Assembly (NCBI GenBank): GCA_000165345.1 | Contig: CM000430.1 | Coordinates: forward strand, 896,001-960,000 | Reading direction: 5' to 3' | Length of the DNA stretch: 64,000 nt | In this document: positions 1 to 64,000 of the stretch, piece after piece | Layout: each line of letters opens with the position of its first letter | Position numbering within the stretch: the first letter of the stretch is position 1 | Position numbers and translations under genes: made by a program | Notes under the pieces: generated by a model | Seen by the model: only the letters and a program-made list of their open reading frames with translations | Database searches by the model: none | What the model was told of the DNA's origin: nothing

Positions 1-85
1 GTTTCTGTTTTTTTGTGCCTATATTGTATTTACATGCGCATGCAATTTCATTGTTTGCTTGTTTTTAAAATTAAATTACGTGTTC

Positions 86-94
86 GGGCGCCAT
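86..94. promoter_or_regulatory. E2F-like GGCGCC element (GGGCGCCAT), flanked by TACGTGT at 77-83, upstream of the first gene
   Basis: Sequence gttcGGGCGCCATacc about 310 nt upstream of the ATG at 405. The same core recurs in almost every spacer in the window. Confidence 0.45.
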
Positions 95-404
95 ACCCAG
101 GAATTTATAAAGTAATTGCTTGTGGAAGGTTGGGTACAATATTGCCAAATAGAGGGGTTAAATTGTGAAAGAAAAAGATAAAAGAAAATGGGGTTCAGAA
201 ATTTGATTTTTTGTTTCTAAACTTTGGAAAATTAGATAACAAAAAAAATAGTAAATTTTGAGCTACAAAATAAGAGTTTTTTTTCAAGTTGGAAGGAATT
301 AACTTTTAGCCAACAGTAGAAAATAAGATTTAAAATTTGAAAGAAGATATTGAACAGAAGATAAATAAAGTTAATTTTAGTGAAGAAAAAATTAAGAAAA
401 AAAT

Positions 405-1754
405 ATGAAGTCTTTAAAATTAGTATTAACAACATTTTTAGTGTTAACATTATCTCTCCTTGCAGGGTTCGTATTTGGGACTAATGAAAACCCTAATTTT
501 TTGAGGCTTGTTTCAGATAAAAAGATGTATGATGAATGGCTCAAAACAATGACAGTAAGCGAGGAGATAATTTTGGAAAGATTTGGAAGCCTTCTTGAGA
601 TTATTGACTTAGACAAAAATGGGCTTTTAGAAAAGGATGAACTGATTAAGTGGATAAAATTTGTATCAGAAAGATCAAGTTTAAAAGAAGTTGAAGCAGA
701 ATTTAGAATTTTGGACAAGAATAAAGATGGTAAATTATCAAATGAAGAATTTATCAACCATTTTGTGTCTGAGAAAGATGAAAGTTCGAATAAAGAAATA
801 ACAGAGCTGAATAACTTTTACCGTGAATTATTCAAGGAAGTAGATACTGATAAAGATGGATATTTAACAGTTGGAGAATATTACTATTTGACAAATTACT
901 ATAGCTTATCAAAGGAATTATTTGTTAAGATAAATAGCTTTTTATCTCAGAATGATAAGAATGGTGATGGAATTATTGATATTGAAGAAATTAAACAGAT
1001 TCAAAAGGATAATGCTGAAGTTATTACAAATGACTCTGGTAAACTTGTTGTCTTTGGAGTTGATGTGTCTGGTGAGAAAGAGCTTTCTGTTAAGAAGATT
1101 ATCTTTTTATTAAGATCCCAAGAGATACAAGATGCAATCACAGAAGCATATAACCAGTTGATAGATGTATATAATACTAGAAAAGATGCAAAACCAGAGG
1201 ATTCTAAGTCTTCTTCAATCCCTATAGATTTTGTAAGATCCAATTACGTCATTTATATTCAATCAATATTAACAGATTATGGAGATGTTTTCAAATATCC
1301 ACACGATATTTTTGTTGGGGTTGATAACAAGGATTATGACTTATCAAAAGAAAAATGCACAGAATTATTTGGTGAAAATGAGAAATTTTCTGAAAAGTCC
1401 GATGAAGAAAATGAATTCGACACTGATGAATTTGACACTGATGATAATAATCCTAATGACGATGTTGAGATCTCAGATGATATGATTCAAAAGCTTATTT
1501 CTTTAATGGGCAATTCTGGACTTGGTGATATGGATGATAAAGGTGGTAGTATGTTTGATGTATTTGCTAGTAAGGCAGAAGGAGCAGAAGGTGGTGATCT
1601 AGCAGGTATGGAGGAGATTCTTAAAATGTTACAATCACTTATCGGCTCGAAAATGGGAGAGAATGACCATATTCCTGATGAAAATGAAACTTTAATTCCA
1701 GATCATGAAGATAATCAAGAATTTCCTTCGTTAGAAGCTAGAGATGAGTTATAA
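405..1754 (+). CDS. ER/secretory multi-EF-hand calcium-binding protein, CREC (reticulocalbin/Cab45/calumenin)-like
   Basis: 449-aa ORF with a genuine ATG. N-terminal hydrophobic signal peptide (MKSLKLVLTTFLVLTLSLLAGFVFG). At least four canonical 12-residue EF-hand loops (DLDKNGLLEKDE, DKNKDGKLSNEE, DTDKDGYLTVGE, NDKNGDGIIDIE). Acidic C-terminal half ending in RDEL, an HDEL/KDEL-type ER-retrieval tetrapeptide. Confidence 0.75.
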   Translation: MKSLKLVLTTFLVLTLSLLAGFVFGTNENPNFLRLVSDKKMYDEWLKTMTVSEEIILERFGSLLEIIDLDKNGLLEKDELIKWIKFVSERSSLKEVEAEFRILDKNKDGKLSNEEFINHFVSEKDESSNKEITELNNFYRELFKEVDTDKDGYLTVGEYYYLTNYYSLSKELFVKINSFLSQNDKNGDGIIDIEEIKQIQKDNAEVITNDSGKLVVFGVDVSGEKELSVKKIIFLLRSQEIQDAITEAYNQLIDVYNTRKDAKPEDSKSSSIPIDFVRSNYVIYIQSILTDYGDVFKYPHDIFVGVDNKDYDLSKEKCTELFGENEKFSEKSDEENEFDTDEFDTDDNNPNDDVEISDDMIQKLISLMGNSGLGDMDDKGGSMFDVFASKAEGAEGGDLAGMEEILKMLQSLIGSKMGENDHIPDENETLIPDHEDNQEFPSLEARDEL

Positions 1755-1999
1755 TTTGTTATTATAATTGTAGGGAAATGTGAATTTAGGTTTAGACTTT
1801 AAATTAATTACATATTTATTATTAGAACACTTAATTACTCAAAAATGCCTTGAAAATTTTCTTTATAGATTTTTACAAAGTAAACCTAATAATAGTAATT
1901 AATAGACCTATTCGCTCTAATTTGTATTACTAACTACCAAAATAAGTAATTTGGTAGGTATTTGAAGGATTGATTAGTTGCTACACAGGTTAATTACTA

Positions 2000-2404
2000 C
2001 TAGTAATTGTTATAAACGATTACCTGGTTTGAAGCAAAACCTGTTCCTCCTTTTAGAATAAACAAAGTAATAAACTTTAAAAATAAGTTTATAACTGCAA
2101 TTGTAATTATTAGTATGTGACTTCCAAAAGTTGAAGATTCATTGGTTTTCCATTGCATAGAAAACCACATTGGAGACCAATAGAGTACAAAAATAATATC
2201 TTGCAAACATGAAAGTAGAATAAACCTACGAAGAAACCTTTGCTGGCGTGACTTCTGATTCTCAGAAAGGTTAAAATAACTCCACCAAATAAATGCAAAT
2301 AAAGGAAGATTATAATCTGAACGGCATACGCTGGATATTCCTCCCAGGCTTGCTATTATTAAAAAGAGGAAGTTAGCTTTAGTTTGATCTACAATAACCA
2401 CCAT
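2000..2404 (-). CDS. Hypothetical small polytopic membrane protein (about 4 predicted TM helices)
   Basis: The ORF-track entry 2000..2416 starts at TTG; the first in-frame ATG is at 2404, giving 134 aa. Four hydrophobic stretches. No recognisable family. Confidence 0.35.
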   Translation of the reverse strand: MVVIVDQTKANFLFLIIASLGGISSVCRSDYNLPLFAFIWWSYFNLSENQKSRQQRFLRRFILLSCLQDIIFVLYWSPMWFSMQWKTNESSTFGSHILIITIAVINLFLKFITLFILKGGTGFASNQVIVYNNY

Positions 2405-2793
2405 TTTCTCCCTCAAGAATAGTCAATTTCTTAATACTAAACTCAATTAACTATTCTGATCTTGGCTACTTTATATTTATTTTTTCTTTTATAATTACTA
2501 TGGTTTTTCCATTTTTTTTCCCTTGAAATATTACTACATCTAGCCATAAAAGTTCCCGCCAAAACATGCAAAATTAATCATAGAATAATATAAATTATAA
2601 TAAAAGAAATTATATATTGAAAGGGAAGAAAAAAAGTGAATAGAAATAAAATAAATTTATTAGTATATTAGAACATTGGTAGTAGAAGAATATTAGTAAT
2701 TAATTAAATAATATAAATAAATATTTGTAAACAAGTAATATATATTCAATAGTAATAATGTATAATATAATAGAAAATAAAGAAAATAAAATA

Positions 2794-3642
2794 TCAGAAT
2801 TTTGTAATGCTTGATGTGGCAAGTTGAATCCTATTAAGAGATTCTTCAAGAAGTTTAAGCAATGTATCTTCAGAGTTTTGTCTCTCAGATCGTTCATTTC
2901 TGGTATCAATAGTAATTTGTTGTACCAAATTTTCCATAAGGTCTAATAAGGTATCAATAGACTGTTGCCTTGTATTAACTTCATCATTAATCAAGTAGCT
3001 GAGTTTTTCAATTTCTTCTTTGAGTTGAGACAATATATTATTTTCAATAGCTTGACACTTATCAACTTCACTTTTTATTGCGTTACCAAGACGAACAATA
3101 TCTACTTCTACAAATCTTTTAACACAGGAATCTAATTCTTCTCTTTCTACATCCTTTTTGGAGATTTCATTTCTAAGACGATCCATTCTTTCATCAATTA
3201 TTTCAATCAGTCTTTGCTCCATAGACTTTCTACTAAATATCTCGCTTTGAAGTAGTTCATTAAGTCGCCTTTCTGCTTGTAAAATGTCACTTTTTGGGTT
3301 CAAGTAATTTTGATTTTCAATAGAATTAGCTTTAGTTTCATGATCCATACAATAGGACGAGTATATCTCTCTATTTTCTGATTTTAGGCTCATTAAAGTA
3401 CTTTTTAACTCATTTACCTTTTTCATTCCTTCATCATACTTTCTATTCATATCATCTTCAAACTTTTTCATATTAGCTTCCATTTCTGCTAATTTATCAT
3501 AATGTTTTGTAGATCTGTCTAAATCTAATCCATTATGAATACTATTTAGTCTTTGACTTAATCTATTGATTCTATCATCATGATAGACATTTGCTCCTGA
3601 ACCAGAAGTCAACTTTTTTGAATAGCTTAAAGTATTGTGCAT
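2794..3642 (-). CDS. Coiled-coil protein (heptad-rich throughout; SF-assemblin-like size and architecture, family not confirmed)
   Basis: 282-aa ORF with a genuine ATG. Charged, Leu/Glu/Lys/Arg-rich heptad pattern over nearly the full length. No enzymatic motifs. Confidence 0.55.
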   Translation of the reverse strand: MHNTLSYSKKLTSGSGANVYHDDRINRLSQRLNSIHNGLDLDRSTKHYDKLAEMEANMKKFEDDMNRKYDEGMKKVNELKSTLMSLKSENREIYSSYCMDHETKANSIENQNYLNPKSDILQAERRLNELLQSEIFSRKSMEQRLIEIIDERMDRLRNEISKKDVEREELDSCVKRFVEVDIVRLGNAIKSEVDKCQAIENNILSQLKEEIEKLSYLINDEVNTRQQSIDTLLDLMENLVQQITIDTRNERSERQNSEDTLLKLLEESLNRIQLATSSITKF

Positions 3643-4219
3643 ATTCGGATTTCTTATAAATGCTAGTTTGTTCTTTTTTTAATCATATTTCATTTATTCT
3701 ATAATTATTTGCAATCCCTTTTTCTTCCACCTATACTTGCCGAATTAAGTCTCAAATTTTCTTCACACTAACAAATTAATTTCAAATACTAGTATAGACT
3801 CAATCAATCGCAAAAGGAATTAATATTAATCTTTACCACTCACTTAGCTTCAATTTTTTAATTTTTTGCTTGCAAATTTGATTCCTTTCTTTTGCCTCTA
3901 TAATTTACCGTGGCTATTTCAAAATTTATTATAATAAAATATGGCGCCATCAAATCCGGTACCTAATACCGGTATTAATATCAATGGAAATTAAAATTGA
4001 TAAATTGAAATTAATTTGCTGTATTGACCCAATCTTTTTTTAACTAAAGTTTAATTGGTTCTTAGGTACGGGTAATTGAAGAACAACGTTTATATTCAAT
4101 CTTAGTATACGATAAAAGAATTTTAAAGTGATAATATATTAAGAAAATAGTGAATTATTGTAACTATTTTTATTTCTTGATTAATATATTTTTAAAGAAA
4201 GAGGTCGTTATGAGAACAA

Positions 4220-4948
4220 ATGAAATTTAAACAAAGAATTTTATTTATATTTGTTTATTTATTTGTAATTCTTCAGATTTACATTAAATTCGAATTTGCC
4301 GGTGCTAATTCTGTTGGAAAGCTTGGATACTATGATTACAATGATTCTAATACTTCTGATAAAAAACTACAAGGAAAGTTCAGAAAAGATTCTAGTCAAA
4401 TTAGATTAAACTTTATGAAATATTTTTTGAATGTAAATAAAGAAATAGAATTAACAAAAAAACAAAACAATACTTCAATAAATACTCCTTTTATGGACTT
4501 TCTACATGCTCCCTTATCTCTGAGAACTATTCCGAAATCTGAAGAAGTTTGCTCTTCTATTCAATTGATGTCATTCTGGAAGCTTTATAATGATGTTTTT
4601 GATTTGGTTGAATCAGAGTTTAATAGTATATTAGACTTGGATCTAGTTCAAAAGAAAGCCTCAGAAGAATTATATGAAAACAGCTTAATATTAACTCAAT
4701 CTGACGAAATTAAACAAGATATTTCCGAAGAATTAAAAAATATTAAAAATGAGACTTCATCTACTAACATCAATAAACACAGAAATCTTATAGAAGATCA
4801 TGTAAAACCACAAAAAAATGCTACCAAAACTAACAAAAAACCAAATAAATCCAAGAACAGTTATATAAACAAAAAAAAACAAACAAAAAAACATAAAAAG
4901 ATAAAAACTTTTGAATTTGGCTTTCACAGGTATTTTAACTTGAATTAA
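4220..4948 (+). CDS. Hypothetical secreted protein with Lys-rich C-terminal tail
   Basis: 242 aa with a genuine ATG. N-terminal hydrophobic signal-like segment (ILFIFVYLFVILQIYIKFEFAGANS). C-terminus KKPNKSKNSYINKKKQTKKHKKIK. Confidence 0.5.
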   Translation: MKFKQRILFIFVYLFVILQIYIKFEFAGANSVGKLGYYDYNDSNTSDKKLQGKFRKDSSQIRLNFMKYFLNVNKEIELTKKQNNTSINTPFMDFLHAPLSLRTIPKSEEVCSSIQLMSFWKLYNDVFDLVESEFNSILDLDLVQKKASEELYENSLILTQSDEIKQDISEELKNIKNETSSTNINKHRNLIEDHVKPQKNATKTNKKPNKSKNSYINKKKQTKKHKKIKTFEFGFHRYFNLN

Positions 4949-5283
4949 TCCAAGGTTCTATGTTTAATCTTCCATTATAAATTATTTAATTAAAATAAAC
5001 TTCCACAATTATCACCGCATATTACTGGGTTTATAATAATATTTCTATGACTGTATATTGTTTTAACTTTATAGCATTTAAACTTTTTTTTTGAATTGCG
5101 TTTTATTTACTTGTTTCTTTTTAAATTTTTCTTCAATGTCTTTTTGAACATTATCTGCATTATATCGCTTAACAAATCGACTATTTTCCTTTGAAAGCAA
5201 AAATTATTTTTATTGCATTTTGAAACAATTAACTTTTCTCTTTTCCCTTAATCATAGAACCCAATTCTAATTGCACATGGCTT

Positions 5284-5345
5284 TGCATGCAATTATATTC
5301 AAAAAATGACACGTAAGAGGCGGCGCGCGCGCCACTATAAATAGA
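5284..5345. promoter_or_regulatory. Composite upstream module: GCATGC (5284-5290), AATGACACGTAA (5305-5316), GGCGGCGCGCGCGCC (5319-5335), TATAAATAG (5337-5345)
   Basis: Read directly from the sequence. Lies about 340 nt upstream of the ATG at 5684. The same order of the first three elements recurs at 13398-13470. Confidence 0.45.
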
Positions 5346-5683
5346 TTTTGTCATGTCAAAGAATGGTTTGTGGGCGAAAAGAAAAAAAAATCATAAATTA
5401 CATTTTGCAGTAAGAGGTTATGTAGATAGCAGTTTTCCCAAAACTAAAGTATATTCTGTAGGATTTATGATTGAATAATGGATACGATATGTAAAAAAAA
5501 GAACAGAAACACAAAATTCTTCAAGTTTGTGTGAAAGTAATCAATTGGAAATAAAAAACTAAGAATTCTAATAGAAAAAGGTGGAATTACTGCTTGAGCC
5601 CAAAGTCTTGCATGCAGTTGAGTGGTAGATGATAAAAAAAATTATTATATAATTAAAATTTTTAATAAATTGTTGTAAAAAAA

Positions 5684-8086
5684 ATGTCAGCAGATAAAGA
5701 ATTATTTACCCTTGAGGGGTTTCAAAAAATGAAGTTAGCAACACAGAATAGAATAAATAAAGCAATAAATTCTTCGACTAACATTTTGGAATCTGTTAAA
5801 AGCTCATTTCATAAAGCTCCGAAGTCATATAAATTATTAGAATTAGTACCAGGTGCAATTGAAGCTCCAAAACGTGAAAGAGTCACAACAGAAGATTTAA
5901 CTATCGTAATTAGTGAAAAGTATTCATCTAGAGTAAATTCTAAACAGAATAACAAAAAGAAAGATTTAAAAATTAAGAGAGGAATAAATGGAATGATTAA
6001 GGATTGGAATATTATAGAAGGAAATGCAAATACTGAAATAAATAATGGAGATTCTGGATTTAAAGATTTTGTAACAGAAGCAAAAGCTGCAGAATTTGTG
6101 ATAAAATTTTTAGATAGAATGCAATCCAAAAAATATGCAATGAATTATGATAATGTTTCAATGCATGTAAAAGGTGAAACTCAATTAGACAGACAGTTAT
6201 CAGCATATCCACTATTTGTTTCTACAATTTCTCATGCTTCAATGGGTTTGTCAAATACCAGAAGAGATGGATCATTATATGATATTGTAGGTGGAGTTGA
6301 TCCAGGCTTGGGAACATTGATTGGTAATTTTAAAAATAATAAACAAATCTTTGATAGAAGCCCTCTTGTTCAATTATCTCAAGAATTAGAAAGAGATACT
6401 TTATTAGAAAAAGCACCATCTTGGTCATCAAAGTTATTACCAAGTATTGGAACAAAATTAGATTACCAAACTTTTGATGAAGAAAAAGCTCTTGGAGTAT
6501 ACAGTAAAGATAAAATTAATAAAGAATCTATAATGTTTAGACAATTTAGACAAAATCCATCAGCTGGAAGAATGGGTAAAAGATTTACAAGTTTAGAAGG
6601 TTCAAATACATTAATATTACAAAAAGATGATGTTTCCAATTTTGATGATACTCCAAATAATTCAAAAAACAAGAAATCTCAAGGGAATTTAAATTCATCA
6701 CTTCAAATTTTGACAGATTTGAATAAAATACCAACAAGATTTCCGTGGATATTAGAAGAATTACCTATAGCTCAATCTTTTAAGAATCAGTTTCTATTAT
6801 TTAATGAAAATTCATCTTTAAATAAAAGTGAATCAAAGGAGGAAAATGTTAAGAAAACATTTTATCAAAAAGCTAAGGGATTATCTAATTCTACTTTAAG
6901 GCAAGAAAATATAGTTAAAGCGATTGTTAGTAATAGAGGAATTGCAATGGTAAGAAATATTACAAATGTACCAGCAGATTCTAATCTGGAAGCATATTTT
7001 GATGAATTGGATGATAATAGTGATAATGATGAACGTTATTTATGGGAAGATGATCGAGAGAGAAAAAATCAACAAACAAAAGAAATTGGAGTACAAAAAT
7101 ATATGGAAGAAACATCTTTTGATACGGATTTTCAAAATAACGAACCAGATTTGGAATCATTAATGAAAGATTTGGAGATTCATTATAATCAAATAAAAAG
7201 TGAAAGGAATGAAAATAATTCACCAAAACAAGGAAATAACTGTCAATCTCCTCAAAATTTCCAATTCTCTTCTTCATTAGAAAATGATTCAAAAGATTTT
7301 AAAGATTTACATCATCCAGAAAATATACAAAAATCAAGTGGATCTGTAAATAATATTAAAGATAATGAATTAAATATAATGTTATTACAAGGTATGAATC
7401 CTTATTCAGGTCCAGAAATCAAGATTGAATATGATTTAAGCGAATTATATAATTCTGAGAGAAATTTATATAGAGGAGAAGGAATTGAAAAGACATGGAA
7501 AAGTTATTATGATTCATTAAAGAATTACCAAGATGCTGTTAATCAAAAGAAAGAATATATGGAAATGATTCATTATAACATGAGTCCATCAAGAAAGATT
7601 TTAAATGGATCTCAATCTAGAAAATCAAAAATTCCTAAATCATTTTTACCAATACATGAAAGTTTACAACAAGAAGATGATCCTCAAGAAGAATATTATA
7701 GTTTTGTTCAAGGACAGAGGATGATTAAAGAAAGTATTAATCAATTTCCAATACAAAGTCACACATCAGCTTATAAGACTGTTGGTGAGGACAATATTCA
7801 TCTTGTTGGTCCAAAATCTAGAGGTTATATTAGGGGATTAGCAGCCGTACGTGGAGGAAGAAGAATAAAACAAAGATTAATAGGTGATAGGAGTAATTAT
7901 GAAAATCAATTAAGATCAAGAAAAGAAGATCTTGGTTTTCTTAAATATACAGAAAAAGACCGTGAAGAATTTTTGGAACATGTTAGATATAATAATAAAA
8001 AGATTCAAGAAATGTATGAAATGGAAGATAAGTTTAATACAAAAGTAAGAATAGCATCCAGAGGTAGATTTAAGAAAATAAGATGA
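5684..8086 (+). CDS. Hypothetical low-complexity protein (Asn/Lys/Ser-rich), no recognisable domain
   Basis: 800-aa uninterrupted ORF with a genuine ATG. Composition typical of lineage-specific apicomplexan proteins. No TM segment and no catalytic motif seen. Confidence 0.55.
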   Translation: MSADKELFTLEGFQKMKLATQNRINKAINSSTNILESVKSSFHKAPKSYKLLELVPGAIEAPKRERVTTEDLTIVISEKYSSRVNSKQNNKKKDLKIKRGINGMIKDWNIIEGNANTEINNGDSGFKDFVTEAKAAEFVIKFLDRMQSKKYAMNYDNVSMHVKGETQLDRQLSAYPLFVSTISHASMGLSNTRRDGSLYDIVGGVDPGLGTLIGNFKNNKQIFDRSPLVQLSQELERDTLLEKAPSWSSKLLPSIGTKLDYQTFDEEKALGVYSKDKINKESIMFRQFRQNPSAGRMGKRFTSLEGSNTLILQKDDVSNFDDTPNNSKNKKSQGNLNSSLQILTDLNKIPTRFPWILEELPIAQSFKNQFLLFNENSSLNKSESKEENVKKTFYQKAKGLSNSTLRQENIVKAIVSNRGIAMVRNITNVPADSNLEAYFDELDDNSDNDERYLWEDDRERKNQQTKEIGVQKYMEETSFDTDFQNNEPDLESLMKDLEIHYNQIKSERNENNSPKQGNNCQSPQNFQFSSSLENDSKDFKDLHHPENIQKSSGSVNNIKDNELNIMLLQGMNPYSGPEIKIEYDLSELYNSERNLYRGEGIEKTWKSYYDSLKNYQDAVNQKKEYMEMIHYNMSPSRKILNGSQSRKSKIPKSFLPIHESLQQEDDPQEEYYSFVQGQRMIKESINQFPIQSHTSAYKTVGEDNIHLVGPKSRGYIRGLAAVRGGRRIKQRLIGDRSNYENQLRSRKEDLGFLKYTEKDREEFLEHVRYNNKKIQEMYEMEDKFNTKVRIASRGRFKKIR

Positions 8087-8102
8087 AGATCAATATCTTA
8101 TA

Positions 8103-11100
8103 TTATTTTAAAAAGATTCTAAGTAATAATTGTGTGGGATCAAGATCTAAAAAATTGGATTCTTGTGTATTAATTATATGATTTGGAATTAAATTTGAAT
8201 CCAAATTATTATTAATTATAATATTGGAATCTAAATTCATATTTTTTCTAATATGAGAGTTACCACCATAAGAAGATGAAGATGATGATGATGATATTGA
8301 GCTTCTCTTCCTTCTTTTATTGGATCTTTTTACTTTATCAAGATCATCTTCTTTTAAAAAATTATTTAATGATGATGTTTTTGAATTATTATTTTGAAAA
8401 ATAAATCTCTTATATTGAATATAATCATAAAGTATATCTTCAAAAGTATCTTGAATTAAACAATATTTAACTTTAACAAATGAAGAAGATGTAATATTAT
8501 TGGATCTTATTCTATATGCTCTGGAAATTGTCTGATTTTCAATTGATTCATCTGAAATTGGATCTAAAATATATATATTAGAAACACAAGATAAATCAAG
8601 ACCATGAGATCCAATATCAATACTTAATAACAAAACAGGAAATTTATTATTAATTTCTTGAATATTATTACTATCATCTTTCTTAAAATTTGAAATGGAT
8701 CTTTGTAATTCTGATTTAGGTATATGTGGATAATATCTACAAGTTCCTATATTAAATAATATAGTTAAAGTATAATATAAAAAATCTAATTGTTGCCATA
8801 AACTTGAAACAATCATTATTTTAATCTTTGGATTCTCTTCAATATCTTTTAAAATACAATGAAGAATATATCTTAATTTTGAACTTGATAAAGAAATTAA
8901 TCCTATTGAAATTAATGGAATATTTTGATAAATATCAATAAAAGGTAATAATGAATTTCCAAAAGAATGAATATAATTATAGAGGTAATTATTAATATTA
9001 TTAACAGTAATATCTGTAAATTTCTGATATAATTCCAATATATTTTTTTCAATTTCATTGGATTTATAATTTTTTGTTAATAAAATTTTTAATTGAGTTA
9101 TTAATGGGAAATTAAATAATGGAATAATATTATTATATTCTTTATAGTTTGATATTAAACAAGAATTTGGAATTGAACTTGAACTTGAACTTGAGCTTGA
9201 ACTTGAACCTGAATTTGAAATAGAATTATCATTCTTTAATTCAATATGAGAAATTTGAATTGGTACTTGAAGTCTATCAAAAAAATCAGAATTTATTTGT
9301 ATATTTTCTCCACAAACAATACAGAATTTTATAGGTCCTCTTTTAGTCCAATATAATTTCTTTTTTGAATTATTACAATTTTTTGAAATATTAAGATTAA
9401 CATGTATTGGAATATATCCATGTTTTTCCATTATACAATATGTACAAACCAAATGTAATTTAGGGCATGGAATAATTAAAGGAAATAAAAGTATTTCATT
9501 ACACGAATCACAATTATAATAATTAAAAGAATTTGAAGATTGTGGTGATGATAATTTTATATTAGTAAAGTAATCCAATACAAATTCCATTCTTAAAGTT
9601 GATTCTATTTGATAAAAATGATCATTTTCATAATTTGGATGTTTATTTTCAAACATCAATCTTAATTCTTGTATATCTTTCATTGATACTGAAATATATG
9701 GAATTGATAAATTCATATTTTTTATTAATTGTAATTTATTATCATCCAAAATAAAATCTTTAATATTCATAGTAAATCCAAGTATTGAAGCAAATCTAAA
9801 ATTCCAAATAACTTCTTGACGATAATTAAGATTACAAGGATGTAATAAAGAATCAATATTATCTTGGCTGAAATATGTACAAAATAAATTTCTTTGAGTT
9901 AATTCACATATTATATTATATATATAAAATTCATTATCAATAAAAGGCTGAATAACTTTTTTAATAGGTCCAATTAAATTAGGAAGATAATTACGTAAAC
10001 ATTGATTTTTTTGATTTAATACAATAATTGAAGCAATTTGAGTAAATATTGTAAAAATTCCAATAGGAGAAAGTTTCCCATTAATGGATGATTTACTAAT
10101 AAGTTTTAAAATTGAATAATTATTTGAATTATTACAATAATTAATTTGGGATGATTCTTGTATTGATTTTAAATTTGTATTATTATCATCATTGTTATAA
10201 GATCTTCTGGAATTTCTTATAGATTCTTGTTCATAATTACGTGTTTTATCACAAATTATGGGTAATTGTAAGAATTTGAGAATATTTGGAATATTTGTGT
10301 TAATTGATTTTATTATAGAAATTGGTAAAGGTGTGCCAGACATAATCCATTTAAATTCAGATTTTATTTTGAATATGAATTGTTGATAAAGAGTTGAGGA
10401 TATTTCAGAATTTCCGATATTATGTCCTTCATCAATAATTAGTCTAAGCCATTTAATTCTTAGAATTGGGCTCATTTCTTGTCTAAAAAATGGATCTTTC
10501 AAATCTTGTTTAATATCTTTATTGTTTTGATTTTTTCCTTTAGTATTTGTAAGAAAAGCTCTCTTATATTTTTGTTTAACTTTACATAGCTGAAATTGTT
10601 TAGTAAGCATTCTATAAGATAATATTACAGCTTTAGCTTGAGCCAAAATATATGGTTCAATTATTTCATCCTTGGATGGATCATCAAATAAATAGATTAG
10701 AATATCATGGTTAGAATCATGACTTTTATAATTATGTGGGTATATTCTTTTATTGGTTGATATAGATTTTTTAGAATGATTATTACTATTATAAGTAACA
10801 ATAACATCAGTTTTGTACCACTTTTTAATTTCTTCAATCCAATGTTGAATAAGATGATTTGGTACAATAATTAAAGTAGCTCCAGTTGGAATAAGATCGG
10901 AATTTTTGTTTATAACATTATTTTGATATAAATATTGTGAATTACTTTCATCTTGTGTAGAGATATTAACTAGTTTAATAGGAGAAGTTTTATGACTAAT
11001 CATAAAGTTAATTCCCAATTCTGGTTGGTTAATTTTATAAAGCAAATCTTTGACTCCAAATGGATATTCAAAATAAGAAGTTCCATCATCTTTATGTATA

Positions 11101-12533
11101 TTAGAAACTTTATTGGAAGTCTTACTTATAAGTGATAATACTGTAAGAGTTTTTCCAAGTCCTGGTTCATCACAGAAGATTCCTCCTTTTGTTTGAGAAT
11201 ATTCTTGTTCTCTAAATTCATTTCGTGATTTTGGACAAAATCCTAAATGGATTATTTTATTTGTATGGTTTATATATAAAGCAATACTAGATTTTCTTTG
11301 AAAAACTTGATAAGAAATATTAGAGGCCAGAAATTTGGGGTGAATTTTAATACCCATTAGATAATTTTGATTATTATCCCATATAATCTTTTCCAAATGT
11401 TGAGAATTGACTATTTGAGAAACATCACTTATTCTTAAATAGTGCCATATTGATAGATACTTAAATATATCTTCAGAAGAAGTTAAATATCTAATTGGAT
11501 TTTCAAATAACCAATGACCTTCTCCAGAATGTGATTCACGTTCTAATAGCCAAGTTACTGATCTTCTTTGATGAGGAAGTAAGTTATTTCTGTGGTATAT
11601 TAGCCAAATATATTTGAATGATTTGTTTAATATAGAAACCTGAGAGAGAGAATTATTATCTAGAAAATCAAAAATCTTCCACCAAATTTCGATTGGAATT
11701 TTAATATTCAAATATTGATGGATATATCCTTCACTTCTTAAAACTGATGCAATAACATCAGTTTTTTCATTTTCATGTTGATTTTCGTCAAAATTACTTA
11801 TGGAAAGTAATTCTTTACTCAAATAATTCATGACATTTCTGATAGATAACCCATTTATCAATTCTGAAGTAAATTCTAAATGTTCAACACAATTAAGTAC
11901 TTTGCATGTTGAATAGCAAAAACTCTCTATTACTTTATTCTCAATTGGAGCTTCTTCAATTCTTGATTGATTCTGAGAATCCAAAGATATTGATGAAGTT
12001 AGATCTGAAAATAAGTCTCCTTGAATCACTAATTTTTTGAATAAATCCAAAAGTAATTTTCTTTTTTCATCAAATTCTAAAGAAAATGTACTTTTTAAAT
12101 GGGATATAACTTCGCAAGTTATTCCACTATTACTTAAAGTAAAAATCCCTCTTTTACAATTATAACTTGTAATAAAATTTACTCCAAAATTATACCATAC
12201 ATATATCTTTACTCTCTTTACTTTATTTATCTCTTTTTCTTCTTCAAATTCTATTTGTGGAAACAAATTTTTCAGCTCTTGAGTGAATTCACTTTCAGCT
12301 TCAACAAAAGAGTCGAATTTAATTCCATCACAAATTCTTAATAAGTTTGACCAAATACTTTCTTTAAAAGAATATAATTCACTTTCAGAATCATTTTCTT
12401 TTCCAGCTTTATATAATAAATCATTTAAATCACTAATCCAAAATGAATATCCAATTTTATTCAACAAAAGCTCATTGCATTTTGAACCTAATCCTCCAAG
12501 CAAAACCCACCTATCTTTTGAATCAACATTCAT
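8103..12533 (-). CDS. SNF2-family DNA-dependent ATPase with RING finger, Rad5/Rad16/HLTF-like, with an N-terminal F-box-like motif
   Basis: 1476 aa with a genuine ATG. SNF2 motif I (DEPGLGKTLTVLSL) and motif II (LIIDEGHNIG). C3HC4-like RING inserted between the ATPase lobes (CDSCNEILLFPLIIPCPKLHLVCTYCI). Helicase-C motifs (LLLSIDIGSHGLDLSCVSNIYILDP...QTISRAYRI). F-box-like segment (IPIEIWWKIFDFLDNNSLSQVSILNKSFKYIW). Internal poly-Ser tracts. Confidence 0.85.
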   Translation of the reverse strand: MNVDSKDRWVLLGGLGSKCNELLLNKIGYSFWISDLNDLLYKAGKENDSESELYSFKESIWSNLLRICDGIKFDSFVEAESEFTQELKNLFPQIEFEEEKEINKVKRVKIYVWYNFGVNFITSYNCKRGIFTLSNSGITCEVISHLKSTFSLEFDEKRKLLLDLFKKLVIQGDLFSDLTSSISLDSQNQSRIEEAPIENKVIESFCYSTCKVLNCVEHLEFTSELINGLSIRNVMNYLSKELLSISNFDENQHENEKTDVIASVLRSEGYIHQYLNIKIPIEIWWKIFDFLDNNSLSQVSILNKSFKYIWLIYHRNNLLPHQRRSVTWLLERESHSGEGHWLFENPIRYLTSSEDIFKYLSIWHYLRISDVSQIVNSQHLEKIIWDNNQNYLMGIKIHPKFLASNISYQVFQRKSSIALYINHTNKIIHLGFCPKSRNEFREQEYSQTKGGIFCDEPGLGKTLTVLSLISKTSNKVSNIHKDDGTSYFEYPFGVKDLLYKINQPELGINFMISHKTSPIKLVNISTQDESNSQYLYQNNVINKNSDLIPTGATLIIVPNHLIQHWIEEIKKWYKTDVIVTYNSNNHSKKSISTNKRIYPHNYKSHDSNHDILIYLFDDPSKDEIIEPYILAQAKAVILSYRMLTKQFQLCKVKQKYKRAFLTNTKGKNQNNKDIKQDLKDPFFRQEMSPILRIKWLRLIIDEGHNIGNSEISSTLYQQFIFKIKSEFKWIMSGTPLPISIIKSINTNIPNILKFLQLPIICDKTRNYEQESIRNSRRSYNNDDNNTNLKSIQESSQINYCNNSNNYSILKLISKSSINGKLSPIGIFTIFTQIASIIVLNQKNQCLRNYLPNLIGPIKKVIQPFIDNEFYIYNIICELTQRNLFCTYFSQDNIDSLLHPCNLNYRQEVIWNFRFASILGFTMNIKDFILDDNKLQLIKNMNLSIPYISVSMKDIQELRLMFENKHPNYENDHFYQIESTLRMEFVLDYFTNIKLSSPQSSNSFNYYNCDSCNEILLFPLIIPCPKLHLVCTYCIMEKHGYIPIHVNLNISKNCNNSKKKLYWTKRGPIKFCIVCGENIQINSDFFDRLQVPIQISHIELKNDNSISNSGSSSSSSSSSSSIPNSCLISNYKEYNNIIPLFNFPLITQLKILLTKNYKSNEIEKNILELYQKFTDITVNNINNYLYNYIHSFGNSLLPFIDIYQNIPLISIGLISLSSSKLRYILHCILKDIEENPKIKIMIVSSLWQQLDFLYYTLTILFNIGTCRYYPHIPKSELQRSISNFKKDDSNNIQEINNKFPVLLLSIDIGSHGLDLSCVSNIYILDPISDESIENQTISRAYRIRSNNITSSSFVKVKYCLIQDTFEDILYDYIQYKRFIFQNNNSKTSSLNNFLKEDDLDKVKRSNKRRKRSSISSSSSSSSYGGNSHIRKNMNLDSNIIINNNLDSNLIPNHIINTQESNFLDLDPTQLLLRIFLK
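9174..9219. repeat. Hexanucleotide (TGAACT)n-type tandem repeat encoding a poly-Ser tract in the SNF2 gene
   Basis: tgaacttgaacttgaacttgagcttgaacttgaacctgaatttgaa. On the minus strand it encodes SGSSSSSSSSSSS. Confidence 0.7.
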
Positions 12534-13397
12534 TTCTCATGTTAACTGCTTCTATTTGTTTAAATCTGCTTAAATAATAACTTTAAGTCTTTTAATCTGT
12601 GAATTCTAGATACCTGTAATTCACGACCAATACATTGAATTTCATCAAAAACAAAATTATGAAAATAAACTTTAAAAAAACCCGTGTTTCTTTCTCTATA
12701 AATATCTTTGCCTTTTACTATACTGCCTTTCTGAATTATAATAACAATAAGTAATAATTCCAGAATTCTTTTGACTCAATTTGAAATATTAACCTTTAAA
12801 TGTTTTGGCGCCATGTCATTTTGACATTAACATTTGTAAGAATTACTATAAATATTGTTAGTATTATTATTGTTACAATTAATTCATTATTCCAACTTTT
12901 AATTCGTGAATTCAAATAAATTTCTTTAATTTAGTTGATTGAATGTCTTTTTAACTTTGTTATATTATTTTCAAAATGTTCTTAAACTTTTCCTTAACAT
13001 GTAACAATTTTGTTATAACTTTAAAATTAATTTAATAATTTAATTAAATGAAATTAACTCATTAATGTATTTTTATTTGTAATTGAAATTATAAATGAAG
13101 AATAGTATTGCTTGCAAAAATTGATTATTTATTGCTTCACGAACTTTCAACATAAAATTCAAGATTATTCACTATGTCAAATCAATAAAAAGTAGAAAAA
13201 GCTTCTCTCTTGAATTTTGTTCATATCTCCATTTATTAAATAATAATAACAATAATATTAATAGGAATCATATATAACTATTGAATACAATTTTTAAAAA
13301 AATTATATATATAATAAACCAAAATTATAATACTAAAACTAATAGAATATTTATGTACACAAAATTTGCATGCAACCCTATCTCTCTAATGTAACAT

Positions 13398-13470
13398 TGC
13401 ATGCAAATTTCGATTTTTTGTTAATAATGACACGTAATCAATTATAATGACCTCCCCACACTTGGCGCCC
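13398..13470. promoter_or_regulatory. Composite module: TGCATGCA (13398-13405; a second copy at 13367-13374), AATGACACGTAA (13426-13437), TTGGCGCC (13463-13470)
   Basis: Same element order as 5284-5335 and an identical 12-mer AATGACACGTAA. Sits in the spacer between the SNF2 gene start (12533) and the lipase gene stop (13604). Confidence 0.4.
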
Positions 13471-13603
13471 AATGAATTATTCGGGTAATTTTAATATTGC
13501 AATAATTATTATCAAAATCTTATAATAGTGATCACTATTATAAGATTTTGATGAAAAATGATTGTATTTTTGTAAAAAGAAAGTATAAGTATTCACTCAA
13601 AAA

Positions 13604-16069
13604 TTATTTTCTCCTGGATCCATACTTGATATTACGAATAGTATCCTTGATAGCTTTTTCTAGAAAATTCATATGCTTAATTCTCATAACATGTGGCCAT
13701 GTTCTCCTTTCACCTTCAGTTATAAAGTGAAGCATATCATCATATGACGGATGATTAATACACCTATACCAATCAAAAAGGGATACTCTTGGAGTAATAG
13801 TAACATGACCTTCAATTTCTTGTAACATCCAAAAATTGCTAACATCTTTTCCAAATAACTTTGGAATTAATTTCAGTTTTGCTAATTTAGTATACCTATA
13901 TTTAATATCTAAAGTTAACCAATTTAAAACATTATGTAAAAATGTTCGCTCTGGGTGAATTATGCTTGTATTTATTGGATTTACTGAAACAAAAGGTACA
14001 TGATGTGGGTTTACTTGTGATACAATAAATTGTCGTACATTAAATAATGTTGATAACTCTTTATGTGGTATATCTTGAGAAATTGATCCATCCATCCATT
14101 TCATTCCTGGTGGAAAATATCGGATTATTTTATTGGTATGATTTTCTTTTGCAAATAATTCTGCTACTGGCATTAATCCTGGTAATGCACAAGAAGCTGA
14201 AACTGCACTCCAAAGTAAAATATCTGGAGTAGTAATACAATTTAAAACTAATGGTTCAGTAAATTCTGGAGTTACATAAGTTGGACTCACTGTTATTGTT
14301 ACTATTCTTCCTGTTAATTTATATGCTTCATAGAATGTATAATTCTTAAAGTAAGTCTGACAAGTCTTAATAAATTCTTTTGGATCTATCATATAACCTT
14401 TTACTAGGAAATGACGGATCTGATCTAATAATGGAGGAAACCAACGATGACCATGCATATTTGAAACTGTTGGTTTAATATATTCGTTTAAAATCTCTTC
14501 ATTACTTTTTGTTGCAAGTATTGCTGCAACAATTGAACCTCCACTTGTGCCATTGATTATTTTTGGCATTATATCTTGTTCTAATAAAACTTTAACAACA
14601 CCCAAATGATACATTGCTAAAGCTCCTCCTCCACTTAAGCATAAAGCAGTTTTGCCTGTTGAATGCCCTAAAAGTTCTAAATAATGAATTAAGCTATTAC
14701 TTGCTAACGAGCCTTCACTTTTTGAAAATGTTAGAACTGATCCAGTACCTGTTTCAAAGCTAAATTGGCTCATATAATTCTTTCTTACTTTATTTTCATA
14801 GTAATAACCCCAATCAGAATTCCATCTATCACTACCATCCTTTGAAATATTAAACCCACTATCGATCGCTTGTAAATCATTATCATACTCCTTACAATGA
14901 CATTCTTTATTAATACCGGAATTTAATTCGTCTTTATTTACTTTATTTTCTTCATTATTTGCCAAACATTTTTCACATGTTTGAATAGAAACATTCTTTG
15001 ACATATTCTCCATTCTAAACTCTGATAAAGAAGAAATTGAAGTATTCATTAAATCTCTATTTTTTAAAGATATTCTACCAGATGAACTTTTATTATTCAT
15101 TCTTCCTGTGCTTGAAAGCTCTTGCTCATTACTAGTCAAGTAAAGATTTTTTGTCTCTTCTTTAATTGAATCACTATTCGAGTTTTCCTTTTCTTCCTCT
15201 AAAAGCCTTTCTATATCATCAAAATCAAAACCTTCATCGCCATCTTCCATACTGAAATTCATTGAATTTTCTTCTATTTCCTTATTGAATAATGAACTAC
15301 TTGAATAAATACTTGATTGTTTTGAGAAGCTTATCAATCTTTCTATTGAATTTGATCTTGAATCCTGATCAGAAGAAAGTTTATATGTATTTCTATCACT
15401 TAAAGCATTCTCAAGTTCTATTGAAAGTTCTGGAGATTTTGAACACATTGTCAAAAACTTTAATACATTCTCAATCTCATCCTCAAATTCATCTATTAGA
15501 ATCTTTGTACCAGAAAACGCTTTGTTATATAATGCTTGTTTTGATATTGACGCAAAATTCCTATCGCAACACCATCTTAATAGAAATACCAATTTCTTCA
15601 AATTATTGTTCTTTCTTGCTTCTTTCAACCTAGTTATATACTCCTTTAAATAAATCCATTGATAATCATCAGTCTCCTCAACTGATCTCCATTCATATCC
15701 ACCACAAATCTCATCCAATTTAGTACCAATATTAAACCATTCATCATAACTATTTGATTGTTCTAATCTGTAATATAGTTCATCTCTTGCTGTATGGAAA
15801 CTTCTAATCCATAAACTTAATCTTAATAATAAACTTGACCATATAAATAGTATAATATTTATTGATATTCTAAATATATGATATAATCCCAGCATTACCC
15901 TCCCAAACGAAAATAGAAATGAGCCCAATAACCATAAGCACCATGTCATCCATATTAATGCATATTGTCTAATTCTTGCATTAATTAAAATCAATAATGC
16001 AAATGTTGTTAAAAAAGTTGTTGAAAATATCAAATGGACCAAAAATATTACCAACCATGTACTAATCAT
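13604..16069 (-). CDS. Patatin-like triacylglycerol lipase, SDP1/TGL4 family
   Basis: The ORF-track start at 16090 is TTG; the first ATG is at 16069, giving 821 aa. N-terminal TM plus DUF3336-like region. Patatin oxyanion motif LCLSGGGALAMYHLGVV and lipase GTSGGS (GxSxG). Long collinear similarity to plant SDP1 and yeast Tgl4 (FYEAYKLTGRIVTITVSP; LWSAVSASCALPGL; WMDGSISQDIP; LFNVRQFIVSQVNPH). Contains a 200-aa Ser/Asn-rich insertion. Confidence 0.85.
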   Translation of the reverse strand: MISTWLVIFLVHLIFSTTFLTTFALLILINARIRQYALIWMTWCLWLLGSFLFSFGRVMLGLYHIFRISINIILFIWSSLLLRLSLWIRSFHTARDELYYRLEQSNSYDEWFNIGTKLDEICGGYEWRSVEETDDYQWIYLKEYITRLKEARKNNNLKKLVFLLRWCCDRNFASISKQALYNKAFSGTKILIDEFEDEIENVLKFLTMCSKSPELSIELENALSDRNTYKLSSDQDSRSNSIERLISFSKQSSIYSSSSLFNKEIEENSMNFSMEDGDEGFDFDDIERLLEEEKENSNSDSIKEETKNLYLTSNEQELSSTGRMNNKSSSGRISLKNRDLMNTSISSLSEFRMENMSKNVSIQTCEKCLANNEENKVNKDELNSGINKECHCKEYDNDLQAIDSGFNISKDGSDRWNSDWGYYYENKVRKNYMSQFSFETGTGSVLTFSKSEGSLASNSLIHYLELLGHSTGKTALCLSGGGALAMYHLGVVKVLLEQDIMPKIINGTSGGSIVAAILATKSNEEILNEYIKPTVSNMHGHRWFPPLLDQIRHFLVKGYMIDPKEFIKTCQTYFKNYTFYEAYKLTGRIVTITVSPTYVTPEFTEPLVLNCITTPDILLWSAVSASCALPGLMPVAELFAKENHTNKIIRYFPPGMKWMDGSISQDIPHKELSTLFNVRQFIVSQVNPHHVPFVSVNPINTSIIHPERTFLHNVLNWLTLDIKYRYTKLAKLKLIPKLFGKDVSNFWMLQEIEGHVTITPRVSLFDWYRCINHPSYDDMLHFITEGERRTWPHVMRIKHMNFLEKAIKDTIRNIKYGSRRK

Positions 16070-16915
16070 TGTCAGATGTATTACATGCAAACAATATTAC
16101 ATGCTTACATGCATGTGGATAAAATTAATATTTATATATAATATATAATAATAATAATATAACCAGCTTCTTCAATTAATTTTCCACACCTTTTATACAA
16201 TACTTGGATCTGAGTTAAGGATTTGAAGTTATTTCACAAAGCTTGTAAAAGTAATAGAAATAATTTAATTATTTTTATTATTTTGTTTTTTTTTTACCAT
16301 TTTACTTAATAAATTTATATATACAATTTAATGTATAGCTCCAAACTCATTAATTTAGTATTTTAGGGAGTACTTGTTTTACCAATTCTTAGATTAGCAA
16401 ATATAGGAAAATATAACTACCCTTAATCAAGTTATTTTGGGGAAAAATAAAAAGAAAAAACTGATTATAATTTTTTTTTTTAAATTTTTAATTTAATTTT
16501 TGTGTCAATTTTTAAATGCAATTTCCCCACATGCCATTTATTTTTCTTCCTCGCTTACGTGAAAAAAAAAATTCATTGCACATGTACCGCGCAAACTACT
16601 AAATAAGCCAAAGAATTAATTAAAATAATTAATACGTGTAATATTATATTTATTTATTTATAATTGGAACAAATTTCAGTCAAATACCTAGTAAATCCAG
16701 ATTTAATTCAATATTTCTATGACCCACAGGTTAATGGAAGCTTGAATCTATTTGGATTTGTTGGAAAGGACATTTTGAGGGAATATTGTATTAAATCTAG
16801 AAATCCACTTGAGGAAATTAGAATTAAAAAATAAAATAAAATAATAATATCAATAATAATAAATCAAGAGAATCAAATTTCCTTGGTCACCAAATTATCA
16901 AATTATTTTTTGTTG

Positions 16916-19144
16916 ATGAACAACTTTAAAGATTTAGGTGCAAATGCATCCAAGGAAGATGTATTATTTTTTCGCTTTATAAAACTTTTTCAATCAATTA
17001 AACAAGTATCAGAAATTCTTATCGAACTTTCCGTAAATTTTATTCTATTCTTAACTTCATTATTGGCCTGGATCTTTCAATTTAATTCGTATTTGATTTT
17101 CTTTTTCAAGAATGCATACAAATTCATATGTAGAATTACTGATTTGGTTACTTTACAACAAAAGATATATATTCTAATAACAATAATCATTTTATATATA
17201 TTAATATATATAATTAACAAGTTATATAGGTCAATAAAAAGGTTGAGAAGGCATTACCACATGAAATGGTCAGTTCTAATAAATCATTTACTTTATATTT
17301 TATCTCCATATTTGATTTTTATCTTTACAATTTACTTGCCTTTATGTATTGTTGTCCCAAAATTTTACTTTGAAGCCATTATAATACGTACTTGGATTCT
17401 TTGGATACCTATAATTAAATCCATTACTTTAGTCTACAATTCTTTATATGGAAATTATTGTCATGAAAATACACCAATTTATAAAGTTATTTCAATACTT
17501 GAGAAATATAATAATACTGACATTATTTTGAATTTATTAGAGACAATTTCCTGTAGAATTGGAAATAAATATAAAATATCACTCCAACCAGGAAAATCTA
17601 ATAGTTCACTAACATTATTAAATTCAAAAAGTACAATGGTAAAGGAAATCGTACAAATTAAGGCAATTCAATGTTGGGTTGACTACTTTAATTTGTGGCT
17701 TATTTACTTTTTTCTAAAGAATTACATCCTTGGAAGTAGTATTAAATATATTTCAAGCATTATAATAAAATATTTTAAAGTAGTAAACATATTAATATTG
17801 GATACTATTAATAACTTTTCAAGTTCAAATTTAAAACTAATCTTTCTTGCAAGTAAATATAAACCTGTATCTTTTATAATACAGCCTATTGGATTTATTC
17901 TCAAATTTCCAACTAATATAATAAAGTACATTCTCTTATTAACAATTAATATGAACTGGAAGTATTTGCTCATTTCAATTGTTGTACTGAATGTATTACT
18001 CCAGATAAAATTCATTCAGGATCATGACAGTTGCTTCTCAATATTATTCAAAGATTCCAGAATAAAAATTGGTATTGGTTCTAGTAGCTGTTTTCAGAAA
18101 ATTGATAATGATGATGAAGATTGTAATAAAGATGATGATATTGATGAAGATAATGAATTGGAAGATGATGATCAAGATGAAAGAATTAATAACCAATCAG
18201 ACGAAAGTAATGACGAAAATTTTAGTAATAAGAATCATTTAGTTAAGGAATTTGAATCTTCTGGTAAGAATCTAATAATTTATGAATACCCATCACTTTC
18301 AATGTTATCAAGAAATTATTTAATAGCAATAATTGACTGGATCTCAAATAATTTGTTTGGAATATCTTTATTCAGCAATTTTAATATTCAAAATGATACT
18401 CCAAATAGCTCCCCGAACTTATTTATAAGCTTAAATCCCAAGAATATCACAAAGTCTCTTCCATCAATTGGTGATGAATTAGAAGAGACCACTACAGTGA
18501 GTGATAAAAAGTTAAGAAGAAGATCTTCTGTTAAGCCAGAGTTATTACATAGTAACACAATGCCACATCTTTCATTGAGTTCTGGTAATAATGTTAATTT
18601 AGAGAAAGAGGGTGAAGGAAAGTCTTCAAGCCAACTTAAAATAATTGCGAATTTATTAGAAAATAACGCAATAATTGGTTGGCTTCCAGAAAGTTGGAGA
18701 GCTTACTGTTTATTCATTGGAGAAAATATGATGAATAAATCAAGTAAATTTAAATATTGGATTTTGGTTGCAATTATTCTGATAGGTCAAGTTCCACAAT
18801 GGATTATTTTGTTATTTCCTTCTTTTATAGTAAACTTGATTGGATGTATGATATTTGGATATATTTATCCATTGATAATGAGTTTAAGAACAAGCAGTAA
18901 TATTGGAATTAGCTATTATTCTCTAAACACCAAAATGGGTGAAAAGTTACAAACATGGATAATTTACTTGATTATCTTCAATGTTTTGAATGAGATATTC
19001 TCCATGAATAGTTTTCATATGTTTGGAATAATTGCTTGGATACCTTTCAAAATTCACATATATTATCTGATTATCCTTCTTCTTCAACTCACTTCTTCTA
19101 TAATTCCAATTCTTACCAAGCAAGTCAAGTTTAAGAAAAAATGA
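16916..19144 (+). CDS. Hypothetical polytopic membrane protein with an internal acidic (Asp/Glu) tract
   Basis: The ORF-track start 16883 is TTG; the first ATG is at 16916, giving 742 aa. At least 8 hydrophobic helices in two blocks separated by a DDEDCNKDDDIDEDNELEDDDQDE acidic loop. No family recognised. Confidence 0.55.
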   Translation: MNNFKDLGANASKEDVLFFRFIKLFQSIKQVSEILIELSVNFILFLTSLLAWIFQFNSYLIFFFKNAYKFICRITDLVTLQQKIYILITIIILYILIYIINKLYRSIKRLRRHYHMKWSVLINHLLYILSPYLIFIFTIYLPLCIVVPKFYFEAIIIRTWILWIPIIKSITLVYNSLYGNYCHENTPIYKVISILEKYNNTDIILNLLETISCRIGNKYKISLQPGKSNSSLTLLNSKSTMVKEIVQIKAIQCWVDYFNLWLIYFFLKNYILGSSIKYISSIIIKYFKVVNILILDTINNFSSSNLKLIFLASKYKPVSFIIQPIGFILKFPTNIIKYILLLTINMNWKYLLISIVVLNVLLQIKFIQDHDSCFSILFKDSRIKIGIGSSSCFQKIDNDDEDCNKDDDIDEDNELEDDDQDERINNQSDESNDENFSNKNHLVKEFESSGKNLIIYEYPSLSMLSRNYLIAIIDWISNNLFGISLFSNFNIQNDTPNSSPNLFISLNPKNITKSLPSIGDELEETTTVSDKKLRRRSSVKPELLHSNTMPHLSLSSGNNVNLEKEGEGKSSSQLKIIANLLENNAIIGWLPESWRAYCLFIGENMMNKSSKFKYWILVAIILIGQVPQWIILLFPSFIVNLIGCMIFGYIYPLIMSLRTSSNIGISYYSLNTKMGEKLQTWIIYLIIFNVLNEIFSMNSFHMFGIIAWIPFKIHIYYLIILLLQLTSSIIPILTKQVKFKKK

Positions 19145-19335
19145 ATAGTTATTTAATCACCAAGTTATTAGTTATCCATTTCTATATCGGTGATTCCTCT
19201 CTTTTGAATACAAAAAGGTAGTCTGTTTAAGTAGGTATATAAATTAGTTAATTAGTTAAGAATTATCGGTGTCTTTTTTTTTAATTATTTATTTAATTAC
19301 ATTATTATATGTAATATAGAGAGATACTATTCAAC

Positions 19336-20324
19336 TTACTTAATTTTTGGGATCTCAGATGAAAGCTCAACTCTTAATTCTCTATATGATATATTTAAAT
19401 CTTTCTCAAAAGAAGGGGATATACTTTTTGAAAGAAAAATTCTCCAATTAATAGAATTGGACCAAATAAGTCCTAAACTTGGCTTTTGTTTGTTTCCAAA
19501 TATATTACTCCCAGGTATATGAAATTCATTAAGTTCTGTTGTAGTTTGGTTAGTTACAATCAGCCAGGAATCTTGGTCTACAGAAATTCTCTTGAATACA
19601 TTTGAAAATTGTATCAGGCTTGTAGATGCTGAACTATTTTCTGAAAAAGAAACTTTTGAACGGTATAAGTTTGTAATCGAGTCAATGAAGATCGCATCAA
19701 TTTTGTGATTCAAACAAATACCAGGTATAACTCTTTGTAGAAAAATATTCAAATCTTCCAAAGTATTAATTTTGTAGACCTTAACATAATTCATCAATTT
19801 ATTATGCAAAATATTGAGAAGATCGTCTTCATTATTATCTAATTTTTCTTTTGAATTTGCTTTTAAATACTCAAATTCTAATTTTGATTTGAGAATTTCA
19901 GACAATCTTCCATTGGAAAATACTCCATTTTCTGTATATAATACACAAACAATCCCAATATCACTATTAAGCTCGCCCATAACTTTGGAAAAATCCAAAT
20001 TCCTTAACAATACTGAGGTTATCAGAGTTAAACACCATTGAGTTTTTCCAGTCCCTGCTTCTCCCTATAGACGGTTAAAATATTGTAAATTAACTAATAG
20101 GTTATTGGGAATAAAAGGCACACTCAGAAATCACTCACCGTTATCTCAAACAATATTCTTTTTGGAATCCCTCCATTAAAAGCTTTATCTACAACATTTG
20201 ATCCCGTTGATAGCCTTGTATCATCCATTAGCATTTGTTCTGAGGTTGAGATGATTTCTTCTGCTCCTCTGGATCTCCACCATGTTAATTCAAAACCACC
20301 CCCCTTCCCTGATTCTTTTTTCAT
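19336..20324 (-). CDS. RecA/Rad51-family paralog (XRCC3/Rad51C/Rad57-like), 2 exons: 20324..20139 and 20064..19336
   Basis: Exon 1 has an ATG at 20324 and runs ...LSTGSNVVDKAFNGGIPKRILFEIT. Exon 2 begins GEAGTGKTQWCLTL, completing the GExGxGKTQ Walker A of Rad51 paralogs. Intron 20138..20065 (74 nt) has a GTGAGT donor and a TATAG acceptor. The frame is preserved (186 + 729 nt), giving 304 aa. Confidence 0.7.
20065..20138 (-). other. Spliceosomal intron (74 nt) of the Rad51-paralog gene
   Basis: Minus-strand sequence GTGAGTGATTTCTGAGTG...TTTAACCGTCTATAG. Splicing fuses ...EIT to GEAGTGKTQ in frame. Without splicing, a stop follows four codons later. Confidence 0.65.
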
Positions 20325-20456
20325 TGAATTTGAATCTTAATGTTTTTGTTGATACTCGTTTTCTGCATTTTACCAAAATAACAGCCAGCAATACTTTCTT
20401 TCTTAAAAGTTAACTTTAATTGAGCGCAAGAATATGCCCGATAACTATGAAATTGA

Positions 20457-20468
20457 GGGGGCGGGGAG
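20457..20468. promoter_or_regulatory. GC-box/E2F-like element GGGGGCGGGGAG upstream of the Rad51-paralog gene
   Basis: About 135 nt upstream of the ATG at 20324 (minus strand). A GCATGCA-like element (tcatgcatta) lies adjacent. Confidence 0.4.
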
Positions 20469-20745
20469 AGAATTAAATATTCATGCATTAATTGGACTTT
20501 AGGTAATGAAAATACAATGAATAACTTTAAAATTGTTTCAATTTAATATTCTTCCACTCTTAAGCCTCTATTTGTATTAAGAATAATAAGTTAGCATAAA
20601 ATTACTTTATTATTAATGTATATGAAAATATTTCGATGTTAGTTGTAATTTTAGCCATTTTCTTTATTTCGTTCATATAATTTCCTGATTATCTAATTCC
20701 TGAGTTATTTGAGAATTCTTGTAATTAAATACATTAATATATATT

Positions 20746-21834
20746 TTAATATCCAGTAGCTCTCCAAGTATGAGGATTGGTCTGATAAACTTTTGCTTCT
20801 CCAACCAAATTCTTAAGCTGATTCCTAATATCATCATGTGTGGCATGAACATCTCTTGTTAATAAAGAGTCAAAGATTCCATCAATAGTCATTTCTGGGT
20901 TACCTTCATTTGATGCTTGGTCTAATACAGAGGAAATGATTTCTCTTAACTTTAGAGGGTTACTTTGAACTCCAGCTCCTGAATTGAATTGATTAGACTT
21001 TGGTGCAATAGCTGAAACTACCCTGATTGGTGGTTTATTCATCGAGATATTCTGTTCATTACCAAAGTTGTTATTACCTCCATAATTATTAAAGTTACCT
21101 TCATTTTTGTTATTCGTATTATTGTTGTTATTACTTCCAAATTGTCCGCTTAAGTTAAACATTGAAGATACAATACTTTGATTTGAATCCTTTACAGAAT
21201 CTCCTGCACCTCCGTAATTCATTGATCCTTGTTTGTTAATTATTACGTTAGAGTCAGAAAGTTGTACTTTCCCTGAATCATAAGTATTGCCATACATACT
21301 TCTTACTATATAGCTTGCAACATCAATATCGTGTAATGAAATCTCATCAGTACATACTAATGGGCGCACTACAAAAGCTCTTACTGATGGTTCCGAAACC
21401 ATTAAAGTCAATTCTCCAAATATCTTTACAAAGCATCCTTCGTGTATAGAATTTACCAAATCCTGCTTGTACTTTGTTCCTGTATTATCTACTAGCCAGT
21501 CTATTAGGATTAATCCTGATCCATCATCTAAATAAAAACGTAGTCTTTGTGGATAATCATCATGCTCAACATTTCTAACAAATCCTACTAACTTGAACAA
21601 GTTAATATCTTTGTCAAAAAGTTGAAATCTGCTTAATGTTACAAAATTGCTATATGATCGAAGAATCATACCAACTTTTAATGGTGCTAATTTCTGTTCG
21701 TTTCCTACACTTTGTTTTCTTTCATTTCCATTTTGCATGGAACTATCATTCCCATCAATCATAAACCCACCAGATTCATTCAAATCGTCCATTCCAAATC
21801 CTCCAAAAGGTTTATTATTTCCACCAAAATTCAT
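20746..21834 (-). CDS. RPA2: Replication protein A 32-kDa subunit (RPA2)
   Basis: 362 aa with a genuine ATG. Gly/Asn/Ser-rich N-terminus (MNFGGNNKPFGGFGMDD). Central OB fold with the RPA32 signature (LRFYLDDGSG...CFVKIFGELTLMVSEPSVRAFVVRPLVCTDEISLHDIDV). Low-complexity linker followed by a C-terminal winged-helix-like segment. Confidence 0.7.
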   Translation of the reverse strand: MNFGGNNKPFGGFGMDDLNESGGFMIDGNDSSMQNGNERKQSVGNEQKLAPLKVGMILRSYSNFVTLSRFQLFDKDINLFKLVGFVRNVEHDDYPQRLRFYLDDGSGLILIDWLVDNTGTKYKQDLVNSIHEGCFVKIFGELTLMVSEPSVRAFVVRPLVCTDEISLHDIDVASYIVRSMYGNTYDSGKVQLSDSNVIINKQGSMNYGGAGDSVKDSNQSIVSSMFNLSGQFGSNNNNNTNNKNEGNFNNYGGNNNFGNEQNISMNKPPIRVVSAIAPKSNQFNSGAGVQSNPLKLREIISSVLDQASNEGNPEMTIDGIFDSLLTRDVHATHDDIRNQLKNLVGEAKVYQTNPHTWRATGY

Positions 21835-22975
21835 TATGAAATTCTACACTTTTGTTAATATAATCTAACTTTGATAATAGAGTTTCTTGGCTTTTTGTTT
21901 TTATATTTAAGCTTCTTTCTTAAATATTACTTTTTCCACTTTATTCTTTCTTTTTTGGTCTTTAAACCCGTATATTGAATTAAAATTCCGACTATAAAGG
22001 TACCTAAATCTTAAAAAATTTACCGACCTTTATAATTCGCTATTTTTTTTTCGTTTTCCCTCTTTATTTCCTTTTATATTACTATGCAAACAATTTTCCG
22101 ATTATGAGGGGTAAATTTTTAATTACACTTTTTGGCACCAATTACCATATTTATCACTTTAAAAATAAAATTGAAAGTAAAAAAAGAGAGAAGAATTTAT
22201 TATTCCACTTTATTAACACTCAAATTATCCAGTCCTCACTATTTTGTATATTGCTAAAAGAAATATCATTTTCCTCTTAATACTGCATTTACCCGCTACT
22301 CTTTTCATGTCAAATTTTCTGCAAACGATTTTTGTCAATCTGCATGCACAGTTGTCCACATTAACTTGTATTGAATAATCTTTTTATTTGATTAGGTGAA
22401 ATTTTGAATTATAATTTGTTTTTTTTAATTATTTTTAAATTTAGATAACAAATAAATATCCAAGTGTTAATTCATTTCTAATTATTTATTTTATTAAAAA
22501 ACTACAAACAATTACTTTAACTTTTTTTTTTAATACAGACTAATTACATAATTATTTATATGCATGCAAATTTATATACTTGGAAAAATTTGCATTATTA
22601 GTGTTCATGCAATGAAAGTAATTAAGTACTGGAGCCATATTACATGTAAAACAATTGATGTGGTAGTATTAGAAAGGGGGCAAAATAAAGTATTTAAAAA
22701 GAACAAAATCGTATGTATGAGATACTGTTAAGTTAGTTGTTTAAATAAATATTTGAATCTGTAAATTAGAATTATAAAATAGTTATGTAATTTTTTAATA
22801 TATTTTATTAGAAATTTTGTAATTGGCGGCACATTAATTGATAAAGGTCATTTCTTTACAATTGACGATATATCTGAAAAAAAAAAAATTAGGAATTAGA
22901 AATAGGGAGTTTTATTATTAACTAATAGGAAACAAATAAGACGTGGAATATAAAACATTATAGATTTTGGAAAAT

Positions 22976-24964
22976 ATGGGTGGTGGTGGAAAAAAGTTCA
23001 TTTCAAAAAAGAAGGGGATAAACCAGGGTCAACTAGGTAAGGCAATATGGAACTCTTCTCAGAAAAAGTTTGAAAGCGCATCTAATGATAAAGAACACTT
23101 GTTGGATGTTATTTGTGATAACTATAATAAGCTGAATAATAAAAGTATTATAGAAATGACAGATTTAGATGAATATTTATCAACATCTCTGAGAGCACAA
23201 GAAAATTTTGAAGAAGAAAAGGTAATAAAAATTATATCTTCACATGGAGTAAATACATCCAACATGAATTTACTTTTAAGGAAAGAAAAAATTCTTGATG
23301 GAAAAGTAATTAATTTACCAATACCTAGACGTCCAATGATATTAGTAGGACCAAATTGCAAAACTAAAAAAGCTCCCAATATGGAGTATTTGGATAACTT
23401 GGAAAAGGAAGCTTTTCTAACTTGGAGAAAGTCAATAGCAGATGAAGAGGAATTAACAGGGTTATTTGTGACTCCATTTGAAAAGAATTTAGAGTTCTGG
23501 AGACAACTATGGAGAACAATTGAAAGAAGCCACGTAGTTGTTGAGATTATTGATAGTAGAGACCCTTTATTTTTCAGAAATGTTGATTTGGAAAGATACA
23601 TTAATGAAATAGATCCTTTGAAGAAAGTAGTTTTACTTTTCAATAAGGCTGATTTCCTTACTTTGGAACTGAGAAAGCAATGGATTCAATACTTTAAAGA
23701 CAATGCTCCAAATCTAAAAGTTTACTTTTTCTCTGCTTTAAATGAAATTAATAAAAGAGAACATCTTGAATCTTACATACCTGAGGACTTTAATTTGAAA
23801 AATATTAATGATACTGATGTACTTTCAACTCATCAATTAATGTATAAACTTTATGAGCTTGCATCAGAAGTTTTCCAAGCCTCCAAACAAAGATACCTAG
23901 ACCAAAAAGAGTACAATAGTGAAGAAACTAATGAAACCACTATATCCAGCATTCGAAACGATGATACGAAAAATGGTCAAAACTCCAATAGCAGCGATGA
24001 AGAAGTAGACAGTGGGAAAAAAGATGATGATGAAGAAGAAGAGGATGACTTTGATGATGAGGAAAGTGATGAAAATGAAGAATTCAAAGAAGATGAAGAT
24101 TTTGAAGAAAATGAGAATATTCCAAATAGTATTTTAGAGAATAAATCAAAAGCTAAAACTGACTCTGAAATTTTCAACCATGTAAAATTAGACCCACTGA
24201 ATCCAGGAGAGTTGACGATAGGCATGGTTGGATTCCCAAATGTTGGAAAATCTTCAATTGTTAATGCTCTTTTTGGAAGCCAAAAGTCTTCAATAAGCAG
24301 AACTCCAGGTAAAACTAAACATTTACAAACTCTTAGATTAAAGCCTCCTCATTTAAATGATAAAGAGGAAGATCAAGATTTTATTACCTTATGTGATTGT
24401 CCAGGTCTAGTCATGCCTTCTTTTACAAGTACAAAAGAGCATCTTCTAATTAATGGTGTTACGCCTATTGATCACTTTAGAGGTAATTTTCTAGATACAA
24501 TTCAACTAATTGGAGAAAGAATAACTGCTCAACTTTATAAAACTTATTTTGATGGAATTGACTATCAAGTGCCAAGAATATTTAATTCAACTCAATTTCT
24601 AAATAAGCTTTGTGAAACTAGGCATCTGTTTCAACAAGGTAAAGGAGCAATTCCAGACTGGAGTAAGGCTGGTAGAATGATTCTAAGAGATTACTGGTCT
24701 GGAAAATTGTTATATTGTCATACTCCACCTTCTAATACTAAGAATACAATAGGCTCAGATCCTATTAAATTAACTGAATCACTGGACAAAGTTAGTATTC
24801 ATGATAATGATGAAGATTCTGATGATGATATTGCAATGCTAAAATCATCAGTATTAAATAATGACATTATTAATCCATCTGACAAAGAGAAAAAGAAAAC
24901 TAAAAGACAAATCAGAATGGAAAATAAAAAACTTATTAAAGGAAGAACTGTATGTTACTCATAG
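22976..24964 (+). CDS. LSG1: Large-subunit GTPase 1 (LSG1), circularly permuted YlqF/RbgA-type GTPase for 60S ribosome export
   Basis: The ORF-track start 22967 is TTG; the ATG is at 22976, giving 662 aa. G4 (LLFNKADFL) precedes G1 (GMVGFPNVGKSS) and G3 (DCPGLV), which is the circular permutation. Long collinear match to yeast and human Lsg1 (EKEAFLTWRKS...TPFEKNLEFWRQLWRTIERS...IIDSRDPLFFRNVDLERYI). Acidic insert (DDDEEEEDDFDDEESDENEE). Confidence 0.9.
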   Translation: MGGGGKKFISKKKGINQGQLGKAIWNSSQKKFESASNDKEHLLDVICDNYNKLNNKSIIEMTDLDEYLSTSLRAQENFEEEKVIKIISSHGVNTSNMNLLLRKEKILDGKVINLPIPRRPMILVGPNCKTKKAPNMEYLDNLEKEAFLTWRKSIADEEELTGLFVTPFEKNLEFWRQLWRTIERSHVVVEIIDSRDPLFFRNVDLERYINEIDPLKKVVLLFNKADFLTLELRKQWIQYFKDNAPNLKVYFFSALNEINKREHLESYIPEDFNLKNINDTDVLSTHQLMYKLYELASEVFQASKQRYLDQKEYNSEETNETTISSIRNDDTKNGQNSNSSDEEVDSGKKDDDEEEEDDFDDEESDENEEFKEDEDFEENENIPNSILENKSKAKTDSEIFNHVKLDPLNPGELTIGMVGFPNVGKSSIVNALFGSQKSSISRTPGKTKHLQTLRLKPPHLNDKEEDQDFITLCDCPGLVMPSFTSTKEHLLINGVTPIDHFRGNFLDTIQLIGERITAQLYKTYFDGIDYQVPRIFNSTQFLNKLCETRHLFQQGKGAIPDWSKAGRMILRDYWSGKLLYCHTPPSNTKNTIGSDPIKLTESLDKVSIHDNDEDSDDDIAMLKSSVLNNDIINPSDKEKKKTKRQIRMENKKLIKGRTVCYS

Positions 24965-25192
24965 GTTCTTCTTCTCTATAATTCTTAAGATCAAATTAGT
25001 ATTTAGAAACAATTAGAATAAATATTAGGTAATTAATCTTTGAGTATTCACTCGAGGGTGGAAAAAGAGAGAAAAAAGACCTTCACATTTCTATAAGTTA
25101 CACAAATATGATTTTTTAATATATGCCTATCAATTAAATAAAGAAAAAATAAAAATATGAATATAGTAATCTAGTTATTTCCACTAAGATAA

Positions 25193-25540
25193 CTATGCCG
25201 AGCTCGAGATGACTACACCCTCGTTGTTGCCCGTAATGTAGTTATAACCGTTTTCTTGATTTCCTTGTGCATTAGCTACTTTTTTAGCAGCCGATTTTGC
25301 TCTATATGATCTATAAATAAGAGCTAGAATTAGAATCACCAAAAAGCTAGCTCCTGCTATCAATGATGCTAGTGTAGAATCTGAATAATTCTCTGATCCT
25401 ACAGGAATTCCTTCTATAATCAATGTAGACCTGAGCATTAAAATTCCCATCAATATAAAGAAAATCGCTCCAAAAGGAGAAACTACAATTATTAACTTGG
25501 CATAAATATCCAAAATCTGCAATTTTAATGAATCCTCCAT
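25193..25540 (-). CDS. Hypothetical small membrane protein (2 TM helices)
   Basis: 115 aa with a genuine ATG. Two hydrophobic helices separated by a short loop. Basic/polar tail. Confidence 0.4.
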   Translation of the reverse strand: MEDSLKLQILDIYAKLIIVVSPFGAIFFILMGILMLRSTLIIEGIPVGSENYSDSTLASLIAGASFLVILILALIYRSYRAKSAAKKVANAQGNQENGYNYITGNNEGVVISSSA

Positions 25541-26456
25541 TTTAATTTATTGAGACTCGACCCGAATTAAGCCCTTTATTAAAACTCTCACAAGAATTCT
25601 TGCCTCAGGTACGCCTAAAGGTACATACCAGTCTTGGTCCTAATCTTTACTCAGTCTTTACAAGTACTTTTTCAGAGAAAAAAAAAAGTGAAATATTCCG
25701 TCTTTCTCTTAATTTCCTCTAATAACCACTAATTCTTTTTCTTTAATCAAAACGTTTGCAAGTGTTTTGGCGGTCAACTGTGCTAAATTGCTAAGTTGGT
25801 GGCGGTAAAACCGCTTCATGGCGGCACCACATAGACAAAATTCCGAGGTTGAAAAAATTGTAAATTGCTGCCCGCCCTAAAGCTGTTATTATTACTATTA
25901 ATTCAAATAAGCCTATAGAGATGTAATCAAAATATAGAAATGTGGGGAAAATGCAAATTCGAATTTTTAAAATCAATAAAACCCTAATTATTTTAATGTT
26001 TTAAAACACCCAACTCTTATTTTTACCTTTAATTAAATTGCAGAAAGAAATACTAAAGAATTTCTGGGATATTAAAAAAAAAAAGGTTGACTATTAATAA
26101 AATGAATATTTTGCATGCAAAATGCAAGTAAAACAAATTTATCATATATTGCCTACTTTTCTTTATTTCTGAACTTTTTGTATGTTTACTATTTTTTTAA
26201 TTTATTGTAAAGTTTGTTTACATAGTCATTTACTAAAGTTTACAGTTTTCTGTTATATTGGACTAATTTCATTCTGAAACCTAAGCTATTGTAAATTTTT
26301 TTATTTCCTTTTTTTCGAGCTAATATTAAATTGAATAAATTTTTGATTTATTAATTAAGTTCCATTTTATTAATATTAATGCCAACTGTAAACTAATAGA
26401 GAACTCAGCGTTATATATATACCTATTTATATCTTTGAAATACCTGGTATAAAAAG

Positions 26457-27052
26457 ATGGATGAATCGTCTATACATTTACCTGTAATAAATACATGGAA
26501 TAAACAAATGGAGAAAGTTAAACTATTCATGAAGCAAAATTCTAACATAGACTTTGATGATATAGAAAGAAAATTTCTTATTTTACAAAAGGAAATGACT
26601 GATGAAATTAAAGGAATGCTCTTTGCAAACTATAAAAACATTGATTTTGCTCAACAAAAAGTAAGTCCATCCAATTTTTTCTTATTAGATTAAAAAATCC
26701 ACAAACTTTACTTTAATATACTTTTATTCTAATATTTATTATTAATTAACCATCTCTCTTTCAGGATTGCCCTAAAATGAATAGACTAATAACAGAGAAC
26801 AAATTATTACTTAATCAACTTAAAGAAATTGGTAAGGAATTGTTATTAAAGAGTGAACAAATTCAAGAAAAAAACGCAATGATAGACAAATATCAGAAAG
26901 AAATAAGGAAACTTGAGTTAGAGCAAACTGTGAATAAAATCCAAGAAAACATGGACAAAGATCAAAACTTGGAGCTTGTATCCAAACTCGAAAATCAAGT
27001 TTTTGCACTTAATCAGAAATTAAATATTATTAGGGATACAGTTAACAATTAG
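26457..27052 (+). CDS. Small coiled-coil protein, 2 exons (26457..26660 and 26765..27052), 163 aa
   Basis: Exon 1 ends ...FAQQK immediately before GTAAGT (26661). The 104-nt AT-rich intron ends in the pyrimidine tract ccatctctctttCAG (26764). Exon 2 continues in frame (DCPKMNRLITENKLL...) and is heptad-rich to the stop at 27052. The ORF track splits it into 26457..26693 and 26777..27052. Confidence 0.5.
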
Positions 27053-27315
27053 ACATAAGTTGAGGTAAATTGTGACTATTTTTCAGCTTTTATTTTTTTT
27101 CTCTCTATTCTTTGTCAATCCATTTTATTGCGTTATTAATACCTCACATAAAACCACTAACTTCCAATCGTCACTCCTCTCTATAATATCTTAAGTTTTC
27201 AAAAAACTCAAACAATTTAAATCATATCTTACCCTTGTGAACAAATAACTAACTATTGTTTAGCATCTAATTCACTTGCGTTTATAACTTTAGTCAATTA
27301 AAAAGTTTCCTTCAG

Positions 27316-27325
27316 TTTGGCGCCA
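27316..27325. promoter_or_regulatory. E2F-like TTTGGCGCCA element
   Basis: agTTTGGCGCCAac, about 205 nt upstream of the ATG at 27531. Confidence 0.45.
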
Positions 27326-27530
27326 ACATGGTCCATGCAGTTTATGATGAGGAGAAAAAACGCGAAAACTGAATAATAAAATTTAAGTTAACAAGTAAAA
27401 AAAATTTGTGGGTAGAATTGAAACTTTTCATGATAAGAACTAAGCCATTAGACTAATAACTAACCATTCTTGTAGTTCAACTGAGATACTTTGCTCATTT
27501 TGATCAAATTAGTGATTAGTGAAATCAGAA

Positions 27531-29825
27531 ATGATTAATGGCTTATATGGATTAATTAACACTGGTACTTCTATATTGAAAGGAGGTAGGAATCCAGAAA
27601 TTGGATTGGATGACATTCACAAAAATCGAATTAAAAATGAAATAGAACAACTTAAATTAAACCAATGCAAATTGGAAAAATGCAGGGACAATCTGACATT
27701 CGAAAATAACCGTTACCATACGCAATATTGTCATTTTCACGTCAATAATGTAACTATGTATGATAAGGAAAGTAGGAAGAATTATGTTCTAATTGATATT
27801 TCAATTATGATAGAAGATGTAGATACTTTTCTTAATAATGAAATCCCTGTACAAATAATACTATATAAAGACTTTCCATTTAGCCCTCCAGATATTACTT
27901 TTCCAAGTACATTTTGTTTCCCAAGTCTAAGTGATGGTCGCAGTTTTACAGCAGAAATCCTTCATGAATGGTCACCAAGTATCAATTTATTGACTACTGT
28001 TGATTCAATTATAAAGTTTTTAAAAAGTTATAGTACTCATATTGCAGTTGTAGGCCCTTCTGATATGTTTATAGGAAGCTATAGAAACCCCATATCATTT
28101 AACTACCAATGCTATAACTCTTTGGTATACCCAATTCTGGGTACCAAAATTATCTTTGAAGATGACGTTTTTAAACACATTTTTGAAAATAACTCTATTA
28201 AAGAACAAAATGTGATATCCCAAAGAGGAAGAAATCTGGTTTCATCATTCATTCCAATCCCCTTAAATACTAGAGGGCTTAGACGAGAAACTATGAATTG
28301 GAGAATTGAAAAGCCATGTATTAATATTGATTTTGTATTCAACAATACAAATGTGATGTTATTCGATTCCACTATGCTTGTTTTAGAAGTTTGTCAAAAA
28401 ACCAAGCAAAATGGGATATTTCAAGCAAGCAATCCCTCCAAAACCTCTTCATCTTCTGATGAAATCATATCAGACTCCACTTTGCAAGGTAATGTAGCAT
28501 ATTGGCTATATATGCCTGCAATAAGTCACATTATCGACTGTCATGGCAAGCTTATTTTTGGAAACCAAGGTACTCTCCCAGAATATATTTCAAATAAACT
28601 AAGTAAACTCGAATATTCAGAATGCCTAGTTATAATCTTAGGTTATGACTTCCTTTTTGAGAAATCTCCTATATTGTTTTATCAAAATGAAGAGTTAATC
28701 CAAACTCCTAAAGATTCAACTAGACCTATCATCATTGAACTAAAGTTTCATACTACCAAAGCTAATCATGAAAGCTCTTGTTGCCACTCTTTTGCCACAA
28801 ACTTAAGAGAGAAAGTTGCCAAATTAGATTCTAATTTCCCAAAAAACTGTCATAATCCAAAATGGAACTCCTACTTCGAGTTTGATTGTCTTTCTAACTT
28901 GAATAAGAAATATCAACAAGCAATCACTGGAAATCATATATATCTTTCATCTGAAATTATACAGAGATGGGTTGTTATATGTTCTAAGCTTATTGAACAA
29001 TCTTCCCTTCTTTCTGAAACAGACGAAAAATACATACAAGAATCATCTTCATTGGTAAAGCAGATGCAAGACATTCTAGTTAGCCCTGTTGTAAAACACA
29101 TTCTAAACTCGAATACAAGTAAGCCAAGCAAGGTCAGTAGCATTGATGAAGACCTTCAAAATGATACCTTTTATAAGCATCTCGAGGAATACTCTCCTGA
29201 GAACCCCACCAAACATGAATTATCTCAACAAGAGTCTCAAAAAGCGGAAACCCCACGCCAACAGGATGTCCAAGAAAACCAAATTCTCCACCCCATTCAT
29301 GAAATTCAGCCAATACAAAATAATCCGAATTCTATGAAAGTCACACACAAAGATGGAACTTCACCAACTCCAGAAATTCTACACATTGAAGGTACCACAC
29401 ACACTCAAGAAATTCCTTTATCACATGAAATTCTAACCATCCAAGAAACTTCTCCAATACAAGAAATTCCACCCATCCAAGAAGCTTCTCCAATACAAGA
29501 AACTCCACCCATCCAAGAAACTTCTCCAATACAAGAAATCCCAACCATCAATGAACCTTCTCATACCCATCCACAACTAATTAACCTCGACATTTCCTCA
29601 GAAACTGAAAATGATAATCATCTTGATGAATCTACCAACAACTATGGTGAAATATCAAAATCATGTGACCAAAATATGCAGATCATCCAACCATCCAATT
29701 ATACTAGTTCCCTACAAAGTGATCATCCCACATCTACAGATCCAAACCAAACATATGCTAATCAAAACTACATAAGTCTCTATGAATCTAGTAGTGATGA
29801 ATTCAGTGTTCGTGAATTTGACTAA
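27531..29825 (+). CDS. UEV (ubiquitin E2 variant)-domain protein, TSG101/Vps23-like N-terminus, with C-terminal Pro-rich tandem repeats
   Basis: The ORF-track start 27519 is GTG; the ATG is at 27531, giving 764 aa. N-terminal UBC-fold region lacking the catalytic Cys: ILYKDFPFSPPDITFPSTFCFPSLSDGRSFTAEILHEWSPSINLLTTVDSIIKFL (compare TSG101 YPYNPPICFVKPT...YLPYLHEWKHPQSDLLGLIQVMI). C-terminal repeat (PIQETSP/PIQEIPP) times about 6. Confidence 0.55.
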   Translation: MINGLYGLINTGTSILKGGRNPEIGLDDIHKNRIKNEIEQLKLNQCKLEKCRDNLTFENNRYHTQYCHFHVNNVTMYDKESRKNYVLIDISIMIEDVDTFLNNEIPVQIILYKDFPFSPPDITFPSTFCFPSLSDGRSFTAEILHEWSPSINLLTTVDSIIKFLKSYSTHIAVVGPSDMFIGSYRNPISFNYQCYNSLVYPILGTKIIFEDDVFKHIFENNSIKEQNVISQRGRNLVSSFIPIPLNTRGLRRETMNWRIEKPCINIDFVFNNTNVMLFDSTMLVLEVCQKTKQNGIFQASNPSKTSSSSDEIISDSTLQGNVAYWLYMPAISHIIDCHGKLIFGNQGTLPEYISNKLSKLEYSECLVIILGYDFLFEKSPILFYQNEELIQTPKDSTRPIIIELKFHTTKANHESSCCHSFATNLREKVAKLDSNFPKNCHNPKWNSYFEFDCLSNLNKKYQQAITGNHIYLSSEIIQRWVVICSKLIEQSSLLSETDEKYIQESSSLVKQMQDILVSPVVKHILNSNTSKPSKVSSIDEDLQNDTFYKHLEEYSPENPTKHELSQQESQKAETPRQQDVQENQILHPIHEIQPIQNNPNSMKVTHKDGTSPTPEILHIEGTTHTQEIPLSHEILTIQETSPIQEIPPIQEASPIQETPPIQETSPIQEIPTINEPSHTHPQLINLDISSETENDNHLDESTNNYGEISKSCDQNMQIIQPSNYTSSLQSDHPTSTDPNQTYANQNYISLYESSSDEFSVREFD
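29439..29555 (+). repeat. 18-nt tandem repeat (about 6.5 copies) encoding (I/T)QE(T/I/A)(S/P)P units
   Basis: atccaagaaacttctcca / atacaagaaattccaccc / atccaagaagcttctcca / atacaagaaactccaccc / atccaagaaacttctcca / atacaagaaatcccaacc. It also creates the spurious antisense ORF 29341..29544. Confidence 0.8.
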
Positions 29826-30201
29826 CTTTCTGTCAAATCCTCTTAATTCCAATCATTTTTATTTAATATTTAAAATCTCATAAAGCAACATGCAAAATTA
29901 AATATCAACTAGGCGCCCTATTCTTAGCGCTCATTGGGGCGTCAGATTACGTATAGTGGGGGGTAGAACTTTTTATATATTACAAAGTTTGAATTAGTAA
30001 AAACTAAAGTGCGTTAGAGGTGGAGGCTGTTGCGGTAGTAGTAGTGTAGTATTACTACTATAAATTGTACTATTAGAAACAAATACACAAACAAATAAAC
30101 TCAATTCATGTCTCGCTATAATTTTTAGTTATTCTATTTTTTATAAAAAACTAATTCTTGTCAGATTTTTTTATACAATTTCTTTTTCTTAATTTTCAAG
30201 G

Positions 30202-30720
30202 ATGCCAAACCCAGTTGTATACTTTGATATCTCAATCGGCCAAACTCCAGCCGGTCGTATCACTATGGAGTTGTTTGCAGATAAAGTACCAATAACAGCC
30301 GAAAACTTCAGAGCACTCTGCACTGGAGAAAAGGGAATGGGACAGTCAGGAAAGCCCCTTTGCTACACTGGATCATTCTTCCATCGTATCATTCCACAAT
30401 TCATGATCCAAGGTGGTGATTTTACTCGTGGTGATGGTACTGGTGGTGAGTCAATCTATGGCTCCAAGTTCAGAGATGAAAACTTCGTCTACACTCATGA
30501 CGCCCCATTCCTTCTCTCTATGGCTAATGCTGGTCCAAACACTAATGGATCCCAATTCTTCATTACAACTGTTCCATGCCCATGGTTGGACGGAAAGCAT
30601 GTTGTATTTGGAAAGGTTTTGGAAGGAATGGAAGTAGTAAAGAGCATTGAGAAGTGTGGTTCTCAAAATGGAAAGCCAACCAAGTCTGTATGCATCACTG
30701 CTTCTGGAGTTCTCTCTTAA
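30202..30720 (+). CDS. Cyclophilin A-type peptidyl-prolyl cis-trans isomerase
   Basis: 172 aa. Near-textbook cyclophilin: [38 protein letters not shown]...[34 protein letters not shown]...[19 protein letters not shown]...[20 protein letters not shown] 19-nt poly(T) tract follows 3' at 30811..30829. Confidence 0.95.
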
Positions 30721-30810
30721 GTAATTAAGGGTTTTTATGTAACCTCCATCTCTTTTTGAAGATTATGTATCCTAGGACATTAATTTTTAAGTTATTTTGA
30801 CTTCGTTTTA

Positions 30811-30829
30811 TTTTTTTTTTTTTTTTTTT
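30811..30829 (+). repeat. Poly(T)19 homopolymer in the 3' flank of the cyclophilin gene
   Basis: Uninterrupted T run. Confidence 0.9.
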
Positions 30830-31066
30830 GCTAAGCTATTAGGACTCCTTATTCCCTGCCTCATTCTGCTGCTTTATGGGACAGCTTCTGATGAATCATA
30901 TAGAAAATATCTTTTCTAAACTTGTTTCCTTCAAACTTGTACTCCCTTCTGGAGCCGAGGTATGTCATTATAGGCACCCTTGCTGGTTTGTTTACGTAGA
31001 TCTCTAAAAGCCGTTAGTATTTCTACATCCATTCAACCAAGTTAAGTTAGCAATGTAAGAATGGTA

Positions 31067-32089
31067 TTATTCTCCTTGAAAAGAGATAATTGATTGAATC
31101 AAATCTGATTTTCTTGCCCTCTGGCTGATCTCCAATTGAAGTTTACTACAAACATCCTTTAACTCAATAACCTTCATAGAATTTAATATATTCTCATCAT
31201 AATGAGGAATCTTAGCAATTTTTGCTACTTTGCTCGTCTTTTTACCTGATTTCTTTGATTCTACGGATGATGATTTACTAGACCTTCCTGACCCTGACTT
31301 TTCTTTCTCAATAGTCTTCAATTCAGGAGCATTCTCAACTTCCGGATTTGCAGCTTCTGCTGCTTTCACAACACGATTCCTAAGTAAAGGAGCTCTTAGT
31401 CTACCCAAATTAGTCTTTCCTAACACACTTTTCAAAGGATTTTCCTCCTTTTCCAACTTCTCTTCTTGAATAATAGGCTCAGTATCCTTGCTAATACTCT
31501 TTTTAGATTCTGAACTATCTTCATTTTGTGGACGCCTTAAACGACTCTTTTTTAAAGTGGGAGCCTCTTTAGAAACTTTATTCGTTGAATTATTTTCATC
31601 TGCATGTTCTTCCTGTGTTCTTTTCTTAGACTTGATTTTGGATGCAATTTGCTTTTCATCATTACCTTGAACTACTTTTTCAGAGGTAATCTTTTCATTC
31701 AGTAACTTTTCAATCTGAGCATTCATCTCATTTAACTGAGTCTTTAAACTGTTCTTTTCCTCGGTGAGCTCGCTCAACTTCTTTTCATAATCTTTATTCA
31801 TCTGTTGAAAATCTTTTGAAGATTTTTCAAGTTCAAAAATCTTCTTTTCCTTGGATTCCATATCTAATTCTCTCAAGCTTAATTGTTCAGTAATTCTCGC
31901 AACCTCCCCTTGCAAGATCTCATTTTCATGTTCCAATTCACCCATACCCATCATCTGATCCCTTAATATATCAATATATGCTTCAAATTTTCGAGTTTCA
32001 TTTTCTACTAACTTCCTAGTTGAATTCTCAATCTCTGATATTCCTAATTCCAATACACCCTGAGGTTTCTGAATTGATAACAAGCTCAT
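31067..32089 (-). CDS. Coiled-coil protein with Lys/Ser-rich basic region and C-terminal SAP-like helix-loop-helix
   Basis: The ORF-track start 32149 is TTG; the first ATG is at 32089 (MSLLSIQKPQ...), giving 340 aa. Central heptad region. C-terminal ...NILNSMKVIELKDVCSKLQLEISQRARKSDLIQSIISF resembles a SAP/LEM-type motif. A pyrimidine-tract-CAG just 3' of this ATG (ttgttatcaattcag) leaves open an unannotated upstream exon. Confidence 0.5.
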   Translation of the reverse strand: MSLLSIQKPQGVLELGISEIENSTRKLVENETRKFEAYIDILRDQMMGMGELEHENEILQGEVARITEQLSLRELDMESKEKKIFELEKSSKDFQQMNKDYEKKLSELTEEKNSLKTQLNEMNAQIEKLLNEKITSEKVVQGNDEKQIASKIKSKKRTQEEHADENNSTNKVSKEAPTLKKSRLRRPQNEDSSESKKSISKDTEPIIQEEKLEKEENPLKSVLGKTNLGRLRAPLLRNRVVKAAEAANPEVENAPELKTIEKEKSGSGRSSKSSSVESKKSGKKTSKVAKIAKIPHYDENILNSMKVIELKDVCSKLQLEISQRARKSDLIQSIISFQGE

Positions 32090-32708
32090 TCCTGTTCTGT
32101 CGTCACCAAATGATAACCTTTCTAATAAATGTCTCAAATATGTGATCAATTTTTATTCTTTCTTTTTTAATCTTGTAAATATTTCTAAATTCGCATGTTT
32201 TTCCGTTTTAACATGTTTCAAAATCTGTTCCGTACCTTTATGGTCTTTAATATTTACTAAATATTAGTCCACAAGTAGCCCGCCTTTTCCCCGCACAAAT
32301 TTGAATTTGAAAAAAAATGAGGTTTTTACCCCTAATACATGTCCGTAATTCCAAGCTTAATATGCATTATAGAAAAATACATTAATATGATGGGGGCGGA
32401 TCAGCCGTTTGGTTAACTTAATAGTCTTGCATTAATTCCAACTAAAACTTTTGTTATTACGAATTTAGAAGTTGTTACAAAGTAGCATTTGTGCGAATAA
32501 TCTTAGACTAAGGATAAATTAGAAATATACAATGTAATTAAAATCAAAAATTGGAAAAGTAAAACAATTCCAATGAAAAAGTTATTTCAGTAAAAGTGAT
32601 AACAATTAATTATCTTTATAAAAGGTCAAAATTTAGCTAGTAATATATAAAAAAATATAAAAAGTCGGATTCTCACAAAAGAACTATTTGAAGTGAGAAA
32701 TGTTTAAA

Positions 32709-33200
32709 TTAGATCTTAGATGTTTTGTCTCGTTCTTCAGACATCTGAACAAATCTTTGGTATTCTTTAAATTGTTGTCTTGGTGTTTGAATTGTCTTTC
32801 TGTTAATACCAATGGAAACTGATTCAATAATAGTTAAAAGAATTCCTCCAACCATTGCACTCTTTAATGAAGTCTTAAGACCACCTCTAATAGCTAGTAG
32901 TCCACCCGTTGCTGTTCCTGAAAAAATTGCATTCCAATGATCTTCCTTGCCTCTTAATTTGGCAAAAAGGCAATCAAAGCAAGAAAATGTTCCACCCCAT
33001 ATGGCAAAGCTCGTGCCAAGAGAAGGAGCTGCCTTTCTAGCAAAAAGCATACCGCTAGAAAACATCTCCCTTTTGGTTGAGGAGTACTTCACACCTTTGA
33101 AAAAACTTGTAATAAACCCACCAATACATCCCATACTAAAGGCTCCGCCAAGGTCTTCAAATACTCTTCCTGGAAAAGGTTCTCTGGTAAAATCGCTCAT
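32709..33200 (-). CDS. TIM17: Tim17-family inner-membrane preprotein translocase subunit (Tim17/Tim22/Tim23 fold)
   Basis: The ORF-track start 33236 is TTG; the ATG is at 33200, giving 163 aa. MSDFTREPFPGRVFEDLGGAFSMGCIGGFI...GTSFAIWGGTFSCFDCLFAKLRGKEDHWNAIFSGTATGGLLAIRGG aligns residue-for-residue with yeast and human Tim17 ([28 protein letters not shown]...GSFAVWGGLFS.IDC...RGKEDPWNSI.SGALTGA.LA.R.G). Confidence 0.85.
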   Translation of the reverse strand: MSDFTREPFPGRVFEDLGGAFSMGCIGGFITSFFKGVKYSSTKREMFSSGMLFARKAAPSLGTSFAIWGGTFSCFDCLFAKLRGKEDHWNAIFSGTATGGLLAIRGGLKTSLKSAMVGGILLTIIESVSIGINRKTIQTPRQQFKEYQRFVQMSEERDKTSKI

Positions 33201-33670
33201 AATAAAAGATAAAATCTGCAGATATATATATTTCAAATTACTTAGAATAAATACATACTTATAAAACTCAAGTTACCAATTAAATGTTAATTTTTAAATA
33301 TTAAATAAATAAAAATTAATATAAATACAAATATGTTCATTTATACTTGTATTATATAAATAAATATATAATAACAAATATAAATTGCCAAACTAATACC
33401 GGGAAAAATAAGCCAAGTCTAATGAGAAAAAAAAACAAAGAATATTTGAATTTTCTAATATTATGAAATTTAACTCCTAATGGCACTTCTATACTTAATC
33501 TTTTATTTATCTACAATATCTAAAATCAATCATTATATTTGCTTGATATTTTATTAAGTTTATTTTAAAAAATTAGAAAATCCAATAAATTCAATCACAT
33601 GAAATATTTATCCTCACTAATTATGCACTTATACTATTAATATTAAATTAAAACGAGTGCGTATGTGCAC

Positions 33671-33742
33671 GGATCGATAGCTCAGTGGTAGAGCAGGCGA
33701 CTGCAGATCGTCTGGTCCCTGGTTCAAATCCGGGTCGGTCCT
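33671..33742 (+). tRNA. tRNA-Cys (anticodon GCA)
   Basis: Cloverleaf: acceptor GGATCGA/TCGGTCC (one G-U pair), D-arm TAGCTCAGTGGTAGAGC, anticodon stem GGCGA/TCGTC with loop CTGCAGA, T-arm CCTGG-TTCAAAT-CCGGG, discriminator T. A T5 run (Pol III terminator) lies 15 nt downstream. Confidence 0.9.
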
Positions 33743-33872
33743 CTTAAAAATACCCCCTTTTTACCAAATTGCTGGTGTTTAGTATTTTTGTCTATACCTG
33801 TACATAATCTAATTATTTACTATCTGATTTCCTTATAAGTTACTTAGTTACTAATCAATTAATTGCACCTTT

Positions 33873-33932
33873 AGGCGCCACATAATGGCGGGCCGTGTGA
33901 TTTGTTTGGGCGGGAATGTAGACGCGGCGGTC
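33873..33932. promoter_or_regulatory. Cluster of GC-rich E2F-like elements (GGCGCCAC, ATGGCGGGCC, GGGCGGGA, GACGCGGCGG)
   Basis: Four GGCGCC/GGCGG-type cores within 60 nt, in an otherwise 25-30% GC spacer. About 350-400 nt upstream of the alveolin gene ATG (34284). Confidence 0.45.
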
Positions 33933-34283
33933 ATGTGCGTATAGAGTGGGAACATGTAAAATATATTAACTAGGGGGTATATGAAATAAAGTGAAGAATA
34001 CGTATAATGAAAAAAAATAAAAGATGGTTTTAGGTTTGCATATATAAAGCAGGTTAGATTGTTTATAAAGAGATTGTGTGTGAGATCTTGATGGATTTAA
34101 TGAAAAAATAAATTAAGTAGTAAATTTAATCTAGATCAGCATCAATTGACCTGAGAACTTGCAAGGAAAGCTTAAACAATACCCAATTATCTTAGAATTG
34201 CAAATATTTAACATTTTAGGATTTGTTGAAAATCACATTTATTCAAGTGCCGCAAAAGGAGTAAATTAAAGATAATACGAAAA

Positions 34284-35462
34284 ATGGCAGAGGTACCTGT
34301 ATCTGAAGATATTTCAGCCTCACAACAACCACCATCATCCTCATATAGTTTACCTCCACAGTTCTCAAATGAACCAGATGTAAGAACTATGGCGTCTATT
34401 AAGGCGACCCTTTCAAAAAAAGCTGAGGAGCTTGTCAAGGCAGGGCAACCCTATGTAATGACTAGTTTAGGCCCAATCCCATTGCCTGATAATGTAAGAA
34501 ACCAGATTCCAGAGAAATTTGTTGCAGCTCCAGTTCTAGAAGAACGTGAAGTTATTGTTGCAAGAAGAGAAGTACAAGAGAGAATTATTGAAGTTCCACA
34601 AATTCAATATGAGCATAAGTTTGTGGAAGTACCACAAAAGGTCGTGGTTGAGAAGATTATCCCAATCCCAAAAGATGTTGTAAGAGAAGTTGAAATTCCT
34701 CGTTATACAGCAACTGTTGAAGAGAAGGTCATTGAAGTTCCACAAGGTGTCAAATTTGTTGAGGTTCCTGTTGAGGTCCCTATTGCTTATCCTCCAAGAA
34801 TAGTCCCAGTTCCAAAGCCATATATTGTTGAAAGAACTGTTGAGCTTTCTCGTCCAGTTATTGAAGAACGTCTTTTGGAGGTCCCACAAAAAGTTTATCG
34901 TCAAGTCCCATACTACAAGGATGTTGAAGTACCTTTTGTTGTTCCAAGATATGTTGAAAAGCTTGTTGAGATTCCATTCCATCCTGGAATGATGTATGAT
35001 GAAAACATGCTCAATCAATCTATCCCACCTATTCCACCTCAATCACAGCCACCTTTCATGATGGGAGGCCCCGGATCTGCTCCAACTAGTGCTCCTTTAT
35101 TATCTATGCCTCCACCAATGTATGGTACAAACGATCCTGAAGATGTCGCATCTGATGGACTTCCATCGCATCCTGCAATCCCTCCATACCATATGTTGCC
35201 ACAACCACAACCGGGTGTAATTCCTCAGATGATCCCATTGGCTAATTCTTATGCAGCTTTCCCACTTCCACAAGGTGTTGGAATGTCCCCTCATATGTTG
35301 AACTCTGGCAATACTGCGCATATCCCAGGTAAAACGCCTGTACCTTTTAATCCACCTCAACAACCTCCACAGAACCTTCTCAATGGAGTTAATATTAATC
35401 AAATCCAATTCCCTCCTAATCAGCGTCAGCAGTTTCCATACCAATTCCCTCCTCAGCAGTAA
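34284..35462 (+). CDS. Alveolin-repeat inner-membrane-complex (IMC)/subpellicular-network protein
   Basis: 392 aa. Central region is made of iterated alveolin-type motifs (IEVPQIQYEHKFVEVPQKVVVEKIIPIPKDVVREVEIPRYTATVEEKVIEVPQGVKFVEVPVEVPIAYPPRIVPVPKPYIVERTVE...LLEVPQKVYRQVPYYKDVEVPFVVPRYVEKLVEIPF). C-terminal Pro/Gln-rich tail. The antisense ORFs 34536..35042 and 35100..35477 are artefacts of the repeats. Confidence 0.8.
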   Translation: MAEVPVSEDISASQQPPSSSYSLPPQFSNEPDVRTMASIKATLSKKAEELVKAGQPYVMTSLGPIPLPDNVRNQIPEKFVAAPVLEEREVIVARREVQERIIEVPQIQYEHKFVEVPQKVVVEKIIPIPKDVVREVEIPRYTATVEEKVIEVPQGVKFVEVPVEVPIAYPPRIVPVPKPYIVERTVELSRPVIEERLLEVPQKVYRQVPYYKDVEVPFVVPRYVEKLVEIPFHPGMMYDENMLNQSIPPIPPQSQPPFMMGGPGSAPTSAPLLSMPPPMYGTNDPEDVASDGLPSHPAIPPYHMLPQPQPGVIPQMIPLANSYAAFPLPQGVGMSPHMLNSGNTAHIPGKTPVPFNPPQQPPQNLLNGVNINQIQFPPNQRQQFPYQFPPQQ

Positions 35463-37412
35463 TTTATAGTGAATCACTGATATATTATCATTCTATTTAA
35501 TATAATTATAATGAATATAAATAATAATTAGCTATTATTTATTGCTGTTGGGTTAATAATGATGTTTTCTACATCAATTTTTCCTGATTTTAGCTCGGCA
35601 TTAAGTTTTGTCATTGAATCATAATAGGAGTAATAATTTTTCTATTTTTTATTTGTTCGCTCACTTTTTCGATGGTTCGGATTATTCATCTTTGTTGTCC
35701 ATACGAACAAATTTCTAATTTCAGGAAGAATAAGTAAACAGAGAAATAGGCAAAATATTCAAAATTAAGTCATTTACTCAAACAAACCACACTTAAAATT
35801 CTAACAAAAAACAATTCAAACTCACAAATCTCAATCTTTTACTCACTCAACCTCAAAATAGTATGCTTAGTGATGACGGTTTCACTCAAAGTTTCCTCGT
35901 TACCACCAAAACTAATAAAACTTCAATCCTTTGCTTGGCAAAAGGGCCGAACCATAAAAAATTAATACATGCATACCTTCAATATTTAAGCCGCCTTAAT
36001 ACGTGTCTCTTTCGAGCTGACCACAATAATGCATGCATACAAAACCTAATGAATTGTGCATGATTAATACTTCAAAATCATACATTTGAGGAAATGGGTT
36101 CTACCATAACATAAATATCCATTCAAACTCTCTAATATTCGTCTCAAGATGCCCTATTAAATCTTTAAGTAGAATGTATGACTATATAATTTATGAAACT
36201 GGATGGTCTTAAAGTTAAGAAGTGCAATTTATTCCAGGTGCACAATGATTGAAACACATATATACCTTAATATTTCCTTAGAATAATAATTAAATATCAT
36301 TGTTCCATTTAAATTGTAAATCCTCAGTTTACAAGCAAGAGTAGGTATCCAACGCTCGTACTCTGATCGACCAAGTTTAAAATTTCTCAAATGCAAATAG
36401 AGAAGCTGTAAGAATCGAATTAAAACCAACTATAAAGATAATAACCTGCAAAATTAGTTGGATTACCCACACTAGATAATATGGTGTTTAGTCATTTAGA
36501 GAAAAATGCTGTGATAGCCATATATATCTGTAAAGATTAACCTTAATAAGATTGAAGGAGAAAAAAACAGTAATACCATGACATTATTATTATAAAATCT
36601 GTCAATGTTTCCATAGTCAGTTACAAAAATATGCCAAAATCAACTGATAAATAAATCAGTGATTATACAAAACCTCGAAATAAAAATCATCTCCAACCAA
36701 CTCACTTGAGAATGCATATTTGGACTTCTGCAATGATTATAATAATGCCATATTCAAAATATATGCAGAGACCTATTGTAGAAAGGGAAAGAAAATTTTC
36801 ATAACCCTTCCTACAAGAATATTTGCATTTATTTTAATACAAAATGCAAATACTGATGTATTCCACAAGAGTTACATGCAGCTAATAAATTCAATATAAA
36901 TCAATCATATCCATCTGCCACACTAATCCACAAAAACCCCTCAGTATCTATCTATTAGTACTCTAGTATATGCATTCAAATTATACATCTTATTGCCTAT
37001 ATAAATTTAGTAATAAATATATAAATAATAAATCTACATGCGTCATGTCTGCGCGCGCCTGATTTTATGTTAATAGATAAAATTGATAGTATCGGGTACC
37101 TAATATTGAAAAAATAATTTGAAAAAATAACGGATCTAAAAATAGGAAAAATTATGCATTTATATAGCAGCATTGAAAAGAAGAAATTTAAAAAAAGAAT
37201 TACAAATTATTGAGAAGATAATTGAAAGAGACAACAAACTATTAAAATAGTTTTTGCTGTAAGTCCGAAAAGAATAAGATTTTTTTTATGTAGTTGAATA
37301 ATAGATTTACAGAATAAATAGATGATGGACTTGAAATTATAAAATATACTATAAATTAATCCTATATTTTTAATTTATAATTGAAACTAATTAAATAAAA
37401 TAATAAGGTGAA

Positions 37413-38102
37413 ATGAGCCAAAAAATAGATTTGAATCAAGGTGAAAGAACTGAGTCAAAATGTCCAGAAACGCTTAATGAATTTTCTAATATGTATAAGC
37501 ATAAAAAAATGCCATGTAAATCAGCGCTGAACTTTGGTGAAAATATTATAAATATGGGAGCTCCAAGTTTTATACCAGAATATCCAACAGCTTATTATTC
37601 TAACCCAGAAGTTATGAATCAAGGAATAAATTCATTAGTGGATACAAAACAACTATATGACTATTCATCCCCTGTAGGTGATCTTGAAAAAACCATTGAA
37701 CATTACAAAATGAGTCATGAAATAGGATGGAATGCAAGTAATTCTTTCACTCCTACAAATTCTGGTTCTTTGGAACTTTTCCAATTTGAAAGAAGAGATA
37801 GTCCTGTCGCTGTTGATACTTTAAAAAATTACCCATCTTTTGAGAGAATGAATAGTGGTTTTCTTGGATTCGGAAGAAAACCTTCTAATTCAATATTTTC
37901 TATTGGACAAAAACTTGAAAGACTCTCTTCTAATGAAATAATCAACAATATCAATACCCTTCCTGAAATTGAAAATGGTATTGAGAACGGTATTGAAAAT
38001 GGAATTGAAAATGGAGATATTCCTCACGTTGATTTGGAGCAATATACACAATTATCTTACTTTGAAAAATATATCAATTTTAACATTGACCAAATTAAGT
38101 GA
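37413..38102 (+). CDS. Hypothetical protein with (IENG)4 repeat
   Basis: 229 aa with a genuine ATG. No TM or signal peptide. 12-nt repeat at 37968..38015 encoding IENGIENGIENGIENG. Confidence 0.5.
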   Translation: MSQKIDLNQGERTESKCPETLNEFSNMYKHKKMPCKSALNFGENIINMGAPSFIPEYPTAYYSNPEVMNQGINSLVDTKQLYDYSSPVGDLEKTIEHYKMSHEIGWNASNSFTPTNSGSLELFQFERRDSPVAVDTLKNYPSFERMNSGFLGFGRKPSNSIFSIGQKLERLSSNEIINNINTLPEIENGIENGIENGIENGDIPHVDLEQYTQLSYFEKYINFNIDQIK

Positions 38103-38190
38103 ATCCATTTCTTAAATATAACTACTTTTTATAACCAAAAATGCTATGAAACAAATCATTTTTGCAAAATATATTGGAATATTATTAGAT

Positions 38191-38550
38191 TTATGAAATA
38201 TCAAGCTGTTCAAAAGAATAGCCTGATACTCCACGTAAAATTTGTAATATTGAAAAGGAATAGTAACTCCCAGGAATAATACAAAGAATTCCCAAAAGCA
38301 AAGATGGTGTTGAATCAGAATATTTTTTTGAAAGGAACAAAGCCAACCCTATATAGAAGAAAAATGACCCGACTATAAAAAGAAAAAATGAAAGGAAAAT
38401 TGGCTTTAAAGGTAATCCGCTTTTTGTCTTGAATGATTTAGGAGATAAAAATCCAACTTTTTTCTGAGATAAAGACGGCCCATTATGTGCTTCTTTACGT
38501 GCTTTCTCATGTTTGTCAACTTCGAAATGTTTTCTCTGGCTAATTTCCAT
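38191..38550 (-). CDS. TMEM230 (DUF872) family two-TM membrane protein
   Basis: 119 aa. Two adjacent TM helices followed by IPGSYYSFSILQILRGVSGYSFEQLD, matching the TMEM230 signature [28 protein letters not shown]. Confidence 0.7.
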   Translation of the reverse strand: MEISQRKHFEVDKHEKARKEAHNGPSLSQKKVGFLSPKSFKTKSGLPLKPIFLSFFLFIVGSFFFYIGLALFLSKKYSDSTPSLLLGILCIIPGSYYSFSILQILRGVSGYSFEQLDIS

Positions 38551-38806
38551 CTTGAAAATAAGTATTTTCTGGGCCTTTTTATTATATTCAGTTCAGCTTA
38601 TTAATTTCAATCTTTTTATATTACTATTAATATTATTCTTTTGATTGATTGATATTTTTATTTACTATTATAGGGCTCAGGAAAATTAATTAATAAATGT
38701 TATATATCAATTAAATAAATACTTTTAATCAACAAACTATATTCTAAAATTAATGTTAAGTTTTACTATTCAAAAAAAAAAAAATCTGCGCTTTGGGCCA
38801 AAAAAA

Positions 38807-38879
38807 TGCCTTGACCCGTGATCGAAACGGGGACCTTGAGATCTTCAGTCTCACGCTCTCCCAACTGAGCTATCAAGGC
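38807..38879 (-). tRNA. tRNA-Phe (anticodon GAA)
   Basis: Minus-strand read: GCCTTGA-TA-GCTC-AGTTGGGA-GAGC-G-TGAGA-CTGAAGA-TCTCA-AGGTC-CCCGT-TTCGATC-ACGGG-TCAAGGC-A. Perfect 7-bp acceptor, discriminator A. A T7 run follows immediately 3' (plus 38801-38806). Confidence 0.9.
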
Positions 38880-39794
38880 AAGCTGATGTACCCACCGAGT
38901 TTCTATCTAATAATATGCTCGTAAAAAATTATTTATTTAATTGTTATGCTTTCATTTCATACTACTTTGCTCATAATCGAATATTTACGATATCAATACA
39001 ACTTTAATATCGCAAAGTTAGACTATGATATATTTGGGTGCAACTGTTTTCCCGCCAACTGACTTATTTATTGTTTTGACTAGAGAAAACATACCACGAT
39101 TTAGAATCGATAAAATAAGTCTGCACAAAAAAATAAATAATTAATTTTTTTAATAAATTAAATACAGATTAATAATTTAAATAAGAAAGGACCAAATTCT
39201 TGTGTTAAATTTAACATAATACTCGTCCTTTTTTTCTCTGATGTAAGCGAATTAACCTAGTGTGAGCTTTACCACTACATGATGGCATAAATTGAGTCTC
39301 ACAATATACATGTATCTATTCTAAGATTTAAATATAAACCTAATCCAAAATATTAATTTTTTGCTAACAATTTCACCATTTTCTTAAACATTTTTCTTTC
39401 TAATTCTTATTTTTTTCTCACAGTTTTCTTAAATTTACGCAAAGGCGCGCAGTTGCATTTCCATATTAATATTGTAGCTTGGAATCCATGGGATACGTGG
39501 CTGCATGTCTTTCCCATGTATAATAATGGGGTAGATGTGTAAAACCGAAAGCAAGGAAACAGCAGCAGAAAGCTAGTTTATCAGAAAGTTTAACTGGCGA
39601 TTTTCTAGTTAGCTAAAATATAAAAACTGAGAATAAGTAAGTAACTTACAGTTTTTGTACAGCAAAATAAAGGCAGCCCTTTAAAAAATATCAAAGGGCA
39701 GTAGAACTTGCATGATAATCAAGCAGAAAGAATTTGTATATAACAGAATTTCTTTTAATATATATTAAATATAGGAGTTTAATCAGGAGTAATT

Positions 39795-40262
39795 ATGTCA
39801 GATCAAAATATCCCAATGCCTCAATACGCATCAATGGTTGCACCACCATCTGTAGTATTGCCTCAAAGTGATGCAGCAGCTCCTTCTACATCGATCTTGA
39901 ACTGTTGCTCAGCTCCCCAATCAACTGATAATGGAGCAGATCCCGCATTAAGTGTAAACTCTACCCCTCAAATTGGAAAGGTCAGATTTGCATCAACAGG
40001 TACAACAATTGTAACTAGAAATGGAGTTATCTCGTTCGAAGAGTTCCTAAAGAAAGGTGCTCCAGTCGATCAGATGTTGATTCCTCCCTTCCCGCAGGTC
40101 TCTGGAATCCCAATGTTTGAAGATGGAACTCCTGATATCGCTACAATCCATTCGACATGCAATGTTGTTAATCTTTCCCAAACTAATCAAACTAATACTA
40201 TTCCTCATTCAGATATTGGAACAGAAACTAGCCTTCCACAGCCTGAGGATTCTGCCAGATAA
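39795..40262 (+). CDS. Hypothetical protein (Pro/Ser/Thr-rich, GC-richer than its surroundings)
   Basis: 155 aa with a genuine ATG. Local GC is clearly above the window average, consistent with coding. An E2F-like AAAGGCGCGC element lies at 39441-39450 upstream. Confidence 0.45.
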   Translation: MSDQNIPMPQYASMVAPPSVVLPQSDAAAPSTSILNCCSAPQSTDNGADPALSVNSTPQIGKVRFASTGTTIVTRNGVISFEEFLKKGAPVDQMLIPPFPQVSGIPMFEDGTPDIATIHSTCNVVNLSQTNQTNTIPHSDIGTETSLPQPEDSAR

Positions 40263-40406
40263 GTAATTCATTGTAAATACCGGAAGTTCTTAACTCTTTC
40301 TATTAAGGTTAGATTTAGATTTATAGCTATGATTAATAATAATAATAATGATAATAATGGAACTTAAGGGTTTAATTTTTTTTCATATTTACTAATTTAT
40401 CATTCA

Positions 40407-43400
40407 TCATTTATTGTTTAGTTTCCAATTACCTTGTGATTCCCAATCTTGGGATTGTTGTAATGGAGTTGACCAAAGCAAAAGTCTCTCTTCTAAGTCA
40501 ATATTGTCTTGAATGTCGTCTTGTAGCATGTCTAGAATCTCATCATCATTTTCAAAGTCGAAATTGTTCATATCACATCCTGTTAATTCAGGAATGTCTT
40601 GACTAGTGTAAGATATGTGATTATTATCATCTGGCTTGGATTGTTGGCCAAATGAATCCCATTCTGACAAAGCCTCTAAAATGCAACTATTTTCAATCTC
40701 ATTCAGTTGTTTTTCACTGAAGTTCAAAATGTTTAAGTTCTCATCCTTTTCAAGATCTGGAATAGTATGAATGGTTTGAAAAATCAAATTTGGAGAAATA
40801 TTTGAAAATCCTAAAGATCTATTATAAAAAGGAATTTTCTTAGAATTTTGCATGTCAATGAAAACTTTGTTAACAAAATGATTTACAAATTGCAATGTTT
40901 TGATTCCTCCAGAATATACTCTATTATTGATCATTTGTGTAAGAATTTTCTTTGGTATCGTTAAAAATTGATTGGGAGTTTTCACAGAAAGTGTTGATCT
41001 TAGTTCTAATGCTGACAAGAAAGATAAACCTTTCACTCCAGAAATTAGTTTTTTGACACTCTTCTCCAAATTTTGATCTTTTGTCAAAGTTCCAGAATAT
41101 TCTTCTAATAGTGTAATTGTTTGAAGTTGTCTAAGGTAACTTTGAAAAACAATCTGCATATTGGACCAATTCATATTCTGACAAAATGATATACATGAAA
41201 TACACATTGACAAAACTCCGGTATGGAGCTGTTGAAGATCTCTAACAGATATAAACTTGAACTTTGAAAGAATAACTTCCGTTGATAATCCATTCAAAAT
41301 TGATTTCATAATCTGTGATGCAAATAATCTTTGATGCCTTCTTAGAAACTCTGGCTCTTTAAGCTTTGGTGGGAGATTATCTTCGCATAGTTGAGAAGCC
41401 CAAGAAATCTGCTCTAAGTCAAAGCCAAGTCTAATCAATGAATGACGTTCTAAAATTGTCATTTCTTTAATATTATCATAAAGAACTTTCCAATCCAATC
41501 TAAAGAATGGTTGAGTACTAGTAGATGTGGGTTTGGATCCATTTGATATTTCATTTGGAGGAAAAGGAGTCACCAAGTAGGACATATAAGTCAAATCTCC
41601 TAAAAAAGTTGATTCCATATTTCTTCTAAGTTCATCATATAGCTCCAAACCTGTGGAAGGAGATAAACCTGAAGAAACAATAGCTTTTCCCAATTGAGTA
41701 CAGCAACAATTCAGTGTATAACCTCCAATTGAAATTGGGTTTGTTTTTTTCTCCCTATTCATTATCATCTTCTTTTCAAGTAAATAGCTTAAAGCTCTTT
41801 CTAATGCATCAATATTCTTAAGGTATTCGTGAGATAAGTCATTGTAAAGCTTAATTTGGTAAGACATTAAAGTAGATTCTGTCAACAAGTCCAAAATTGA
41901 GCCAGTATGTGATCCTTTATCTGGAATTTTTTCTTTATTATTCACGGATATATTCTGATCAAACTCAAATAGAACTGCAAGTATTTCTAAGATTAGCCTG
42001 GTAATTCCATTAGTATTAGTAAAGAAAGAACTCATCAAAGGTTTCATATCTGCAGTAATAAGCCCTAATGCATTTTCAACCTCCTCACTAACTTCCCTCC
42101 CTGGTTGCGATAGAGTCTCATTTACGAGAATGAAGCTCTCACCAAAAGCTCCTTTCTGGCCAGCTCTACCAGCTCTTCCTGACATTTGTTTGTAATCAAC
42201 ACACGTTAAAAAAGATTTTCCAATATTGATACCTCTGAAGATGACTCTTTTTGAAGGAAGATTGACTCCAGCTGCTAAAGTTGAAGTTGCTGTTAGTAAA
42301 GACAAGATACCATTTCTATACCCTTTCTCAACTATTCTTCTTTCAATATGAGATAAACCAGAATGGTGAAATCCTATCCCTTTGACTATGCAATCAATAA
42401 GAGTGTTATTGTTTTGAATAGATCTTTTTGAAAGAGAGGAGTTCTGCCTAATTTCTTCAGCTAACATATATCTCTGCCTCTCAACAGATCTTAAAGACTG
42501 CATAATCTGTTGCCTATTCGAACAATTTTCTATATCAATTCCTTCACAAAATTGTCTTTTTATGCAATTAGCAAAAAACAAAGCTGTAGACTCAACGGAG
42601 TACTTTGAAGGACAAAACACTAGTACACTTTCTCCTTTTTTCAAAGCCTCCCATCCTATTACCAACAACTCACTCATATCAACTATTGGGTATTTCCATC
42701 TACTAGAACCAATCTGATCAATATCAAAATCTGTCGAATTAAACTTAGAATTAACCTGATGAAAGTCCCAACTCATTACTTTGCTTAATGTATCTTGTAC
42801 GGAAGACCCTAATGTACTTTTGTTTTGATCCTTTCCTGGCTTAATATATGCCTTGCCTTTGATTACTATATGTTCCCTGAGTGGAACTGGACGAAAATTA
42901 CTCTGGTAAACTACTGCATCCAACCAAAGGCCAATATCTCTTAGATTTGGTAATGTTGCACTCATACCCACTATTTGTATTGTTCTTCCCTCGCCTTGTA
43001 ACTTACTCAATAGTCTCACTTTTGTTAGCATCACCTCGAGTATATATCCTCTTTGCTCATCCCCAAGTAAGTGTAATTCATCTACAATAATAATTCCCAA
43101 TCTCTTAAATAATATTCCATGCTGAATATAATAACTAATCAATGCATTTGCCTTTTCTATAGTTGCTACACCAATGTCAAATTCTTCAAAAAGCGGACTT
43201 TTACTTCCATAGTGAAATTCACTAATTCTAAGTCCACACACTTCTCCTCCAGCCTTATAGTAACTATCCCTTTTCTCTGATACCAAAGATACAAATGGGA
43301 AAACTACTAAAGCTGCTCTCCCACCTTCTAGAACTCTTTTATACATTAGCAACTCACTTACCAAAGTTTTGCCTCCACTTGTTGGAGCAGAATATACCAA

Positions 43401-43871
43401 ATTTCTGCCTTGTAGTACTCCAGGCTGGGTAATACACTCATACTGCCAATCATAAAGATTCCTTAGGCCTTTTTCTGAGTAATATTTTACTAATCTTTCA
43501 TCTATTCCTAAACTTTGCAAAGAATTACCTACCTGATTTTCAAAACTGTCTACTTTATTTTGAATAAACAAATTGTTATCGTCAAGCTCCATGTTGGCTT
43601 CGCCTGTCTCATTCAAGAGATCTGCCAGGATCTCTGCATCATCACTAACCAAGTTAGAATCAATCAATTCATCCTTCATAATTTCCTCCAAATTTTGAAT
43701 AATATTACTTATATCTTCTGCCCCACTCTCCTCATAATGGTCACTCATCCCAGCCAAATCCTCTATCATAGATTCATCTTCTTCCTGAATTTCGCTGAAT
43801 AACTGGCTATCATATAAATCTAAATCCAATAATTCTTTTATTTCATGAACTTCAATCAATTCTTGATTCAT
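40407..43871 (-). CDS. HELQ: HELQ/Hel308 (Mus308/PolQ-helicase family) superfamily-2 DNA helicase
   Basis: 1154 aa. [25 protein letters not shown] (Walker A), [25 protein letters not shown] (DExH), [18 protein letters not shown] and GRAGRAGQ. Collinear with the human POLQ/HELQ helicase domain ([26 protein letters not shown]...[24 protein letters not shown]...VGMSATLPN). No polymerase domain, so HELQ rather than POLQ. Confidence 0.85.
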   Translation of the reverse strand: [1154 protein letters not shown]

Positions 43872-44394
43872 ACTTGTTTCCAGAGTAAACTATAAAACTA
43901 GTTCTAACCATATAATAATCAACATTTTCTGTGGCTTTTCAGAATCCTAATAACTCAAATATACTTTTCCAGAGACTATTAATTTATATTATTATTTATT
44001 CATTAATCAAATTTAATACTAATTACACCGCTAAGAACTATAATACTAGTAGATAATATTTGAAAAATTATTTTCATAATAGAGAATTCTATAGTAATGT
44101 AGAACTTTTAATTTTATGCGATTTTCAAACAAATTTGGTTATTCAATCCTAAATTACCTCTAACTATATTATAACCTTGGCTATTTTCTAAAGCACACAA
44201 ACATAAATGAAGCCCCCACTGAAAACTTTCACTTAAAGGTAAAAATATTTGATACTCCTAATCTGAATCTAAATGTACTCTATATTGTATAGTAAGAAAG
44301 AGAAACGCACTAAACTTTTTTTTTTTTTGCTTTCCGCACCCCTTTCTCATATTTTCTCAGCCTGAACATAGCATATGCACATACCGCCAAATGT

Positions 44395-44409
44395 TTGGCG
44401 CCGTTGCGT
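44395..44409. promoter_or_regulatory. E2F-like TTTGGCGCCGTTGCG element in the divergent HELQ / TMEM184 spacer
   Basis: Located between the minus-strand ATG at 43871 and the plus-strand ATG at 44645. Confidence 0.45.
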
Positions 44410-44644
44410 GGTCAATCTCATTAAAATGCATAAGGGAAATAAAATATTAAAAAGTGAAAATATATTAAAAATTAATGGAAAGTGGCAAAATATCGTATCA
44501 GATAAATAAAGTAATTGAGTAAAACTCTCTTGGCCATCAAGGAGTACAAGCCAGTAATAAATATTCAGGAGACAGAGTAAACCAAGTTAAAAATTGGTAT
44601 GTTTCTATAATTAAATAGAAAGTGAGTCTTTGTAGAATAAAACA

Positions 44645-45967
44645 ATGAGATGGAAATGGGTTGTTTCTAGTGTGGCCACACTATTAACATTGATTATCTC
44701 TGTGGTTAACATTATGCACCAGTATTTGAATCTATGTAAGCCTAAATTGCAGTTGTGCATATGTAGAATTTTAACAATGATTCCAGTATATGCAATAATA
44801 TCATATATATCATATTTGTTCGTGGATTATGCTTCACCATTGAATATAGTAAGAGACTGCTATGAAGGATATGTAATGTTCTCATTTTTGCAACTTTTGA
44901 TTTTTTATATGGGAGGTGACCAAGTCATCTTGTCAGTATTAGAGAGTAACAAGATTAAGGCTGAAATATGGCCACATCATCATTTTAACCACTCTCTAAG
45001 TATGGTTGGGCTGGCCTCAACAGCTGGGAGTATTGAATCAAATGAGGAAGAAATTTCAGTAAATATTATGGATATTTGCCCGGATTATTTTTGCGAGAAG
45101 AAGGATAACTTAGATGAAGTTTCTATTGATAGCGGGTTCCAAGGAGATGAACTAGCAAACCATCGTCTAAAGATCGCAAGATTCTACTCTTTTATCAAGT
45201 TAGGAGTCCTTCAATTTGTGATTTTGAAGCCAATTTCAGCGCTTATTTCACTTTTTCTGGAATCTATAGGATTGTATGGATCTGGATCATTTTCATTCAA
45301 GAGAGGATATCTATACATTACAGTTTTAAATAGTATATCAGTTTCTCTTTCAGTATACTCTCTGTTCCTACTATATATCTCAATTTCAGAGCAACTAGCA
45401 CCAATCAGACCAGTACTTAAATTCTTTTGCATTAAACTTATAATTTTTATGAGTTTTTGGCAATCTATCATCCTCTCTGTTCTCAGCCACTTTGGGATTT
45501 ACCCAGATGAGCCAAACTATACCATTAAACTTCATAACTGGCTCCTTACAATAGAAATGACAGTATGCGCAATAATTTATGGTATTGCATTTACAATCAA
45601 GAAAGACTTCAAAAACTACGTTGAAAGCAGACAAGGGTACAGCCAAGACGATTATAACACAGATAACCTTCAAGATTGTGAAAAAACTTGTCACAAGGAT
45701 TTATTTTCTGGAAAAGATAGTGGTCCTATGCGCAATGCTAACTTTCCTCCTCAGGCTTCTACCGACAAACCAAACCTCACCCTTAAAATCTCACATTTGC
45801 CATCCTCTATTTCCAAAAATATTAAACTTTATATATACAGGTTCACCTGCATAGTAAACCCTAAGGATATTATCCAAGATATTATCAGTGCCTTTAGGTT
45901 TCTTAAACAAATTAATAAGTCTCCTAATCCCGAAATAAAACTTGGAAATTCTGGCGCCACATTTTGA
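44645..45967 (+). CDS. TMEM184/OST-alpha (DUF300) family transporter-like membrane protein
   Basis: 440 aa, 7 TM helices. N-terminal signature ...CRILTMIPVYAIISYISYLF...IVRDCYEGYVMFSFLQLLIFYMGGDQ matches the TMEM184 consensus (R.I.MVPIYA..SW.SL....RD.YEAF.IY.F..L...YLGGE). Confidence 0.8.
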   Translation: MRWKWVVSSVATLLTLIISVVNIMHQYLNLCKPKLQLCICRILTMIPVYAIISYISYLFVDYASPLNIVRDCYEGYVMFSFLQLLIFYMGGDQVILSVLESNKIKAEIWPHHHFNHSLSMVGLASTAGSIESNEEEISVNIMDICPDYFCEKKDNLDEVSIDSGFQGDELANHRLKIARFYSFIKLGVLQFVILKPISALISLFLESIGLYGSGSFSFKRGYLYITVLNSISVSLSVYSLFLLYISISEQLAPIRPVLKFFCIKLIIFMSFWQSIILSVLSHFGIYPDEPNYTIKLHNWLLTIEMTVCAIIYGIAFTIKKDFKNYVESRQGYSQDDYNTDNLQDCEKTCHKDLFSGKDSGPMRNANFPPQASTDKPNLTLKISHLPSSISKNIKLYIYRFTCIVNPKDIIQDIISAFRFLKQINKSPNPEIKLGNSGATF

Positions 45968-46147
45968 TTATTTAGTGCATGTATAAAGTATTAGCCCTAT
46001 TTTAACTTCTCTACAAAAGGTGGAGTATTTTTGAGGTTATAAATCTCTAACTTTTATTTTTAGTCACTGTTTCTCCTTGCCTTTGTAGTTTAAACTATGA
46101 CTTTTTTTCTCACACTATTAAATATACCAGACACTATAATGGAAATA

Positions 46148-46167
46148 TTTTCCCGCCCACATGCGCG
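46148..46167. promoter_or_regulatory. Canonical E2F site TTTTCCCGCCC followed by ATGCGCG
   Basis: Exact TTTCCCGCC consensus at 46149-46157, about 140 nt upstream of the candidate first exon at 46297. Confidence 0.45.
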
Positions 46168-46528
46168 TTGCAATATATTATTTTGCAAGCCCACACAGGG
46201 ATTAAAAAAAAAAGAGAAAATCGTTAAAATCTTCGAAACAAATTGTGAGGGAAGCAAGCGACTGAGTGATAAAATATATAGTCCGTTCTACACGAGATGA
46301 TTTCTGAGTCATTTTCTGAAATTTACAGGTAAGTGTTAGAATTAGTTCAAGATTTGTCCCAAAATATGTTATTATTTATATGATTCCAGAACTGTCCAGG
46401 AATGTTGTCCCGTTAAAAACTCCTTATTAGACCATTCAGATATCCTTGTTAATGCATCTGATATCAAGGTGAGTTTTACTGAGAAACTTTTTTAGTATAT
46501 AATTAATTTCCAATTTTTAACTGGGGAA

Positions 46529-47851
46529 ATGCAGAAAAGAAAGAAGAAATGGAAGCTGGCATTTTGTAACGCTCAAGAATGTGTGAATGCATTGGATTAT
46601 ATGCTTGAAAATAGTTTAGAGACTCTTCTAAATAAGCAAGAAAAACTTAGGGTTGTGGAAGGATTATCAGAAAGAGAAAAGGAGCTGAATATTAAACAAA
46701 ATGAGTTAAACTCAGCTCTAAATGAGGTAGAGGAAGGTTTGAGAAAAACCATCGAATTGACTTTACTTGAGATGAAAGAATTGTCGGAAGAATGCAGACA
46801 CCTTGAAAGAGAATTTACTAAAAAAGCCTCGAATATTCCAAATATCATTGAAAATTTGAATAAGAATGACACCAAATTTGATTCTGAATACCTAGGTAAG
46901 AAAGTTACAGTCGAAGATATACAAAAACTGCAGAATACAAGAAAACAATTACTAGAAGATCTTGAACAATTAAGAAAAGATGAAGAAACTCTCAATAAAG
47001 AGATACAAAACTTGGAGATTAAGTGGAATGCTTATAGAAAAAGAACTCAAAGACTTGAGACTGAAATATCACTTAAAAAAACTGAGACTAATCACCAGGC
47101 TATTCAGGTGGATGCTCATATTAATCGTCGTCTAAGTACTTGTAATAGTATTCGCTCTGATAAAGACAATGATCCAAATATAATGGAAGTAGACGTTATA
47201 CAAGAACAAATGGGAACAAGGAGGAAGAGAAGAGATAGTGTTGTAAAGTGGATTGGAAGACTCTCCATGAATAGTTCGTCTGAAGAGAAAACTAATCAAC
47301 TTTGTGATCATGAATTAGTTACAAATAATGTTAAGGAAGGTACCAAGATTGATAAATCAGATAATAATAACGATATAGAAGATAGAGACGAAGAAGTTCA
47401 AGGCGAGTTACAAGTGCTAAACTTACTAAGTCTAGTCAAGATTGAGCAACCTGAGTCTGACGAAACTTTGACCTCGAAGGCTGGACCTCCCAGCTCTACA
47501 TTAAAACTCAAAGTTGATCCTTCCCCCTTACTTTCCCAATTTTTGGACCCAAATTTTGTATATTGTTCTGATCTACAACCAATAAATGTGGATAAAGAAA
47601 ACTCGAGAAAATCTAATCAAGGACTCTTTTCTAAGGGAGCTTTGGATTTTTCATTAAAGGTCAGAAATCAATGTGATGGGAGTAAAAGCCTTGAAGAAAT
47701 TTCTCTATGTTCCCAAAATCAGGATGCACCAGAAAAATCACTTAATAATGAAGATATTGCGCTCTTTAACATTTTTGTTGGTGAACTTCAAAGAAATGAA
47801 AACATACCTGTATCATCTATTGGAAAGTTACTATGCAGTACACTTAAATAG
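46529..47851 (+). CDS. Hypothetical coiled-coil protein (KEN-box-containing). Minimal single-exon model; candidate 5' exons at 46297..46328 and 46390..46468
   Basis: 440-aa ORF starting at ATG 46529. Upstream, ATG(46297)...TTTACAG|GTAAGT, a 61-nt intron ending ...TTCCAG|, then exon 46390..46468 ending |GTGAGT, then a 66-nt intron ending AAATGCAG| at 46534. This joins in frame (32 + 79 nt = 37 codons) to codon 3 of the ORF, adding MISESFSEIYRTVQECCPVKNSLLDHSDILVNASDIK. Confidence 0.6.
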   Translation: MQKRKKKWKLAFCNAQECVNALDYMLENSLETLLNKQEKLRVVEGLSEREKELNIKQNELNSALNEVEEGLRKTIELTLLEMKELSEECRHLEREFTKKASNIPNIIENLNKNDTKFDSEYLGKKVTVEDIQKLQNTRKQLLEDLEQLRKDEETLNKEIQNLEIKWNAYRKRTQRLETEISLKKTETNHQAIQVDAHINRRLSTCNSIRSDKDNDPNIMEVDVIQEQMGTRRKRRDSVVKWIGRLSMNSSSEEKTNQLCDHELVTNNVKEGTKIDKSDNNNDIEDRDEEVQGELQVLNLLSLVKIEQPESDETLTSKAGPPSSTLKLKVDPSPLLSQFLDPNFVYCSDLQPINVDKENSRKSNQGLFSKGALDFSLKVRNQCDGSKSLEEISLCSQNQDAPEKSLNNEDIALFNIFVGELQRNENIPVSSIGKLLCSTLK

Positions 47852-47906
47852 AAACTTAATGAGCTAGTATTCTAAATTAATTAATCTATTTATCAATCAT
47901 ACATAA

Positions 47907-50717
47907 TTATATTGATTTGTTCTTTTTTTTTATCTTTTGAATCAAAGCTATTTTAGTCCAAGGAGACAATTTACCTACATAACTAATAAAGTCTTTCCTA
48001 TGGTACCCTACATTCTTGGAACTTCTGATTTCTTTTGAAAAAATAAAGGGAAACTTGAAATCCTGACTATTGTAAGATACTCTGATAGATTTAAATATAC
48101 TTTCAAGCACTGATTCATCAATATCAATACTTCCAAGCTCCTGTAAATCTGATAAATAATAAACCTTTTTAAAGAGATCTATTTCTTCATCGTAAATAAA
48201 CTTGGAAGTTTCTTTCCAAAAATTATTAGTACTTGAGATTTTATTTGAAGTATTCAATTCGCTGTTTAAATCAATTCTAGTAACTAATTTGTCCCAAAGT
48301 TGATTGGCTTCATCACTCATTTTACTTTTGCAACTAGAAAGAGATTGCTTCTCCTCCTTATCAGTATTGATTAAGTACCTAAGTCTCATAATGTTATTTT
48401 CCAATACATTTTCACGTGAATCTTGATTTAAATCTCCATTAATGATCATCTCACCCATTACCTCCTCAACAAACTGTTCAAGATCACTCATTTTAGTTCT
48501 TAATGCATATTTGTACAATTTGTTCATTCTACAGAATCTAAAATCCTCATTAAAAGTGTTTCTAGCTATAGATAGGAGTTCATGGTGTCTATGTATTCCA
48601 AAAACATAAGTATTTGTATCTTCTAATATGTATTCAATATGTGAACTATCTGTATAGTTTGGAGAGAGCTTGCGAACTAAATAGTTTTGCTCAGTATCTG
48701 AGCTCAAAGCCTTGTTTGTATATCTATAAGAGTAGTTCATTAGTGCTGGAATTCCATATCTTTTTATGCTTCCTGGCTTTATTAATATCAGTGTATGTCT
48801 TCTTCCTTTTGATTTTGCCTCGTTAATTATTCTAAGCCTTGTGTAAGTCTTAATTCTTCTTTTCTCAATCCCATTTTGTGTGGAAAGTCTTCTTCTTTCT
48901 TTCTTTAAATATCTTTTTGTGAAAATATCTCTTTGAGAACTTTCTCCTTTCATCCTTCTATATAGGTCATAAAGCCTACTACTCCAATATTTGTCCGAGT
49001 TATAAATCAATAAATTGTAATCATCTTTTTCTAAAGTACTTGGAAGAGAATTAGGAATAACTTTTGATATAGGATTTTCATCACTCTTTTTCTTAGCAAT
49101 AATCATTGGCTTTGCATTTCCCAACTGTTTTGGAAGTACTTTTTTCGAAAAATTTGATTTGGATAATATATCCGATTTTGTAGTCACTGCTTTTGGAAAA
49201 TTTTTGGAAAACGTTTTAGTCAGTTCTTTATTTTGATCCAAATCTTCAATATTTGGTATATCATTCATCTTCTTTGCAGGAGGGCTCTTTTTTATCTCTG
49301 ATGCTTTTGATATACTACTCTTTGCCTTTCCATCTAAATCTGATAGATCCTTACTTTGTGCTCCTGTCGAATCCTTTGAATTCATCTTCTTAATAACTTC
49401 TTTTATAGGGGTATCTTTTGTATTTATTTCCTTAGTAAGAGTATCTTTATTCAGCAAAATGCTACTTTTTTTTAAAATTGGTGATTTTCCCAATAAAGAT
49501 GTGCTACTTTTTTCAACAACTTTTAAAGGTATACCTCCTTTAACATTTAGCAATGTGTCTTTTTTTAGAGTATCAAGAGTCTTAGCTTTAAGAATTTGAT
49601 TTTCAGTTGATGAACTGTTATCCAAAGATTTTGGTCCGCATATTTTAGTGAAATTGCTTATTTTAGAAGAAGTCTTAACTATACCAGAAGACTTTGCTTG
49701 AATATCAGATTTTGATTTTAGCTCAAAATTATCTTTATTCTCGTTAGGTTTTGTTATATTTAGTGACTTTTTCTTTTTTATTATAGATTCGTTTAATTCT
49801 CGTCTAGCCTCAATTGGGGACCTAATACTACTATCAAATTTCATCATTTTGATTGGATTCTTTTTTTCAGTTAATATAATTTTACAGTTTTCTTTTACAA
49901 CAGACTCGGAAGGTTGAATAATACCAGTATCATACTTCGGATCAGCCTTAATTGAAAGATTTCCCTTTTTTTCAGATAATTTACCAATAAATTTGGAGTA
50001 ACTTGATTTTTTTATTAAATGCCTTACTACCTCACTGTTTTTCACTAAAACTTCCTTCTTCTCAACATCAATTGTTACTCCTTTCTTCAAGCTTCCTTTA
50101 TCAGTAATCAAATCAATATTGAGCTTTTTTATACCTTTATTACGAAGATTATCTATTATTTCCTTGATAAATCTTTCAGCATTCTTCATGTATTCAGCCC
50201 TCCTTTTATTACCTTCAGAAGCTATATGAAGTTTATCATCCCTTAATTTCTGGAGTTTAGCTTTGCTATTTTTTAAATTATCTCTTGCTTTAACTACTTC
50301 CTTCTTTAAAATTTCTCTTAGAGCTTTTTCCCCTCTGGTAATTAACTCAATCCTATTAATTTTGAGAATATCCTTTAAAAATTCTCCCTTTTGTTTGATA
50401 TGCAGGCTTTTTCTTATTGTTTTTTCATTTTTGATTTTAATTTCGCGGATATGAAGCTGTCTTGCTTCTTCAAGAAGCCTATTCCTTCTGTTTATTAAGT
50501 TCTTTGGGCTGTTTTGGCCCCTATATGCATTTCTTTTTGAGAAAAATAACGGGTTATGAGCAACTCTCCTAAGTCTTCTCTTTCTAACTTCAGGCTTTCT
50601 AGATTTCCAAGATTCATCAACATCTTTCAATTTGATGATAGAAGTTGGCATCATTGATTCAACCTTATTAGTAGCTTTTTCTTTCTCTTTTCTAATATTT
50701 CCGAGAAAAGAGCTCAT
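47907..50717 (-). CDS. Hypothetical Lys/Arg-rich basic protein (936 aa as annotated), probably the 3' part of a longer gene continuing through 51196
   Basis: Genuine ATG at 50717. In this frame the upstream sequence stays open for 20 more codons, into the G5 run at 50757-50761. There it differs by one nucleotide from the frame of the upstream basic ORF 50750..51196. Confidence 0.6.
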   Translation of the reverse strand: MSSFLGNIRKEKEKATNKVESMMPTSIIKLKDVDESWKSRKPEVRKRRLRRVAHNPLFFSKRNAYRGQNSPKNLINRRNRLLEEARQLHIREIKIKNEKTIRKSLHIKQKGEFLKDILKINRIELITRGEKALREILKKEVVKARDNLKNSKAKLQKLRDDKLHIASEGNKRRAEYMKNAERFIKEIIDNLRNKGIKKLNIDLITDKGSLKKGVTIDVEKKEVLVKNSEVVRHLIKKSSYSKFIGKLSEKKGNLSIKADPKYDTGIIQPSESVVKENCKIILTEKKNPIKMMKFDSSIRSPIEARRELNESIIKKKKSLNITKPNENKDNFELKSKSDIQAKSSGIVKTSSKISNFTKICGPKSLDNSSSTENQILKAKTLDTLKKDTLLNVKGGIPLKVVEKSSTSLLGKSPILKKSSILLNKDTLTKEINTKDTPIKEVIKKMNSKDSTGAQSKDLSDLDGKAKSSISKASEIKKSPPAKKMNDIPNIEDLDQNKELTKTFSKNFPKAVTTKSDILSKSNFSKKVLPKQLGNAKPMIIAKKKSDENPISKVIPNSLPSTLEKDDYNLLIYNSDKYWSSRLYDLYRRMKGESSQRDIFTKRYLKKERRRLSTQNGIEKRRIKTYTRLRIINEAKSKGRRHTLILIKPGSIKRYGIPALMNYSYRYTNKALSSDTEQNYLVRKLSPNYTDSSHIEYILEDTNTYVFGIHRHHELLSIARNTFNEDFRFCRMNKLYKYALRTKMSDLEQFVEEVMGEMIINGDLNQDSRENVLENNIMRLRYLINTDKEEKQSLSSCKSKMSDEANQLWDKLVTRIDLNSELNTSNKISSTNNFWKETSKFIYDEEIDLFKKVYYLSDLQELGSIDIDESVLESIFKSIRVSYNSQDFKFPFIFSKEIRSSKNVGYHRKDFISYVGKLSPWTKIALIQKIKKKNKSI

Positions 50718-50730
50718 AGAATTTTCATTT

Positions 50731-50761
50731 GGGGGAGTATGTCTAGATATTATACTCCCCC
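50731..50761. other. Perfect 10-bp inverted repeat (GGGGGAGTAT - 11 nt - ATACTCCCCC) spanning the junction of two same-strand ORFs
   Basis: Read directly. The stop codon of ORF 50750..51196 lies in the loop. The G5/C5 arms are the homopolymers where a 1-nt length change fuses the two ORFs. Confidence 0.8.
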
Positions 50762-51196
50762 TTCGTGAAAATATTGGTTATTTAGTTTTCTTGGAAGCAT
50801 TTTCAAGTCCATTCTATTTGGAGACTTTGGTGGAGAATTTTGATTTTGAGCTGAGCCAAAATGAATATCAGTCTTCTTATGTGAATGACGCTGTACCATA
50901 TGGAAATTCAAAACTTTAACCTTTTTTTTATTTCTCACTTTACCTAAAAGTCTAGATAAGTGTATCTTCAAAATAGTGATTTGGTACATCAAACCAATAT
51001 ACCTTCTAATTTTAATCTTTTTAACTAAGTCATTTAAATCATTACCAATATTAGCCAGCTCCTTCACACAACTAAGTCGATTTATATCATCTTTAACTTT
51101 AATTTTTTCCACCTTTTCTGGATCATAATTATGTATATGCTTAAATGCGGAATTCTCTTGTCTTCTTATTGGTACTACTAACTTCAACTTCTCCAT
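50750..51196 (-). CDS. Basic Lys-rich ORF (148 aa from the first ATG), likely the N-terminal segment of the 47907..50717 gene
   Basis: The ORF-track start 51211 is TTG; the ATG is at 51196. It ends FHEGGV-TAA inside the hairpin. With G6 instead of G5 the reading continues ...FHEGGSIISRHTPPNENSMSSFLGNIRK into the downstream ORF. Confidence 0.4.
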   Translation of the reverse strand: MEKLKLVVPIRRQENSAFKHIHNYDPEKVEKIKVKDDINRLSCVKELANIGNDLNDLVKKIKIRRYIGLMYQITILKIHLSRLLGKVRNKKKVKVLNFHMVQRHSHKKTDIHFGSAQNQNSPPKSPNRMDLKMLPRKLNNQYFHEGGV

Positions 51197-51366
51197 TTTA
51201 TTATCAAACAAAAAATACCACCTTCATATATTCCTAATAAATTCTTTAACCCCTCTATTAATTAAATATCTTTTATTTATCCCTTATCTTAATTTACACA
51301 CCCAATCTTCTATTTCATGCATTATATGCACCAATGTCATTTAAAAACCTACTATGCACTCATTAA

Positions 51367-51392
51367 TTTGGCGCCCAACCAGATGGCGCCAT
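51367..51392. promoter_or_regulatory. Double E2F-like element TTTGGCGCCC ... ATGGCGCCAT in a divergent promoter
   Basis: Lies between the minus-strand ATG at 51196 and the plus-strand ATG at 51618. Confidence 0.5.
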
Positions 51393-51617
51393 TGTTGCAC
51401 TTGTAATATTATTACTGTTGAGAGGTACCGAGGGTAAAAAAGAACTATATATGTATTTTTCTGAACAAGAACAAGACTGAAAGAGATTCTGCTGAATCTT
51501 TGCTCAATTTGGAAGAGCTTTTATCAGTTTTTTGTTCTTAACCAACTTTACGTGTTTTGTCTTTACAGCGTATTTAACAGCCGAAAATATATAGAGAGCA
51601 AAATAAAAAAAATTAAT

Positions 51618-54600
51618 ATGAGCTGGTGTGATCCATCTCATACAATTATTAGTTTGGAATTCGCATATGGCTACTTAAAGTTTATAATTCTATACTTTTT
51701 ATCTTTGGTGTTATGGGGTCTCTATAGGCATCACCTTCATCTTAAGGTAGAGGCTGAGATTCCCTCATCTACATCAGAAAAAGAAGCTCTGATTGGATTC
51801 AGAGACAGCATTATTGGAATTTCACTGAAATATATATATTCTGTCTTAATTTTACTGTCACAAATCTTTTTGTGCATTGTAGTTTGGAATGTTGTTTGTG
51901 CAACTTCATCTGAAGTCCAGCCTTATTGGACCACTAGAGCAAAAACATATATTATATTCTATATGTCAGGATTGTCGATGTGCCTAATACTTTACTTTTT
52001 GGAGCCTTTCTTTGAGACATTCTTTTATTTAAGAGAGACTTTGGACAAGTGTGCTTATGTAAAATCTAAAAAAAGACATGGTTTTACTCAAACTCTCAGA
52101 AGCACTCTCAATAAAGCCTTGCAGAGAGAAGCTTCGAATGTTCAACTTGAATCTAATGATTTAATTCTACCTCTGTTAAAAGTGCAAAAGAGAGCAGATA
52201 AGACTAGATTCATCTGCCATAACCAAGTTACATATACATTTTTAGAATCTGAATCAGGTTTTGTTTGTTGTGATCAAAGTAATCTAAATGAGCTTGTAGG
52301 GAAAGAAGGACTCCTTAATAATGGTCTAAATTCTGAAGAAATTAGTAGATTGTCAAATATTATTGGGAAAAATACTATAGATCTTGAAATTCCAGGAATA
52401 TCTCAAGCATTTGCTAAGGAACTACTCCACCCTATTAATATTCTCAGATTAGGTTCTCTTTGGCAAGGAATTTTTTTGAGATTCTATATCTGGGCAGTTC
52501 TTTGGGCAATAATGATTATTTTTACTACTTTTAAAACTCTTAAAGTGATTATATCTAACCAAGAAAACATTAAAAAGGCACTTGAAAATTATATTGGACG
52601 TCCCATCTCAGTCTTGAGAAACGGAAAAAAGGTCAGAATACCCTCCCATGATCTTGTTCCTGGCGATTTAATATTTTTGTCGCAAGACTTAACTGCTCCT
52701 TGTGACATTTATGTGGTTTCAGGATGTGTTGTAGTCAATGAATCTTTTATCACTGGTGAGTCAAACCCTATATTAAAGGTACAGATCGATAGAAACTCAT
52801 TTTCTAATATTACCAGTACTCAACCAGGTAATAAATCCTCGAGCATGACAAACTACGAACTGAAAAATCGAACATGTTCTACTTTGGATTCTATTAACTT
52901 GGATAAATTGGAAATTAACTCAAAAGATGAATGCAACCCTATTTCTCATGATTCTAAGGTTTTACATGAAGATAAAATCATACAAAAGCCCATTTTTATG
53001 GGTACTAAAATTATAAGCTCATTTTCATATGGTGACTACTCAAAAATAGCAATAGGAATTGCATTCAGAACTGGAATATACTCTTCTTATGGTCAATTGC
53101 TTTACAAGACTGTCCACTCATTCTCTAATATAAGCCAATACTCTGTCTCAAACGTGAAATATATCAGAAATCTTAAAGCACTATGGATTATTATGCTTTC
53201 ATCTGCATTTGCTGCAATTTTATACCAGAACCATTTACTTGGTTGGAGTACTGGGTCATTCTTCTTTGCTGTTGGAACCTTTATCCAGCTTTTACCTCTC
53301 TGGGCACCTTCATGTATTCAGTTTTCCCTTAATAAAAGTGTAGAAAGGCTTGTAAATCTGTTTTCATTGTCTTCTACTTTTCCAATGGATATTCCTTTAG
53401 CTGGGAAACTTAAAGTTTTATGTCTAGACAAAACAGGTACTCTTACTACAAACAAAATGATCTTTATTGGTGCAGCAAATGCTATAAAAAATAATAGCTT
53501 TGGATACCCGAATAATATTGCTCATCTTTTAGAGAATAGCAATCCAAATATCAATCTTGAACTTCAAAAAAATAAAGAATCCAAAAGTGTCCAACATATT
53601 GATCATAATAGAAATTCACTTAATATTTACGTTCATTACGAGCTCGTCTGGGAAACATCCACCGTATCATATGAAGAAGAAGATCCTCTAATTAATAAAT
53701 CTACTGGAATTCTTGTAAACCCAATTAGTTCTGAACCCAAATTCCTTCCTCCAATTATTAGCTCCGATTCTTTTTCTCCAGACGACCTTATTTACATTGG
53801 ACTTTGTTGTTGTCATAATATTGTTCCACAAATTACCAACAATGGAACTATTCTAATAGGTAACGATATAGACAAGGCATTATTCACTTCAACTAATGCC
53901 AAAATTAAAATATGCAATGAGAGAAGGTTCATTTCACTCACTGGAGCAAGCGATGAAGACTCAGGTTCAGTTGATAATATTTATGAATACCCAATCGAAG
54001 TTTTGAGAATTAATGAGTTCGATTGGAATAATCCTTGTATGTCTGTGGTAGTTCACCACCGAATATTTGACAGATATTACATTTTCTGTAAAGGATCCTT
54101 TGATGTTTTGACTAAATTCTCTCCAAATAAAGAGGAAATCCTTACCGAGAAACATAAATATCTCAATACTTCAAATAGTTTAGATACAGAGGATGAACAG
54201 GAGCTTGTTGATGCTTTTGAAGTCCTTAACTCCTCTGGTGAAATGGACAGCGACCTCTTAAATAAATACAATCACTCAAGATCCAACAATGTTCAAAAAC
54301 CTATAAGTCATATGAGTGAACATAATATTGTTGACGGTTACAGTAAATTGGGATACTATGTTATGGCAATGTCTTATAGAGAAATTAAAGACAAAGTTTT
54401 GATTGATGCACTTCTGAACAAGCCAAGATCTAATGTTTCTAGAAATACACTTGAATCTGATCTAACAATCATAAGCTATCTTCTTCTGCAAAATGATCTT
54501 AGACCAAAAACTAGAGAATTTATTGATTCTATCAAAATGTCAGGAATTAGGCCAGTCATCTTAACAGGTGACTCAGCATTCACAGCACTATCTGTTGCCC

Positions 54601-56084
54601 GAAAAGCAGGAATAATCTCTAATAAGAACCCTGTTGCAATTGGAGATACTATTATTGACATAACTGGAAAGGAAACAATCGTTTGGTATGATGCTATTGC
54701 TGGAAATAACATAGTAATCTCTCCGAACAAAATCTATGAGTCCACTGAATATAACTCTTTAGTTGTTACATCACGAGCTCTAATGTTATTAAGATCTAAA
54801 AAGTACTTTAGACCTTCTAATTTTGAAATGGCAAATATGATGGGTCCTTTATCAAACTTTAGTTTTTTAAAGACATATTGTAGACTTGAGAAATTCTCTT
54901 CTGAAGAGCTTTCTTCTCATTCTTTGTTTGACCTAGTCTTTGATAGAATCAAGATTTTTGCAAGATCAAATCCTGAACACAAAAGAATCGTTATTTCAGA
55001 ATTCAAAAAGAGAAATATTGTGACAGGAATGATTGGAGACGGAGTTAATGATTTACCTGCATTCAAAATGGCAGATGTTAGTATTTCAGTCCATGAGAAT
55101 TCGTATTATTTTAACAACTTTATAAATAATAATAATTCTATTCAAGAAGAATCCATTCAAAATCATGAAAATTTCAGTATTAATACAGAAAACTCTCCAA
55201 TGACATTGGCATTTTCTTCCTTCTCTATTGAGGCTGACAATATTATGAGAGTTCTTGACCTAATTCGAGAAGGTAGAGCTGCAATGGTTACTACAATTTC
55301 TCTTTTTATGTTTCTTTCCTCTCAAGGTGTATTTTATTCATTTTACAAGAATGTTTTATTTGCTATTGCTCAAGCTAACCTTCCTGTAATGATCTATGTA
55401 TTTATTGACGTATTTCTAGTATTTCCTTCTATTTGGTTAATGATCCTCTGCAAACCAAAGAAATACATTAACTCATACAGGCCAACAGGAGCTTTACTTG
55501 GTAAACGAACTATTATATCATTCCTAAGCTTATTGGGAACGTGTTTCTCATTTTATTATATTGTTATGACAAGACTACTCAACTCTCCTTGGATGATTCC
55601 TTCCCTTAATCACAATGCAGAGATACCAGTTGAAAGATGGTTTCAACGTCAAGATAATTTTGAAGCTTCCGTAACTTCCATTTGGATGGGACTCCAACTT
55701 TCTTCATTATCTCTCATTTTTTCCTTTGGAGGTAAATTCAGAGAGAGAGTTACTAAAAATAAGCGTTTAGTTTTATGGGTAATATGTTGCCATATTTTCC
55801 TTTTATATTTATGTATAAGCAGTCCAAATGCCCTTACTTGTCTATTTAGAGTAAATTGTACTGACCAAATTGATAGATTTTGGGAGTTTCAAATCTTTGG
55901 TTATAATATTTTGAAAATTACAGGAGGGAAATTTCAAGGAGCTGGATCTCATAATGTATTTCCATTGGCTTGGAAAGTGGAATTTATTTTTTGGAACTAC
56001 TTTTCAATTTTATCCATGTCACTTATTTATTGGTGGATATCCTCAAACTCTAATTTAAAAAAAGTAAAATTTAGTGTATACTAA
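51618..56084 (+). CDS. Divergent P-type cation-transporting ATPase (subtype uncertain: P2-like catalytic motifs, long N-terminal membrane extension)
   Basis: The ORF-track start 51552 is GTG; the ATG is at 51618, giving 1488 aa. TGES (FITGESNPILK), phosphorylation site CLDKTGTLTTNKM and hinge GDGVNDLPAFKMADVSISV are all present. The M4 motif reads LLPLWAPS where P2 ATPases have IPEGLP. Three to four extra hydrophobic helices precede the actuator domain. Confidence 0.85.
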   Translation: MSWCDPSHTIISLEFAYGYLKFIILYFLSLVLWGLYRHHLHLKVEAEIPSSTSEKEALIGFRDSIIGISLKYIYSVLILLSQIFLCIVVWNVVCATSSEVQPYWTTRAKTYIIFYMSGLSMCLILYFLEPFFETFFYLRETLDKCAYVKSKKRHGFTQTLRSTLNKALQREASNVQLESNDLILPLLKVQKRADKTRFICHNQVTYTFLESESGFVCCDQSNLNELVGKEGLLNNGLNSEEISRLSNIIGKNTIDLEIPGISQAFAKELLHPINILRLGSLWQGIFLRFYIWAVLWAIMIIFTTFKTLKVIISNQENIKKALENYIGRPISVLRNGKKVRIPSHDLVPGDLIFLSQDLTAPCDIYVVSGCVVVNESFITGESNPILKVQIDRNSFSNITSTQPGNKSSSMTNYELKNRTCSTLDSINLDKLEINSKDECNPISHDSKVLHEDKIIQKPIFMGTKIISSFSYGDYSKIAIGIAFRTGIYSSYGQLLYKTVHSFSNISQYSVSNVKYIRNLKALWIIMLSSAFAAILYQNHLLGWSTGSFFFAVGTFIQLLPLWAPSCIQFSLNKSVERLVNLFSLSSTFPMDIPLAGKLKVLCLDKTGTLTTNKMIFIGAANAIKNNSFGYPNNIAHLLENSNPNINLELQKNKESKSVQHIDHNRNSLNIYVHYELVWETSTVSYEEEDPLINKSTGILVNPISSEPKFLPPIISSDSFSPDDLIYIGLCCCHNIVPQITNNGTILIGNDIDKALFTSTNAKIKICNERRFISLTGASDEDSGSVDNIYEYPIEVLRINEFDWNNPCMSVVVHHRIFDRYYIFCKGSFDVLTKFSPNKEEILTEKHKYLNTSNSLDTEDEQELVDAFEVLNSSGEMDSDLLNKYNHSRSNNVQKPISHMSEHNIVDGYSKLGYYVMAMSYREIKDKVLIDALLNKPRSNVSRNTLESDLTIISYLLLQNDLRPKTREFIDSIKMSGIRPVILTGDSAFTALSVARKAGIISNKNPVAIGDTIIDITGKETIVWYDAIAGNNIVISPNKIYESTEYNSLVVTSRALMLLRSKKYFRPSNFEMANMMGPLSNFSFLKTYCRLEKFSSEELSSHSLFDLVFDRIKIFARSNPEHKRIVISEFKKRNIVTGMIGDGVNDLPAFKMADVSISVHENSYYFNNFINNNNSIQEESIQNHENFSINTENSPMTLAFSSFSIEADNIMRVLDLIREGRAAMVTTISLFMFLSSQGVFYSFYKNVLFAIAQANLPVMIYVFIDVFLVFPSIWLMILCKPKKYINSYRPTGALLGKRTIISFLSLLGTCFSFYYIVMTRLLNSPWMIPSLNHNAEIPVERWFQRQDNFEASVTSIWMGLQLSSLSLIFSFGGKFRERVTKNKRLVLWVICCHIFLLYLCISSPNALTCLFRVNCTDQIDRFWEFQIFGYNILKITGGKFQGAGSHNVFPLAWKVEFIFWNYFSILSMSLIYWWISSNSNLKKVKFSVY

Positions 56085-56189
56085 TTAGATAAATATATTT
56101 TTATTAATTTAACTAAAATCTTAATATTTGGAAATAACTAATTTGACAGTCTCTAAAAGCGTTAATGAAATATATAGTATAATCTAGAT

Positions 56190-58451
56190 TTACTTATTAA
56201 TTTCTTCGATACCTAATTTAGCTAACATTTTTGGTATTGAAGTAGGCGTCCAATTTTCGGAGTTATCGTCTTTTTTAATTTCAGGATCTTTAATGAAAAT
56301 GACGCCCTGGTTAATGTAAAAGAATAGCTTTAAAAAAATTGGATTTGATTTAAAGTAGCTATTTTGAACCTTATTTTTAGATTCTGAATGATGTTCTTCA
56401 TATTCTATAGAATATATTTGCCTTCCATGGTCATTTTTTCTCCCACATTGCTTAATAACTAATCCCATTTCATCGGAAATCCATTCCAATGCCCCTAAAA
56501 TTAATGAGTCATCTTTGAGATTCATAAATTCTGGGATTTCTTCATCATGGTCCTTAAAAGACTCATAGTCAATCCAATCATTTGTCTTCTTTTTAATTTC
56601 TGGATCTAAGTCAGAATAGAAATTAATGTGATAGTCTATATAAATTAGTCCTTTAGTCAGAAAAGCTTTGCTTTTGGCAGATGCCATGGCTCCTTTGGAA
56701 AAAATTTCTCTCCAAAACTGATACCATTCAAGTAAATCTTTATATAAATTAACAAACTGTTCTTTATTGGCAGAACTTGGGGTCTCCTCTCTTGAATATT
56801 GTGTTAAACCATACTCATTTCTGATGTTGGATAACTTTAATTCAAGAGCTTTGATCCATTTGGGACCAATTACATCAGTAAATATCTGAGACACTAAAGA
56901 TTTACCAACCAAATCCTTGTTGAACCATAATTCAAGATGAGAAAAACAGTCTAATTGTTGTAATTTGTGGTTTTGTTCAACTTGAAGGTCAATTTTAAAA
57001 TAAGAAAGTAACTTTGGAAATATCTTTGACAAAATAATATTGTCAAATTCTTGTTTAATAAGATTGCTACGGTATGTCTCATGATCAAAAAATCCAATAG
57101 TTTCAAAATCTTCAGCTTCATAATCTTTTTCGGTTTCTAATATAGGTTTCCAAATAGTTAATAGTGATAATGGCCATTCTTCTGGAGGCTCCCATTCTTC
57201 CAAAGCATCATCAATGTGTTTTGATATAACTTTTGATATTTGATATCCCATTCCAAATTTGTAGTAATAAGGAAGCCATCTAAATAACCATTTATACTTG
57301 GAACTTTCAGAAATTCCTTCTGAGTTAGAGTCAATTTTATTGAGTTGAAGTTGATGGATCTGTTTATTCCAAATGATTTGCATTAGATTAGTTTTGATGA
57401 ATTCTGAAGGAATTAAATGAACCCAAATACTCAATAATGAGATTCCATATTCATTTTCTTTAATTGGATCCCACGAACAGATAAAATAAACTTCCAAATA
57501 CTTCCCTACAGTGTCTAATAAAAGTTGTTCAAAACATAGCTTGGAATCGTACTCTTTCTCTGTTCTGGAAGTTTGTAGATTGACAAATAAAGCCTTTATG
57601 GCTATCCAAGCAGAAATTCCAAAATCAGGGTCTAGTTCCATATTCTTTTCTTTTTTATATAACTTTTGCAATGAAACTTTAAGAATATCTCTTACAATTG
57701 AGCAGTAAGGTAAATAAGATTTAGAAACTTCTTTTGAAGATGCATCACTACAGGAATCCAATACTCTATTAAAACTTTCTGAGAACTCTTGTACAACTTT
57801 TTCAAGAGAGTCCATCTGATCTTGAAAATCTTCGTTCTCAACTGAAGGGATATCTCCTTGCTCTTCAAATAAATTAACTATTTCATCCTCCATAATCTTT
57901 TCTAAATCATAGTGAAGTTTAAGAAAAATCCTTTGAATTTGTTTAGTGGTAATACTTAGATTCTCCATTATTGTTTTTTTTTCTTTTAAATTATCCAAGG
58001 AGCTGCTTTGATATTCAATTTCCAACTGTTTCTCATTAAAATAATCCTGCAATACTTTTCTATTTTGTTCACAGGCTTCTCTTTGTAAAGAAACAGACTC
58101 CATAATATCGTTTAGAAATGTTTTTTTTGGAAATATTTGATAAATTTTTGCTTCGGGGTCTTGATTTATTACCTCAGCCAGTTCATTTATGCTTGTTTTT
58201 TGTTTCTTGTTTTTTTCCTCAATATTTTTCACTTCTGTTGATTTATTTTCAAATTTATCAGATTTATTAAAACTATTATCGCGTTCAATCGCAATACCAA
58301 GATTTGCTGGCCTTATTTTAACTTGAATTGGCTCTGATATTCCACTTCCATCCACTCCAAGTCCTCCTCCTTTGAATCCCATCTTCCTAATAATATCAAA
58401 CCCCTTGCCATATTTTGCCCTTAAATCTTCTGATCCTTTAGATTCTTTCAT
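56190..58451 (-). CDS. TFIP11/Ntr1 (Spp382)-like G-patch spliceosome-disassembly factor
   Basis: 753 aa. N-terminal G-patch (GKGFDIIRKMGFKGGGLGVDGSGISEPIQVKIR). C-terminal GCFC-like region with matches to TFIP11: SIWVHLIPSEFIKTNL (compare SWVHIIPVWILDNIL), KWLFRWLP (compare HPWLPL), and terminal ...FYINQGVIFIKD...NWTPTSIPKMLAKL (compare [29 protein letters not shown]). Confidence 0.7.
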   Translation of the reverse strand: MKESKGSEDLRAKYGKGFDIIRKMGFKGGGLGVDGSGISEPIQVKIRPANLGIAIERDNSFNKSDKFENKSTEVKNIEEKNKKQKTSINELAEVINQDPEAKIYQIFPKKTFLNDIMESVSLQREACEQNRKVLQDYFNEKQLEIEYQSSSLDNLKEKKTIMENLSITTKQIQRIFLKLHYDLEKIMEDEIVNLFEEQGDIPSVENEDFQDQMDSLEKVVQEFSESFNRVLDSCSDASSKEVSKSYLPYCSIVRDILKVSLQKLYKKEKNMELDPDFGISAWIAIKALFVNLQTSRTEKEYDSKLCFEQLLLDTVGKYLEVYFICSWDPIKENEYGISLLSIWVHLIPSEFIKTNLMQIIWNKQIHQLQLNKIDSNSEGISESSKYKWLFRWLPYYYKFGMGYQISKVISKHIDDALEEWEPPEEWPLSLLTIWKPILETEKDYEAEDFETIGFFDHETYRSNLIKQEFDNIILSKIFPKLLSYFKIDLQVEQNHKLQQLDCFSHLELWFNKDLVGKSLVSQIFTDVIGPKWIKALELKLSNIRNEYGLTQYSREETPSSANKEQFVNLYKDLLEWYQFWREIFSKGAMASAKSKAFLTKGLIYIDYHINFYSDLDPEIKKKTNDWIDYESFKDHDEEIPEFMNLKDDSLILGALEWISDEMGLVIKQCGRKNDHGRQIYSIEYEEHHSESKNKVQNSYFKSNPIFLKLFFYINQGVIFIKDPEIKKDDNSENWTPTSIPKMLAKLGIEEINK

Positions 58452-58883
58452 TTTGGAAGGAAGACTTTAATTTTCGTTGAAATTCACATAATTGTTTTAT
58501 TGAGATCTATAGTAAAAAGTATGACAAACGCGATTTATTAAAGCCTATTGCTTTTCTAAATTGAAAAAAAAAATGAAAAAAGTCACCTTCATTACTGAAT
58601 GCCCAAATTATCAAAAAATCGTACTATGCCAAGTTCCAATAATATCACTCAAATCTAAGTAGAGAAAATGATTAGCTTGCAACCTGCAATCACAAACTAA
58701 AAATGAGAGAATTTAGCAAAATAATATCTCCTGGAAAACTACTAAAAAAATACCATAAAACAAAATATAAAACACAAACAAAACACAAGGATCCTCACAT
58801 AAAAATCAAGAATATATCAGAAATACAAGTACTCAAATTTCAATGATCTCCATTTTGCAAATTTGTTTCTGAAAAAAACACAT

Positions 58884-58906
58884 ATGGCGGCACAACATTG
58901 GCGCCG
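58884..58906. promoter_or_regulatory. Double E2F-like element ATGGCGGCAC ... TTGGCGCCG in the divergent TFIP11 / eS6 promoter
   Basis: Lies between the minus-strand ATG at 58451 and the plus-strand ATG at 59172. Confidence 0.5.
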
Positions 58907-59171
58907 TCTCGAAACACTGGTACTTGAAGACAGACGTAGAAATATGAATATAAATTGGTAATAAAGTCAAAATATATAAATAAAGTATAAGAAGTATGTT
59001 ATTAAATATTTGATATAATTAATTTTAATTAAGCGGACTAATATTAATTGGAATAACTTTAATGTAAAACAGACCGCTCCTCTTAATAGCGACGCATATT
59101 AAGTTCGTCTAAGAAAACTTTGTAGACTATTAACCATCTTTTTTTCTTTGGTTTTTTGAGCAGTTCCCAAA

Positions 59172-59837
59172 ATGAAATTAAACATTGCTAATCCAACAAC
59201 AGGACTTCAGAAATGTATTGAAATTGACGACGAGAAGTTACTCTTACCTTTCTTCGAAAGAAGAATTGGTTCTGAACTTGACTGTAGCTTCTTGGGTGAG
59301 GAATTCAAGGGTTATATTTTGAAAATTACCGGTGGTAATGACAAACAAGGCTTTCCAATGATGCAGGGTGTTTTAACAAGTAATCGTGTTCGTCTTTTAT
59401 TCAGAAAAGGTATGAAATGCTATCGCCCACGTCGCACAGGTGAAATGAAGAGAAAGTCAGTCCGTGGATGCATCGTTAGCCATGACTTATCTGTATTAAG
59501 TTTGGTAGTTGTTGAGAGAGGAGAGCAGGATATTCCAGGACTTACTGATGGTGAAAAGCCAAGACGCCTTGGACCAAAGAGAGCTTCTAAGATCAGAAAG
59601 CTATTCAACCTCAGCCCATCTGATGATGTTCGTAAATTCGTTGTTCGCAGAAAGATTGAAGGTAAGGAAAAGACTAAGGCACCAAAGATCCAACGTTTGG
59701 TCACCAAGGAACGTTTACAGAGAAAGAAGAAATATAGACGTACACTCAAGGAGCGTTCTGAGGCATCTGCTAACGCCAAGAAGGAATACCAGAAGCTTCT
59801 TGAGACTTTGAAGGAGAACAAGACTAATACTAAATAA
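59172..59837 (+). CDS. RPS6: 40S ribosomal protein eS6 (RPS6)
   Basis: 221 aa. [126 protein letters not shown]...[19 protein letters not shown] matches eS6 throughout. Confidence 0.95.
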
Positions 59838-60227
59838 GTTGGTAAATGACTGTAATAGTTATATTTAGTGAGTGCCTTATTACTAATAACTAGATGGTTA
59901 AAAACGTGCTCACTACTATTCCTGTTTATTTATAACACTTTAATTTAGCTTCTATTCAGTTTAAATAATTTTCATTAGGAAAAGTACCAAATTTTTTTTT
60001 TCAATATTACATTTATTAGCTACTAATCCTTGATACTCACAACTTTGGGATTTTTACCACCCTAACGATCATTCCATTACTATTCACCCTTCCATTAAAA
60101 TATGAGAGTAATACGTATTTTTTTTATCATTTATATTACGCCCTACATTCCAATTTATTTCTTCCCTATTTCTGTAAATCTTTAGATTTTCGTCAAGCAT
60201 CTTTGTATAAAATGACATGGGCATCAT

Positions 60228-60243
60228 CCCGCCATATGGCGGG
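60228..60243. promoter_or_regulatory. Perfect 16-nt palindrome CCCGCCATATGGCGGG (two inverted E2F-like half-sites)
   Basis: It is its own reverse complement. Lies 108 nt upstream of the insulinase-like gene ATG (60351). Confidence 0.55.
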
Positions 60244-60350
60244 AAGTTTTACATGCATTATTTTATATAAATACGAGAATGACGAAAAGAGAGATGTTAA
60301 AAAAACTATCTAAGTAGGGGAAATTGAAAAGCATTGAAAGAAATCTTGAG

Positions 60351-63300
60351 ATGCATATCAAAAAGGTGAATCCGTGGTTTGCGGTAATTTTATGTATATC
60401 ATTATTAAATGGGATAAGTATTTGGGACCGAATTCAATTAAATTTGGATAGGGGAGATGATACAGGAGCAAGTATTTCATATTTACAGCTGGAAATACAA
60501 AATCAAAATGGAGCTAAAAATATTTTTAACCCCTTAAGAATTAAGAATAATCAACTCAACTCTTTAGATCAACAATTTTCTTCTCAAGTCAAACCCAAAG
60601 CATACACAACCTCGAAAGGTTTAAAAACATTATTGGTTTCTGACAATACTATGTTAGAGTCAGCTTTTTCATTTGGGATTGGATGCGGATATTATCAAGA
60701 TCCTGATAATTTGGCAGGTCTGGCTCACTTGATGGAACATGTCGTGTTTTTGGGGAGTCAAGAAAATCCAAACCCAGTAGGCTGGGATGAGTTTCTATTA
60801 AAAAAGGGAGGCGCTGCCAATGCTTACACATCAGCAGATACAACAATATTTTATGTGTTGTCACCTCCAAGAGAGTTAGAGTCCGTAATGAGCTATTTTA
60901 CCAAGATGCTTGTTAACCCTGTAATAGATGAAAGGAGTTCAGTTTCTGAAATCGATGCAGTTAACCAAGAACATGAAAAGAATATCCCAAACAAGGTCAG
61001 AGCAATGATAGAGCTAGCTATGTACTTAGCTCCGGAGGAATGCCCTGCAAGGAAATTTGGTACAGGAAACAAAGAAACTCTTTATATTAATTCAAAAAAG
61101 AATAATATAAATCTCAAAGATGCCTTGAAGGAATATCACACAAATTGTTATACTAGCGACAACGCTTCAATAGTTATCATGGGACCCCAATCTAACGAGG
61201 AACTAGTCAAAATCGCTGACAAGATTGACGGGCTTTTTACAAACTCCGGAAAAGCTACTAAAGGAATTTCTAAGATTACTAACACCGTAACTAGTCGTTC
61301 TGACTCGAGAACATTTAAAAACCAGCATTCTCTTGCCCCAGGTATTTTAAGTATTTTTGAAAGCTCTGGTAATAGAAAGTCTAATATTGGAATTAGCTCT
61401 ACAGGTAGGATCACTTCAAGACAAACAGAATCGAAAAATAAAGAGACCAACCAAGATTCAATAAAAAGTAAATCACCAAATACAGAGATTGAGGTAGTGA
61501 GAATGCCAAGAGGAAGCTCATCTCCTCCTTTTGTCATAATTTATTGGGATTCAGTTTCAGATTCATTAAGCATCTTAAGGGAGAATGCTGAATGGCAAAT
61601 GTTAAAGCTAATTCAATACTTCTTTGAAGACCAAAGCCAAAACTCGATTGCAACTGAGCTACAGAAAAGAAAATTAGCTACTGCTTTAGAATACTTTGAT
61701 AATACTAGTACTCAATACTCCGTCTATGGCTTGCTATTTACTGCAACAGATGATTCTGATCAAACAACTTCAGAAATAGCAAAACTTACGTCAGCATACA
61801 TGGAAAGTTTGATAGAACAGATAAACAGCAAAGATGATAAGTGGATTCAATCATTCTATAAGAACTATACAAATATGGCAAATATTAAGTACGAGTATGA
61901 CGAGGAAAGAGACACTGCAGGAATAGCCTCTCAGGCTGCTGAAAGCTTATTAATCTTCCCAGATGAGCCAGAAATGGCACTTTCTGCCTTTGTAAAACCC
62001 GTTTCTATGAACAAGGATTCTGAATTAAGTAATGGACAAATTACAGCTTTAAAAGAATTTGTTAAACACTTGGAACCTTCAAAAATGAAGATAATTAAAC
62101 TTTCAGATTCATTGAATAGTTCTTCAGAACATAATTTTAGATTTGAACCCTACAAAACTGAATACTCAATTTCCAAAATTTCTCTTGAAAATTCAGAAAA
62201 TACTTCTAAAACAATTGAAGCATTAAAATCTACAAATAAGATTGGAGAGTTGTTGACGTGTGTTCCTGGAGATCTTAGTATTATTTCGTTTTCAGAAGAT
62301 AAATGTCCCGGATATAAGAGCTTTGAGAAAGAAATTCAAGAGAGAAAAATTGGAAATGAGCTTCAACCATGCCCAATATTAGAAGAAGAAGGATTAAGGA
62401 TTTTCTGGAAAGGTCCAATTCATACGGTACCTACAATTAATTTGACCCTAGTCCAAAGATTACCAAACAAAGATGTCTCAAATAATGTCAGAGTAAGCTT
62501 AATAGCAAATTTACATGCTCAATTACAAAACAGTAAAATGGATTACATACTATCAAGCTTTAAACTATGTGGCTTGGAAGCAGATATTAGTTACAGTAGA
62601 GGTAGATTTGTTATCAATGTTCAGTCATATAGTTCTAATTTTGAGGATATTATTGAGAAATTGTCTAATTATCTCGTAAGCGAAAGCAGATTACCAACTA
62701 AAACAGAGTTTGAGACTGCCTTAACAAATTTAAAGTCTGAAATATTGAATTTGAGCGATTTAATGGCCTATGATGTTGCAACCGATGTAGCTCAAAGCGT
62801 ATATCTTTCAAATTATTATTCCAGATTGCAACTTCGTGAATCTCTTCAAAAAACTGAGATTACTTTTGATGAATATATAGAAAAGATAAAAGATATTTTT
62901 TCGGTAGGATACTTTGATGCTCTTATTGTAGGCAACATTGGATATGAAAAGAGTATCAAACTTGTCTCAAGAATGGTAGGCTCTTTAGTAACCAAGAAGA
63001 TTCCATATTCTAATGCAATTCATGATGGGATTTTGAATGTTTCAGGAGACATACATATTAAAGCTAATAATCCAATTTCTTCAGATAAGAATAACGCAGT
63101 AGTAGCTCACTTCCTAACTCCACCAGTTGATTTAATTGACGTATCAATATACTCTTCAATAGGAGAAATACTTAATTCACCTTTTTATGATACCTTAAGA
63201 ACAGAGTGGCAAGATGGTTACGTAGCCTTTGCTACGACAAAATATGAAACTCCAATAATTTCCTTAATAGGAGCGGTACAGAGTGCAGAAAAGTTATCAG

Positions 63301-64000
63301 AGACTTTAGTATGCCATATGTTTTCTGCTCTGAAAAAGGTGTCCAAAGACGTTGAGGAAGATTTAAAGGAGATTTCCAAATCAGAATTTGAAGATAAAAT
63401 CAGGTGGTTTGGTCTCTCTAAATATTCAAGCCAGAAGTTGGATTCTTTTACCAAATATATTGAGCATTTTGGAAAACTAGTCGTTAGTCATGAACTTTGT
63501 TTTGAGAAAAACAAATTAATTGAGAATGCAACACAGGCGTTTATATCTGAACCAAATATATATATAGAAAAACTAAATAAGTTAATAAAACCATCAAGTT
63601 CAAGGAGGTTAGTTATTGTTGAGTTAATTGGAAATAAGAGTCCAGATAATAAGGAAGATGACTTAAAGCTTGTAAGTATTGCTAATAGAGATATACCTCC
63701 TACAAATGAAGAATGTAAAGAAATTTTGAATTCAGAAATTGGAAAGGCAACTATGATGGATGCCATTTCTTTCAAATTAGGTTCTAGTGGTTCTAGTAAT
63801 GGTAAACTCAGAGCATCTAGAAATAACACCTCAAAAGAAGAAAATAGTTATGTTGTATACGATTCGGATATTCAATGTAATATTTCCGAAGAAAATGCAA
63901 GCTTTGCAAGCGGAAAAGATTCAAAGGAGGTGAAGACTATGCTGAACGTATTTGGAAAGAGAATGTCATCAATGAAGTTTTCCAGTGAAAGTAAAATAAA
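60351..64000 (+). CDS. Insulinase-like M16 family zinc metallopeptidase (pitrilysin/insulysin type), secreted; 3'-partial, runs off the window
   Basis: Not in the ORF track because no stop is reached. I translated frame 0 from the ATG at 60351 to 64000 by hand and found no stop codon (at least 1216 aa). N-terminal signal peptide (MHIKKVNPWFAVILCISLLNGISIW). Inverted zinc motif HxxEH in GLAHLMEHVVFLGS. Downstream ENPNPVGWDEFLLKKGGAANAYTSADTTIFYV matches insulysin [27 protein letters not shown]. Confidence 0.85.
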   Translation, partial: MHIKKVNPWFAVILCISLLNGISIWDRIQLNLDRGDDTGASISYLQLEIQNQNGAKNIFNPLRIKNNQLNSLDQQFSSQVKPKAYTTSKGLKTLLVSDNTMLESAFSFGIGCGYYQDPDNLAGLAHLMEHVVFLGSQENPNPVGWDEFLLKKGGAANAYTSADTTIFYVLSPPRELESVMSYFTKMLVNPVIDERSSVSEIDAVNQEHEKNIPNKVRAMIELAMYLAPEECPARKFGTGNKETLYINSKKNNINLKDALKEYHTNCYTSDNASIVIMGPQSNEELVKIADKIDGLFTNSGKATKGISKITNTVTSRSDSRTFKNQHSLAPGILSIFESSGNRKSNIGISSTGRITSRQTESKNKETNQDSIKSKSPNTEIEVVRMPRGSSSPPFVIIYWDSVSDSLSILRENAEWQMLKLIQYFFEDQSQNSIATELQKRKLATALEYFDNTSTQYSVYGLLFTATDDSDQTTSEIAKLTSAYMESLIEQINSKDDKWIQSFYKNYTNMANIKYEYDEERDTAGIASQAAESLLIFPDEPEMALSAFVKPVSMNKDSELSNGQITALKEFVKHLEPSKMKIIKLSDSLNSSSEHNFRFEPYKTEYSISKISLENSENTSKTIEALKSTNKIGELLTCVPGDLSIISFSEDKCPGYKSFEKEIQERKIGNELQPCPILEEEGLRIFWKGPIHTVPTINLTLVQRLPNKDVSNNVRVSLIANLHAQLQNSKMDYILSSFKLCGLEADISYSRGRFVINVQSYSSNFEDIIEKLSNYLVSESRLPTKTEFETALTNLKSEILNLSDLMAYDVATDVAQSVYLSNYYSRLQLRESLQKTEITFDEYIEKIKDIFSVGYFDALIVGNIGYEKSIKLVSRMVGSLVTKKIPYSNAIHDGILNVSGDIHIKANNPISSDKNNAVVAHFLTPPVDLIDVSIYSSIGEILNSPFYDTLRTEWQDGYVAFATTKYETPIISLIGAVQSAEKLSETLVCHMFSALKKVSKDVEEDLKEISKSEFEDKIRWFGLSKYSSQKLDSFTKYIEHFGKLVVSHELCFEKNKLIENATQAFISEPNIYIEKLNKLIKPSSSRRLVIVELIGNKSPDNKEDDLKLVSIANRDIPPTNEECKEILNSEIGKATMMDAISFKLGSSGSSNGKLRASRNNTSKEENSYVVYDSDIQCNISEENASFASGKDSKEVKTMLNVFGKRMSSMKFSSESKI

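Follow-up and report, generated by a model that had tools for sequence, protein, structure and literature searches.

A three-exon gene model for an XRCC3-like RAD51 paralog in Cryptosporidium parvum

The locus at positions 20324 to 19168 on the minus strand of the window (the whole stretch of 64,000 nucleotides that was analysed) is, with a probability that we put at about 80%, a three-exon gene of Cryptosporidium parvum that encodes a 321-residue RAD51 paralog of the XRCC3/Rad57 lineage. Public databases already contain this gene, with its first intron and in its complete three-exon form, and its family is well characterized. To these records the present analysis adds a corrected 3' end, absent from most models, and places the first intron with respect to Walker A; it also traces where both introns come from and gives moderate support to an assignment to XRCC3, with the N-terminal domain missing. 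The predicted features are as follows.

20324..19168, minus strand: whole coding sequence, three exons, 966 nt spliced, 321 aa
20139..20324, minus strand: exon 1, 186 nt, 62 codons, Met1 to Thr62 (from the sequence and its translation)
20065..20138, minus strand: intron 1, 74 nt, GTGAGT...TATAG, phase 0, between Thr62 and Gly63
19340..20064, minus strand: exon 2, 725 nt, from Gly63 through positions 1 and 2 of the Lys304 codon, RecA/Rad51 ATPase core
20041..20064, minus strand: Walker A (P-loop) GEAGTGKT, residues 63-70, from the first codon of exon 2 onward
19681..19701, minus strand: Walker B IDAIFID, residues 184-190 (from the sequence)
19223..19339, minus strand: intron 2, 117 nt, GTAAGT...AACAG, phase 2
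19168..19222, minus strand: exon 3, 55 nt, completes Lys304 and adds LPFCIQKRGITDIEMDN and the predicted true stop
19170..19168, minus strand: predicted true stop TAA, in exon 3
19338..19336, minus strand: predicted false stop TAA, within the donor of intron 2

The first intron and the Walker A motif

Exon 1 encodes a short N-terminal segment with a conserved WW motif, a segment running from LSTGS to NGGIP, and the strand ILFEIT that precedes the P-loop. As read from the sequence, an in-frame stop lies 5 codons upstream of the start Met. A preliminary description of the window had recognized here a Rad51-paralog gene that ORF calling splits at a 74-nt intron, and this was borne out; the same 66-aa fragment, with one of 214 aa, has been deposited. 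The 66-aa ORF (20324..20124, minus strand) ends in ...GGIPKRILFEIT, runs into GTGAGT and terminates 4 codons further on, after VSDF. The frame of the 224-aa ORF (20010..19336, minus strand) is open upstream through GEAGTGKTQWCLTLITSV and contains no ATG there; both ORFs had been located correctly. Excision of 20138..20065, which is 74 nt long and not a multiple of 3, fuses the two frames into a 304-aa protein.

The join had also been said to restore a diagnostic Rad51 segment, with a profile search proposed as the check, and the Pfam Rad51 profile (PF08423, gathering threshold 22 bits) upholds the claim. The 66-aa ORF gave no match and the 224-aa ORF scored 20.9 bits, under the cut-off, while the joined 304-aa two-exon product scored 48.1 bits over profile positions 7-212 of 244, well beyond what a chance join would give. 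The 321-aa three-exon product scored 50.9 bits over positions 7-243 of 244, which places it in the family. A RecA-type alpha/beta fold is supported by the AlphaFold model (pTM 0.76) and by Foldseek, with probability 1.00 against structures of RAD51, DMC1, XRCC3, RAD51C and RadA. Against the PDB, Foldseek gave all RAD51-family members similar values (E about 1e-16, TM 0.6-0.68), confirming the fold and not separating the paralogs.

The locus was compared in C. parvum, chipmunk genotype I, C. ubiquitum, C. felis, C. bovis, C. andersoni and C. canis. Intron 1 has GT...AG ends in all seven, is 69-95 nt long and falls between the same two codons (EIT^GEAG, where the caret marks the splice junction), in agreement with the earlier view that the intron is real. 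Its sequence diverges faster than that of the exons, and if it were retained a stop would follow within 2-17 codons in each of the seven species.

Contrary to what had been supposed, the Walker A motif is not itself divided by the intron. GEAGTGKT is whole in exon 2, and the phase-0 intron stands directly before its first glycine (EIT^GEAGTGKT); the wider Rad51 signature is what intron 1 splits, between the strand ILFEIT and the P-loop. Residues G63, E64, A65, G66, G68, K69 and T70 do not vary among the orthologues, and Asp190 of Walker B is invariant in all 21 sequences of the orthologue alignment (A3). The protein conforms to both the Walker A pattern GxxxxGK[ST] and the Walker B pattern hhhhD.

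Both introns have the marks of spliceosomal GT-AG introns, namely the ends, the single frame restored by their removal, and a position that is kept while the sequence diverges. Their lengths of 74 and 117 nt are near the mean intron length of C. parvum, 84-99 nt, in a species where about 11% of genes contain introns (PMC4637869). Expression of the gene would involve removal of two short spliceosomal introns, one of 74 nt in phase 0 before the P-loop and one of 117 nt in phase 2, and we infer from the sequence that both are spliced in vivo. Elsewhere in the window, the adjacent 440-aa ORFs at 44645..45967 and 46529..47851 were considered as a tandem duplication; they are unrelated and the idea was rejected.

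The second intron, the third exon and intron ancestry

The 304-aa protein had been put forward as the product of the gene, ending at 19336. It does represent the joined frames, and it is identical to the deposited XP_001388242.1 / EAZ51415.1, annotated as "hypothetical protein [Cryptosporidium parvum Iowa II]"; it is nevertheless incomplete, since exon 3 adds 17 residues to give 321 aa. Coding is predicted to continue past intron 2 to 19168, which puts the proposed end 168 nt short of the true stop. The deposited 321-aa models follow the 304-aa model through ...EIPKIK and then continue with LPFCIQKRGITDIEMDN. In an exhaustive search of GT...AG pairs, a single pair reproduced the deposited 321-aa protein, with exon 2 ending at 19340 and exon 3 at 19222..19168. 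The context of the two-exon "stop", AAA ATT AA^G TAA GT, lies inside a consensus donor. Gene finders, like the preliminary description, stop at the TAA at 19338..19336 because any GTAAGT donor in phase 2 brings a TAA into frame.

The same arrangement is present in all seven Cryptosporidium species compared. In each, a donor A[A/G]^GTA[A/G]GT overlaps the "stop", and a single acceptor lies 60-117 nt farther downstream and leads into (L/I/M)(P/N)F.I...G(I/V).D. Changes in the core of exon 3 relative to C. parvum, counted by eye as synonymous to nonsynonymous, were 5:1 in chipmunk genotype I, 5:1 in C. ubiquitum and 4:1 in C. canis. The introns are richer in AT than the exons and less well conserved. 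In most of the species comparisons no segment is less conserved or richer in AT than intron 2, whose GC content is 19% as against 29-31% in the flanking exons.

When a Cryptosporidium profile was aligned to PDB chains, the exon 3 peptide matched the terminal strand of RAD51C, VPFQITTAGIRD, residue for residue, and distant independent homologues finish in the same F.I...G(I/V) strand. The AlphaFold model folds exon 3 into strands 303-310 and 313-316 with a pLDDT of about 53-60. This model was built from alignment A3, and the modest confidence at its C-terminus is probably due to the lack of exon 3 in most Cryptosporidium rows of that alignment. We assign exon 3, with moderate confidence, to the terminal beta-hairpin of the Rad51 fold.

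The 321-aa product is identical to QOY42821.1 / CPATCC_000500, and the sole difference between that record and XP_001388242.1 is whether intron 2 is spliced. From its locus-tag prefix, CPATCC_000500 is taken to belong to the IOWA-ATCC annotation, and the paper on that re-annotation states that RNA-seq supports 100% of its introns (PMC8744675), which is indirect evidence for splicing here. The window and C. parvum CP029781.1 have the same sequence over the 8,989 bp that surround the gene. The 304-aa protein is 97% identical to a C. hominis cluster representative, and full-length orthologues are found in about ten Cryptosporidium species. Also in this protein cluster are ORF-only fragments of 66 and 214 aa made by automatic calling, a 214-aa model of C. 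hominis TU502, and models of 321 aa for C. parvum (CPATCC_000500) and, in one record, for C. meleagridis. Most annotations have the two-exon model with its end at 19336, among them those of C. parvum Iowa II (RefSeq), C. hominis, C. tyzzeri and C. ubiquitum as well as chipmunk genotype I, C. felis, C. bovis and C. ryanae. The RefSeq model and at least eight other Cryptosporidium records would end at a splice donor and lack the last pair of strands. The 321-aa form is the one to use for expression or modelling; beyond such annotation hygiene the finding has little importance.

Orthologues from two outgroups, Vitrella brassicaformis (9 introns) and Cardiosporidium cionae (12 introns), were mapped onto the gene. 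A phase-0 intron is present in each, at ...EIT^GEAGSGKTQ or ...ELS^GEAGSGKTQ, and so is a phase-2 intron in the codon that directly precedes the terminal hairpin exon (HPE^RCGF and PPT^RQIL). The two Cryptosporidium introns match these exactly in position and phase, and thus appear to be ancestral introns that were retained in common with chromerid and other apicomplexan orthologues, the other 7-10 having been lost in Cryptosporidium. The shared ancestry of intron 2 therefore provides independent support for it. With two of at least nine ancestral introns kept, the gene would be a clean, small case of intron loss in a compacted genome. A pan-eukaryotic age for the two introns was rejected, as neither position is present in amphioxus or Paratrimastix XRCC3 when exon structures are compared. 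Amphioxus XRCC3 shares other intron positions with alveolates.

Two other readings of the gene structure were weighed against the three-exon model. Pieces of exactly the kind produced by ORF-only callers and by the 2004 TU502 annotation would be expected if there were no splicing at all, and the locus were a decayed gene, two small ORFs, or a functional protein started from an internal Met past the intron, as in the 214-aa C. hominis model. Such a 214-aa product would lack Walker A, however, and the separate pieces fall under the Pfam threshold that the joined protein passes. Exon 1 also keeps a nucleotide identity of 60-90% across species, above that of the intron, and the position of intron 1 is kept as far as the chromerids. 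These observations make a reading without splicing extremely improbable. The other reading accepts intron 1 and takes the 304-aa two-exon protein as the real or main product, ending at the TAA at 19338..19336, with "exon 3" as 3' UTR; alternatively, intron 2 may often be retained to give a truncated isoform. The two-exon model is indeed that of RefSeq C. parvum Iowa II and of most other species, the 304-aa protein already passes the Pfam Rad51 threshold, and a retained phase-2 GTAAGT intron necessarily terminates at once, which would be a cheap route to an isoform. On the other hand, an untranslated exon 3 does not fit the conservation of donor, acceptor and the motif (L/I)PF.I...G(I/V).D in all seven species with mostly synonymous changes, nor the presence of intron 2, unchanged in position and phase, in Vitrella and Cardiosporidium. 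Moreover, the Rad51 profile match of the two-exon protein is 32 positions short, with the last beta-hairpin missing, and exon 3 is included in the curated IOWA-ATCC model, in the C. andersoni model and in one C. meleagridis model. We consider the two-exon product quite unlikely, and retain the three-exon gene.

Assignment of the paralog

A profile made solely of the seven corrected, three-exon Cryptosporidium proteins was searched against PDB chains. The best match was Alvinella XRCC3 (8gja_B, 73.1 bits), followed by Alvinella RAD51C (61.9 bits); human XRCC3 (9omy_X) scored 54.3 bits and human RAD51C 41.4 bits. In each of the two species pairs, Alvinella and human, XRCC3 thus leads RAD51C by 11-13 bits. 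Lower in the same ranking were Rad57 at 49 bits, RAD51 at about 48-50 bits (over the Walker A region only), RAD51B at 45 bits and RAD51D at 39 bits. A word-indexed protein search returned few named relatives outside Cryptosporidium. When 1.84 billion representatives were searched exhaustively with HMMER, 13,753 hits were obtained, and among the ten top hits that were looked up all five with a functional name were XRCC3 or XRCC3-like (whitefly, abalone, amphioxus and Paratrimastix); one of the unnamed hits was from the apicomplexan Cardiosporidium. Two sister-species records are already named XRCC3.

A phylogeny had been suggested at the outset as the means to name the paralog. In a simple neighbor-joining tree (BLOSUM62, 26 sequences, 276 columns, with single references for RAD51D and XRCC2), the Cryptosporidium proteins grouped with named XRCC3 sequences, to the exclusion of all other paralogs, in 167 of 200 bootstraps and with RAD51C in none of the 200. 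Cryptosporidium, Vitrella and Cardiosporidium formed a group in 166 of 200. The seven human family references in this work were checked end to end, before use, against PDB chains, with which they scored about 2.1-2.2 bits per residue. Taken together, these comparisons place the protein, with moderate and not decisive support, in the XRCC3/Rad57 orthogroup, closer to XRCC3 than to RAD51, DMC1, RAD51B, RAD51C, RAD51D or XRCC2.

An orthologue of RAD51C, or a lineage-specific paralog outside the five named ones, would also account for part of the data. RAD51C is the second-best match (61.9 versus 73.1 bits), the N-terminal domain of XRCC3 is missing from the protein, and Foldseek ranks the family members alike; protist paralogs are moreover hard to assign (Dobson et al.). 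Nevertheless, RAD51C has the lower score in both species pairs, and none of the 200 bootstraps joined it to the Cryptosporidium clade, as against 167 that did so for XRCC3; the named top hits are XRCC3 throughout. On these grounds the protein is placed outside RAD51C. We regard both of these identities as unlikely, somewhat less so than a two-exon product, and prefer XRCC3.

Two RAD51 paralogues of C. parvum, cgd2_4070 and cgd6_4800, were listed by Dobson et al. (2011), who could assign only one of them, as Rad51C-like or XRCC3-like, and did not state which. The present gene is presumably cgd2_4070, judging from its position near the end of a chromosome record of ~992 kb and from the chromosome-2 locus tag. 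A literature search on Cryptosporidium XRCC3 and cgd2_4070 found no paper dealing with the gene itself.

The N-terminal region and the proposed function

The preliminary description gave the protein the typical size of RAD51C, XRCC3 or Rad57, which is overstated: the product keeps the full RecA-type core and has no N-terminal domain such as those proteins carry. The core is preceded by only about 36 residues (before LSTGS), which comprise a conserved WW motif and one helix; in the AlphaFold model, residues 1-29 have a pLDDT below 50. The helix-hairpin-helix domain that stands before the linker in XRCC3/Rad57 proteins is absent, with no match to PF26169 (HHH_XRCC3_RpoA) at E <= 1 in either the 304-aa or the 321-aa protein, while amphioxus XRCC3 contains it. 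We looked for a hidden upstream exon in the 421-nt intergenic region; all three frames are full of stops and no conserved coding frame was found there. Similarity to close species in this region is independent of frame and none was seen in distant species, and an upstream exon for the N-terminal domain was rejected. The N-terminus of the Vitrella orthologue is likewise short.

The start Met, Trp15, Trp16 and Arg17 are invariant in 10 Cryptosporidium orthologues, and the WW-R motif is also found in Vitrella, in Cardiosporidium and in an unnamed protist sequence. It may be the linker motif. In the CX3 crystal structure, the N-terminal domain of XRCC3 and its linker polymerization motif clamp RAD51C (PMC10366140). 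As the N-terminal domain, half of this clamp, is missing here, the mode of partner binding may differ. In recent cryo-EM work, paralogs without this domain are terminal filament caps (PMC7618403). One could then imagine that the chromerid/apicomplexan XRCC3 lineage of Cryptosporidium, Vitrella, Cardiosporidium and related protists is a distinct form of XRCC3 that dispenses with the N-terminal domain, in which the WW motif, ~22 residues before LSTGS, acts as the linker "polymerization motif", and that with only two RAD51 paralogs in Cryptosporidium it would be part of a minimal, Rad55-Rad57-like cap for RAD51/DMC1 filaments. We offer this as a speculative and rather doubtful proposal.

Judged by its homologues, the protein probably acts as an ATP-binding mediator of RAD51 and not as a recombinase. 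It would pair with another RAD51 paralog and bind the end of a RAD51 or DMC1 filament on single-stranded DNA, where it would promote or stabilize filaments. A role in double-strand-break repair, and in the meiosis of the parasite's sexual cycle, would be expected on the same grounds; that cycle is obligatory. As a minimal XRCC3-like mediator without the N-terminal domain, in an organism for which one other paralog is listed, it could offer a simple system for the core job of RAD51 paralogs.

Among known systems, XRCC3 (known from animals, plants and protists; 8gja_B from Alvinella and 9omy_X from human; the CX3 and XRCC3-RAD51C-RAD51D-XRCC2 complexes) is the best profile match and has in common with the Cryptosporidium protein the RecA-type core, Walker A and B, the terminal F.I..G hairpin and the blocks TE.G.F...RL and KP.LGL.WSN. 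Identity is only about 25%, however, and the Cryptosporidium protein differs in having a 36-residue, WW-containing N-terminus in place of the PF26169 domain and an acidic/helical insertion of 30-40 residues (about residues 113-153). Yeast Rad57 is the proposed orthologue of XRCC3 and the partner of Rad55, which has no N-terminal domain. It is one member of a two-paralog system, an arrangement that C. parvum seems to share, and its 49-bit match to the Cryptosporidium profile covers only the Walker A-proximal third (residues 38-126). Unlike the Cryptosporidium protein, Rad57 is 460 aa long and carries an N-terminal domain. XRCC2, Rad55 and archaeal RadB, on the other hand, are similar to the Cryptosporidium protein in consisting of the core without the N-terminal domain, an architecture that has been tied to filament end-capping (PMC7618403). 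By sequence XRCC2 is not close; the PDB hits at E <= 1e-6 do not include it, and it forms a separate branch of the tree.

Introns of the XRCC3-like gene

Further intron positions in XRCC3 were found to be common to an animal and alveolates and missing in Cryptosporidium, when the loci of Vitrella (L009), Cardiosporidium (L010) and Branchiostoma (amphioxus, L011) were compared. For example, a phase 0 intron at ...NQ|VS occurs in both amphioxus and Cardiosporidium, and another phase 0 intron, ahead of (D/K/R)L..(I/L/V)L...(L/I)P.L, occurs in all three, Vitrella, Cardiosporidium and Branchiostoma. Their presence in both animal and alveolates indicates that these XRCC3 introns are very old.

Intron 2 of the C. 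parvum gene contains a CTAAC-like element, 18-30 nt upstream of the acceptor:

19262..19241, inside intron 2: TTAACTAA(T/C) element, putative branch site

C. parvum, C. ubiquitum and C. canis all conserve the element, C. felis has a variant of it, and chipmunk genotype I and C. andersoni carry looser variants. It is likely the branch site of intron 2.

In C. canis (locus L008, 1678..1768) two deposited models, P0005 and P0004, are mis-spliced. P0005 retains the final 39 nt of intron 1, giving a 13-residue insert, DRESNDLLVWMLQ, that sits exactly at the intron 1 junction, and in P0004 an aberrant C-terminus, GSAVTTGTNDLIN, replaces the conserved LPFCIQKRGISD exon.

N-terminal WW-R motif

A WW-R motif was located near the N-terminus in the 21-sequence alignment of the product with its relatives (A3):

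20280..20273: WW-R motif, codons W15, W16 and R17

The motif is invariant among all Cryptosporidium orthologues and lies ~22 residues ahead of LSTGS, the segment that opens the core. Its counterparts are MDEWW in Vitrella, PFWWRVRE in Cardiosporidium and PSWWQSR in an unnamed protist transcript. The WW-R motif lies at the position of the linker polymerization motif of canonical XRCC3.

Neighbouring genes and other ORFs

The XRCC3-like gene is flanked by two genes:

20746..21834, minus strand: RPA2-type gene, 362 aa, matching human RPA32
ending at 19144, plus strand: convergent neighbour (ORF list and deposited model)

Since its product matches human RPA32 (2pi2_A, E = 1.4e-5, residues 8-208), the upstream gene encodes an RPA2-type single-stranded-DNA-binding subunit; a Pfam search of the 362-aa product gave no match. 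It lies on the same strand as the XRCC3-like gene, 421 nt away, and all six other Cryptosporidium loci compared have a gene of much the same length (337-374 aa) at this upstream position.

With exon 3 counted, the stop of the XRCC3-like gene (19170..19168) is only 23 nt from that of the convergent neighbour, so the two genes must share overlapping 3' UTRs. The neighbour measures 753 aa from a TTG in the ORF list, whereas the deposited model has 627 aa.

Two 440-aa ORFs are also present in the window:

44645..45967, plus strand: Ostalpha-type solute transporter (PF03619)
46529..47851, plus strand: no Pfam match

A tandem duplication was considered for these adjacent, equally long ORFs and rejected, as their sequences are unrelated.

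What the first reader, a model, noticed from the sequence alone, without database searches (positions are those of the whole stretch)
27531..29825. TSG101/Vps23-like UEV protein with a rapidly evolving 18-nt tandem repeat in a lineage reported to have a reduced ESCRT set
The N-terminal 170 aa have the UBC fold without the catalytic Cys and share the TSG101 UEV landmarks (YPYNPP -> FPFSPP; YLPYLHEW -> EILHEWSPS; hydrophobic helix after it). The rest of the protein is long and low-complexity, ending in at least six near-perfect copies of an 18-nt unit encoding (I/T)QE(T/I/A)(S/P)P (29439-29555). TSG101 also has a Pro-rich region after the UEV domain. Apicomplexans are generally reported to have pruned ESCRT-I/II, so a Vps23-like protein would be notable. 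The perfect DNA-level repeats suggest recent expansion or contraction and could serve as a strain-typing locus.
Basis: partly seen in the sequence, partly recalled or inferred. Interest (0 to 1): 0.5.

Follow-up and report, generated by a model that had tools for sequence, protein, structure and literature searches.

The report
Cryptosporidium-only inactive E2-like protein with repeat
This gene encodes a Cryptosporidium-specific protein whose front end looks like a ubiquitin-conjugating enzyme that has lost its catalytic residues; it is not the missing ESCRT-I subunit Vps23/TSG101, and its tail carries a 36-base repeat whose copy number differs between isolates.

Summary
The ORF (27531-29825, +, 764 aa) is real. 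It is the annotated C. parvum "possible UBC domain containing protein" (EAK88624.1). The tandem repeat is also real, but its true period is 36 nt, made of two diverged 18-nt halves.

The Vps23/TSG101 reading fails:
- Pfam UQ_con matches 9/9 orthologs. UEV reaches only 15 bits (cut-off 27), in 2/9.
- hhalign gives 94% probability to UBE2D2, against 2.6% to TSG101 UEV, 0.6% to MMS2 and 0.2% to AKTIP.
- No Vps23 core or steadiness box was found by Pfam, hhalign or a PDB profile search.
- The region after the UBC domain is a conserved PH/PTB-like domain plus a helical region. An exhaustive HMM search of 1.84 billion proteins found it only in Cryptosporidium.

Best reading: a genus-restricted, non-catalytic pseudo-E2 scaffold with a membrane- or peptide-binding module and a disordered tail. 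The tail's repeat varies in 12-aa steps within C. hominis and within C. meleagridis. Its function is inferred, not shown. Interest is modest.

The parts
27531..29825 (+). Whole gene: 764 aa plus stop, single exon. It is the C. parvum 'possible UBC domain containing protein'.
   Evidence: Orthologs in 9+ Cryptosporidium species begin at the same Met.
27597..27659 (+). Helix a1 of the UBC-like domain (aa 23-43). The pattern 'HKNRIKNEIEQL' resembles the E2 'KRIxKEL' helix and is nearly invariant in the genus.
   Evidence: AF2 secondary structure; invariant columns I29 H30 N32 R33 I34 N36 E37 E39 L41. The match to the E2 a1 motif is by eye; hhalign did not align this part.
27660..27731 (+). Insertion between a1 and b1 (aa 44-67). 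Together with the flanking residues it carries invariant C46, C51, H68 and H70. This is a possible metal site and is untested.
   Evidence: low pLDDT
27732..28043 (+). UBC-like core (aa 68-171): four strands, the DFPFSPP loop, a vestigial active-site loop, WSPS and helix a2. Helices a3 and a4 are absent.
27909..27950 (+). Vestigial active-site region (aa 127-140), T-x-CFPSLSDGRS-F-T. FPS replaces HPN and T140 replaces the catalytic Cys. It contains the longest invariant stretch of the protein.
   Evidence: alignments; ortholog columns
28131..28826 (+). Conserved beta-rich region with a PH/PTB/FERM-F3-like fold (aa ~201-432), interrupted by disordered inserts including a Ser-rich one (aa 287-320). 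Found only in Cryptosporidium at the sequence level.
28869..29108 (+). Conserved helical region (aa 447-526, four helices). The fold is a generic helical bundle.
29121..29822 (+). Disordered, fast-evolving tail rich in S/E/I/Q/P/T (aa 531-764).
   Evidence: pLDDT <50 from residue 529; 5-58% identity to orthologs and composition
29439..29546 (+). Core tandem repeat: 3 copies of a 36-nt unit, equal to 6 x 18 nt, encoding IQETSP-IQEIPP. Degenerate copies extend the array to 29403-29564. Copy number varies.
   Evidence: TRF score 210; unit table; identities; 12-aa indels among C. hominis, C. meleagridis and C. tyzzeri
29763..29822 (+). Conserved extreme C-terminus, QNYISLYESSSDEFSVREFD (aa 745-764). 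It is probably a short linear motif; its function is unknown.
   Evidence: Conserved from C. parvum to C. felis while the preceding ~200 aa are not

Best explanation
The gene encodes a cytosolic multidomain protein found only in the genus Cryptosporidium.

Shown:
- The N-terminal domain descends from a canonical-type ubiquitin-conjugating (UBC/E2) core. It has lost the catalytic Cys (now Thr or Ile), the HPN motif (now FPS) and the two C-terminal helices.
- By the canonical mechanism it therefore cannot form a ubiquitin thioester. It is a pseudo-E2: an E2 variant in the broad sense, but not of the TSG101/Vps23, Mms2/UEV1 or AKTIP families.
- It is followed by a PH/PTB-like beta sandwich, a helical region and a disordered tail.

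Inferred mechanism: the protein acts as a non-catalytic adaptor.
- The pseudo-E2 domain keeps helix a1, the DFPFSPP loop (the Phe equivalent to UbcH5 F62) and WSPS (equivalent to S94-P95-A96). In active E2s these contact RING, U-box and HECT E3s and E1.
- The remodelled active-site loop CFPSLSDGRS is absolutely conserved. The domain most likely serves as a docking surface for an E3, an E2 or ubiquitin.
- The PH/PTB-like domain would place it on a membrane lipid or a peptide motif.
- The tail is a rapidly evolving spacer. Its 36-nt repeat gains and loses units by slippage or unequal exchange, without constraint other than reading frame. It ends in a conserved 20-aa motif that may bind a further partner.
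For: Identity and distribution: 100% match to the C. parvum annotation, with orthologs only in Cryptosporidium. The mid-domain profile was searched against 1.84e9 representatives and found only Cryptosporidium, plus one spurious repeat protein.

UBC origin:
- Pfam UQ_con matches 9/9 orthologs, best E 1e-7.
- The top 60 PDB profile hits are all UBE2D/Ubc4-type E2s, E ~2e-5.
- hhalign to UBE2D2: probability 94%, E 1e-7.

Loss of catalysis: Cys replaced by Thr/Ile and HPN by FPS in all orthologs. No a3 or a4 helices in the model.

Purifying selection: aa 1-530 are 38-90% identical across the genus, the tail 5-58%. CFPSLSDGRS, DFPF, WSPS and a1 are invariant.

Repeat dynamics: every length difference among close relatives maps to the repeat, in 12-aa steps.
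Against: - No partner, ligand or localisation is known. The adaptor mechanism is inference from retained motifs, and those motifs are also structural hallmarks of the fold.
- The structural models are of low to medium confidence (mean pLDDT 47 and 59, from a 9-sequence alignment). The active-site loop itself is below pLDDT 50.
- Absence of the N domain outside Cryptosporidium was not tested exhaustively. Two searches returned nothing at all, not even the Cryptosporidium orthologs.
- UQ_con scores exactly at, not above, the Pfam cut-off for the window protein.
Confidence: 0.6

Rival explanations
1. It is a highly diverged Vps23/TSG101, the ESCRT-I ubiquitin- and P(T/S)AP-binding subunit, retained in a lineage thought to lack ESCRT-I.
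For: - UBC fold without Cys and without a3/a4, with an extra N-terminal helix predicted at low confidence.
- Weak Pfam UEV match spanning nearly the whole model: aa 63-162 against profile positions 9-113 of 121, E 0.022.
- hhalign aligns FPFSPP with YPYNPP and LHEW with LHEW.
Against: - UEV is below the cut-off (15 against 27 bits) and matches only 2/9 orthologs, while UQ_con matches 9/9.
- hhalign probability is 2.6%, against 94% for UBE2D2.
- No Vps23_core hit appears in any ortholog at E<=10.
- hhalign of the full alignment against TSG101 215-390 gives probability 0.1%.
- The PDB profile of aa 179-530 gives 0 hits, although the TSG101 and Vps23 core chains are in the PDB.
- Domain order differs.
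- ESCRT-I partners are reported absent from cryptosporidia (PMC4501334).
Confidence: 0.04
2. It is an active but non-canonical E2 that uses another cysteine, for example the invariant C129 two residues before the Pro of the former HPN motif.
For: C129 is invariant and lies in the most conserved stretch, CFPSLSDGRS. The E1/E3-contact motifs are retained.
Against: - C129 aligns with the Tyr that precedes HPN in UBE2D2, not with the catalytic site.
- The HPN Asn needed for catalysis is Ser.
- No known E2 uses that position (general knowledge of the family; not tested here).
Confidence: 0.05
3. It is an Mms2/UEV1-type cofactor of Ubc13 for K63-chain synthesis, with lineage-specific extensions.
Against: hhalign to human MMS2 gives probability 0.6% (reference sequence verified). 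A separate UEV paralog, together with Ubc13, is reported in all the apicomplexan lineages that study examined, which included Cryptosporidium (PMC2408969).
Confidence: 0.03
4. It is an AKTIP/FTS-like pseudo-E2 that links Hook-type adaptors to cargo.
Confidence: 0.03

Closest known systems
Canonical class-I E2 core (UBE2D/Ubc4-5 type; Pfam PF00179 UQ_con)
   Same: Closest by every sequence and structure measure used. It shares the a1 pattern, the (Y/F)PFxPP loop, the WSP(A/S) loop and helix a2.
   Different: There is no catalytic Cys (Thr/Ile), no HPN (FPS), and no a3 or a4. A ~25-aa Cys/His-bearing insertion follows a1. About 590 further residues follow: a PH/PTB-like domain, a helical region and a disordered tail.
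TSG101/Vps23 UEV domain proteins (ESCRT-I)
   Same: An inactive UBC fold lacking the C-terminal helices, plus a low-complexity Pro-containing region somewhere in the protein.
   Different: UEV profile below threshold; no stalk, core or steadiness box; different domain order; no reported ESCRT-I partners in the genus.
Mms2/UEV1 (UBE2V1/2)
   Same: A pseudo-E2 without Cys, HPN or a3/a4.
   Different: No detectable specific sequence similarity. Mms2 is a single-domain ~140-aa protein. The genus is reported to have its own UEV.
AKTIP/FTS
   Same: A pseudo-E2 that acts as an adaptor, with non-UBC extensions. This is the functional analogy for the mechanism proposed here.
   Different: No sequence similarity in the UBC core. 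The extensions differ, and AKTIP has no PH-like domain.

Membership tests
Vps23/TSG101 (ESCRT-I) | N-terminal UEV domain matching PF05743 above threshold | tested here: not met
   15.1 bits against a cut-off of 27, E 0.022. Only 2/9 orthologs match even weakly. hhalign to the verified TSG101 UEV gives probability 2.6%.
Vps23/TSG101 (ESCRT-I) | C-terminal coiled-coil stalk plus Vps23 core/steadiness box (PF09454) that binds Vps28 and Vps37 | tested here: not met
   No PF09454 hit in 9/9 orthologs at E<=10. hhalign against TSG101 215-390 gives probability 0.1%. The PDB profile of aa 179-530 gives 0 hits. The C-terminus is disordered.
Vps23/TSG101 (ESCRT-I) | Presence of the ESCRT-I partners Vps28 and Vps37/MVB12 in the genome | not testable with these tools
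   The Cryptosporidium proteome could not be searched directly. The literature reports no ESCRT-I or ESCRT-II subunits in cryptosporidia (PMC4501334).
Vps23/TSG101 (ESCRT-I) | Binding of ubiquitin and P(T/S)AP peptides by the UEV domain | not testable with these tools
   Requires biochemistry.
UBC/E2 superfamily (PF00179 fold) | UBC core fold and sequence profile | tested here: met
Catalytically active E2 | Active-site Cys and HPN motif | tested here: not met
   Cys is replaced by T140 (Thr/Ile in orthologs) and HPN by FPS in all 9.
Mms2/UEV1 | Specific sequence similarity to UBE2V1/2 | tested here: not met
   hhalign probability 0.6% (reference verified).
Mms2/UEV1 | Ubc13-binding interface | not tested
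   The interface residues were not examined, and binding would need biochemistry.
AKTIP/FTS | Sequence similarity of the UBC-variant core to AKTIP | tested here: not met
   hhalign probability 0.2%, with the core not aligned (reference verified).
RWD domain proteins | Match to the RWD profile (PF05773) | tested here: not met
   No RWD hit at E<=10 in any ortholog. HMMER's filters may hide very weak matches.
PH/PTB superfold | Seven-stranded beta sandwich capped by a C-terminal helix | tested here: inconclusive

The most novel reading that the evidence does not exclude
The protein could be a lineage-specific functional replacement for the lost early ESCRT machinery. One polypeptide would combine a ubiquitin-binding pseudo-E2 (the role of the Vps23 UEV) with a membrane-binding PH-like domain (the role of the Vps36 GLUE domain) and a helical region that engages the retained ESCRT-III/Vps4 module. 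This would be analogy, not homology. Nothing here excludes it, and nothing here supports it beyond the domain combination.
Probability: 0.04. Interest if true: 0.75.

Novelty: new variant of a known kind. Interest (0 to 1): 0.28.

Why it matters
It removes a tempting false positive. Cryptosporidium does not have a hidden Vps23 here, so the reported loss of ESCRT-I stands.

What remains is an uncharacterised, strongly conserved, genus-specific pseudo-E2 with an unusual architecture. Such parasite-specific proteins can be of interest for cell biology or as targets.

The in-frame 36-nt repeat differs in copy number within C. hominis and within C. meleagridis. It is not part of the MLVA or MLST schemes checked here (the validated seven-locus MLVA and the 2025 eight-marker MLST), so it could be evaluated as an extra chromosome-2 marker. 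The five C. parvum assemblies seen here all carry the same allele length, which limits its promise for C. parvum.

Tried and rejected
All were rejected.
- RWD: no Pfam hit.
- P0010, the only non-Cryptosporidium hit of the mid-domain profile: rejected as spurious. It is a 1976-aa protein of 16 near-identical repeats, each weakly matching 28 profile positions, so the summed score is inflated.
- The search for homologous proteins with the N-domain alignment, and with aa 1-178 alone: both returned no hits at all, not even the Cryptosporidium orthologs. This is uninformative tool behaviour.
- afdb50 fold search: the library was unavailable, so structural relatives among other apicomplexan predicted proteomes could not be sought.
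- Known typing loci: the cgd2_3850 minisatellite has a different repeat and its primer is not in the window. The seven-locus MLVA has no chromosome-2 locus. The MLST chromosome-2 marker CPATCC_0028230 is 2262 bp, not this 2295-bp gene.
- Literature searches for the repeat sequence, the annotation name and the likely gene IDs found nothing on this gene.
- Two pairs of equal-length ORFs elsewhere in the window were checked for paralogy. They are unrelated.

Full report
**1. What is there**

The + strand carries a single long ORF whose first ATG is at 27531 and whose stop ends at 29825 (764 aa). The window is AT-rich (about 21-36% GC in 2-kb windows). The protein is identical to the Cryptosporidium parvum Iowa II protein EAK88624.1, annotated 'possible UBC domain containing protein'. 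It differs by one residue (V520I) from the cluster representative KAL5370209.1.

Full-length orthologs were found only in Cryptosporidium. Identities to the window protein are:
- chipmunk genotype I: 80%
- C. canis and C. felis: 61%
- C. ryanae and C. bovis: 51%
- C. serpentis and C. andersoni: 40%

All start at the same Met, apart from a short N-terminal extension in the C. felis model. Conservation is sharply regional:
- aa 1-178: 49-89% identical to orthologs
- aa 179-530: 38-90%
- aa 531-764: 5-58%

The gene is therefore real and under purifying selection over its first 530 residues.

**2. The N-terminal domain**

Sequence evidence points to a canonical-type UBC core:
- Pfam gives UQ_con (PF00179) at E 3.8e-6 and 27 bits, exactly the gathering score, for aa 83-166. 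UEV (PF05743) reaches only E 0.022 and 15.1 bits against a cut-off of 27.
- Across the nine orthologs, UQ_con matches 9/9 (best E 1e-7) and UEV 2/9.
- A profile of the N domain searched against PDB sequences returns catalytic E2s of the UBE2D/Ubc4 type as the 60 best hits, E about 2e-5.
- hhalign of the same alignment gives probability 94% (E 1e-7) to UBE2D2, 2.6% to the TSG101 UEV, 0.6% to human MMS2 and 0.2% to AKTIP.
UBE2D2 was not separately verified beyond its agreement with the fragments printed.

The alignments agree on the key positions. 'DFPFSPP' aligns with 'DYPFKPP', 'FPS' with 'HPN', 'SFTAEIL' with 'SICLDIL', and 'WSPS' with 'WSPA'. The catalytic Cys is therefore Thr140, and it is Thr or Ile in every ortholog.

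Structural evidence confirms a UBC fold but cannot separate the subfamilies:
- The AF2 model has low overall confidence (mean pLDDT 47), with the UBC elements mostly at pLDDT 58-80. It shows a1 (23-43), four strands (68-123) and a2 (153-171), and no a3 or a4.
- The Foldseek top 50 are all catalytic E2s, but the E-values are weak; the best is 3.7e-3.

**3. No Vps23 core**

- No ortholog has any PF09454 signal at E<=10.
- hhalign of the full alignment against TSG101 residues 215-390 (stalk plus steadiness box, verified against 3IV1 and 6VME) gives probability 0.1%.
- The profile of aa 179-530 has no PDB sequence hit at E<=10.
- Where Vps23 has its stalk and core, this protein is disordered and unconserved.
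- The literature states that cryptosporidia appear to lack all ESCRT-I and ESCRT-II subunits (PMC4501334).

**4. What follows the UBC domain**

An exhaustive HMMER search of the aa 179-530 profile against 1.84 billion representative proteins found only Cryptosporidium proteins. The one exception is an artefact: a protein of 16 near-identical repeats whose weak partial matches add up.

Two AF2 models, full length and aa 179-530 alone (mean pLDDT 59), agree on the layout:
- a beta-rich module, interrupted by disordered inserts that include a conserved Ser-rich stretch;
- four helices at aa 447-526.

**5. The repeat**

Six in-frame hexapeptide units, IQE[T/I/A][S/P]P, occupy 29439-29546. Degenerate copies flank them on both sides. 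TRF prefers a period of 36 nt (score 210, 88% matches) over 18 nt (score 101, 70%). The three 36-nt units are 89-94% identical, whereas neighbouring 18-nt halves are 56-78% identical, 69% on average. This is the only array scoring >=80 in the whole window.

Within the 90%-identity cluster, every length difference maps to this array and is a multiple of 6 aa:

| Species | Protein length(s) | Difference |
|---|---|---|
| C. parvum (5 accessions) | 764 aa | none |
| C. hominis | 764 and 752 aa | 12 aa between isolates |
| C. meleagridis | 734 and 722 aa | 12 aa between isolates |
| C. tyzzeri | 740 aa | 24 aa shorter than C. parvum |

The within-species differences and the C. tyzzeri deletion are whole 12-aa (36-nt) units. 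The larger deletion shared by both C. meleagridis sequences is 30 aa. This supports recent expansion and contraction. The caveat is that assemblies can collapse repeats.

The locus is not in the validated seven-locus MLVA scheme, which has no chromosome-2 locus (PMC9043402). It is not the cgd2_3850 minisatellite, and it is not the 2025 MLST chromosome-2 marker.

**6. Mechanism**

Shown: the domain cannot use the canonical Cys/HPN chemistry, and the first 530 residues are conserved.

Inferred: the elements that are invariant across the genus are helix a1, DFPF, WSPS and above all the remodelled loop T-x-CFPSLSDGRS. In active E2s, the first three of these form the E1/E3-binding face. This suggests that the pseudo-E2 is a docking module for a component of the ubiquitin system, as in other pseudo-E2 adaptors. 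The PH/PTB-like domain would then supply localisation. These motifs are also fold determinants, so the inference is weak. I rate 'non-catalytic, genus-restricted pseudo-E2 scaffold, not Vps23' as very likely, and the specific adaptor mechanism as plausible but untested.

**7. Novelty and score**

The gene is already annotated, but only generically, and I found no paper on it. To my knowledge (not tested) the combination of pseudo-E2, PH/PTB-like domain and helical region is not a described family. I therefore call it a new variant of a known kind, the inactive E2 variants. Lineage-specific pseudo-enzymes and coding minisatellites are common in Cryptosporidium, and the exciting reading (a hidden ESCRT-I subunit) is refuted. 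Interest is modest at 0.28.

Noticed in passing
window 27666-27740 (aa 46-70): Invariant C46, C51, H68 and H70 in and around a ~25-aa insertion between UBC helix a1 and strand b1. This could be a CCHH metal-binding site, which canonical E2s do not have.
   Followed up: partly
window 28749-28784 (aa 407-418): Invariant H407, H413, C417 and C418 ('FHxxKAxHExSCC') at the start of the helix that caps the PH-like module. This is a second possible metal site.
   Followed up: no
window 27909-27944 (aa 127-138): The remodelled active-site loop T-x-CFPSLSDGRS contains the longest invariant stretch of the protein across the genus, yet AF2 models it with pLDDT <50. A relic loop would be expected to decay, so it may be a new functional site.
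   Followed up: partly
window 29763-29822 (aa 745-764): The last 20 residues, QNYISLYESSSDEFSVREFD, are conserved from C. parvum to C. felis, although the ~200 residues before them are not. This is likely a short linear motif: a Ser/acidic cluster with YxxL.
   Followed up: no
window 28431-28490 (aa ~301-320): A conserved Ser-rich acidic stretch, 'SKTSSSSDEIxSDSTLQG', sits inside a disordered insertion of the PH-like module. C. ryanae and C. bovis carry much longer insertions at the same place.
   Followed up: no
window 30202-30720 (+): The gene immediately downstream is a cyclophilin whose structure is solved (PDB 2PLU/2POY, E 6e-116). A 15-nt x 2.5 tandem array at 30413-30449 overlaps this gene.
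   Followed up: partly
window 26457-27052 (+): Two adjacent small ORFs (78 and 91 aa) lie just upstream, with no Pfam hit. They may be parts of one gene, split by an intron or a frame change.
   Followed up: no
window 13604-16090 (-), 22967-24964 (+), 31067-32149 (-), 34284-35462 (+): Neighbouring genes are unrelated housekeeping or apicomplexan genes: a patatin-like phospholipase with DUF3336, an MMR_HSR1 GTPase, a SAP-domain protein and an IMCp (alveolin) inner-membrane-complex protein. No ubiquitin or ESCRT genes lie nearby.
   Followed up: partly
P0010 (metagenomic protein, 1976 aa): A protein of 16 near-identical ~118-aa repeats reached E 1e-17 against the mid-domain profile purely by summing weak partial matches. 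It is an example of repeat-inflated significance.
   Followed up: yes

What the first reader, a model, noticed from the sequence alone, without database searches (positions are those of the whole stretch)
50717..51196. Two same-strand basic ORFs separated by a one-nucleotide frame change at a G5 homopolymer inside a perfect 10-bp hairpin
ORF 50750..51196 (minus strand, Lys-rich) ends FHEGGV-TAA. The ORF starting at ATG 50717 (936 aa, also Lys/Arg-rich) has 20 open codons upstream of its ATG in its own frame, reaching exactly into the GGGGG run (plus-strand CCCCC at 50757-50761). With six Gs instead of five the two ORFs read through continuously (...YFHEGG-SIISRHTPPNENS-MSSFLGNIRK...), giving one protein of about 1100 aa. 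The junction sits inside the perfect inverted repeat GGGGGAGTAT(N11)ATACTCCCCC at 50731-50761. The only other explanation for two genes 30 nt apart would be an unusually short spacer for this genome. The candidates are a homopolymer sequencing/assembly error, a genuine frameshift pseudogenisation, or recoding (a homopolymer next to a stable stem is the classic ribosomal-frameshift geometry).
Basis: seen in the sequence. Interest (0 to 1): 0.6.

Follow-up and report, generated by a model that had tools for sequence, protein, structure and literature searches.

The report
Conserved ribosomal frameshift site in Cryptosporidium
Two back-to-back genes in Cryptosporidium parvum are most likely one ~1100-residue gene read through a conserved -1 ribosomal frameshift signal (a run of U, a 6-nt spacer, then a G/C-clamped hairpin), which current genome annotations record as two genes or patch with a false intron.

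Summary
On the minus strand, ORF1 (51196-50750, 148 aa) and ORF2 (50717-47907, 936 aa) are 32 nt apart and one nucleotide out of frame. A G5 run lies inside a perfect 10-bp hairpin (50761-50731).

It is not a sequencing error. The exact ORF1 and ORF2 proteins recur in about 60 sample blocks. The same frame break, G5 run and hairpin are seen in DNA of nine other Cryptosporidium lineages.

It is not a pseudogene: both halves have dN/dS of 0.1-0.3 at saturating dS.

The hairpin is the strongest synonymous-site constraint in the whole gene (z=9).

The G5 run is probably not the slip site. In C. felis the 0-frame stop lies immediately 5' of the G run. The only shift window common to all taxa holds an invariant UUUU exactly 6 nt upstream of the hairpin. 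This site is the canonical A_AAU_UUU in C. bovis and one metagenomic lineage, and A_UAU_UUU in the window.

This is classic -1 PRF geometry. It predicts a 17-kDa 0-frame product and a 127-kDa trans-frame fusion.

The evidence is comparative only. A conserved AUG 13 nt after the hairpin keeps a two-protein model alive. Confidence in -1 PRF is about 0.7.

The parts
50750..51196 (-). ORF1 in the 0 frame: 148 aa, 17.4 kDa, pI 10.3. It ends ...NNQYFHEGGV and stops at TAA 50752-50750. This is the predicted non-shifted product.
   Evidence: Stand-alone orthologues are annotated in C. hominis, C. meleagridis, C. ubiquitum, C. felis and C. bovis. dN/dS is 0.10-0.23.
50768..50774 (-). Proposed slippery heptamer A_UAU_UUU, with 0-frame codons UAU and UUU. 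The invariant U4 run is at 50771-50768. tRNA-Phe can re-pair perfectly one nucleotide back.
   Evidence: xxT TTT is invariant in 10 lineages, although the preceding amino acid varies (Y, S, H, S, N). The site is the canonical A_AAU_UUU in C. bovis and in L016. It is the only position that lies inside the permitted shift window of every taxon, including C. felis.
50762..50767 (-). 6-nt spacer (CACGAA) between the slip site and the hairpin.
   Evidence: The spacer is exactly 6 nt in all nine frame-broken taxa with DNA, and 7 nt in the in-frame L006. In C. felis it is GCCUAA and carries the 0-frame stop.
50731..50761 (-). Stimulatory hairpin: 5' arm GGGGGAGUAU (50761-50752), 11-nt loop (50751-50741), 3' arm AUACUCCCCC (50740-50731). 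dG is -16.0 kcal/mol. It contains the G5 run and the ORF1 stop codon.
   Evidence: The first 10 bp are paired in 8 of 8 aligned taxa. The only changes are wobble-compatible (UA to UG three times, AU to GU twice). The stem is 10-14 bp, with dG of -16 to -22.7 kcal/mol, in 10 taxa. It is the top synonymous-constraint window of the gene, z = 9.0 against a next-best 5.5. It is the only GC-rich 10-bp hairpin in the 64 kb.
50718..50730 (-). 13-nt tail between the hairpin and the conserved AUG. In the -1 frame it is read as (P)NENS.
   Evidence: The tail is 13 nt in all 10 taxa. Bases 50727-50721 (UGAAAAU) can pair with 50773-50767 (UAUUUUC) as an optional lower helix in five taxa.
47907..50717 (-). 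ORF2 from the conserved ATG: 936 aa, 108.4 kDa if initiated there. Under the frameshift model it is the C-terminal 936 residues of the fusion.
   Evidence: Annotated as CHM_2g4220 in C. hominis, cmbei_2004220 in C. meleagridis and cubi_00797 in C. ubiquitum. dN/dS is 0.14-0.52 by region.
47907..51196 (-). Predicted trans-frame gene: 51196-50768 in the 0 frame, then 50768-47907 in the -1 frame, with base 50768 read twice. The product is 1096 aa and 127.2 kDa, with junction ...LNNQYF|SRRGSIISRHTPPNENSMSSF...
   Evidence: It is collinear with the continuous 1013-aa ORF of L006 and with the single 850-aa proteins of C. muris and C. andersoni.

Best explanation
ORF1 and ORF2 are one gene decoded by programmed -1 ribosomal frameshifting.

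Proposed mechanism (inferred):
- Ribosomes translating ORF1 reach UAU UUU (50773-50768).
- At that moment the base of a G5:C5-clamped hairpin lies 6 nt further on, at the entrance of the mRNA channel.
- The hairpin resists unwinding during translocation, and a fraction of ribosomes move 2 nt instead of 3.
- tRNA-Phe re-pairs with the overlapping UUU (50771-50769), and reading continues in the -1 frame as UCA CGA AGG GGG AGU...
- The ribosome reads through the hairpin and the former 'intergenic' 32 nt into ORF2.
- Non-shifting ribosomes terminate at UAA inside the hairpin.

The locus would therefore give two proteins with a common N-terminus: a 148-aa (17 kDa) product and a 1096-aa (127 kDa) fusion.

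Shown here:
- conservation of the frame break;
- conservation of the U run, the spacer length and the hairpin;
- an open -1 frame;
- purifying selection on both halves.

Inferred, not shown:
- that ribosomes actually shift;
- where exactly they shift;
- with what efficiency.

Evolution (inferred by parsimony): the gastric species keep one ORF, the frame break with its cassette arose in the ancestor of the intestinal clade, and one lineage (L006) later re-fused the frames by adding a nucleotide in the G run.
For: 1. The frame break, G5 run and hairpin are seen in DNA of the window and of nine other lineages: C. hominis, C. meleagridis, chipmunk genotype I, C. ubiquitum, L005, C. felis, C. bovis and L016. 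They are inferred for C. canis from its protein model, which reads ...PVFSRRGSIQLRNTPPDEHSM.

2. Within C. parvum, the exact ORF1 is in 63 sample blocks and the exact ORF2 in 58.

3. ORF1 has dN/dS of 0.10-0.23 and ORF2 0.14-0.52, with dS up to more than 1.

4. The cassette UUUU + 6 nt + 10-14 bp hairpin + 13 nt + AUG is present in all nine frame-broken taxa with DNA. The heptamer is the canonical A_AAU_UUU in C. bovis and L016.

5. C. felis reads G_UCU_UUU_GCC_UAA followed by the hairpin. Its 0-frame stop lies 3 nt after the slip site and before the G run. This is the same layout the review PMC5009743 describes for PEMV, G_GAU_UUU_UGG_UAG.

6. The hairpin is the top synonymous-constraint window of about 1100 tested (z = 9.0; next best 5.5; sd 2.3). 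It uses rare codons: CCC is 5-11% of Pro codons and GGG 11-26% of Gly codons in the AT-rich taxa.

7. Retention of xxU UUU by codon usage alone has a joint probability of about 0.5 per AT-rich lineage, 0.33 in C. felis and 0.09 in L006.

8. The linker behaves as coding sequence. Its length is fixed in seven taxa although the loop sequence has diverged. It is exactly 3 nt shorter in C. bovis and L016. True intergenic spacers at the same loci vary in length.

9. The 0-frame stop wanders from -3 to +45 nt relative to the G run. This is expected if the tail after the slip site is unimportant.

10. L006 carries a continuous ORF that still has the hairpin and the U run. It is nested among frame-broken taxa by sequence identity. 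C. muris and C. andersoni have one 850-aa protein containing both domains.

11. The 32-nt spacer compares with 376 nt or more for every other tandem ORF pair in the window.
Against: - No transcript, ribosome-profiling or peptide data were available, so all evidence is comparative.
- In the window and most intestinal species the heptamer is not canonical. After a -1 slip only the A-site tRNA-Phe re-pairs; the P-site tRNA (Tyr, Ser or His) does not. Efficiency could therefore be low.
- The upper stem shows only one-sided, wobble-compatible changes and no double compensatory change.
- An AUG 13 nt after the hairpin is conserved in all 10 intestinal-clade taxa. It is not conserved in the gastric species. 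It could be a genuine independent start.
- dN/dS of the 13-codon linker is uninformative (0.1-1.8).
- The in-frame lineage L006 keeps the whole cassette. Under the frameshift model this would invert the ratio of long to short product there.
Confidence: 0.7

Rival explanations
1. Ancient gene fission into two independently expressed proteins. After a 1-nt loss in the intestinal-clade ancestor, ORF1 (148 aa) and ORF2 (936 aa, starting at AUG 50717) are made separately. ORF2 would come from a transcript starting inside ORF1, or from internal initiation. The hairpin would have some other role, for example in the ORF2 leader.
For: - The AUG is conserved in all 10 intestinal-clade taxa at a fixed 13 nt from the hairpin. 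In the gastric, single-ORF species the aligned residue is not Met.
- Several annotation pipelines call two genes.
- Both halves are under purifying selection, which this model also explains.
Against: - It gives no reason for the invariant UUUU 6 nt before the hairpin, nor for the canonical A_AAU_UUU in two lineages.
- It gives no reason for the -1 frame staying open from the U run in every taxon, nor for linker length changing only by 3 nt.
- The 32-nt spacer is more than tenfold shorter than any other tandem spacer here.
- The -3 position of the AUG is U in the intestinal species (TCT/TCG ATG). From general knowledge this is a weak initiation context.
- L006 would require a secondary re-fusion of two genes.
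Confidence: 0.17
2. Slippage on the G5 run itself. Either ribosomal -1 slippage on A_GGG_GGA, or RNA polymerase adding a G, gives ...YFHEGG|SIIS....
For: - The G5 run is invariant.
- The in-frame L006 differs by an extra nucleotide in exactly this run, so the mutation that made or removed the break happened here.
- Compensatory frameshifting on a G run is documented for HSV thymidine kinase in review PMC5009743.
Against: - In C. felis the 0-frame TAA immediately precedes the G run. Neither mechanism could rescue the frame there, yet the C. felis ORF2 frame stays open and homologous.
- The G run is base-paired in the stem rather than lying upstream of it.
- From general knowledge, G/C in the YYZ (A-site) codon of the heptamer is poorly slippery in eukaryotic -1 PRF, and five residues is short for transcriptional slippage.
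Confidence: 0.06
3. Termination-reinitiation. Ribosomes finish ORF1 and, tethered by the hairpin region, restart at the nearby AUG, as at calicivirus-type TURBS sites. The result is two proteins from one mRNA.
For: - A conserved AUG lies close to the ORF1 stop.
- In chipmunk genotype I the stop and start overlap as AUGA.
- A conserved structured element lies just upstream of the AUG.
Against: - The distance from stop to start is not conserved. It ranges from 47 nt upstream (C. felis) to overlapping (chipmunk), whereas this mechanism depends on proximity.
- It does not explain the U run, the fixed 6-nt spacer or the coding-like behaviour of the linker.
- Complementarity to 18S rRNA could not be tested.
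Confidence: 0.04
4. Artefact or decay: a homopolymer sequencing error, a recent pseudogene, or an unrecognised small intron that restores the frame.
For: - A G5 homopolymer at the junction is a typical site of error.
- One annotation (chipmunk genotype I, ELE39_003065) does bridge the frames with a 47-nt GT..AG intron.
Against: - The exact ORF1 is indexed in 63 sample blocks, and 10 lineages share the break.
- dN/dS is 0.1-0.3.
- The chipmunk intron's acceptor AG is absent in C. parvum, C. meleagridis and C. ubiquitum, and the 'intron' encodes conserved residues.
- No GT..AG pair of length 3k+2 is shared by the seven intestinal taxa.
Confidence: 0.02

Closest known systems
Hairpin-stimulated viral -1 PRF signals with an N_NNU_UUU shift site, e.g. 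the umbravirus PEMV G_GAU_UUU_UGG_UAG (review PMC5009743). From memory: dianthovirus GGAUUUU, and HIV-1 U_UUU_UUA with a stem-loop.
   Same: - The A-site codon UUU can re-pair with the overlapping UUU.
- A short spacer precedes a stable stem-loop rather than a pseudoknot.
- The 0-frame stop lies close behind the shift site (3 nt in C. felis, as in PEMV).
- The result is a short 0-frame product and a long trans-frame fusion with a shared N-terminus.
   Different: - This is a single-copy, syntenic chromosomal gene of a protist, not a virus or mobile element.
- In most species the P-site codon cannot re-pair at all after the slip.
- No long-distance RNA interaction is evident.
- Efficiency is unknown.
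Conserved cellular -1 PRF genes of animals, PEG10 and the PNMA/Ma3 genes (from general knowledge).
   Same: A chromosomal gene with two overlapping ORFs joined by -1 PRF. The signal is conserved across species together with purifying selection on both ORFs.
   Different: - Those genes derive from retroelement gag-pol and keep its architecture.
- This gene has no Pfam domain, no sign of mobile-element origin, and a single-ORF form in the gastric Cryptosporidium species.
Compensatory ('corrective' or 'savior indel') frameshifting, e.g. the HSV thymidine kinase G-run mutants (PMC5009743).
   Same: A 1-nt indel in a G run separates two halves of an ancestral single ORF. The full-length product then depends on ribosomes changing frame.
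   Different: - The break here is fixed across a whole clade, not a recent mutant.
- It is accompanied by a dedicated slip site, spacer and hairpin.
- The 0-frame product (ORF1) is itself under purifying selection rather than being useless.
E. coli dnaX, where the tau and gamma products arise by -1 PRF (from general knowledge).
   Same: One gene yields a long and a short protein sharing an N-terminus, through a slippery site followed by a stem-loop. The in-frame L006 configuration would resemble dnaX most closely, with the shifted product being the truncated one.
   Different: - dnaX is bacterial, with A_AAA_AAG and an upstream Shine-Dalgarno-like stimulator.
- In dnaX the frameshift makes the short form, whereas in nine of ten Cryptosporidium lineages it would make the long form.

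Membership tests
Programmed -1 ribosomal frameshift signal (eukaryotic type) | Slippery heptamer X_XXY_YYZ in the 0 frame | tested here: inconclusive
   The heptamer is the canonical A_AAU_UUU in C. bovis and L016. It is A_UAU_UUU in the window, A_AGU_UUU in chipmunk, A_CAU_UUU in C. ubiquitum and G_UCU_UUU in C. felis. In these only the A-site UUU can re-pair. The U4 run is invariant in all 10 taxa.
Programmed -1 ribosomal frameshift signal (eukaryotic type) | Spacer of about 5-9 nt between the heptamer and the stimulatory structure | tested here: met
   Exactly 6 nt in all nine frame-broken taxa with DNA, and 7 nt in L006.
Programmed -1 ribosomal frameshift signal (eukaryotic type) | Stable downstream RNA structure, conserved in evolution | tested here: met
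   The stem is 10-14 bp and starts with five G:C pairs; dG is -16.0 to -22.7 kcal/mol. The first 10 pairs are 100% paired in 8 taxa. Changes are wobble-compatible only; no double compensatory change was seen. The 101-nt fold has z = -3.6.
Programmed -1 ribosomal frameshift signal (eukaryotic type) | A long -1 frame ORF open from the slip site, with a 0-frame stop downstream of it | tested here: met
   The -1 frame is open from 16-76 nt before the G run in every taxon. The 0-frame stop lies between 3 nt before and 45 nt after the start of the G run, always 3' of the U run.
Programmed -1 ribosomal frameshift signal (eukaryotic type) | Suppressed synonymous variation at the signal, and purifying selection on both ORFs | tested here: met
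   The hairpin window is the top one of about 1100 tested, z = 9.0. dN/dS is 0.10-0.23 for ORF1 and 0.14-0.52 for ORF2.
Programmed -1 ribosomal frameshift signal (eukaryotic type) | A trans-frame protein is made, and this depends on the slip site and the structure | not testable with these tools
   This needs proteomics, ribosome profiling or reporter assays. The diagnostic tryptic peptides were computed.
Homopolymer sequencing or assembly error | Run length differs between independent assemblies or reads, and the break is absent from relatives | tested here: not met
   The exact ORF1 is indexed in 63 sample blocks (NCBI and Logan) and the exact ORF2 in 58. G5 is present in nine further lineages.
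Pseudogene | Relaxed selection (dN/dS near 1) and further disabling mutations | tested here: not met
   dN/dS is 0.1-0.3 in the conserved parts at saturating dS. Both ORFs are intact in all taxa.
Spliceosomal intron restoring the frame | A conserved GT..AG pair of length 3k+2 bridging the two frames | tested here: not met
   No such pair is shared by the seven intestinal taxa. The 47-nt intron of the chipmunk model lacks its acceptor in other species and encodes conserved residues.
Transcriptional slippage | A long homopolymer at which an added base restores the frame in all carriers | tested here: not met
   The run is only 5 G. In C. felis a 0-frame TAA precedes it, so an added G cannot join the ORFs. 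The RNA-level run length was not testable.
Termination-reinitiation (TURBS-like) | Stop and restart codons overlapping or closely and constantly spaced | tested here: not met
   Depending on species, the stop lies from 47 nt upstream of the AUG to overlapping it. Complementarity to 18S rRNA was not tested.
Two independent genes | An own promoter and 5' end for the downstream gene, a typical intergenic spacer, and a conserved start codon | tested here: inconclusive
   The start codon is conserved in 10 taxa. The spacer is 32 nt against 376 nt or more for other tandem pairs. A 5' end cannot be tested with these tools.

The most novel reading that the evidence does not exclude
This would be the first conserved programmed -1 ribosomal frameshift in a nuclear, non-mobile gene of an apicomplexan. 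It would be maintained across the whole intestinal Cryptosporidium clade, from C. bovis to C. parvum. It would set a fixed ratio of a 17-kDa protein to a 127-kDa fusion. One lineage (L006) would have secondarily abolished the requirement by a 1-nt insertion in the stem's G run. The site would also be a natural reporter for translational fidelity in a parasite that is hard to study.
Probability: 0.6. Interest if true: 0.78.

Novelty: new member of a known kind. Interest (0 to 1): 0.7.

Why it matters
- Well-supported cellular -1 PRF genes in eukaryotes are very few, and most derive from retroelements. A clade-wide case in a protist housekeeping-type locus would widen the known range of recoding.
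- The case comes with natural variants: canonical against degenerate heptamers, stems of 10 to 14 bp, and one lineage back in frame. These variants allow the mechanism to be dissected.
- On the practical side, the locus appears mis-annotated in every Cryptosporidium genome examined. It is recorded as two hypothetical genes in C. parvum-type assemblies, C. hominis, C. meleagridis, C. ubiquitum, C. felis and C. bovis. The frames are bridged by a spurious intron in chipmunk genotype I. The C. canis model also switches frame, by a join I did not see because its DNA was not fetched.
- Orthology tables and 'species-specific gene' counts are affected by this.
- I found no paper describing the locus.

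Tried and rejected
- Sequencing error: rejected on about 60 concordant sample blocks and 10 lineages.
- Pseudogene: rejected on dN/dS.
- Intron: a systematic search for a shared GT..AG pair of length 3k+2 found none across seven taxa. One candidate (+6 to +76, 71 nt) is shared by six taxa. It would delete the conserved MSSFLGNIRKE, has a poor GAG acceptor, and cannot work in C. felis. The annotated chipmunk intron was reproduced exactly and shown not to be conserved.
- Slip on the G run, or transcriptional G insertion: rejected as the common mechanism because of the C. felis TAA.
- T4 gene 60-like bypass from GGA (50758-50756) to the conserved GGA codon 53 nt downstream (50702-50700): considered because the take-off codon is followed closely by a stop in a hairpin. 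Rejected because the skipped segment is conserved as protein and is translated in frame in L006.
- IRE1/XBP1-type unconventional splicing (removal of 3k+2 nt): considered and rejected for the same reason.
- Protein function: Pfam gave no hit above threshold for ORF1, ORF2 or the L006 protein. The AlphaFold2 model of the conserved C-terminal domain had mean pLDDT 40 and was unusable, so no fold search was run.
- Rfam: nothing meaningful at the junction.
- Cassette pattern scan of the JGI metagenomes: two unrelated chance hits only.
- Third homologue search, with the C-terminal profile: returned nothing.
Their state is known only from annotated proteins.

Full report
**1. The observation**

All features below lie on the minus strand.
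- ORF1 runs from ATG 51196 to TAA 50752-50750 (148 aa, ending ...NNQYFHEGGV).
- ORF2 runs from ATG 50717 to 47907 (936 aa).
- The two ORFs are separated by 32 nt, and ORF2 is in the -1 frame relative to ORF1.
- The G5 run is at 50761-50757. It is the first five bases of a perfect inverted repeat, GGGGGAGTAT / ATACTCCCCC (50761-50752 and 50740-50731), with an 11-nt loop.
- The ORF1 stop codon lies inside this hairpin.
- The ORF2 frame is open for 20 codons upstream of its ATG.
- One extra G would give a 1096-aa ORF.

The hairpin is not a chance feature.
- It is the only perfect 10-bp hairpin with at least 6 G/C in the 64 kb.
- Markov simulations gave none in 100 trials.
- The local fold has z = -3.6.

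Other head-to-tail ORF pairs in the window are 376-2566 nt apart.

**2. Not an error, not a pseudogene**

The window is C. parvum-type sequence.
- Identical ORF2 loci were found in GCA_031892065.1 and GCA_048859185.1.
- The exact ORF2 protein is indexed in 58 sample blocks.
- The exact 148-aa ORF1, which requires G5, is indexed in 63 sample blocks.

Orthologous DNA was fetched from the following sources:
- C. hominis
- C. meleagridis
- chipmunk genotype I
- C. ubiquitum
- C. felis
- C. bovis
- two unnamed Logan assemblies (L005/L014 and L006)
- one ENA metagenome contig (L016)

Every one of these except L006 shows the same -1 frame break, the same G5 run and the same hairpin.

The '1078-aa single ORF' of chipmunk genotype I is an annotation device. 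It is reproduced exactly by deleting a 47-nt GT..AG segment. That segment's acceptor is missing in other species, and the segment encodes conserved residues.

The C. canis model likewise switches into the -1 frame.

Among frame-broken taxa dS reaches more than 1. Yet dN/dS is 0.10-0.23 for ORF1 and 0.14-0.52 for parts of ORF2. Both halves are therefore translated and selected.

**3. One ancestral gene**

- With a -1 shift, every taxon gives a 1075-1221 aa protein collinear with the truly continuous 1013-aa ORF of L006.
- The gastric species C. muris and C. andersoni are annotated with one 850-aa protein containing both the N-terminal and the C-terminal conserved regions.
- By sequence identity, L006 is closest to C. 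canis. It is nested inside frame-broken lineages, with C. felis and C. bovis lying outside it.
- Its in-frame state (A2G7 instead of A3G5 or GA2G5, one nucleotide longer) is therefore most simply a secondary re-fusion. This is an inference.

**4. Where the frame can change**

C. felis is decisive. Its junction reads CAG TCT TTT GCC TAA GGGGGAGTG... The 0-frame stop lies immediately 5' of the G run. The ORF2 frame is open from GAG CCA GTC TTT TGC CTA AGG GGG AGT and continues for more than 1000 codons.

A slip on the G run, or an extra G in the RNA, cannot join the ORFs in C. felis.

The only segment that lies inside the permitted shift window of all taxa contains an invariant TTTT. The window is bounded by the last upstream -1 frame stop and the first downstream 0-frame stop. 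The 0-frame codons there are xxT TTT.

This TTTT lies exactly 6 nt upstream of the hairpin in all nine frame-broken taxa.
- In C. bovis and L016 the heptamer is A_AAU_UUU, a canonical X_XXY_YYZ site.
- In the window it is A_UAU_UUU (50774-50768).
- The amino acid before Phe varies (Y, S, H, S, N), but its codon always ends in U.
- Codon usage alone would give this with a probability of about 0.5 per AT-rich lineage, 0.33 in C. felis and 0.09 in GC3-rich L006.

Slip site, 6-nt spacer and stable stem-loop together form the textbook -1 PRF arrangement.

The C. felis layout has a stop 3 nt after N_NNU_UUU. It matches that described for PEMV, G_GAU_UUU_UGG_UAG (PMC5009743).

**5. The hairpin is under selection as nucleic acid**

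- The stem is 10-14 bp, with dG of -16.0 to -22.7 kcal/mol, in all ten taxa.
- The first ten pairs are paired in 8 of 8 aligned taxa.
- The only substitutions are U-A to U.G and A-U to G.U. In C. felis both occur and the stem is extended.
- There is no double compensatory change in the upper stem, so covariation support is modest.
- An optional lower helix pairs 50773-50767 with 50727-50721. It forms in five taxa, has two double changes, and is absent in C. felis and L005.
- A synonymous-site scan over the whole fused gene (8 taxa, 11-codon windows) puts the hairpin window first, with z = 9.0 against a next best of 5.5 and an sd of 2.3.
- The arms use the rare codons GGG and CCC.

**6. The 'intergenic' linker behaves as coding sequence**

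- The distance from the G run to the AUG is 44 nt in seven taxa, despite an unrecognisably diverged loop.
- It is 41 nt, exactly one codon less, in C. bovis and L016.
- Genuine intergenic spacers at the same loci vary freely in length.
- The -1 frame peptide GS[IV]xx[RG/N][NH][TA]PP is conserved.
- dN/dS of these 13 codons is too noisy to use.

**7. Mechanism proposed, and what remains open**

Most ribosomes would terminate in or near the hairpin and give the 17.4-kDa ORF1 protein.

A fraction would slip -1 on UUU while the G:C-clamped stem sits at the mRNA channel entrance. These would produce a 127.2-kDa fusion...LNNQYF|SRRGSIISRHTPPNENSMSSF....

That ribosomes shift, and how often, is inferred and not shown.

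Three points weaken the case:
- The P-site codon is non-canonical in most species.
- The stem shows no double covariation.
- An AUG is conserved 13 nt after the hairpin in all ten intestinal-clade taxa.

The conserved AUG keeps an independent-initiation (two-protein) model alive at about 0.17. The two mechanisms could also coexist.

Termination-reinitiation is disfavoured, because the distance from stop to start varies from 47 nt to overlapping.

**8. Known or new**

No paper in the searchable library links Cryptosporidium, or nuclear genes of Apicomplexa, to programmed frameshifting.
- The gene identifiers tried gave no hits.
- The two C. parvum re-annotation papers read mention frameshifts only as assembly artefacts or variants at other genes.

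The mechanism is a known kind. This instance would be a new member, in an unusual host and an unusual gene type.

The protein has no recognisable domain, and its structure could not be modelled.

Noticed in passing
L003 3372-3418 (chipmunk genotype I, ELE39_003065). Also the C. canis OJ253_2517 and C. ryanae FG386_002408 proteins.: Public gene models paper over the frame break. The chipmunk model removes a non-conserved 47-nt GT..AG 'intron' from conserved coding sequence. The C. canis model reads about 64 aa of ORF1 and then the -1 frame. The C. ryanae model is a single 899-aa protein whose junction lacks the RNTPP motif, and its DNA was not checked.
   Followed up: partly
L006 3425-3500 (Logan SRR31860986, unnamed GC3-rich Cryptosporidium close to C. 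canis): This is the only lineage with a truly continuous ORF: TTT CGC AAG GGG GGG AGT (G7, one nucleotide more). It still keeps the U run and an 11-bp hairpin. A -1 slip there would give a truncated product (FSQGGEC*), which is the inverse of the other species.
   Followed up: partly
window 50767-50773 with 50721-50727 (minus strand): UAUUUUC can pair with UGAAAAU, forming a lower helix that encloses the hairpin and sequesters the slip site. It is predicted in five taxa, has a compensatory A-U to G-C change in L006, and is absent in C. felis and L005. Its role is unclear. It may explain the synonymous conservation of AAATGAA after the stem.
   Followed up: partly
window 50700-50702 and 50756-50758 (minus strand): The last sense codons before the ORF1 stop include GGA. 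A GGA codon (the G of MSSFLG) recurs 53 nt downstream in the ORF2 frame in the six closest frame-broken taxa, and is GGG in in-frame L006. This resembles the take-off and landing pair of T4 gene 60 bypassing. I judged it coincidental, because the skipped segment is conserved as protein.
   Followed up: partly
C. muris CMU_002680 and C. andersoni cand_002340 (P0016, P0019), residues around 130-150: In the single-ORF gastric proteins, the segment aligned to the junction reads ...PFRSRSRSVSTTTPIP.... This resembles the predicted trans-frame peptide F|SRRGSIISRHTPP more than the 0-frame FHEGGV. The sequence is low-complexity, so the hint is weak.
   Followed up: no
window 46529-47851 (+): The convergent downstream neighbour appears as a 440-aa ORF in the window and in Logan gene calls. 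In the NCBI assemblies of C. parvum, C. hominis and C. meleagridis it is annotated as 472-475 aa over about 1.55 kb. This implies an intron or a 5' exon not visible as a simple ORF. It lies only 55 nt from the end of ORF2.
   Followed up: no
window 51552-56084 (+): The divergent upstream neighbour is a P-type ATPase of about 1490 aa (PF00122 E1-E2_ATPase). It is syntenic with the ORF1/ORF2 locus in every species examined, which shows that the frameshift gene is a stable single-copy chromosomal locus.
   Followed up: yes
L016 (ENA ERZ11466776 NODE_11976, 1707 nt, 36.5% GC): A metagenome contig from an unidentified Cryptosporidium-like organism carries the full cassette with the canonical A_AAU_UUU heptamer. 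Its ORF1 is N-terminally extended (183 aa). Its identity and host are unknown.
   Followed up: no

What the first reader, a model, noticed from the sequence alone, without database searches (positions are those of the whole stretch)
51618..56084. P-type ATPase with non-canonical M4 ion-site motif (PLWAP) and an extra N-terminal membrane domain
All catalytic hallmarks are intact (TGES, DKTGTLTTN, GDGVND), so the pump is probably active. The M4 helix motif that unwinds to form the ion-binding site reads LLPLWAPS. P2 ATPases have IPEGLP (the Glu coordinates Ca2+/Na+), P5A has PPELP and P3 has PIAMP. Only P5B pumps (PPALP, polyamine transporters) similarly lack an acidic residue there. Together with 3-4 additional N-terminal helices (P5-like) and a P2-like phosphorylation loop, this is a mosaic I cannot place in a known subfamily, so the substrate is not inferable by homology.
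Basis: partly seen in the sequence, partly recalled or inferred. Interest (0 to 1): 0.6.

Follow-up and report, generated by a model that had tools for sequence, protein, structure and literature searches.

The report
Cryptosporidium P5C-type pump CpATPase3
This gene is the already named Cryptosporidium parvum pump CpATPase3, a member of the recently defined P5C branch of P-type ATPases, and its odd PLWAP membrane motif is the normal signature of the apicomplexan part of that branch, not a one-off mosaic.

Summary
An intact 1488-aa ORF (51618-56084, +) carries TGES, DKTGTLTTN, GDGVND, an M4 sequence LLPLWAPS and three extra N-terminal helices. The interpretation that it cannot be placed in a subfamily is outdated.

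The protein is 100% identical to C. parvum Iowa II 'P-type ATPase3'. An exhaustive profile search and my own trees put it in an apicomplexan+chromerid clade (bootstrap 98). That clade sits in a large non-P5B group (100 against P5B). A 2025 paper (PMC12217143) named this group P5C-ATPases.

All 20 sequences of the apicomplexan clade have P-[VILM]-[W/Y]-x-[PST] in register with PPALP (P5B) and PEGLP (P2). AlphaFold puts PLWAP at the M4 helix break. The 'P2-like' loops are changes derived within Cryptosporidium, not mosaicism.

The only characterised member, Toxoplasma TgFLP12, exports fatty acid from the apicoplast. Cryptosporidium has no apicoplast, and this orthologue group has also lost three pocket residues that other P5C pumps keep. 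The real substrate therefore remains open. A hydrophobic or anionic organic cargo is most likely; a polyamine or a metal cation is unlikely.

Known gene, known clade: low novelty. The motif and pocket analysis is a modest addition.

The parts
51618..56084 (+). CDS of CpATPase3 (1488 aa plus stop), single exon
   Evidence: ORF list. 100% identity over 100% of length to C. parvum Iowa II 'P-type ATPase3 cation transport ATPase, signal peptide'. Same gene called on record CP029781.1.
51654..51758 (+). N-terminal helix a (aa 13-47), an extra TM ahead of the N-terminal domain. It is probably what the database annotation calls a 'signal peptide'.
   Evidence: AlphaFold helix with pLDDT above 90; hydropathy peak. 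Non-apicomplexan P5C members carry a signal peptide and ectodomain before the equivalent helix, which fits a luminal N-terminus.
51810..51998 (+). N-terminal helices b and c (aa 65-94 and 97-127), a TM hairpin comparable to Ma/Mb of P5A
   Evidence: AlphaFold helices joined by a 2-residue turn. Hydropathy shows three segments in P5C against one in P5B.
52029..52268 (+). Strands of the P5-type N-terminal domain (aa 138-217, plus strand aa 58-62)
   Evidence: AlphaFold strands. The profile match to P5B structures begins at aa ~195-206.
52431..52586 (+). M1-M2 hairpin (aa 272-323), with R288 (52479-52481) in the luminal turn
   Evidence: AlphaFold models. R/K is present here in 9/9 other apicomplexan/chromerid P5C and 5/5 orthologues, where P5B has D/E/N/Q.
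52752..52763 (+). TGES dephosphorylation loop of the A domain
53250..53363 (+). M4 (aa 545-582), unwound at L559-W562
   Evidence: Helix break in both AlphaFold models at pLDDT ~90.
53295..53309 (+). PLWAP, the M4 kink motif (P560 L561 W562 A563 P564)
   Evidence: In register with PPALP (P5B), [SNP]PLLP (other P5C) and PEGLP (P2). W or Y at position 3 in 20/20 apicomplexan/chromerid P5C.
53427..53453 (+). DKTGTLTTN phosphorylation motif (D604)
54090..54098 (+). KGS motif of the N domain (K825)
   Evidence: Invariant or nearly invariant columns K825 and G826.
54564..54572 (+). TGD motif of the P domain
   Evidence: Invariant columns G984 and D985.
55035..55052 (+). GDGVND hinge motif
   Evidence: Invariant G1140 D1141 G1142 N1144 D1145. 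The V and the following LPAFK are derived within Cryptosporidium.
55248..55445 (+). M5-M6 (aa 1211-1276). Contains M1231 (normally Lys), Q1236 (normally Tyr), K1244 (a P5C-typical basic residue), V1257 (normally Glu/Asp) and the retained D1264 (55407-55409).
   Evidence: AlphaFold helices; site frequencies per group.
55503..56045 (+). M7-M10 (aa 1296-1476)
   Evidence: AlphaFold helices and hydropathy.
55839..55859 (+). CLFRVNC motif in the long loop between M9 and M10. The loop is inferred to be luminal.
   Evidence: The pattern C-x-[FWVM]-[RHK]-x-[NQ]-C is found in 17/17 apicomplexan and Cryptosporidium sequences, at least 39/85 other P5C and 0/50 P5B. The topology is inferred by counting helices in the model.

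Best explanation
The ORF encodes CpATPase3, a catalytically competent P5C-type P-type ATPase. It has three N-terminal TM helices, a P5-type N-terminal domain and the ten-helix core. It is one of three Cryptosporidium-specific paralogues of the single ancestral apicomplexan P5C gene. Other descendants of that gene are Toxoplasma TgFLP12 and Plasmodium ATPase3.

PLWAP is the clade's normal version of the M4 kink, P-hydrophobic-Trp-x-Pro. Position 2 is hydrophobic where P2 pumps have the ion-binding Glu. Position 3 is a bulky Trp where P5A has Glu and P5B has Ala.

Mechanism, by analogy with all P-type ATPases (inferred): ATP phosphorylates D604, the E1P-to-E2P change opens a cleft between M1/M2, M4 and M6 to the luminal or exoplasmic side, cargo binding triggers TGES-dependent dephosphorylation, and the cargo is released to the cytosolic side.

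Cargo (inferred, moderate confidence): a hydrophobic or amphipathic organic molecule, probably anionic, such as a free fatty acid or a related lipid. A metal cation or a polyamine is unlikely.

Location (speculative): a secretory or endomembrane compartment or the parasite surface, because Cryptosporidium has no apicoplast.
For: Shown here:
- The protein is identical to the annotated C. parvum P-type ATPase3.
- All catalytic motifs are present and conserved.
- The best sequence and fold matches are P5 pumps, not P2. With the orthologue profile, P5B scores 223 bits, P5A 174 and P2 126. Foldseek gives ATP13A2 1e-46, P5A ~1e-41 and P2 1e-33.
- In an exhaustive profile search of 1.84 billion proteins, the nearest relatives outside the orthologues are Theileria, Babesia, Plasmodium, Neospora, Cardiosporidium, gregarines and Chromera (315-443 bits). 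Oomycete, ichthyosporean, mucoromycete, perkinsid and Amoebophrya proteins come next, ahead of most of the canonical P5B (best P5B ~273 bits).
- NJ trees give P5C against P5B at 100, apicomplexa plus Chromera at 98, and the three Cryptosporidium paralogue groups together at 86.
- The M4 motif is shared by the whole clade and lies at the helix break in the models.
- The polyamine ligands of P5B are not conserved. Ypk9 D630 aligns to G553, Y1157 to Q1236 and D1177 to V1257. ATP13A2 W251 aligns to G284 and D254 to L287.
- Basic residues R288 and K1244 sit near the luminal mouth where P5B is acidic or neutral.

From the literature: PMC12217143 defines the P5C clade and includes PF3D7_0504000 and duplicated Cryptosporidium copies. 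It shows that TgFLP12 exports C14:0 from the apicoplast and restores fatty-acid uptake in yeast fat1-delta.
Against: - No experiment on the Cryptosporidium protein was available to me.
- Cryptosporidium lacks the apicoplast and FASII that give TgFLP12 its role. The authors themselves call fatty-acid export a derived state.
- The ATPase3 orthologue group has lost three pocket residues that other apicomplexan P5C keep: the M5 Lys is Met, the M5 Tyr is Gln, and the M6 Glu is Val. Its cargo may therefore differ from that of TgFLP12.
- My trees are neighbour-joining, contain no P5A sequences, and give only 62-68 support for some deep nodes in the larger dataset.
- I assigned Neospora P0183 as the TgFLP12 orthologue from contig size and remembered synteny, not from a test.
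- The role I give to R288, K1244 and W562 comes from alignment and secondary structure only. I had no coordinates to measure contacts.
Confidence: 0.6

Rival explanations
1. It is a neofunctionalised P5C pump. After the Cryptosporidium-specific duplications, the ATPase3 copy changed its binding pocket and now carries a different organic cargo from TgFLP12. Candidates would be another lipid, a lipid-like host metabolite or a peptide segment. The cargo cannot be read from homology.
For: Three paralogue groups exist in Cryptosporidium. Only the ATPase3 orthologues have Q1236 and V/S1257. All Cryptosporidium copies lack the M5 Lys that is found in 8/9 other apicomplexan P5C, 62/85 other P5C (as K or R) and 45/50 P5B. 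There is no apicoplast for the TgFLP12 role.
Against: The signature positions shared with the fatty-acid exporter lineage are all retained and invariant among orthologues: P560, W562, R288, K1244, D1264 and G553. This argues for a related class of substrate.
Confidence: 0.22
2. It is an inorganic-cation pump, as the database name 'cation transport ATPase' implies. The P2-like DKTGTLTTN and GDGVND loops would reflect this.
For: The database annotation. There is superficial identity of two loops to P2 pumps. One intramembrane Asp (D1264) remains.
Against: The position of the P2 ion-binding Glu in M4 is Leu, and there is no acidic residue in M4. The Pfam Cation_ATPase_N and Cation_ATPase_C domains typical of P2 are absent. 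P2 pumps score far below P5 in both sequence and fold searches. The P2-like loops are not ancestral in the clade.
Confidence: 0.07
3. It acts like a P5A pump, as a dislocase for transmembrane helices or signal peptides in the ER. This was speculated for the Plasmodium ATPase3/ATPase1 proteins.
For: Wiser 2025 argues that the Plasmodium proteins look ER-localised and model equally well on Spf1. The N-terminal half of my model hits Spf1 marginally best (7.5e-18 against 1.3e-16). The helix b/c hairpin resembles Ma/Mb of P5A.
Against: The P5A signature PP(E/D)LPx(E/D) is absent, and a Trp occupies the Glu position. Sequence similarity is higher to P5B than to P5A. The only experimental data for the clade point to fatty-acid transport at the apicoplast outer membrane.
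Confidence: 0.07
4. It is a canonical P5B polyamine exporter with a degenerate motif.
For: The top hits among solved structures are Ypk9 and ATP13A2. Some of the literature files ATPase3 under P5B.
Against: It is separated from the PPALP clade with bootstrap 99-100. Only one of the four Ypk9 spermine ligands is kept, and the ATP13A2 ligands D463, D254, W251 and D960 are all replaced. PF12409 is not detected. Basic residues replace acidic ones at the luminal mouth.
Confidence: 0.04

Closest known systems
TgFLP12 (TGGT1_289070), Toxoplasma gondii P5C-ATPase (PMC12217143)
   Same: Same named subfamily, P5C. Same apicomplexan subclade in my trees, through the Neospora, Plasmodium and Chromera homologues. 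The putative Neospora orthologue and the Plasmodium homologue have the same M4 type, PVWTP, and share the M2 Arg/Lys, G553, K1244, D1264, the three N-terminal hydrophobic segments and the CxFRxNC loop.
   Different: TgFLP12 sits in the outermost apicoplast membrane and exports FASII-made C14:0. Cryptosporidium has neither the organelle nor the pathway. CpATPase3 lacks the M5 Lys, the M5 Tyr and the M6 Glu that the coccidian, haemosporidian and piroplasm proteins keep. I did not have the Toxoplasma sequence itself.
Plasmodium ATPase3 (PF3D7_0504000) and ATPase1
   Same: Co-orthologous lineage. The P. cynomolgi orthologue scores 385 bits with the Cryptosporidium profile and has SQILPVWTP in M4. 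The substrate is also unknown.
   Different: The Plasmodium proteins have very long low-complexity inserts and keep the M5 Lys, M5 Tyr and M6 Glu. They are described as P5B by Wiser 2025 and as P5C by PMC12217143.
P5B polyamine pumps (human ATP13A2, Ypk9)
   Same: Best-matching solved structures. They share the P5 N-terminal domain, the ten-helix core, the M4 kink in the same register and the retained M6 Asp (D967/D1184 aligns to D1264).
   Different: PPALP against PLWAP. The acidic and aromatic polyamine ligands are replaced. P5B has one membrane-dipping N-terminal segment instead of three helices. P5B has no CxFRxNC loop. The two form separate clades.
P5A helix dislocases (Spf1, ATP13A1)
   Same: P5 fold. 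An N-terminal TM hairpin is inserted in the N-terminal domain, Ma/Mb in P5A and helices b/c here.
   Different: P5A has PPELPxE, and a Trp replaces that Glu here. One further N-terminal helix is present here. Sequence scores are lower than for P5B.
P4 lipid flippases (M4 motif PISL)
   Same: From my own knowledge, not tested here: P4 pumps also have a hydrophobic residue (Ile) at the position of the P2 ion-binding Glu, and they carry amphipathic lipid from the exoplasmic to the cytosolic side.
   Different: No P4 pump appears among the sequence or fold hits above P2 pumps. No Cdc50-type subunit requirement is known for P5C. This is a resemblance in principle only.

Membership tests
P-type ATPase superfamily | DKTGT phosphorylation site, TGES, TGD and GDGxND motifs, and the E1-E2_ATPase plus HAD folds | tested here: met
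   All motifs located. Pfam PF00122 at 1.7e-16 and PF00702 at 4e-12. AlphaFold model with pTM 0.77 matches pump structures.
P5 ATPases (general) | Closest relatives are P5 pumps, and an N-terminal beta-domain precedes M1 | tested here: met
   P5B and P5A are the top hits among solved structures in both sequence and fold searches. Strands at aa 138-217 precede M1.
P5 ATPases (general) | PPxxP in M4 and the extended FDKTGTLT signature | tested here: not met
   M4 is PLWAP, so the second Pro is Leu. The signature reads CLDKTGTLT in C. parvum, although C. muris and most P5C have CFDKTGTLT.
P5B (polyamine pumps) | (V)PPALP motif with the upstream Asp (ALDLIT) | tested here: not met
   The sequence is GTFIQLLPLWAP. 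The Asp position is G553, whereas Asp is present in 47/50 P5B.
P5B (polyamine pumps) | Acidic and aromatic spermine ligands in M2, M5 and M6 | tested here: not met
   Only D1264 is kept. W251 aligns to G, D254 to L, Y1157 to Q and D1177/D960 to V.
P5B (polyamine pumps) | Membership of the P5B clade, and the PF12409 N-terminal domain | tested here: not met
   The PPALP clade is separate at bootstrap 99-100. PF12409 is absent from this protein and its orthologues but present in the P5B hits.
P5A (helix dislocases) | PP(E/D)LPx(E/D) motif in M4 | tested here: not met
   PLWAPSC has no acidic residue.
P5A (helix dislocases) | Two extra TM helices (Ma/Mb) inserted in the N-terminal domain, and a P-domain arm | tested here: inconclusive
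   A b/c hairpin follows strand 58-62 as in P5A, but a third helix precedes it. The arm was not examined, and no P5A sequence was available for the tree.
P5C (PMC12217143) | Phylogenetic grouping with TgFLP12/PF3D7_0504000 and apart from P5A and P5B. This is the only criterion the authors give. | tested here: met
   It groups with Plasmodium, Neospora, Theileria, Babesia and Chromera homologues at bootstrap 98, and the whole group separates from P5B at 100. The paper itself reports duplicated Cryptosporidium copies inside P5C. Separation from P5A rests on the paper and on score differences, not on my tree.
P5C (features proposed here, not by the authors) | Three N-terminal hydrophobic helices, a CxFRxNC motif in the M9-M10 loop, and no Asp before the M4 kink | tested here: met
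P5C, TgFLP12-type function | Apicoplast outer-membrane location and fatty-acid export | not testable with these tools
   Needs localisation and transport assays. The organism lacks an apicoplast.
P2 cation pumps | PEGL(P) with the ion-binding Glu in M4, and the Cation_ATPase_N and Cation_ATPase_C domains | tested here: not met
   Leu sits at the Glu position. The Pfam N- and C-terminal domains are absent. P2 pumps score lowest.

The most novel reading that the evidence does not exclude
After two Cryptosporidium-specific duplications, the ATPase3 copy remodelled the P5C binding pocket. It lost the M5 Lys, the M5 Tyr and the M6 Glu, but kept the clade's Trp in M4 and the basic residues at the luminal mouth. 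On this reading it now imports a host-derived lipid or fatty acid, or another amphipathic metabolite, across a parasite surface or secretory-organelle membrane. That would make it a lineage-specific nutrient-salvage pump in an organism that cannot make fatty acids de novo.
Probability: 0.25. Interest if true: 0.6.

Novelty: already known. Interest (0 to 1): 0.3.

Why it matters
P5C pumps are absent from animals, which makes them plausible drug targets in apicomplexan parasites. Cryptosporidium keeps three copies even though it has lost the organelle where the only characterised member works, so these copies are a natural test of what the ancestral P5C cargo was.

The analysis gives concrete, mutable positions for testing specificity: W562, L561, R288, K1244, D1264, and the Cryptosporidium-specific M1231, Q1236 and V1257.

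It also shows that the database name 'cation transport ATPase' and the 'P5B' label used in part of the literature are probably misleading. As a discovery, however, the gene and its clade are already published.

Tried and rejected
- The third homologue search, seeded with P0123 (M4 PPELP) to obtain P5A references, returned only rumen-ciliate-like metagenome proteins. These fall inside the P5B clade. My trees therefore contain no P5A.
- The 150-sequence alignment A4 was too large to be copied to the script machine. I realigned with MAFFT locally.
- Full-text searches for 'CpATPase3', for the 2002 cloning paper and for FUPA families found nothing usable. The Parasitologia 2025 paper is not held. 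No supplements are held for PMC12217143.
- Shifted M4 alignment: rejected. HMMER, two MAFFT runs and two AlphaFold models agree on the register.
- Orthology of Cryptosporidium paralogue 2 (PLYLT) to the second coccidian paralogue (PLWLP/PLYLP): considered because the motifs are similar. The tree groups paralogues by lineage at bootstrap 86 each.
- Fold searches do not discriminate P5A from P5B for this protein.
- The two adjacent 440-aa ORFs upstream are not paralogues.

Full report
**What is there.** The window is AT-rich (about 30% GC) and holds long uninterrupted ORFs. The ORF listing starts at a GTG at 51552 because it uses the bacterial code. The first ATG is at 51618 and the stop ends at 56084, which gives 1488 aa. 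This protein is 100% identical over its full length to 'P-type ATPase3 cation transport ATPase, signal peptide' of Cryptosporidium parvum Iowa II. The same gene is called near one end of a 992-kb C. parvum chromosome record. From my own memory, this is CpATPase3, cloned by LaGier, Keithly and Zhu (Int J Parasitol 2002). I could not retrieve that paper.

**The observation.**
- TGES, aa 379-382
- LLPLWAPS, aa 558-565
- DKTGTLTTN, aa 604-612
- GDGVND, aa 1140-1145
- KGS and TGD are also present.

Pfam finds only the generic E1-E2_ATPase and HAD domains. It finds neither the P2 N- and C-terminal domains nor the P5B N-terminal domain PF12409. In the 8 full-length orthologues from Cryptosporidium species, only 43-47% identical overall between C. 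parvum and the gastric species, the M4 stretch GTFIQ-LP-[LI]-WAP is conserved. P560, W562, A563 and P564 are invariant. The feature is therefore real and under constraint.

**Register of the motif.** HMMER aligns PLWAP without gaps to the PPALP of the P5B pump Ypk9. Two independent MAFFT alignments place it in one column block with [SNP]PLLP, PPALP and the PEGLP of P2 pumps. Two AlphaFold models were made, one of aa 236-1415 (pLDDT 77, pTM 0.77) and one of aa 1-600 (pLDDT 76.5). Both break the M4 helix at L559-W562, with local pLDDT near 90.
- P560 is the universal M4 proline.
- L561 occupies the position of the ion-binding Glu of P2 pumps.
- W562 occupies the position that is Glu in P5A and Ala in P5B.
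- No canonical motif is hidden elsewhere.

**Where it belongs.** Against solved structures the order is the same in every search.

| Search | P5B | P5A | P2 |
|---|---|---|---|
| Single sequence | 3e-43 | ~1e-33 | 1e-23 |
| Orthologue profile, bits | 223 | 174 | 126 |
| Foldseek | 1e-46 | ~1e-41 | 1e-33 |

An exhaustive profile search of 1.84 billion representative proteins shows a clear tier of nearest relatives at 315-443 bits. Cluster look-ups name them as:
- Theileria, Babesia, Plasmodium cynomolgi, Neospora and Cardiosporidium
- the gregarines Digyalum and Ancora
- Chromera
- two further Cryptosporidium paralogue groups: P0173 in C. andersoni and C. muris, and P0174/P0181 in C. felis, C. 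xiaoi and C. bovis.

A second, much larger tier at roughly 230-315 bits comes from oomycetes, an ichthyosporean, Mucoromycota and Zoopagomycota, Perkinsus, Amoebophrya and an amoebozoan. Canonical P5B pumps enter only from ~273 bits downward and interleave with the lower part of that tier.

**Trees.** I built neighbour-joining trees on trimmed alignments.
- Dataset 1 had 158 sequences, 881 columns and 200 bootstraps. The PPALP clade had support 99, and everything else fell outside it.
- Dataset 2 used E-INS-i with 57 sequences, 979 columns and 500 bootstraps. It gave:
  - P5C against P5B: 100
  - alveolate members: 89
  - apicomplexa plus Chromera: 98
  - the two coccidian paralogues together: 86
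  - the three Cryptosporidium paralogue groups together: 86
  - ATPase3 with paralogue 3: 99.

**This clade is already named.** PMC12217143 (Nat Commun 2025) calls it P5C-ATPases. According to that paper:
- it is present in fungi, mosses, diatoms, oomycetes and alveolates
- it includes PF3D7_0504000
- it shows independent duplications in Cryptosporidium and in coccidians.

The paper's member TgFLP12 lies in the outermost apicoplast membrane. Its loss traps C14:0 in the organelle, and it restores fatty-acid uptake in yeast fat1-delta. Another recent paper still files the Plasmodium proteins under P5B, with unknown substrate, and doubts that they carry polyamines.

**What the motif means within the clade.** Column counts:

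| Position | Apicomplexan/chromerid P5C | Other P5C | P5B |
|---|---|---|---|
| M4 positions 1-5 | P-[VILM]-[W/Y]-x-[PST] in 20/20 (W in 18) | [SNP]-P-[LM]-L-P | P-P-[AS]-L-P |
| Upstream Asp that binds spermine | Gly | Phe/Tyr | Asp in 47/50 |
| R288, luminal M1-M2 turn | R/K in 9/9 others and 5/5 orthologues | not conserved | mostly D/E/N/Q |
| K1244, near the luminal end of M5 | K/R in 8/9 | K/R in 47/85 | Val/Ile |
| D1264 in M6 | kept | kept | kept |

The clade thus replaces the acidic, cation-attracting lining of P5B with hydrophobic and basic residues. This fits an anionic amphipathic cargo such as a fatty acid. That reading is my inference from alignment and secondary structure. I had no coordinates to measure contacts.

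**Not a mosaic.** The 'P2-like' loops are derived inside Cryptosporidium. P5C pumps generally have CFDKTGTLTK(E/D/Q) and MCGDGGNDCGAL. C. muris ATPase3 has CFDKTGTLTNS and GDGINDWPALK. Paralogue P0173 keeps GDGGNDCGAL. C. muris and C. serpentis even read SGET for TGES.

**The N-terminal domain.** Hydropathy finds three hydrophobic segments before the N-terminal domain in most apicomplexan and other P5C proteins, against one in P5B. AlphaFold models three long helices at aa 13-47, 65-94 and 97-127 with pLDDT above 90. A short strand at aa 58-62 lies between helices a and b, and the remaining strands of the domain follow helix c. I read this as a P5A-like hairpin (b/c) inserted in the domain, plus one additional helix (a) that puts the N-terminus on the luminal side. 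Many fungal, oomycete and ichthyosporean members carry a signal peptide and a Cys-rich ectodomain before helix a, which fits that topology. The total would be 13 helices, whereas the TgFLP12 authors predicted 12. A further P5C-associated feature is a C-x-F-R-x-N-C motif in the long M9-M10 loop. It is present in 17/17 apicomplexan and Cryptosporidium sequences, at least 39/85 other P5C and 0/50 P5B.

**What stays open.** The ATPase3 orthologue group differs from the rest of its own clade at three pocket positions:
- The M5 Lys is Met. Lys or Arg is present in 8/9 apicomplexan, 62/85 other P5C and 45/50 P5B sequences. All three Cryptosporidium paralogue groups lack it.
- The M5 Tyr is Gln.
- The M6 Glu/Asp is Val.

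Cryptosporidium also lacks the apicoplast, so the function of TgFLP12 cannot simply be transferred. The authors of PMC12217143 suggest that a rhoptry-located paralogue might explain why Cryptosporidium retains the family.

My best account is an active P5C pump that moves a hydrophobic, probably anionic organic cargo from the luminal or exoplasmic side to the cytosolic side. A neofunctionalised cargo is the main rival. Cation pumping, polyamine export and helix dislocation are each poorly supported.

**Limits.** The trees are distance-based and lack P5A sequences. Separation from P5A rests on the published ML tree and on score differences. Assigning Neospora P0183 as the TgFLP12 orthologue is an inference from contig size and remembered synteny. 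No experimental data for the Cryptosporidium protein were accessible.

**Verdict.** It is wrong that the protein is unplaceable or a mosaic. The gene and its clade are already in the literature, so novelty is low. The residue-level signature is a modest, testable addition.

Noticed in passing
P0173 (C. andersoni/C. muris, 1425 aa); P0174 and P0181 (C. felis, C. xiaoi/C. bovis, ~1270 aa): Cryptosporidium has two more P5C paralogue groups. Both have Ser in place of the M6 Asp that is otherwise almost universal in P5 pumps. Paralogue 2 has YPLYLT in M4, and paralogue 3 has FLDKTGT/LFDKTGT. They may be even more divergent in function than ATPase3.
   Followed up: partly
P0242 (Neospora), P0223 (Besnoitia), P0251 (Eimeria): The second coccidian P5C paralogue has M4 LLPLWLP or LPLYLP, strikingly like Cryptosporidium LLPLWAP and PLYLT. 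It also has a ~100-residue insert between M4 and DKTGT and lacks the CxFRxNC motif. The tree nevertheless groups paralogues by lineage, so the motif similarity may be convergent or ancestral.
   Followed up: partly
P0010 (Gongronella), P0037 (Piptocephalis), P0189/P0190 (oomycetes), P0193 (Amoebidium): Non-alveolate P5C pumps begin with a signal peptide and a Cys-rich ectodomain of ~150 residues ahead of the three N-terminal helices. I know of no other P-type ATPase class with an extracytosolic N-terminal domain like this.
   Followed up: no
P0177 (3228 aa; Amoebophrya-like sequence, source organism not looked up): One predicted protein carries two P5C C-terminal motifs and parts of two pump units. 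It is either a tandem fusion or a gene-model or assembly artefact.
   Followed up: no
P0123, P0337, P0396, P0036, P0022 (metagenome, ciliate-like): A well-supported group inside the P5B clade has M4 PPELP, PPSLP or LPESLP. The third M4 residue alone is therefore not a safe marker for P5A against P5B.
   Followed up: partly
alignment A1, C. muris and C. serpentis orthologues (P0008, P0007): The A-domain loop reads SGET instead of TGES in the gastric Cryptosporidium species. This is an unusual variant of a motif that is normally invariant.
   Followed up: no
window 13604-16090 (-) and 44645-45967 (+): Two other lipid or solute-related genes lie in the window: a patatin-like phospholipase with DUF3336, and an OST-alpha/Solute_trans_a family membrane protein. 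There is no evidence that they are linked to the pump.
   Followed up: no
window 47907-50717 (-), 5684-8086 (+), 46529-47851 (+): Three long ORFs (936, 800 and 440 aa) have no Pfam match. The 936-aa one, directly upstream of the pump on the opposite strand, is Lys/Ser-rich and of low complexity. The two adjacent 440-aa ORFs are unrelated despite their equal length.
   Followed up: partly
window 8103-12533 (-), 40407-43871 (-), 56190-58451 (-), 405-1754 (+): Ordinary eukaryotic neighbours: an SNF2-family helicase, a POLQ-like DEAD/DEAH helicase, a G-patch/GCFC protein and an EF-hand protein.
   Followed up: no
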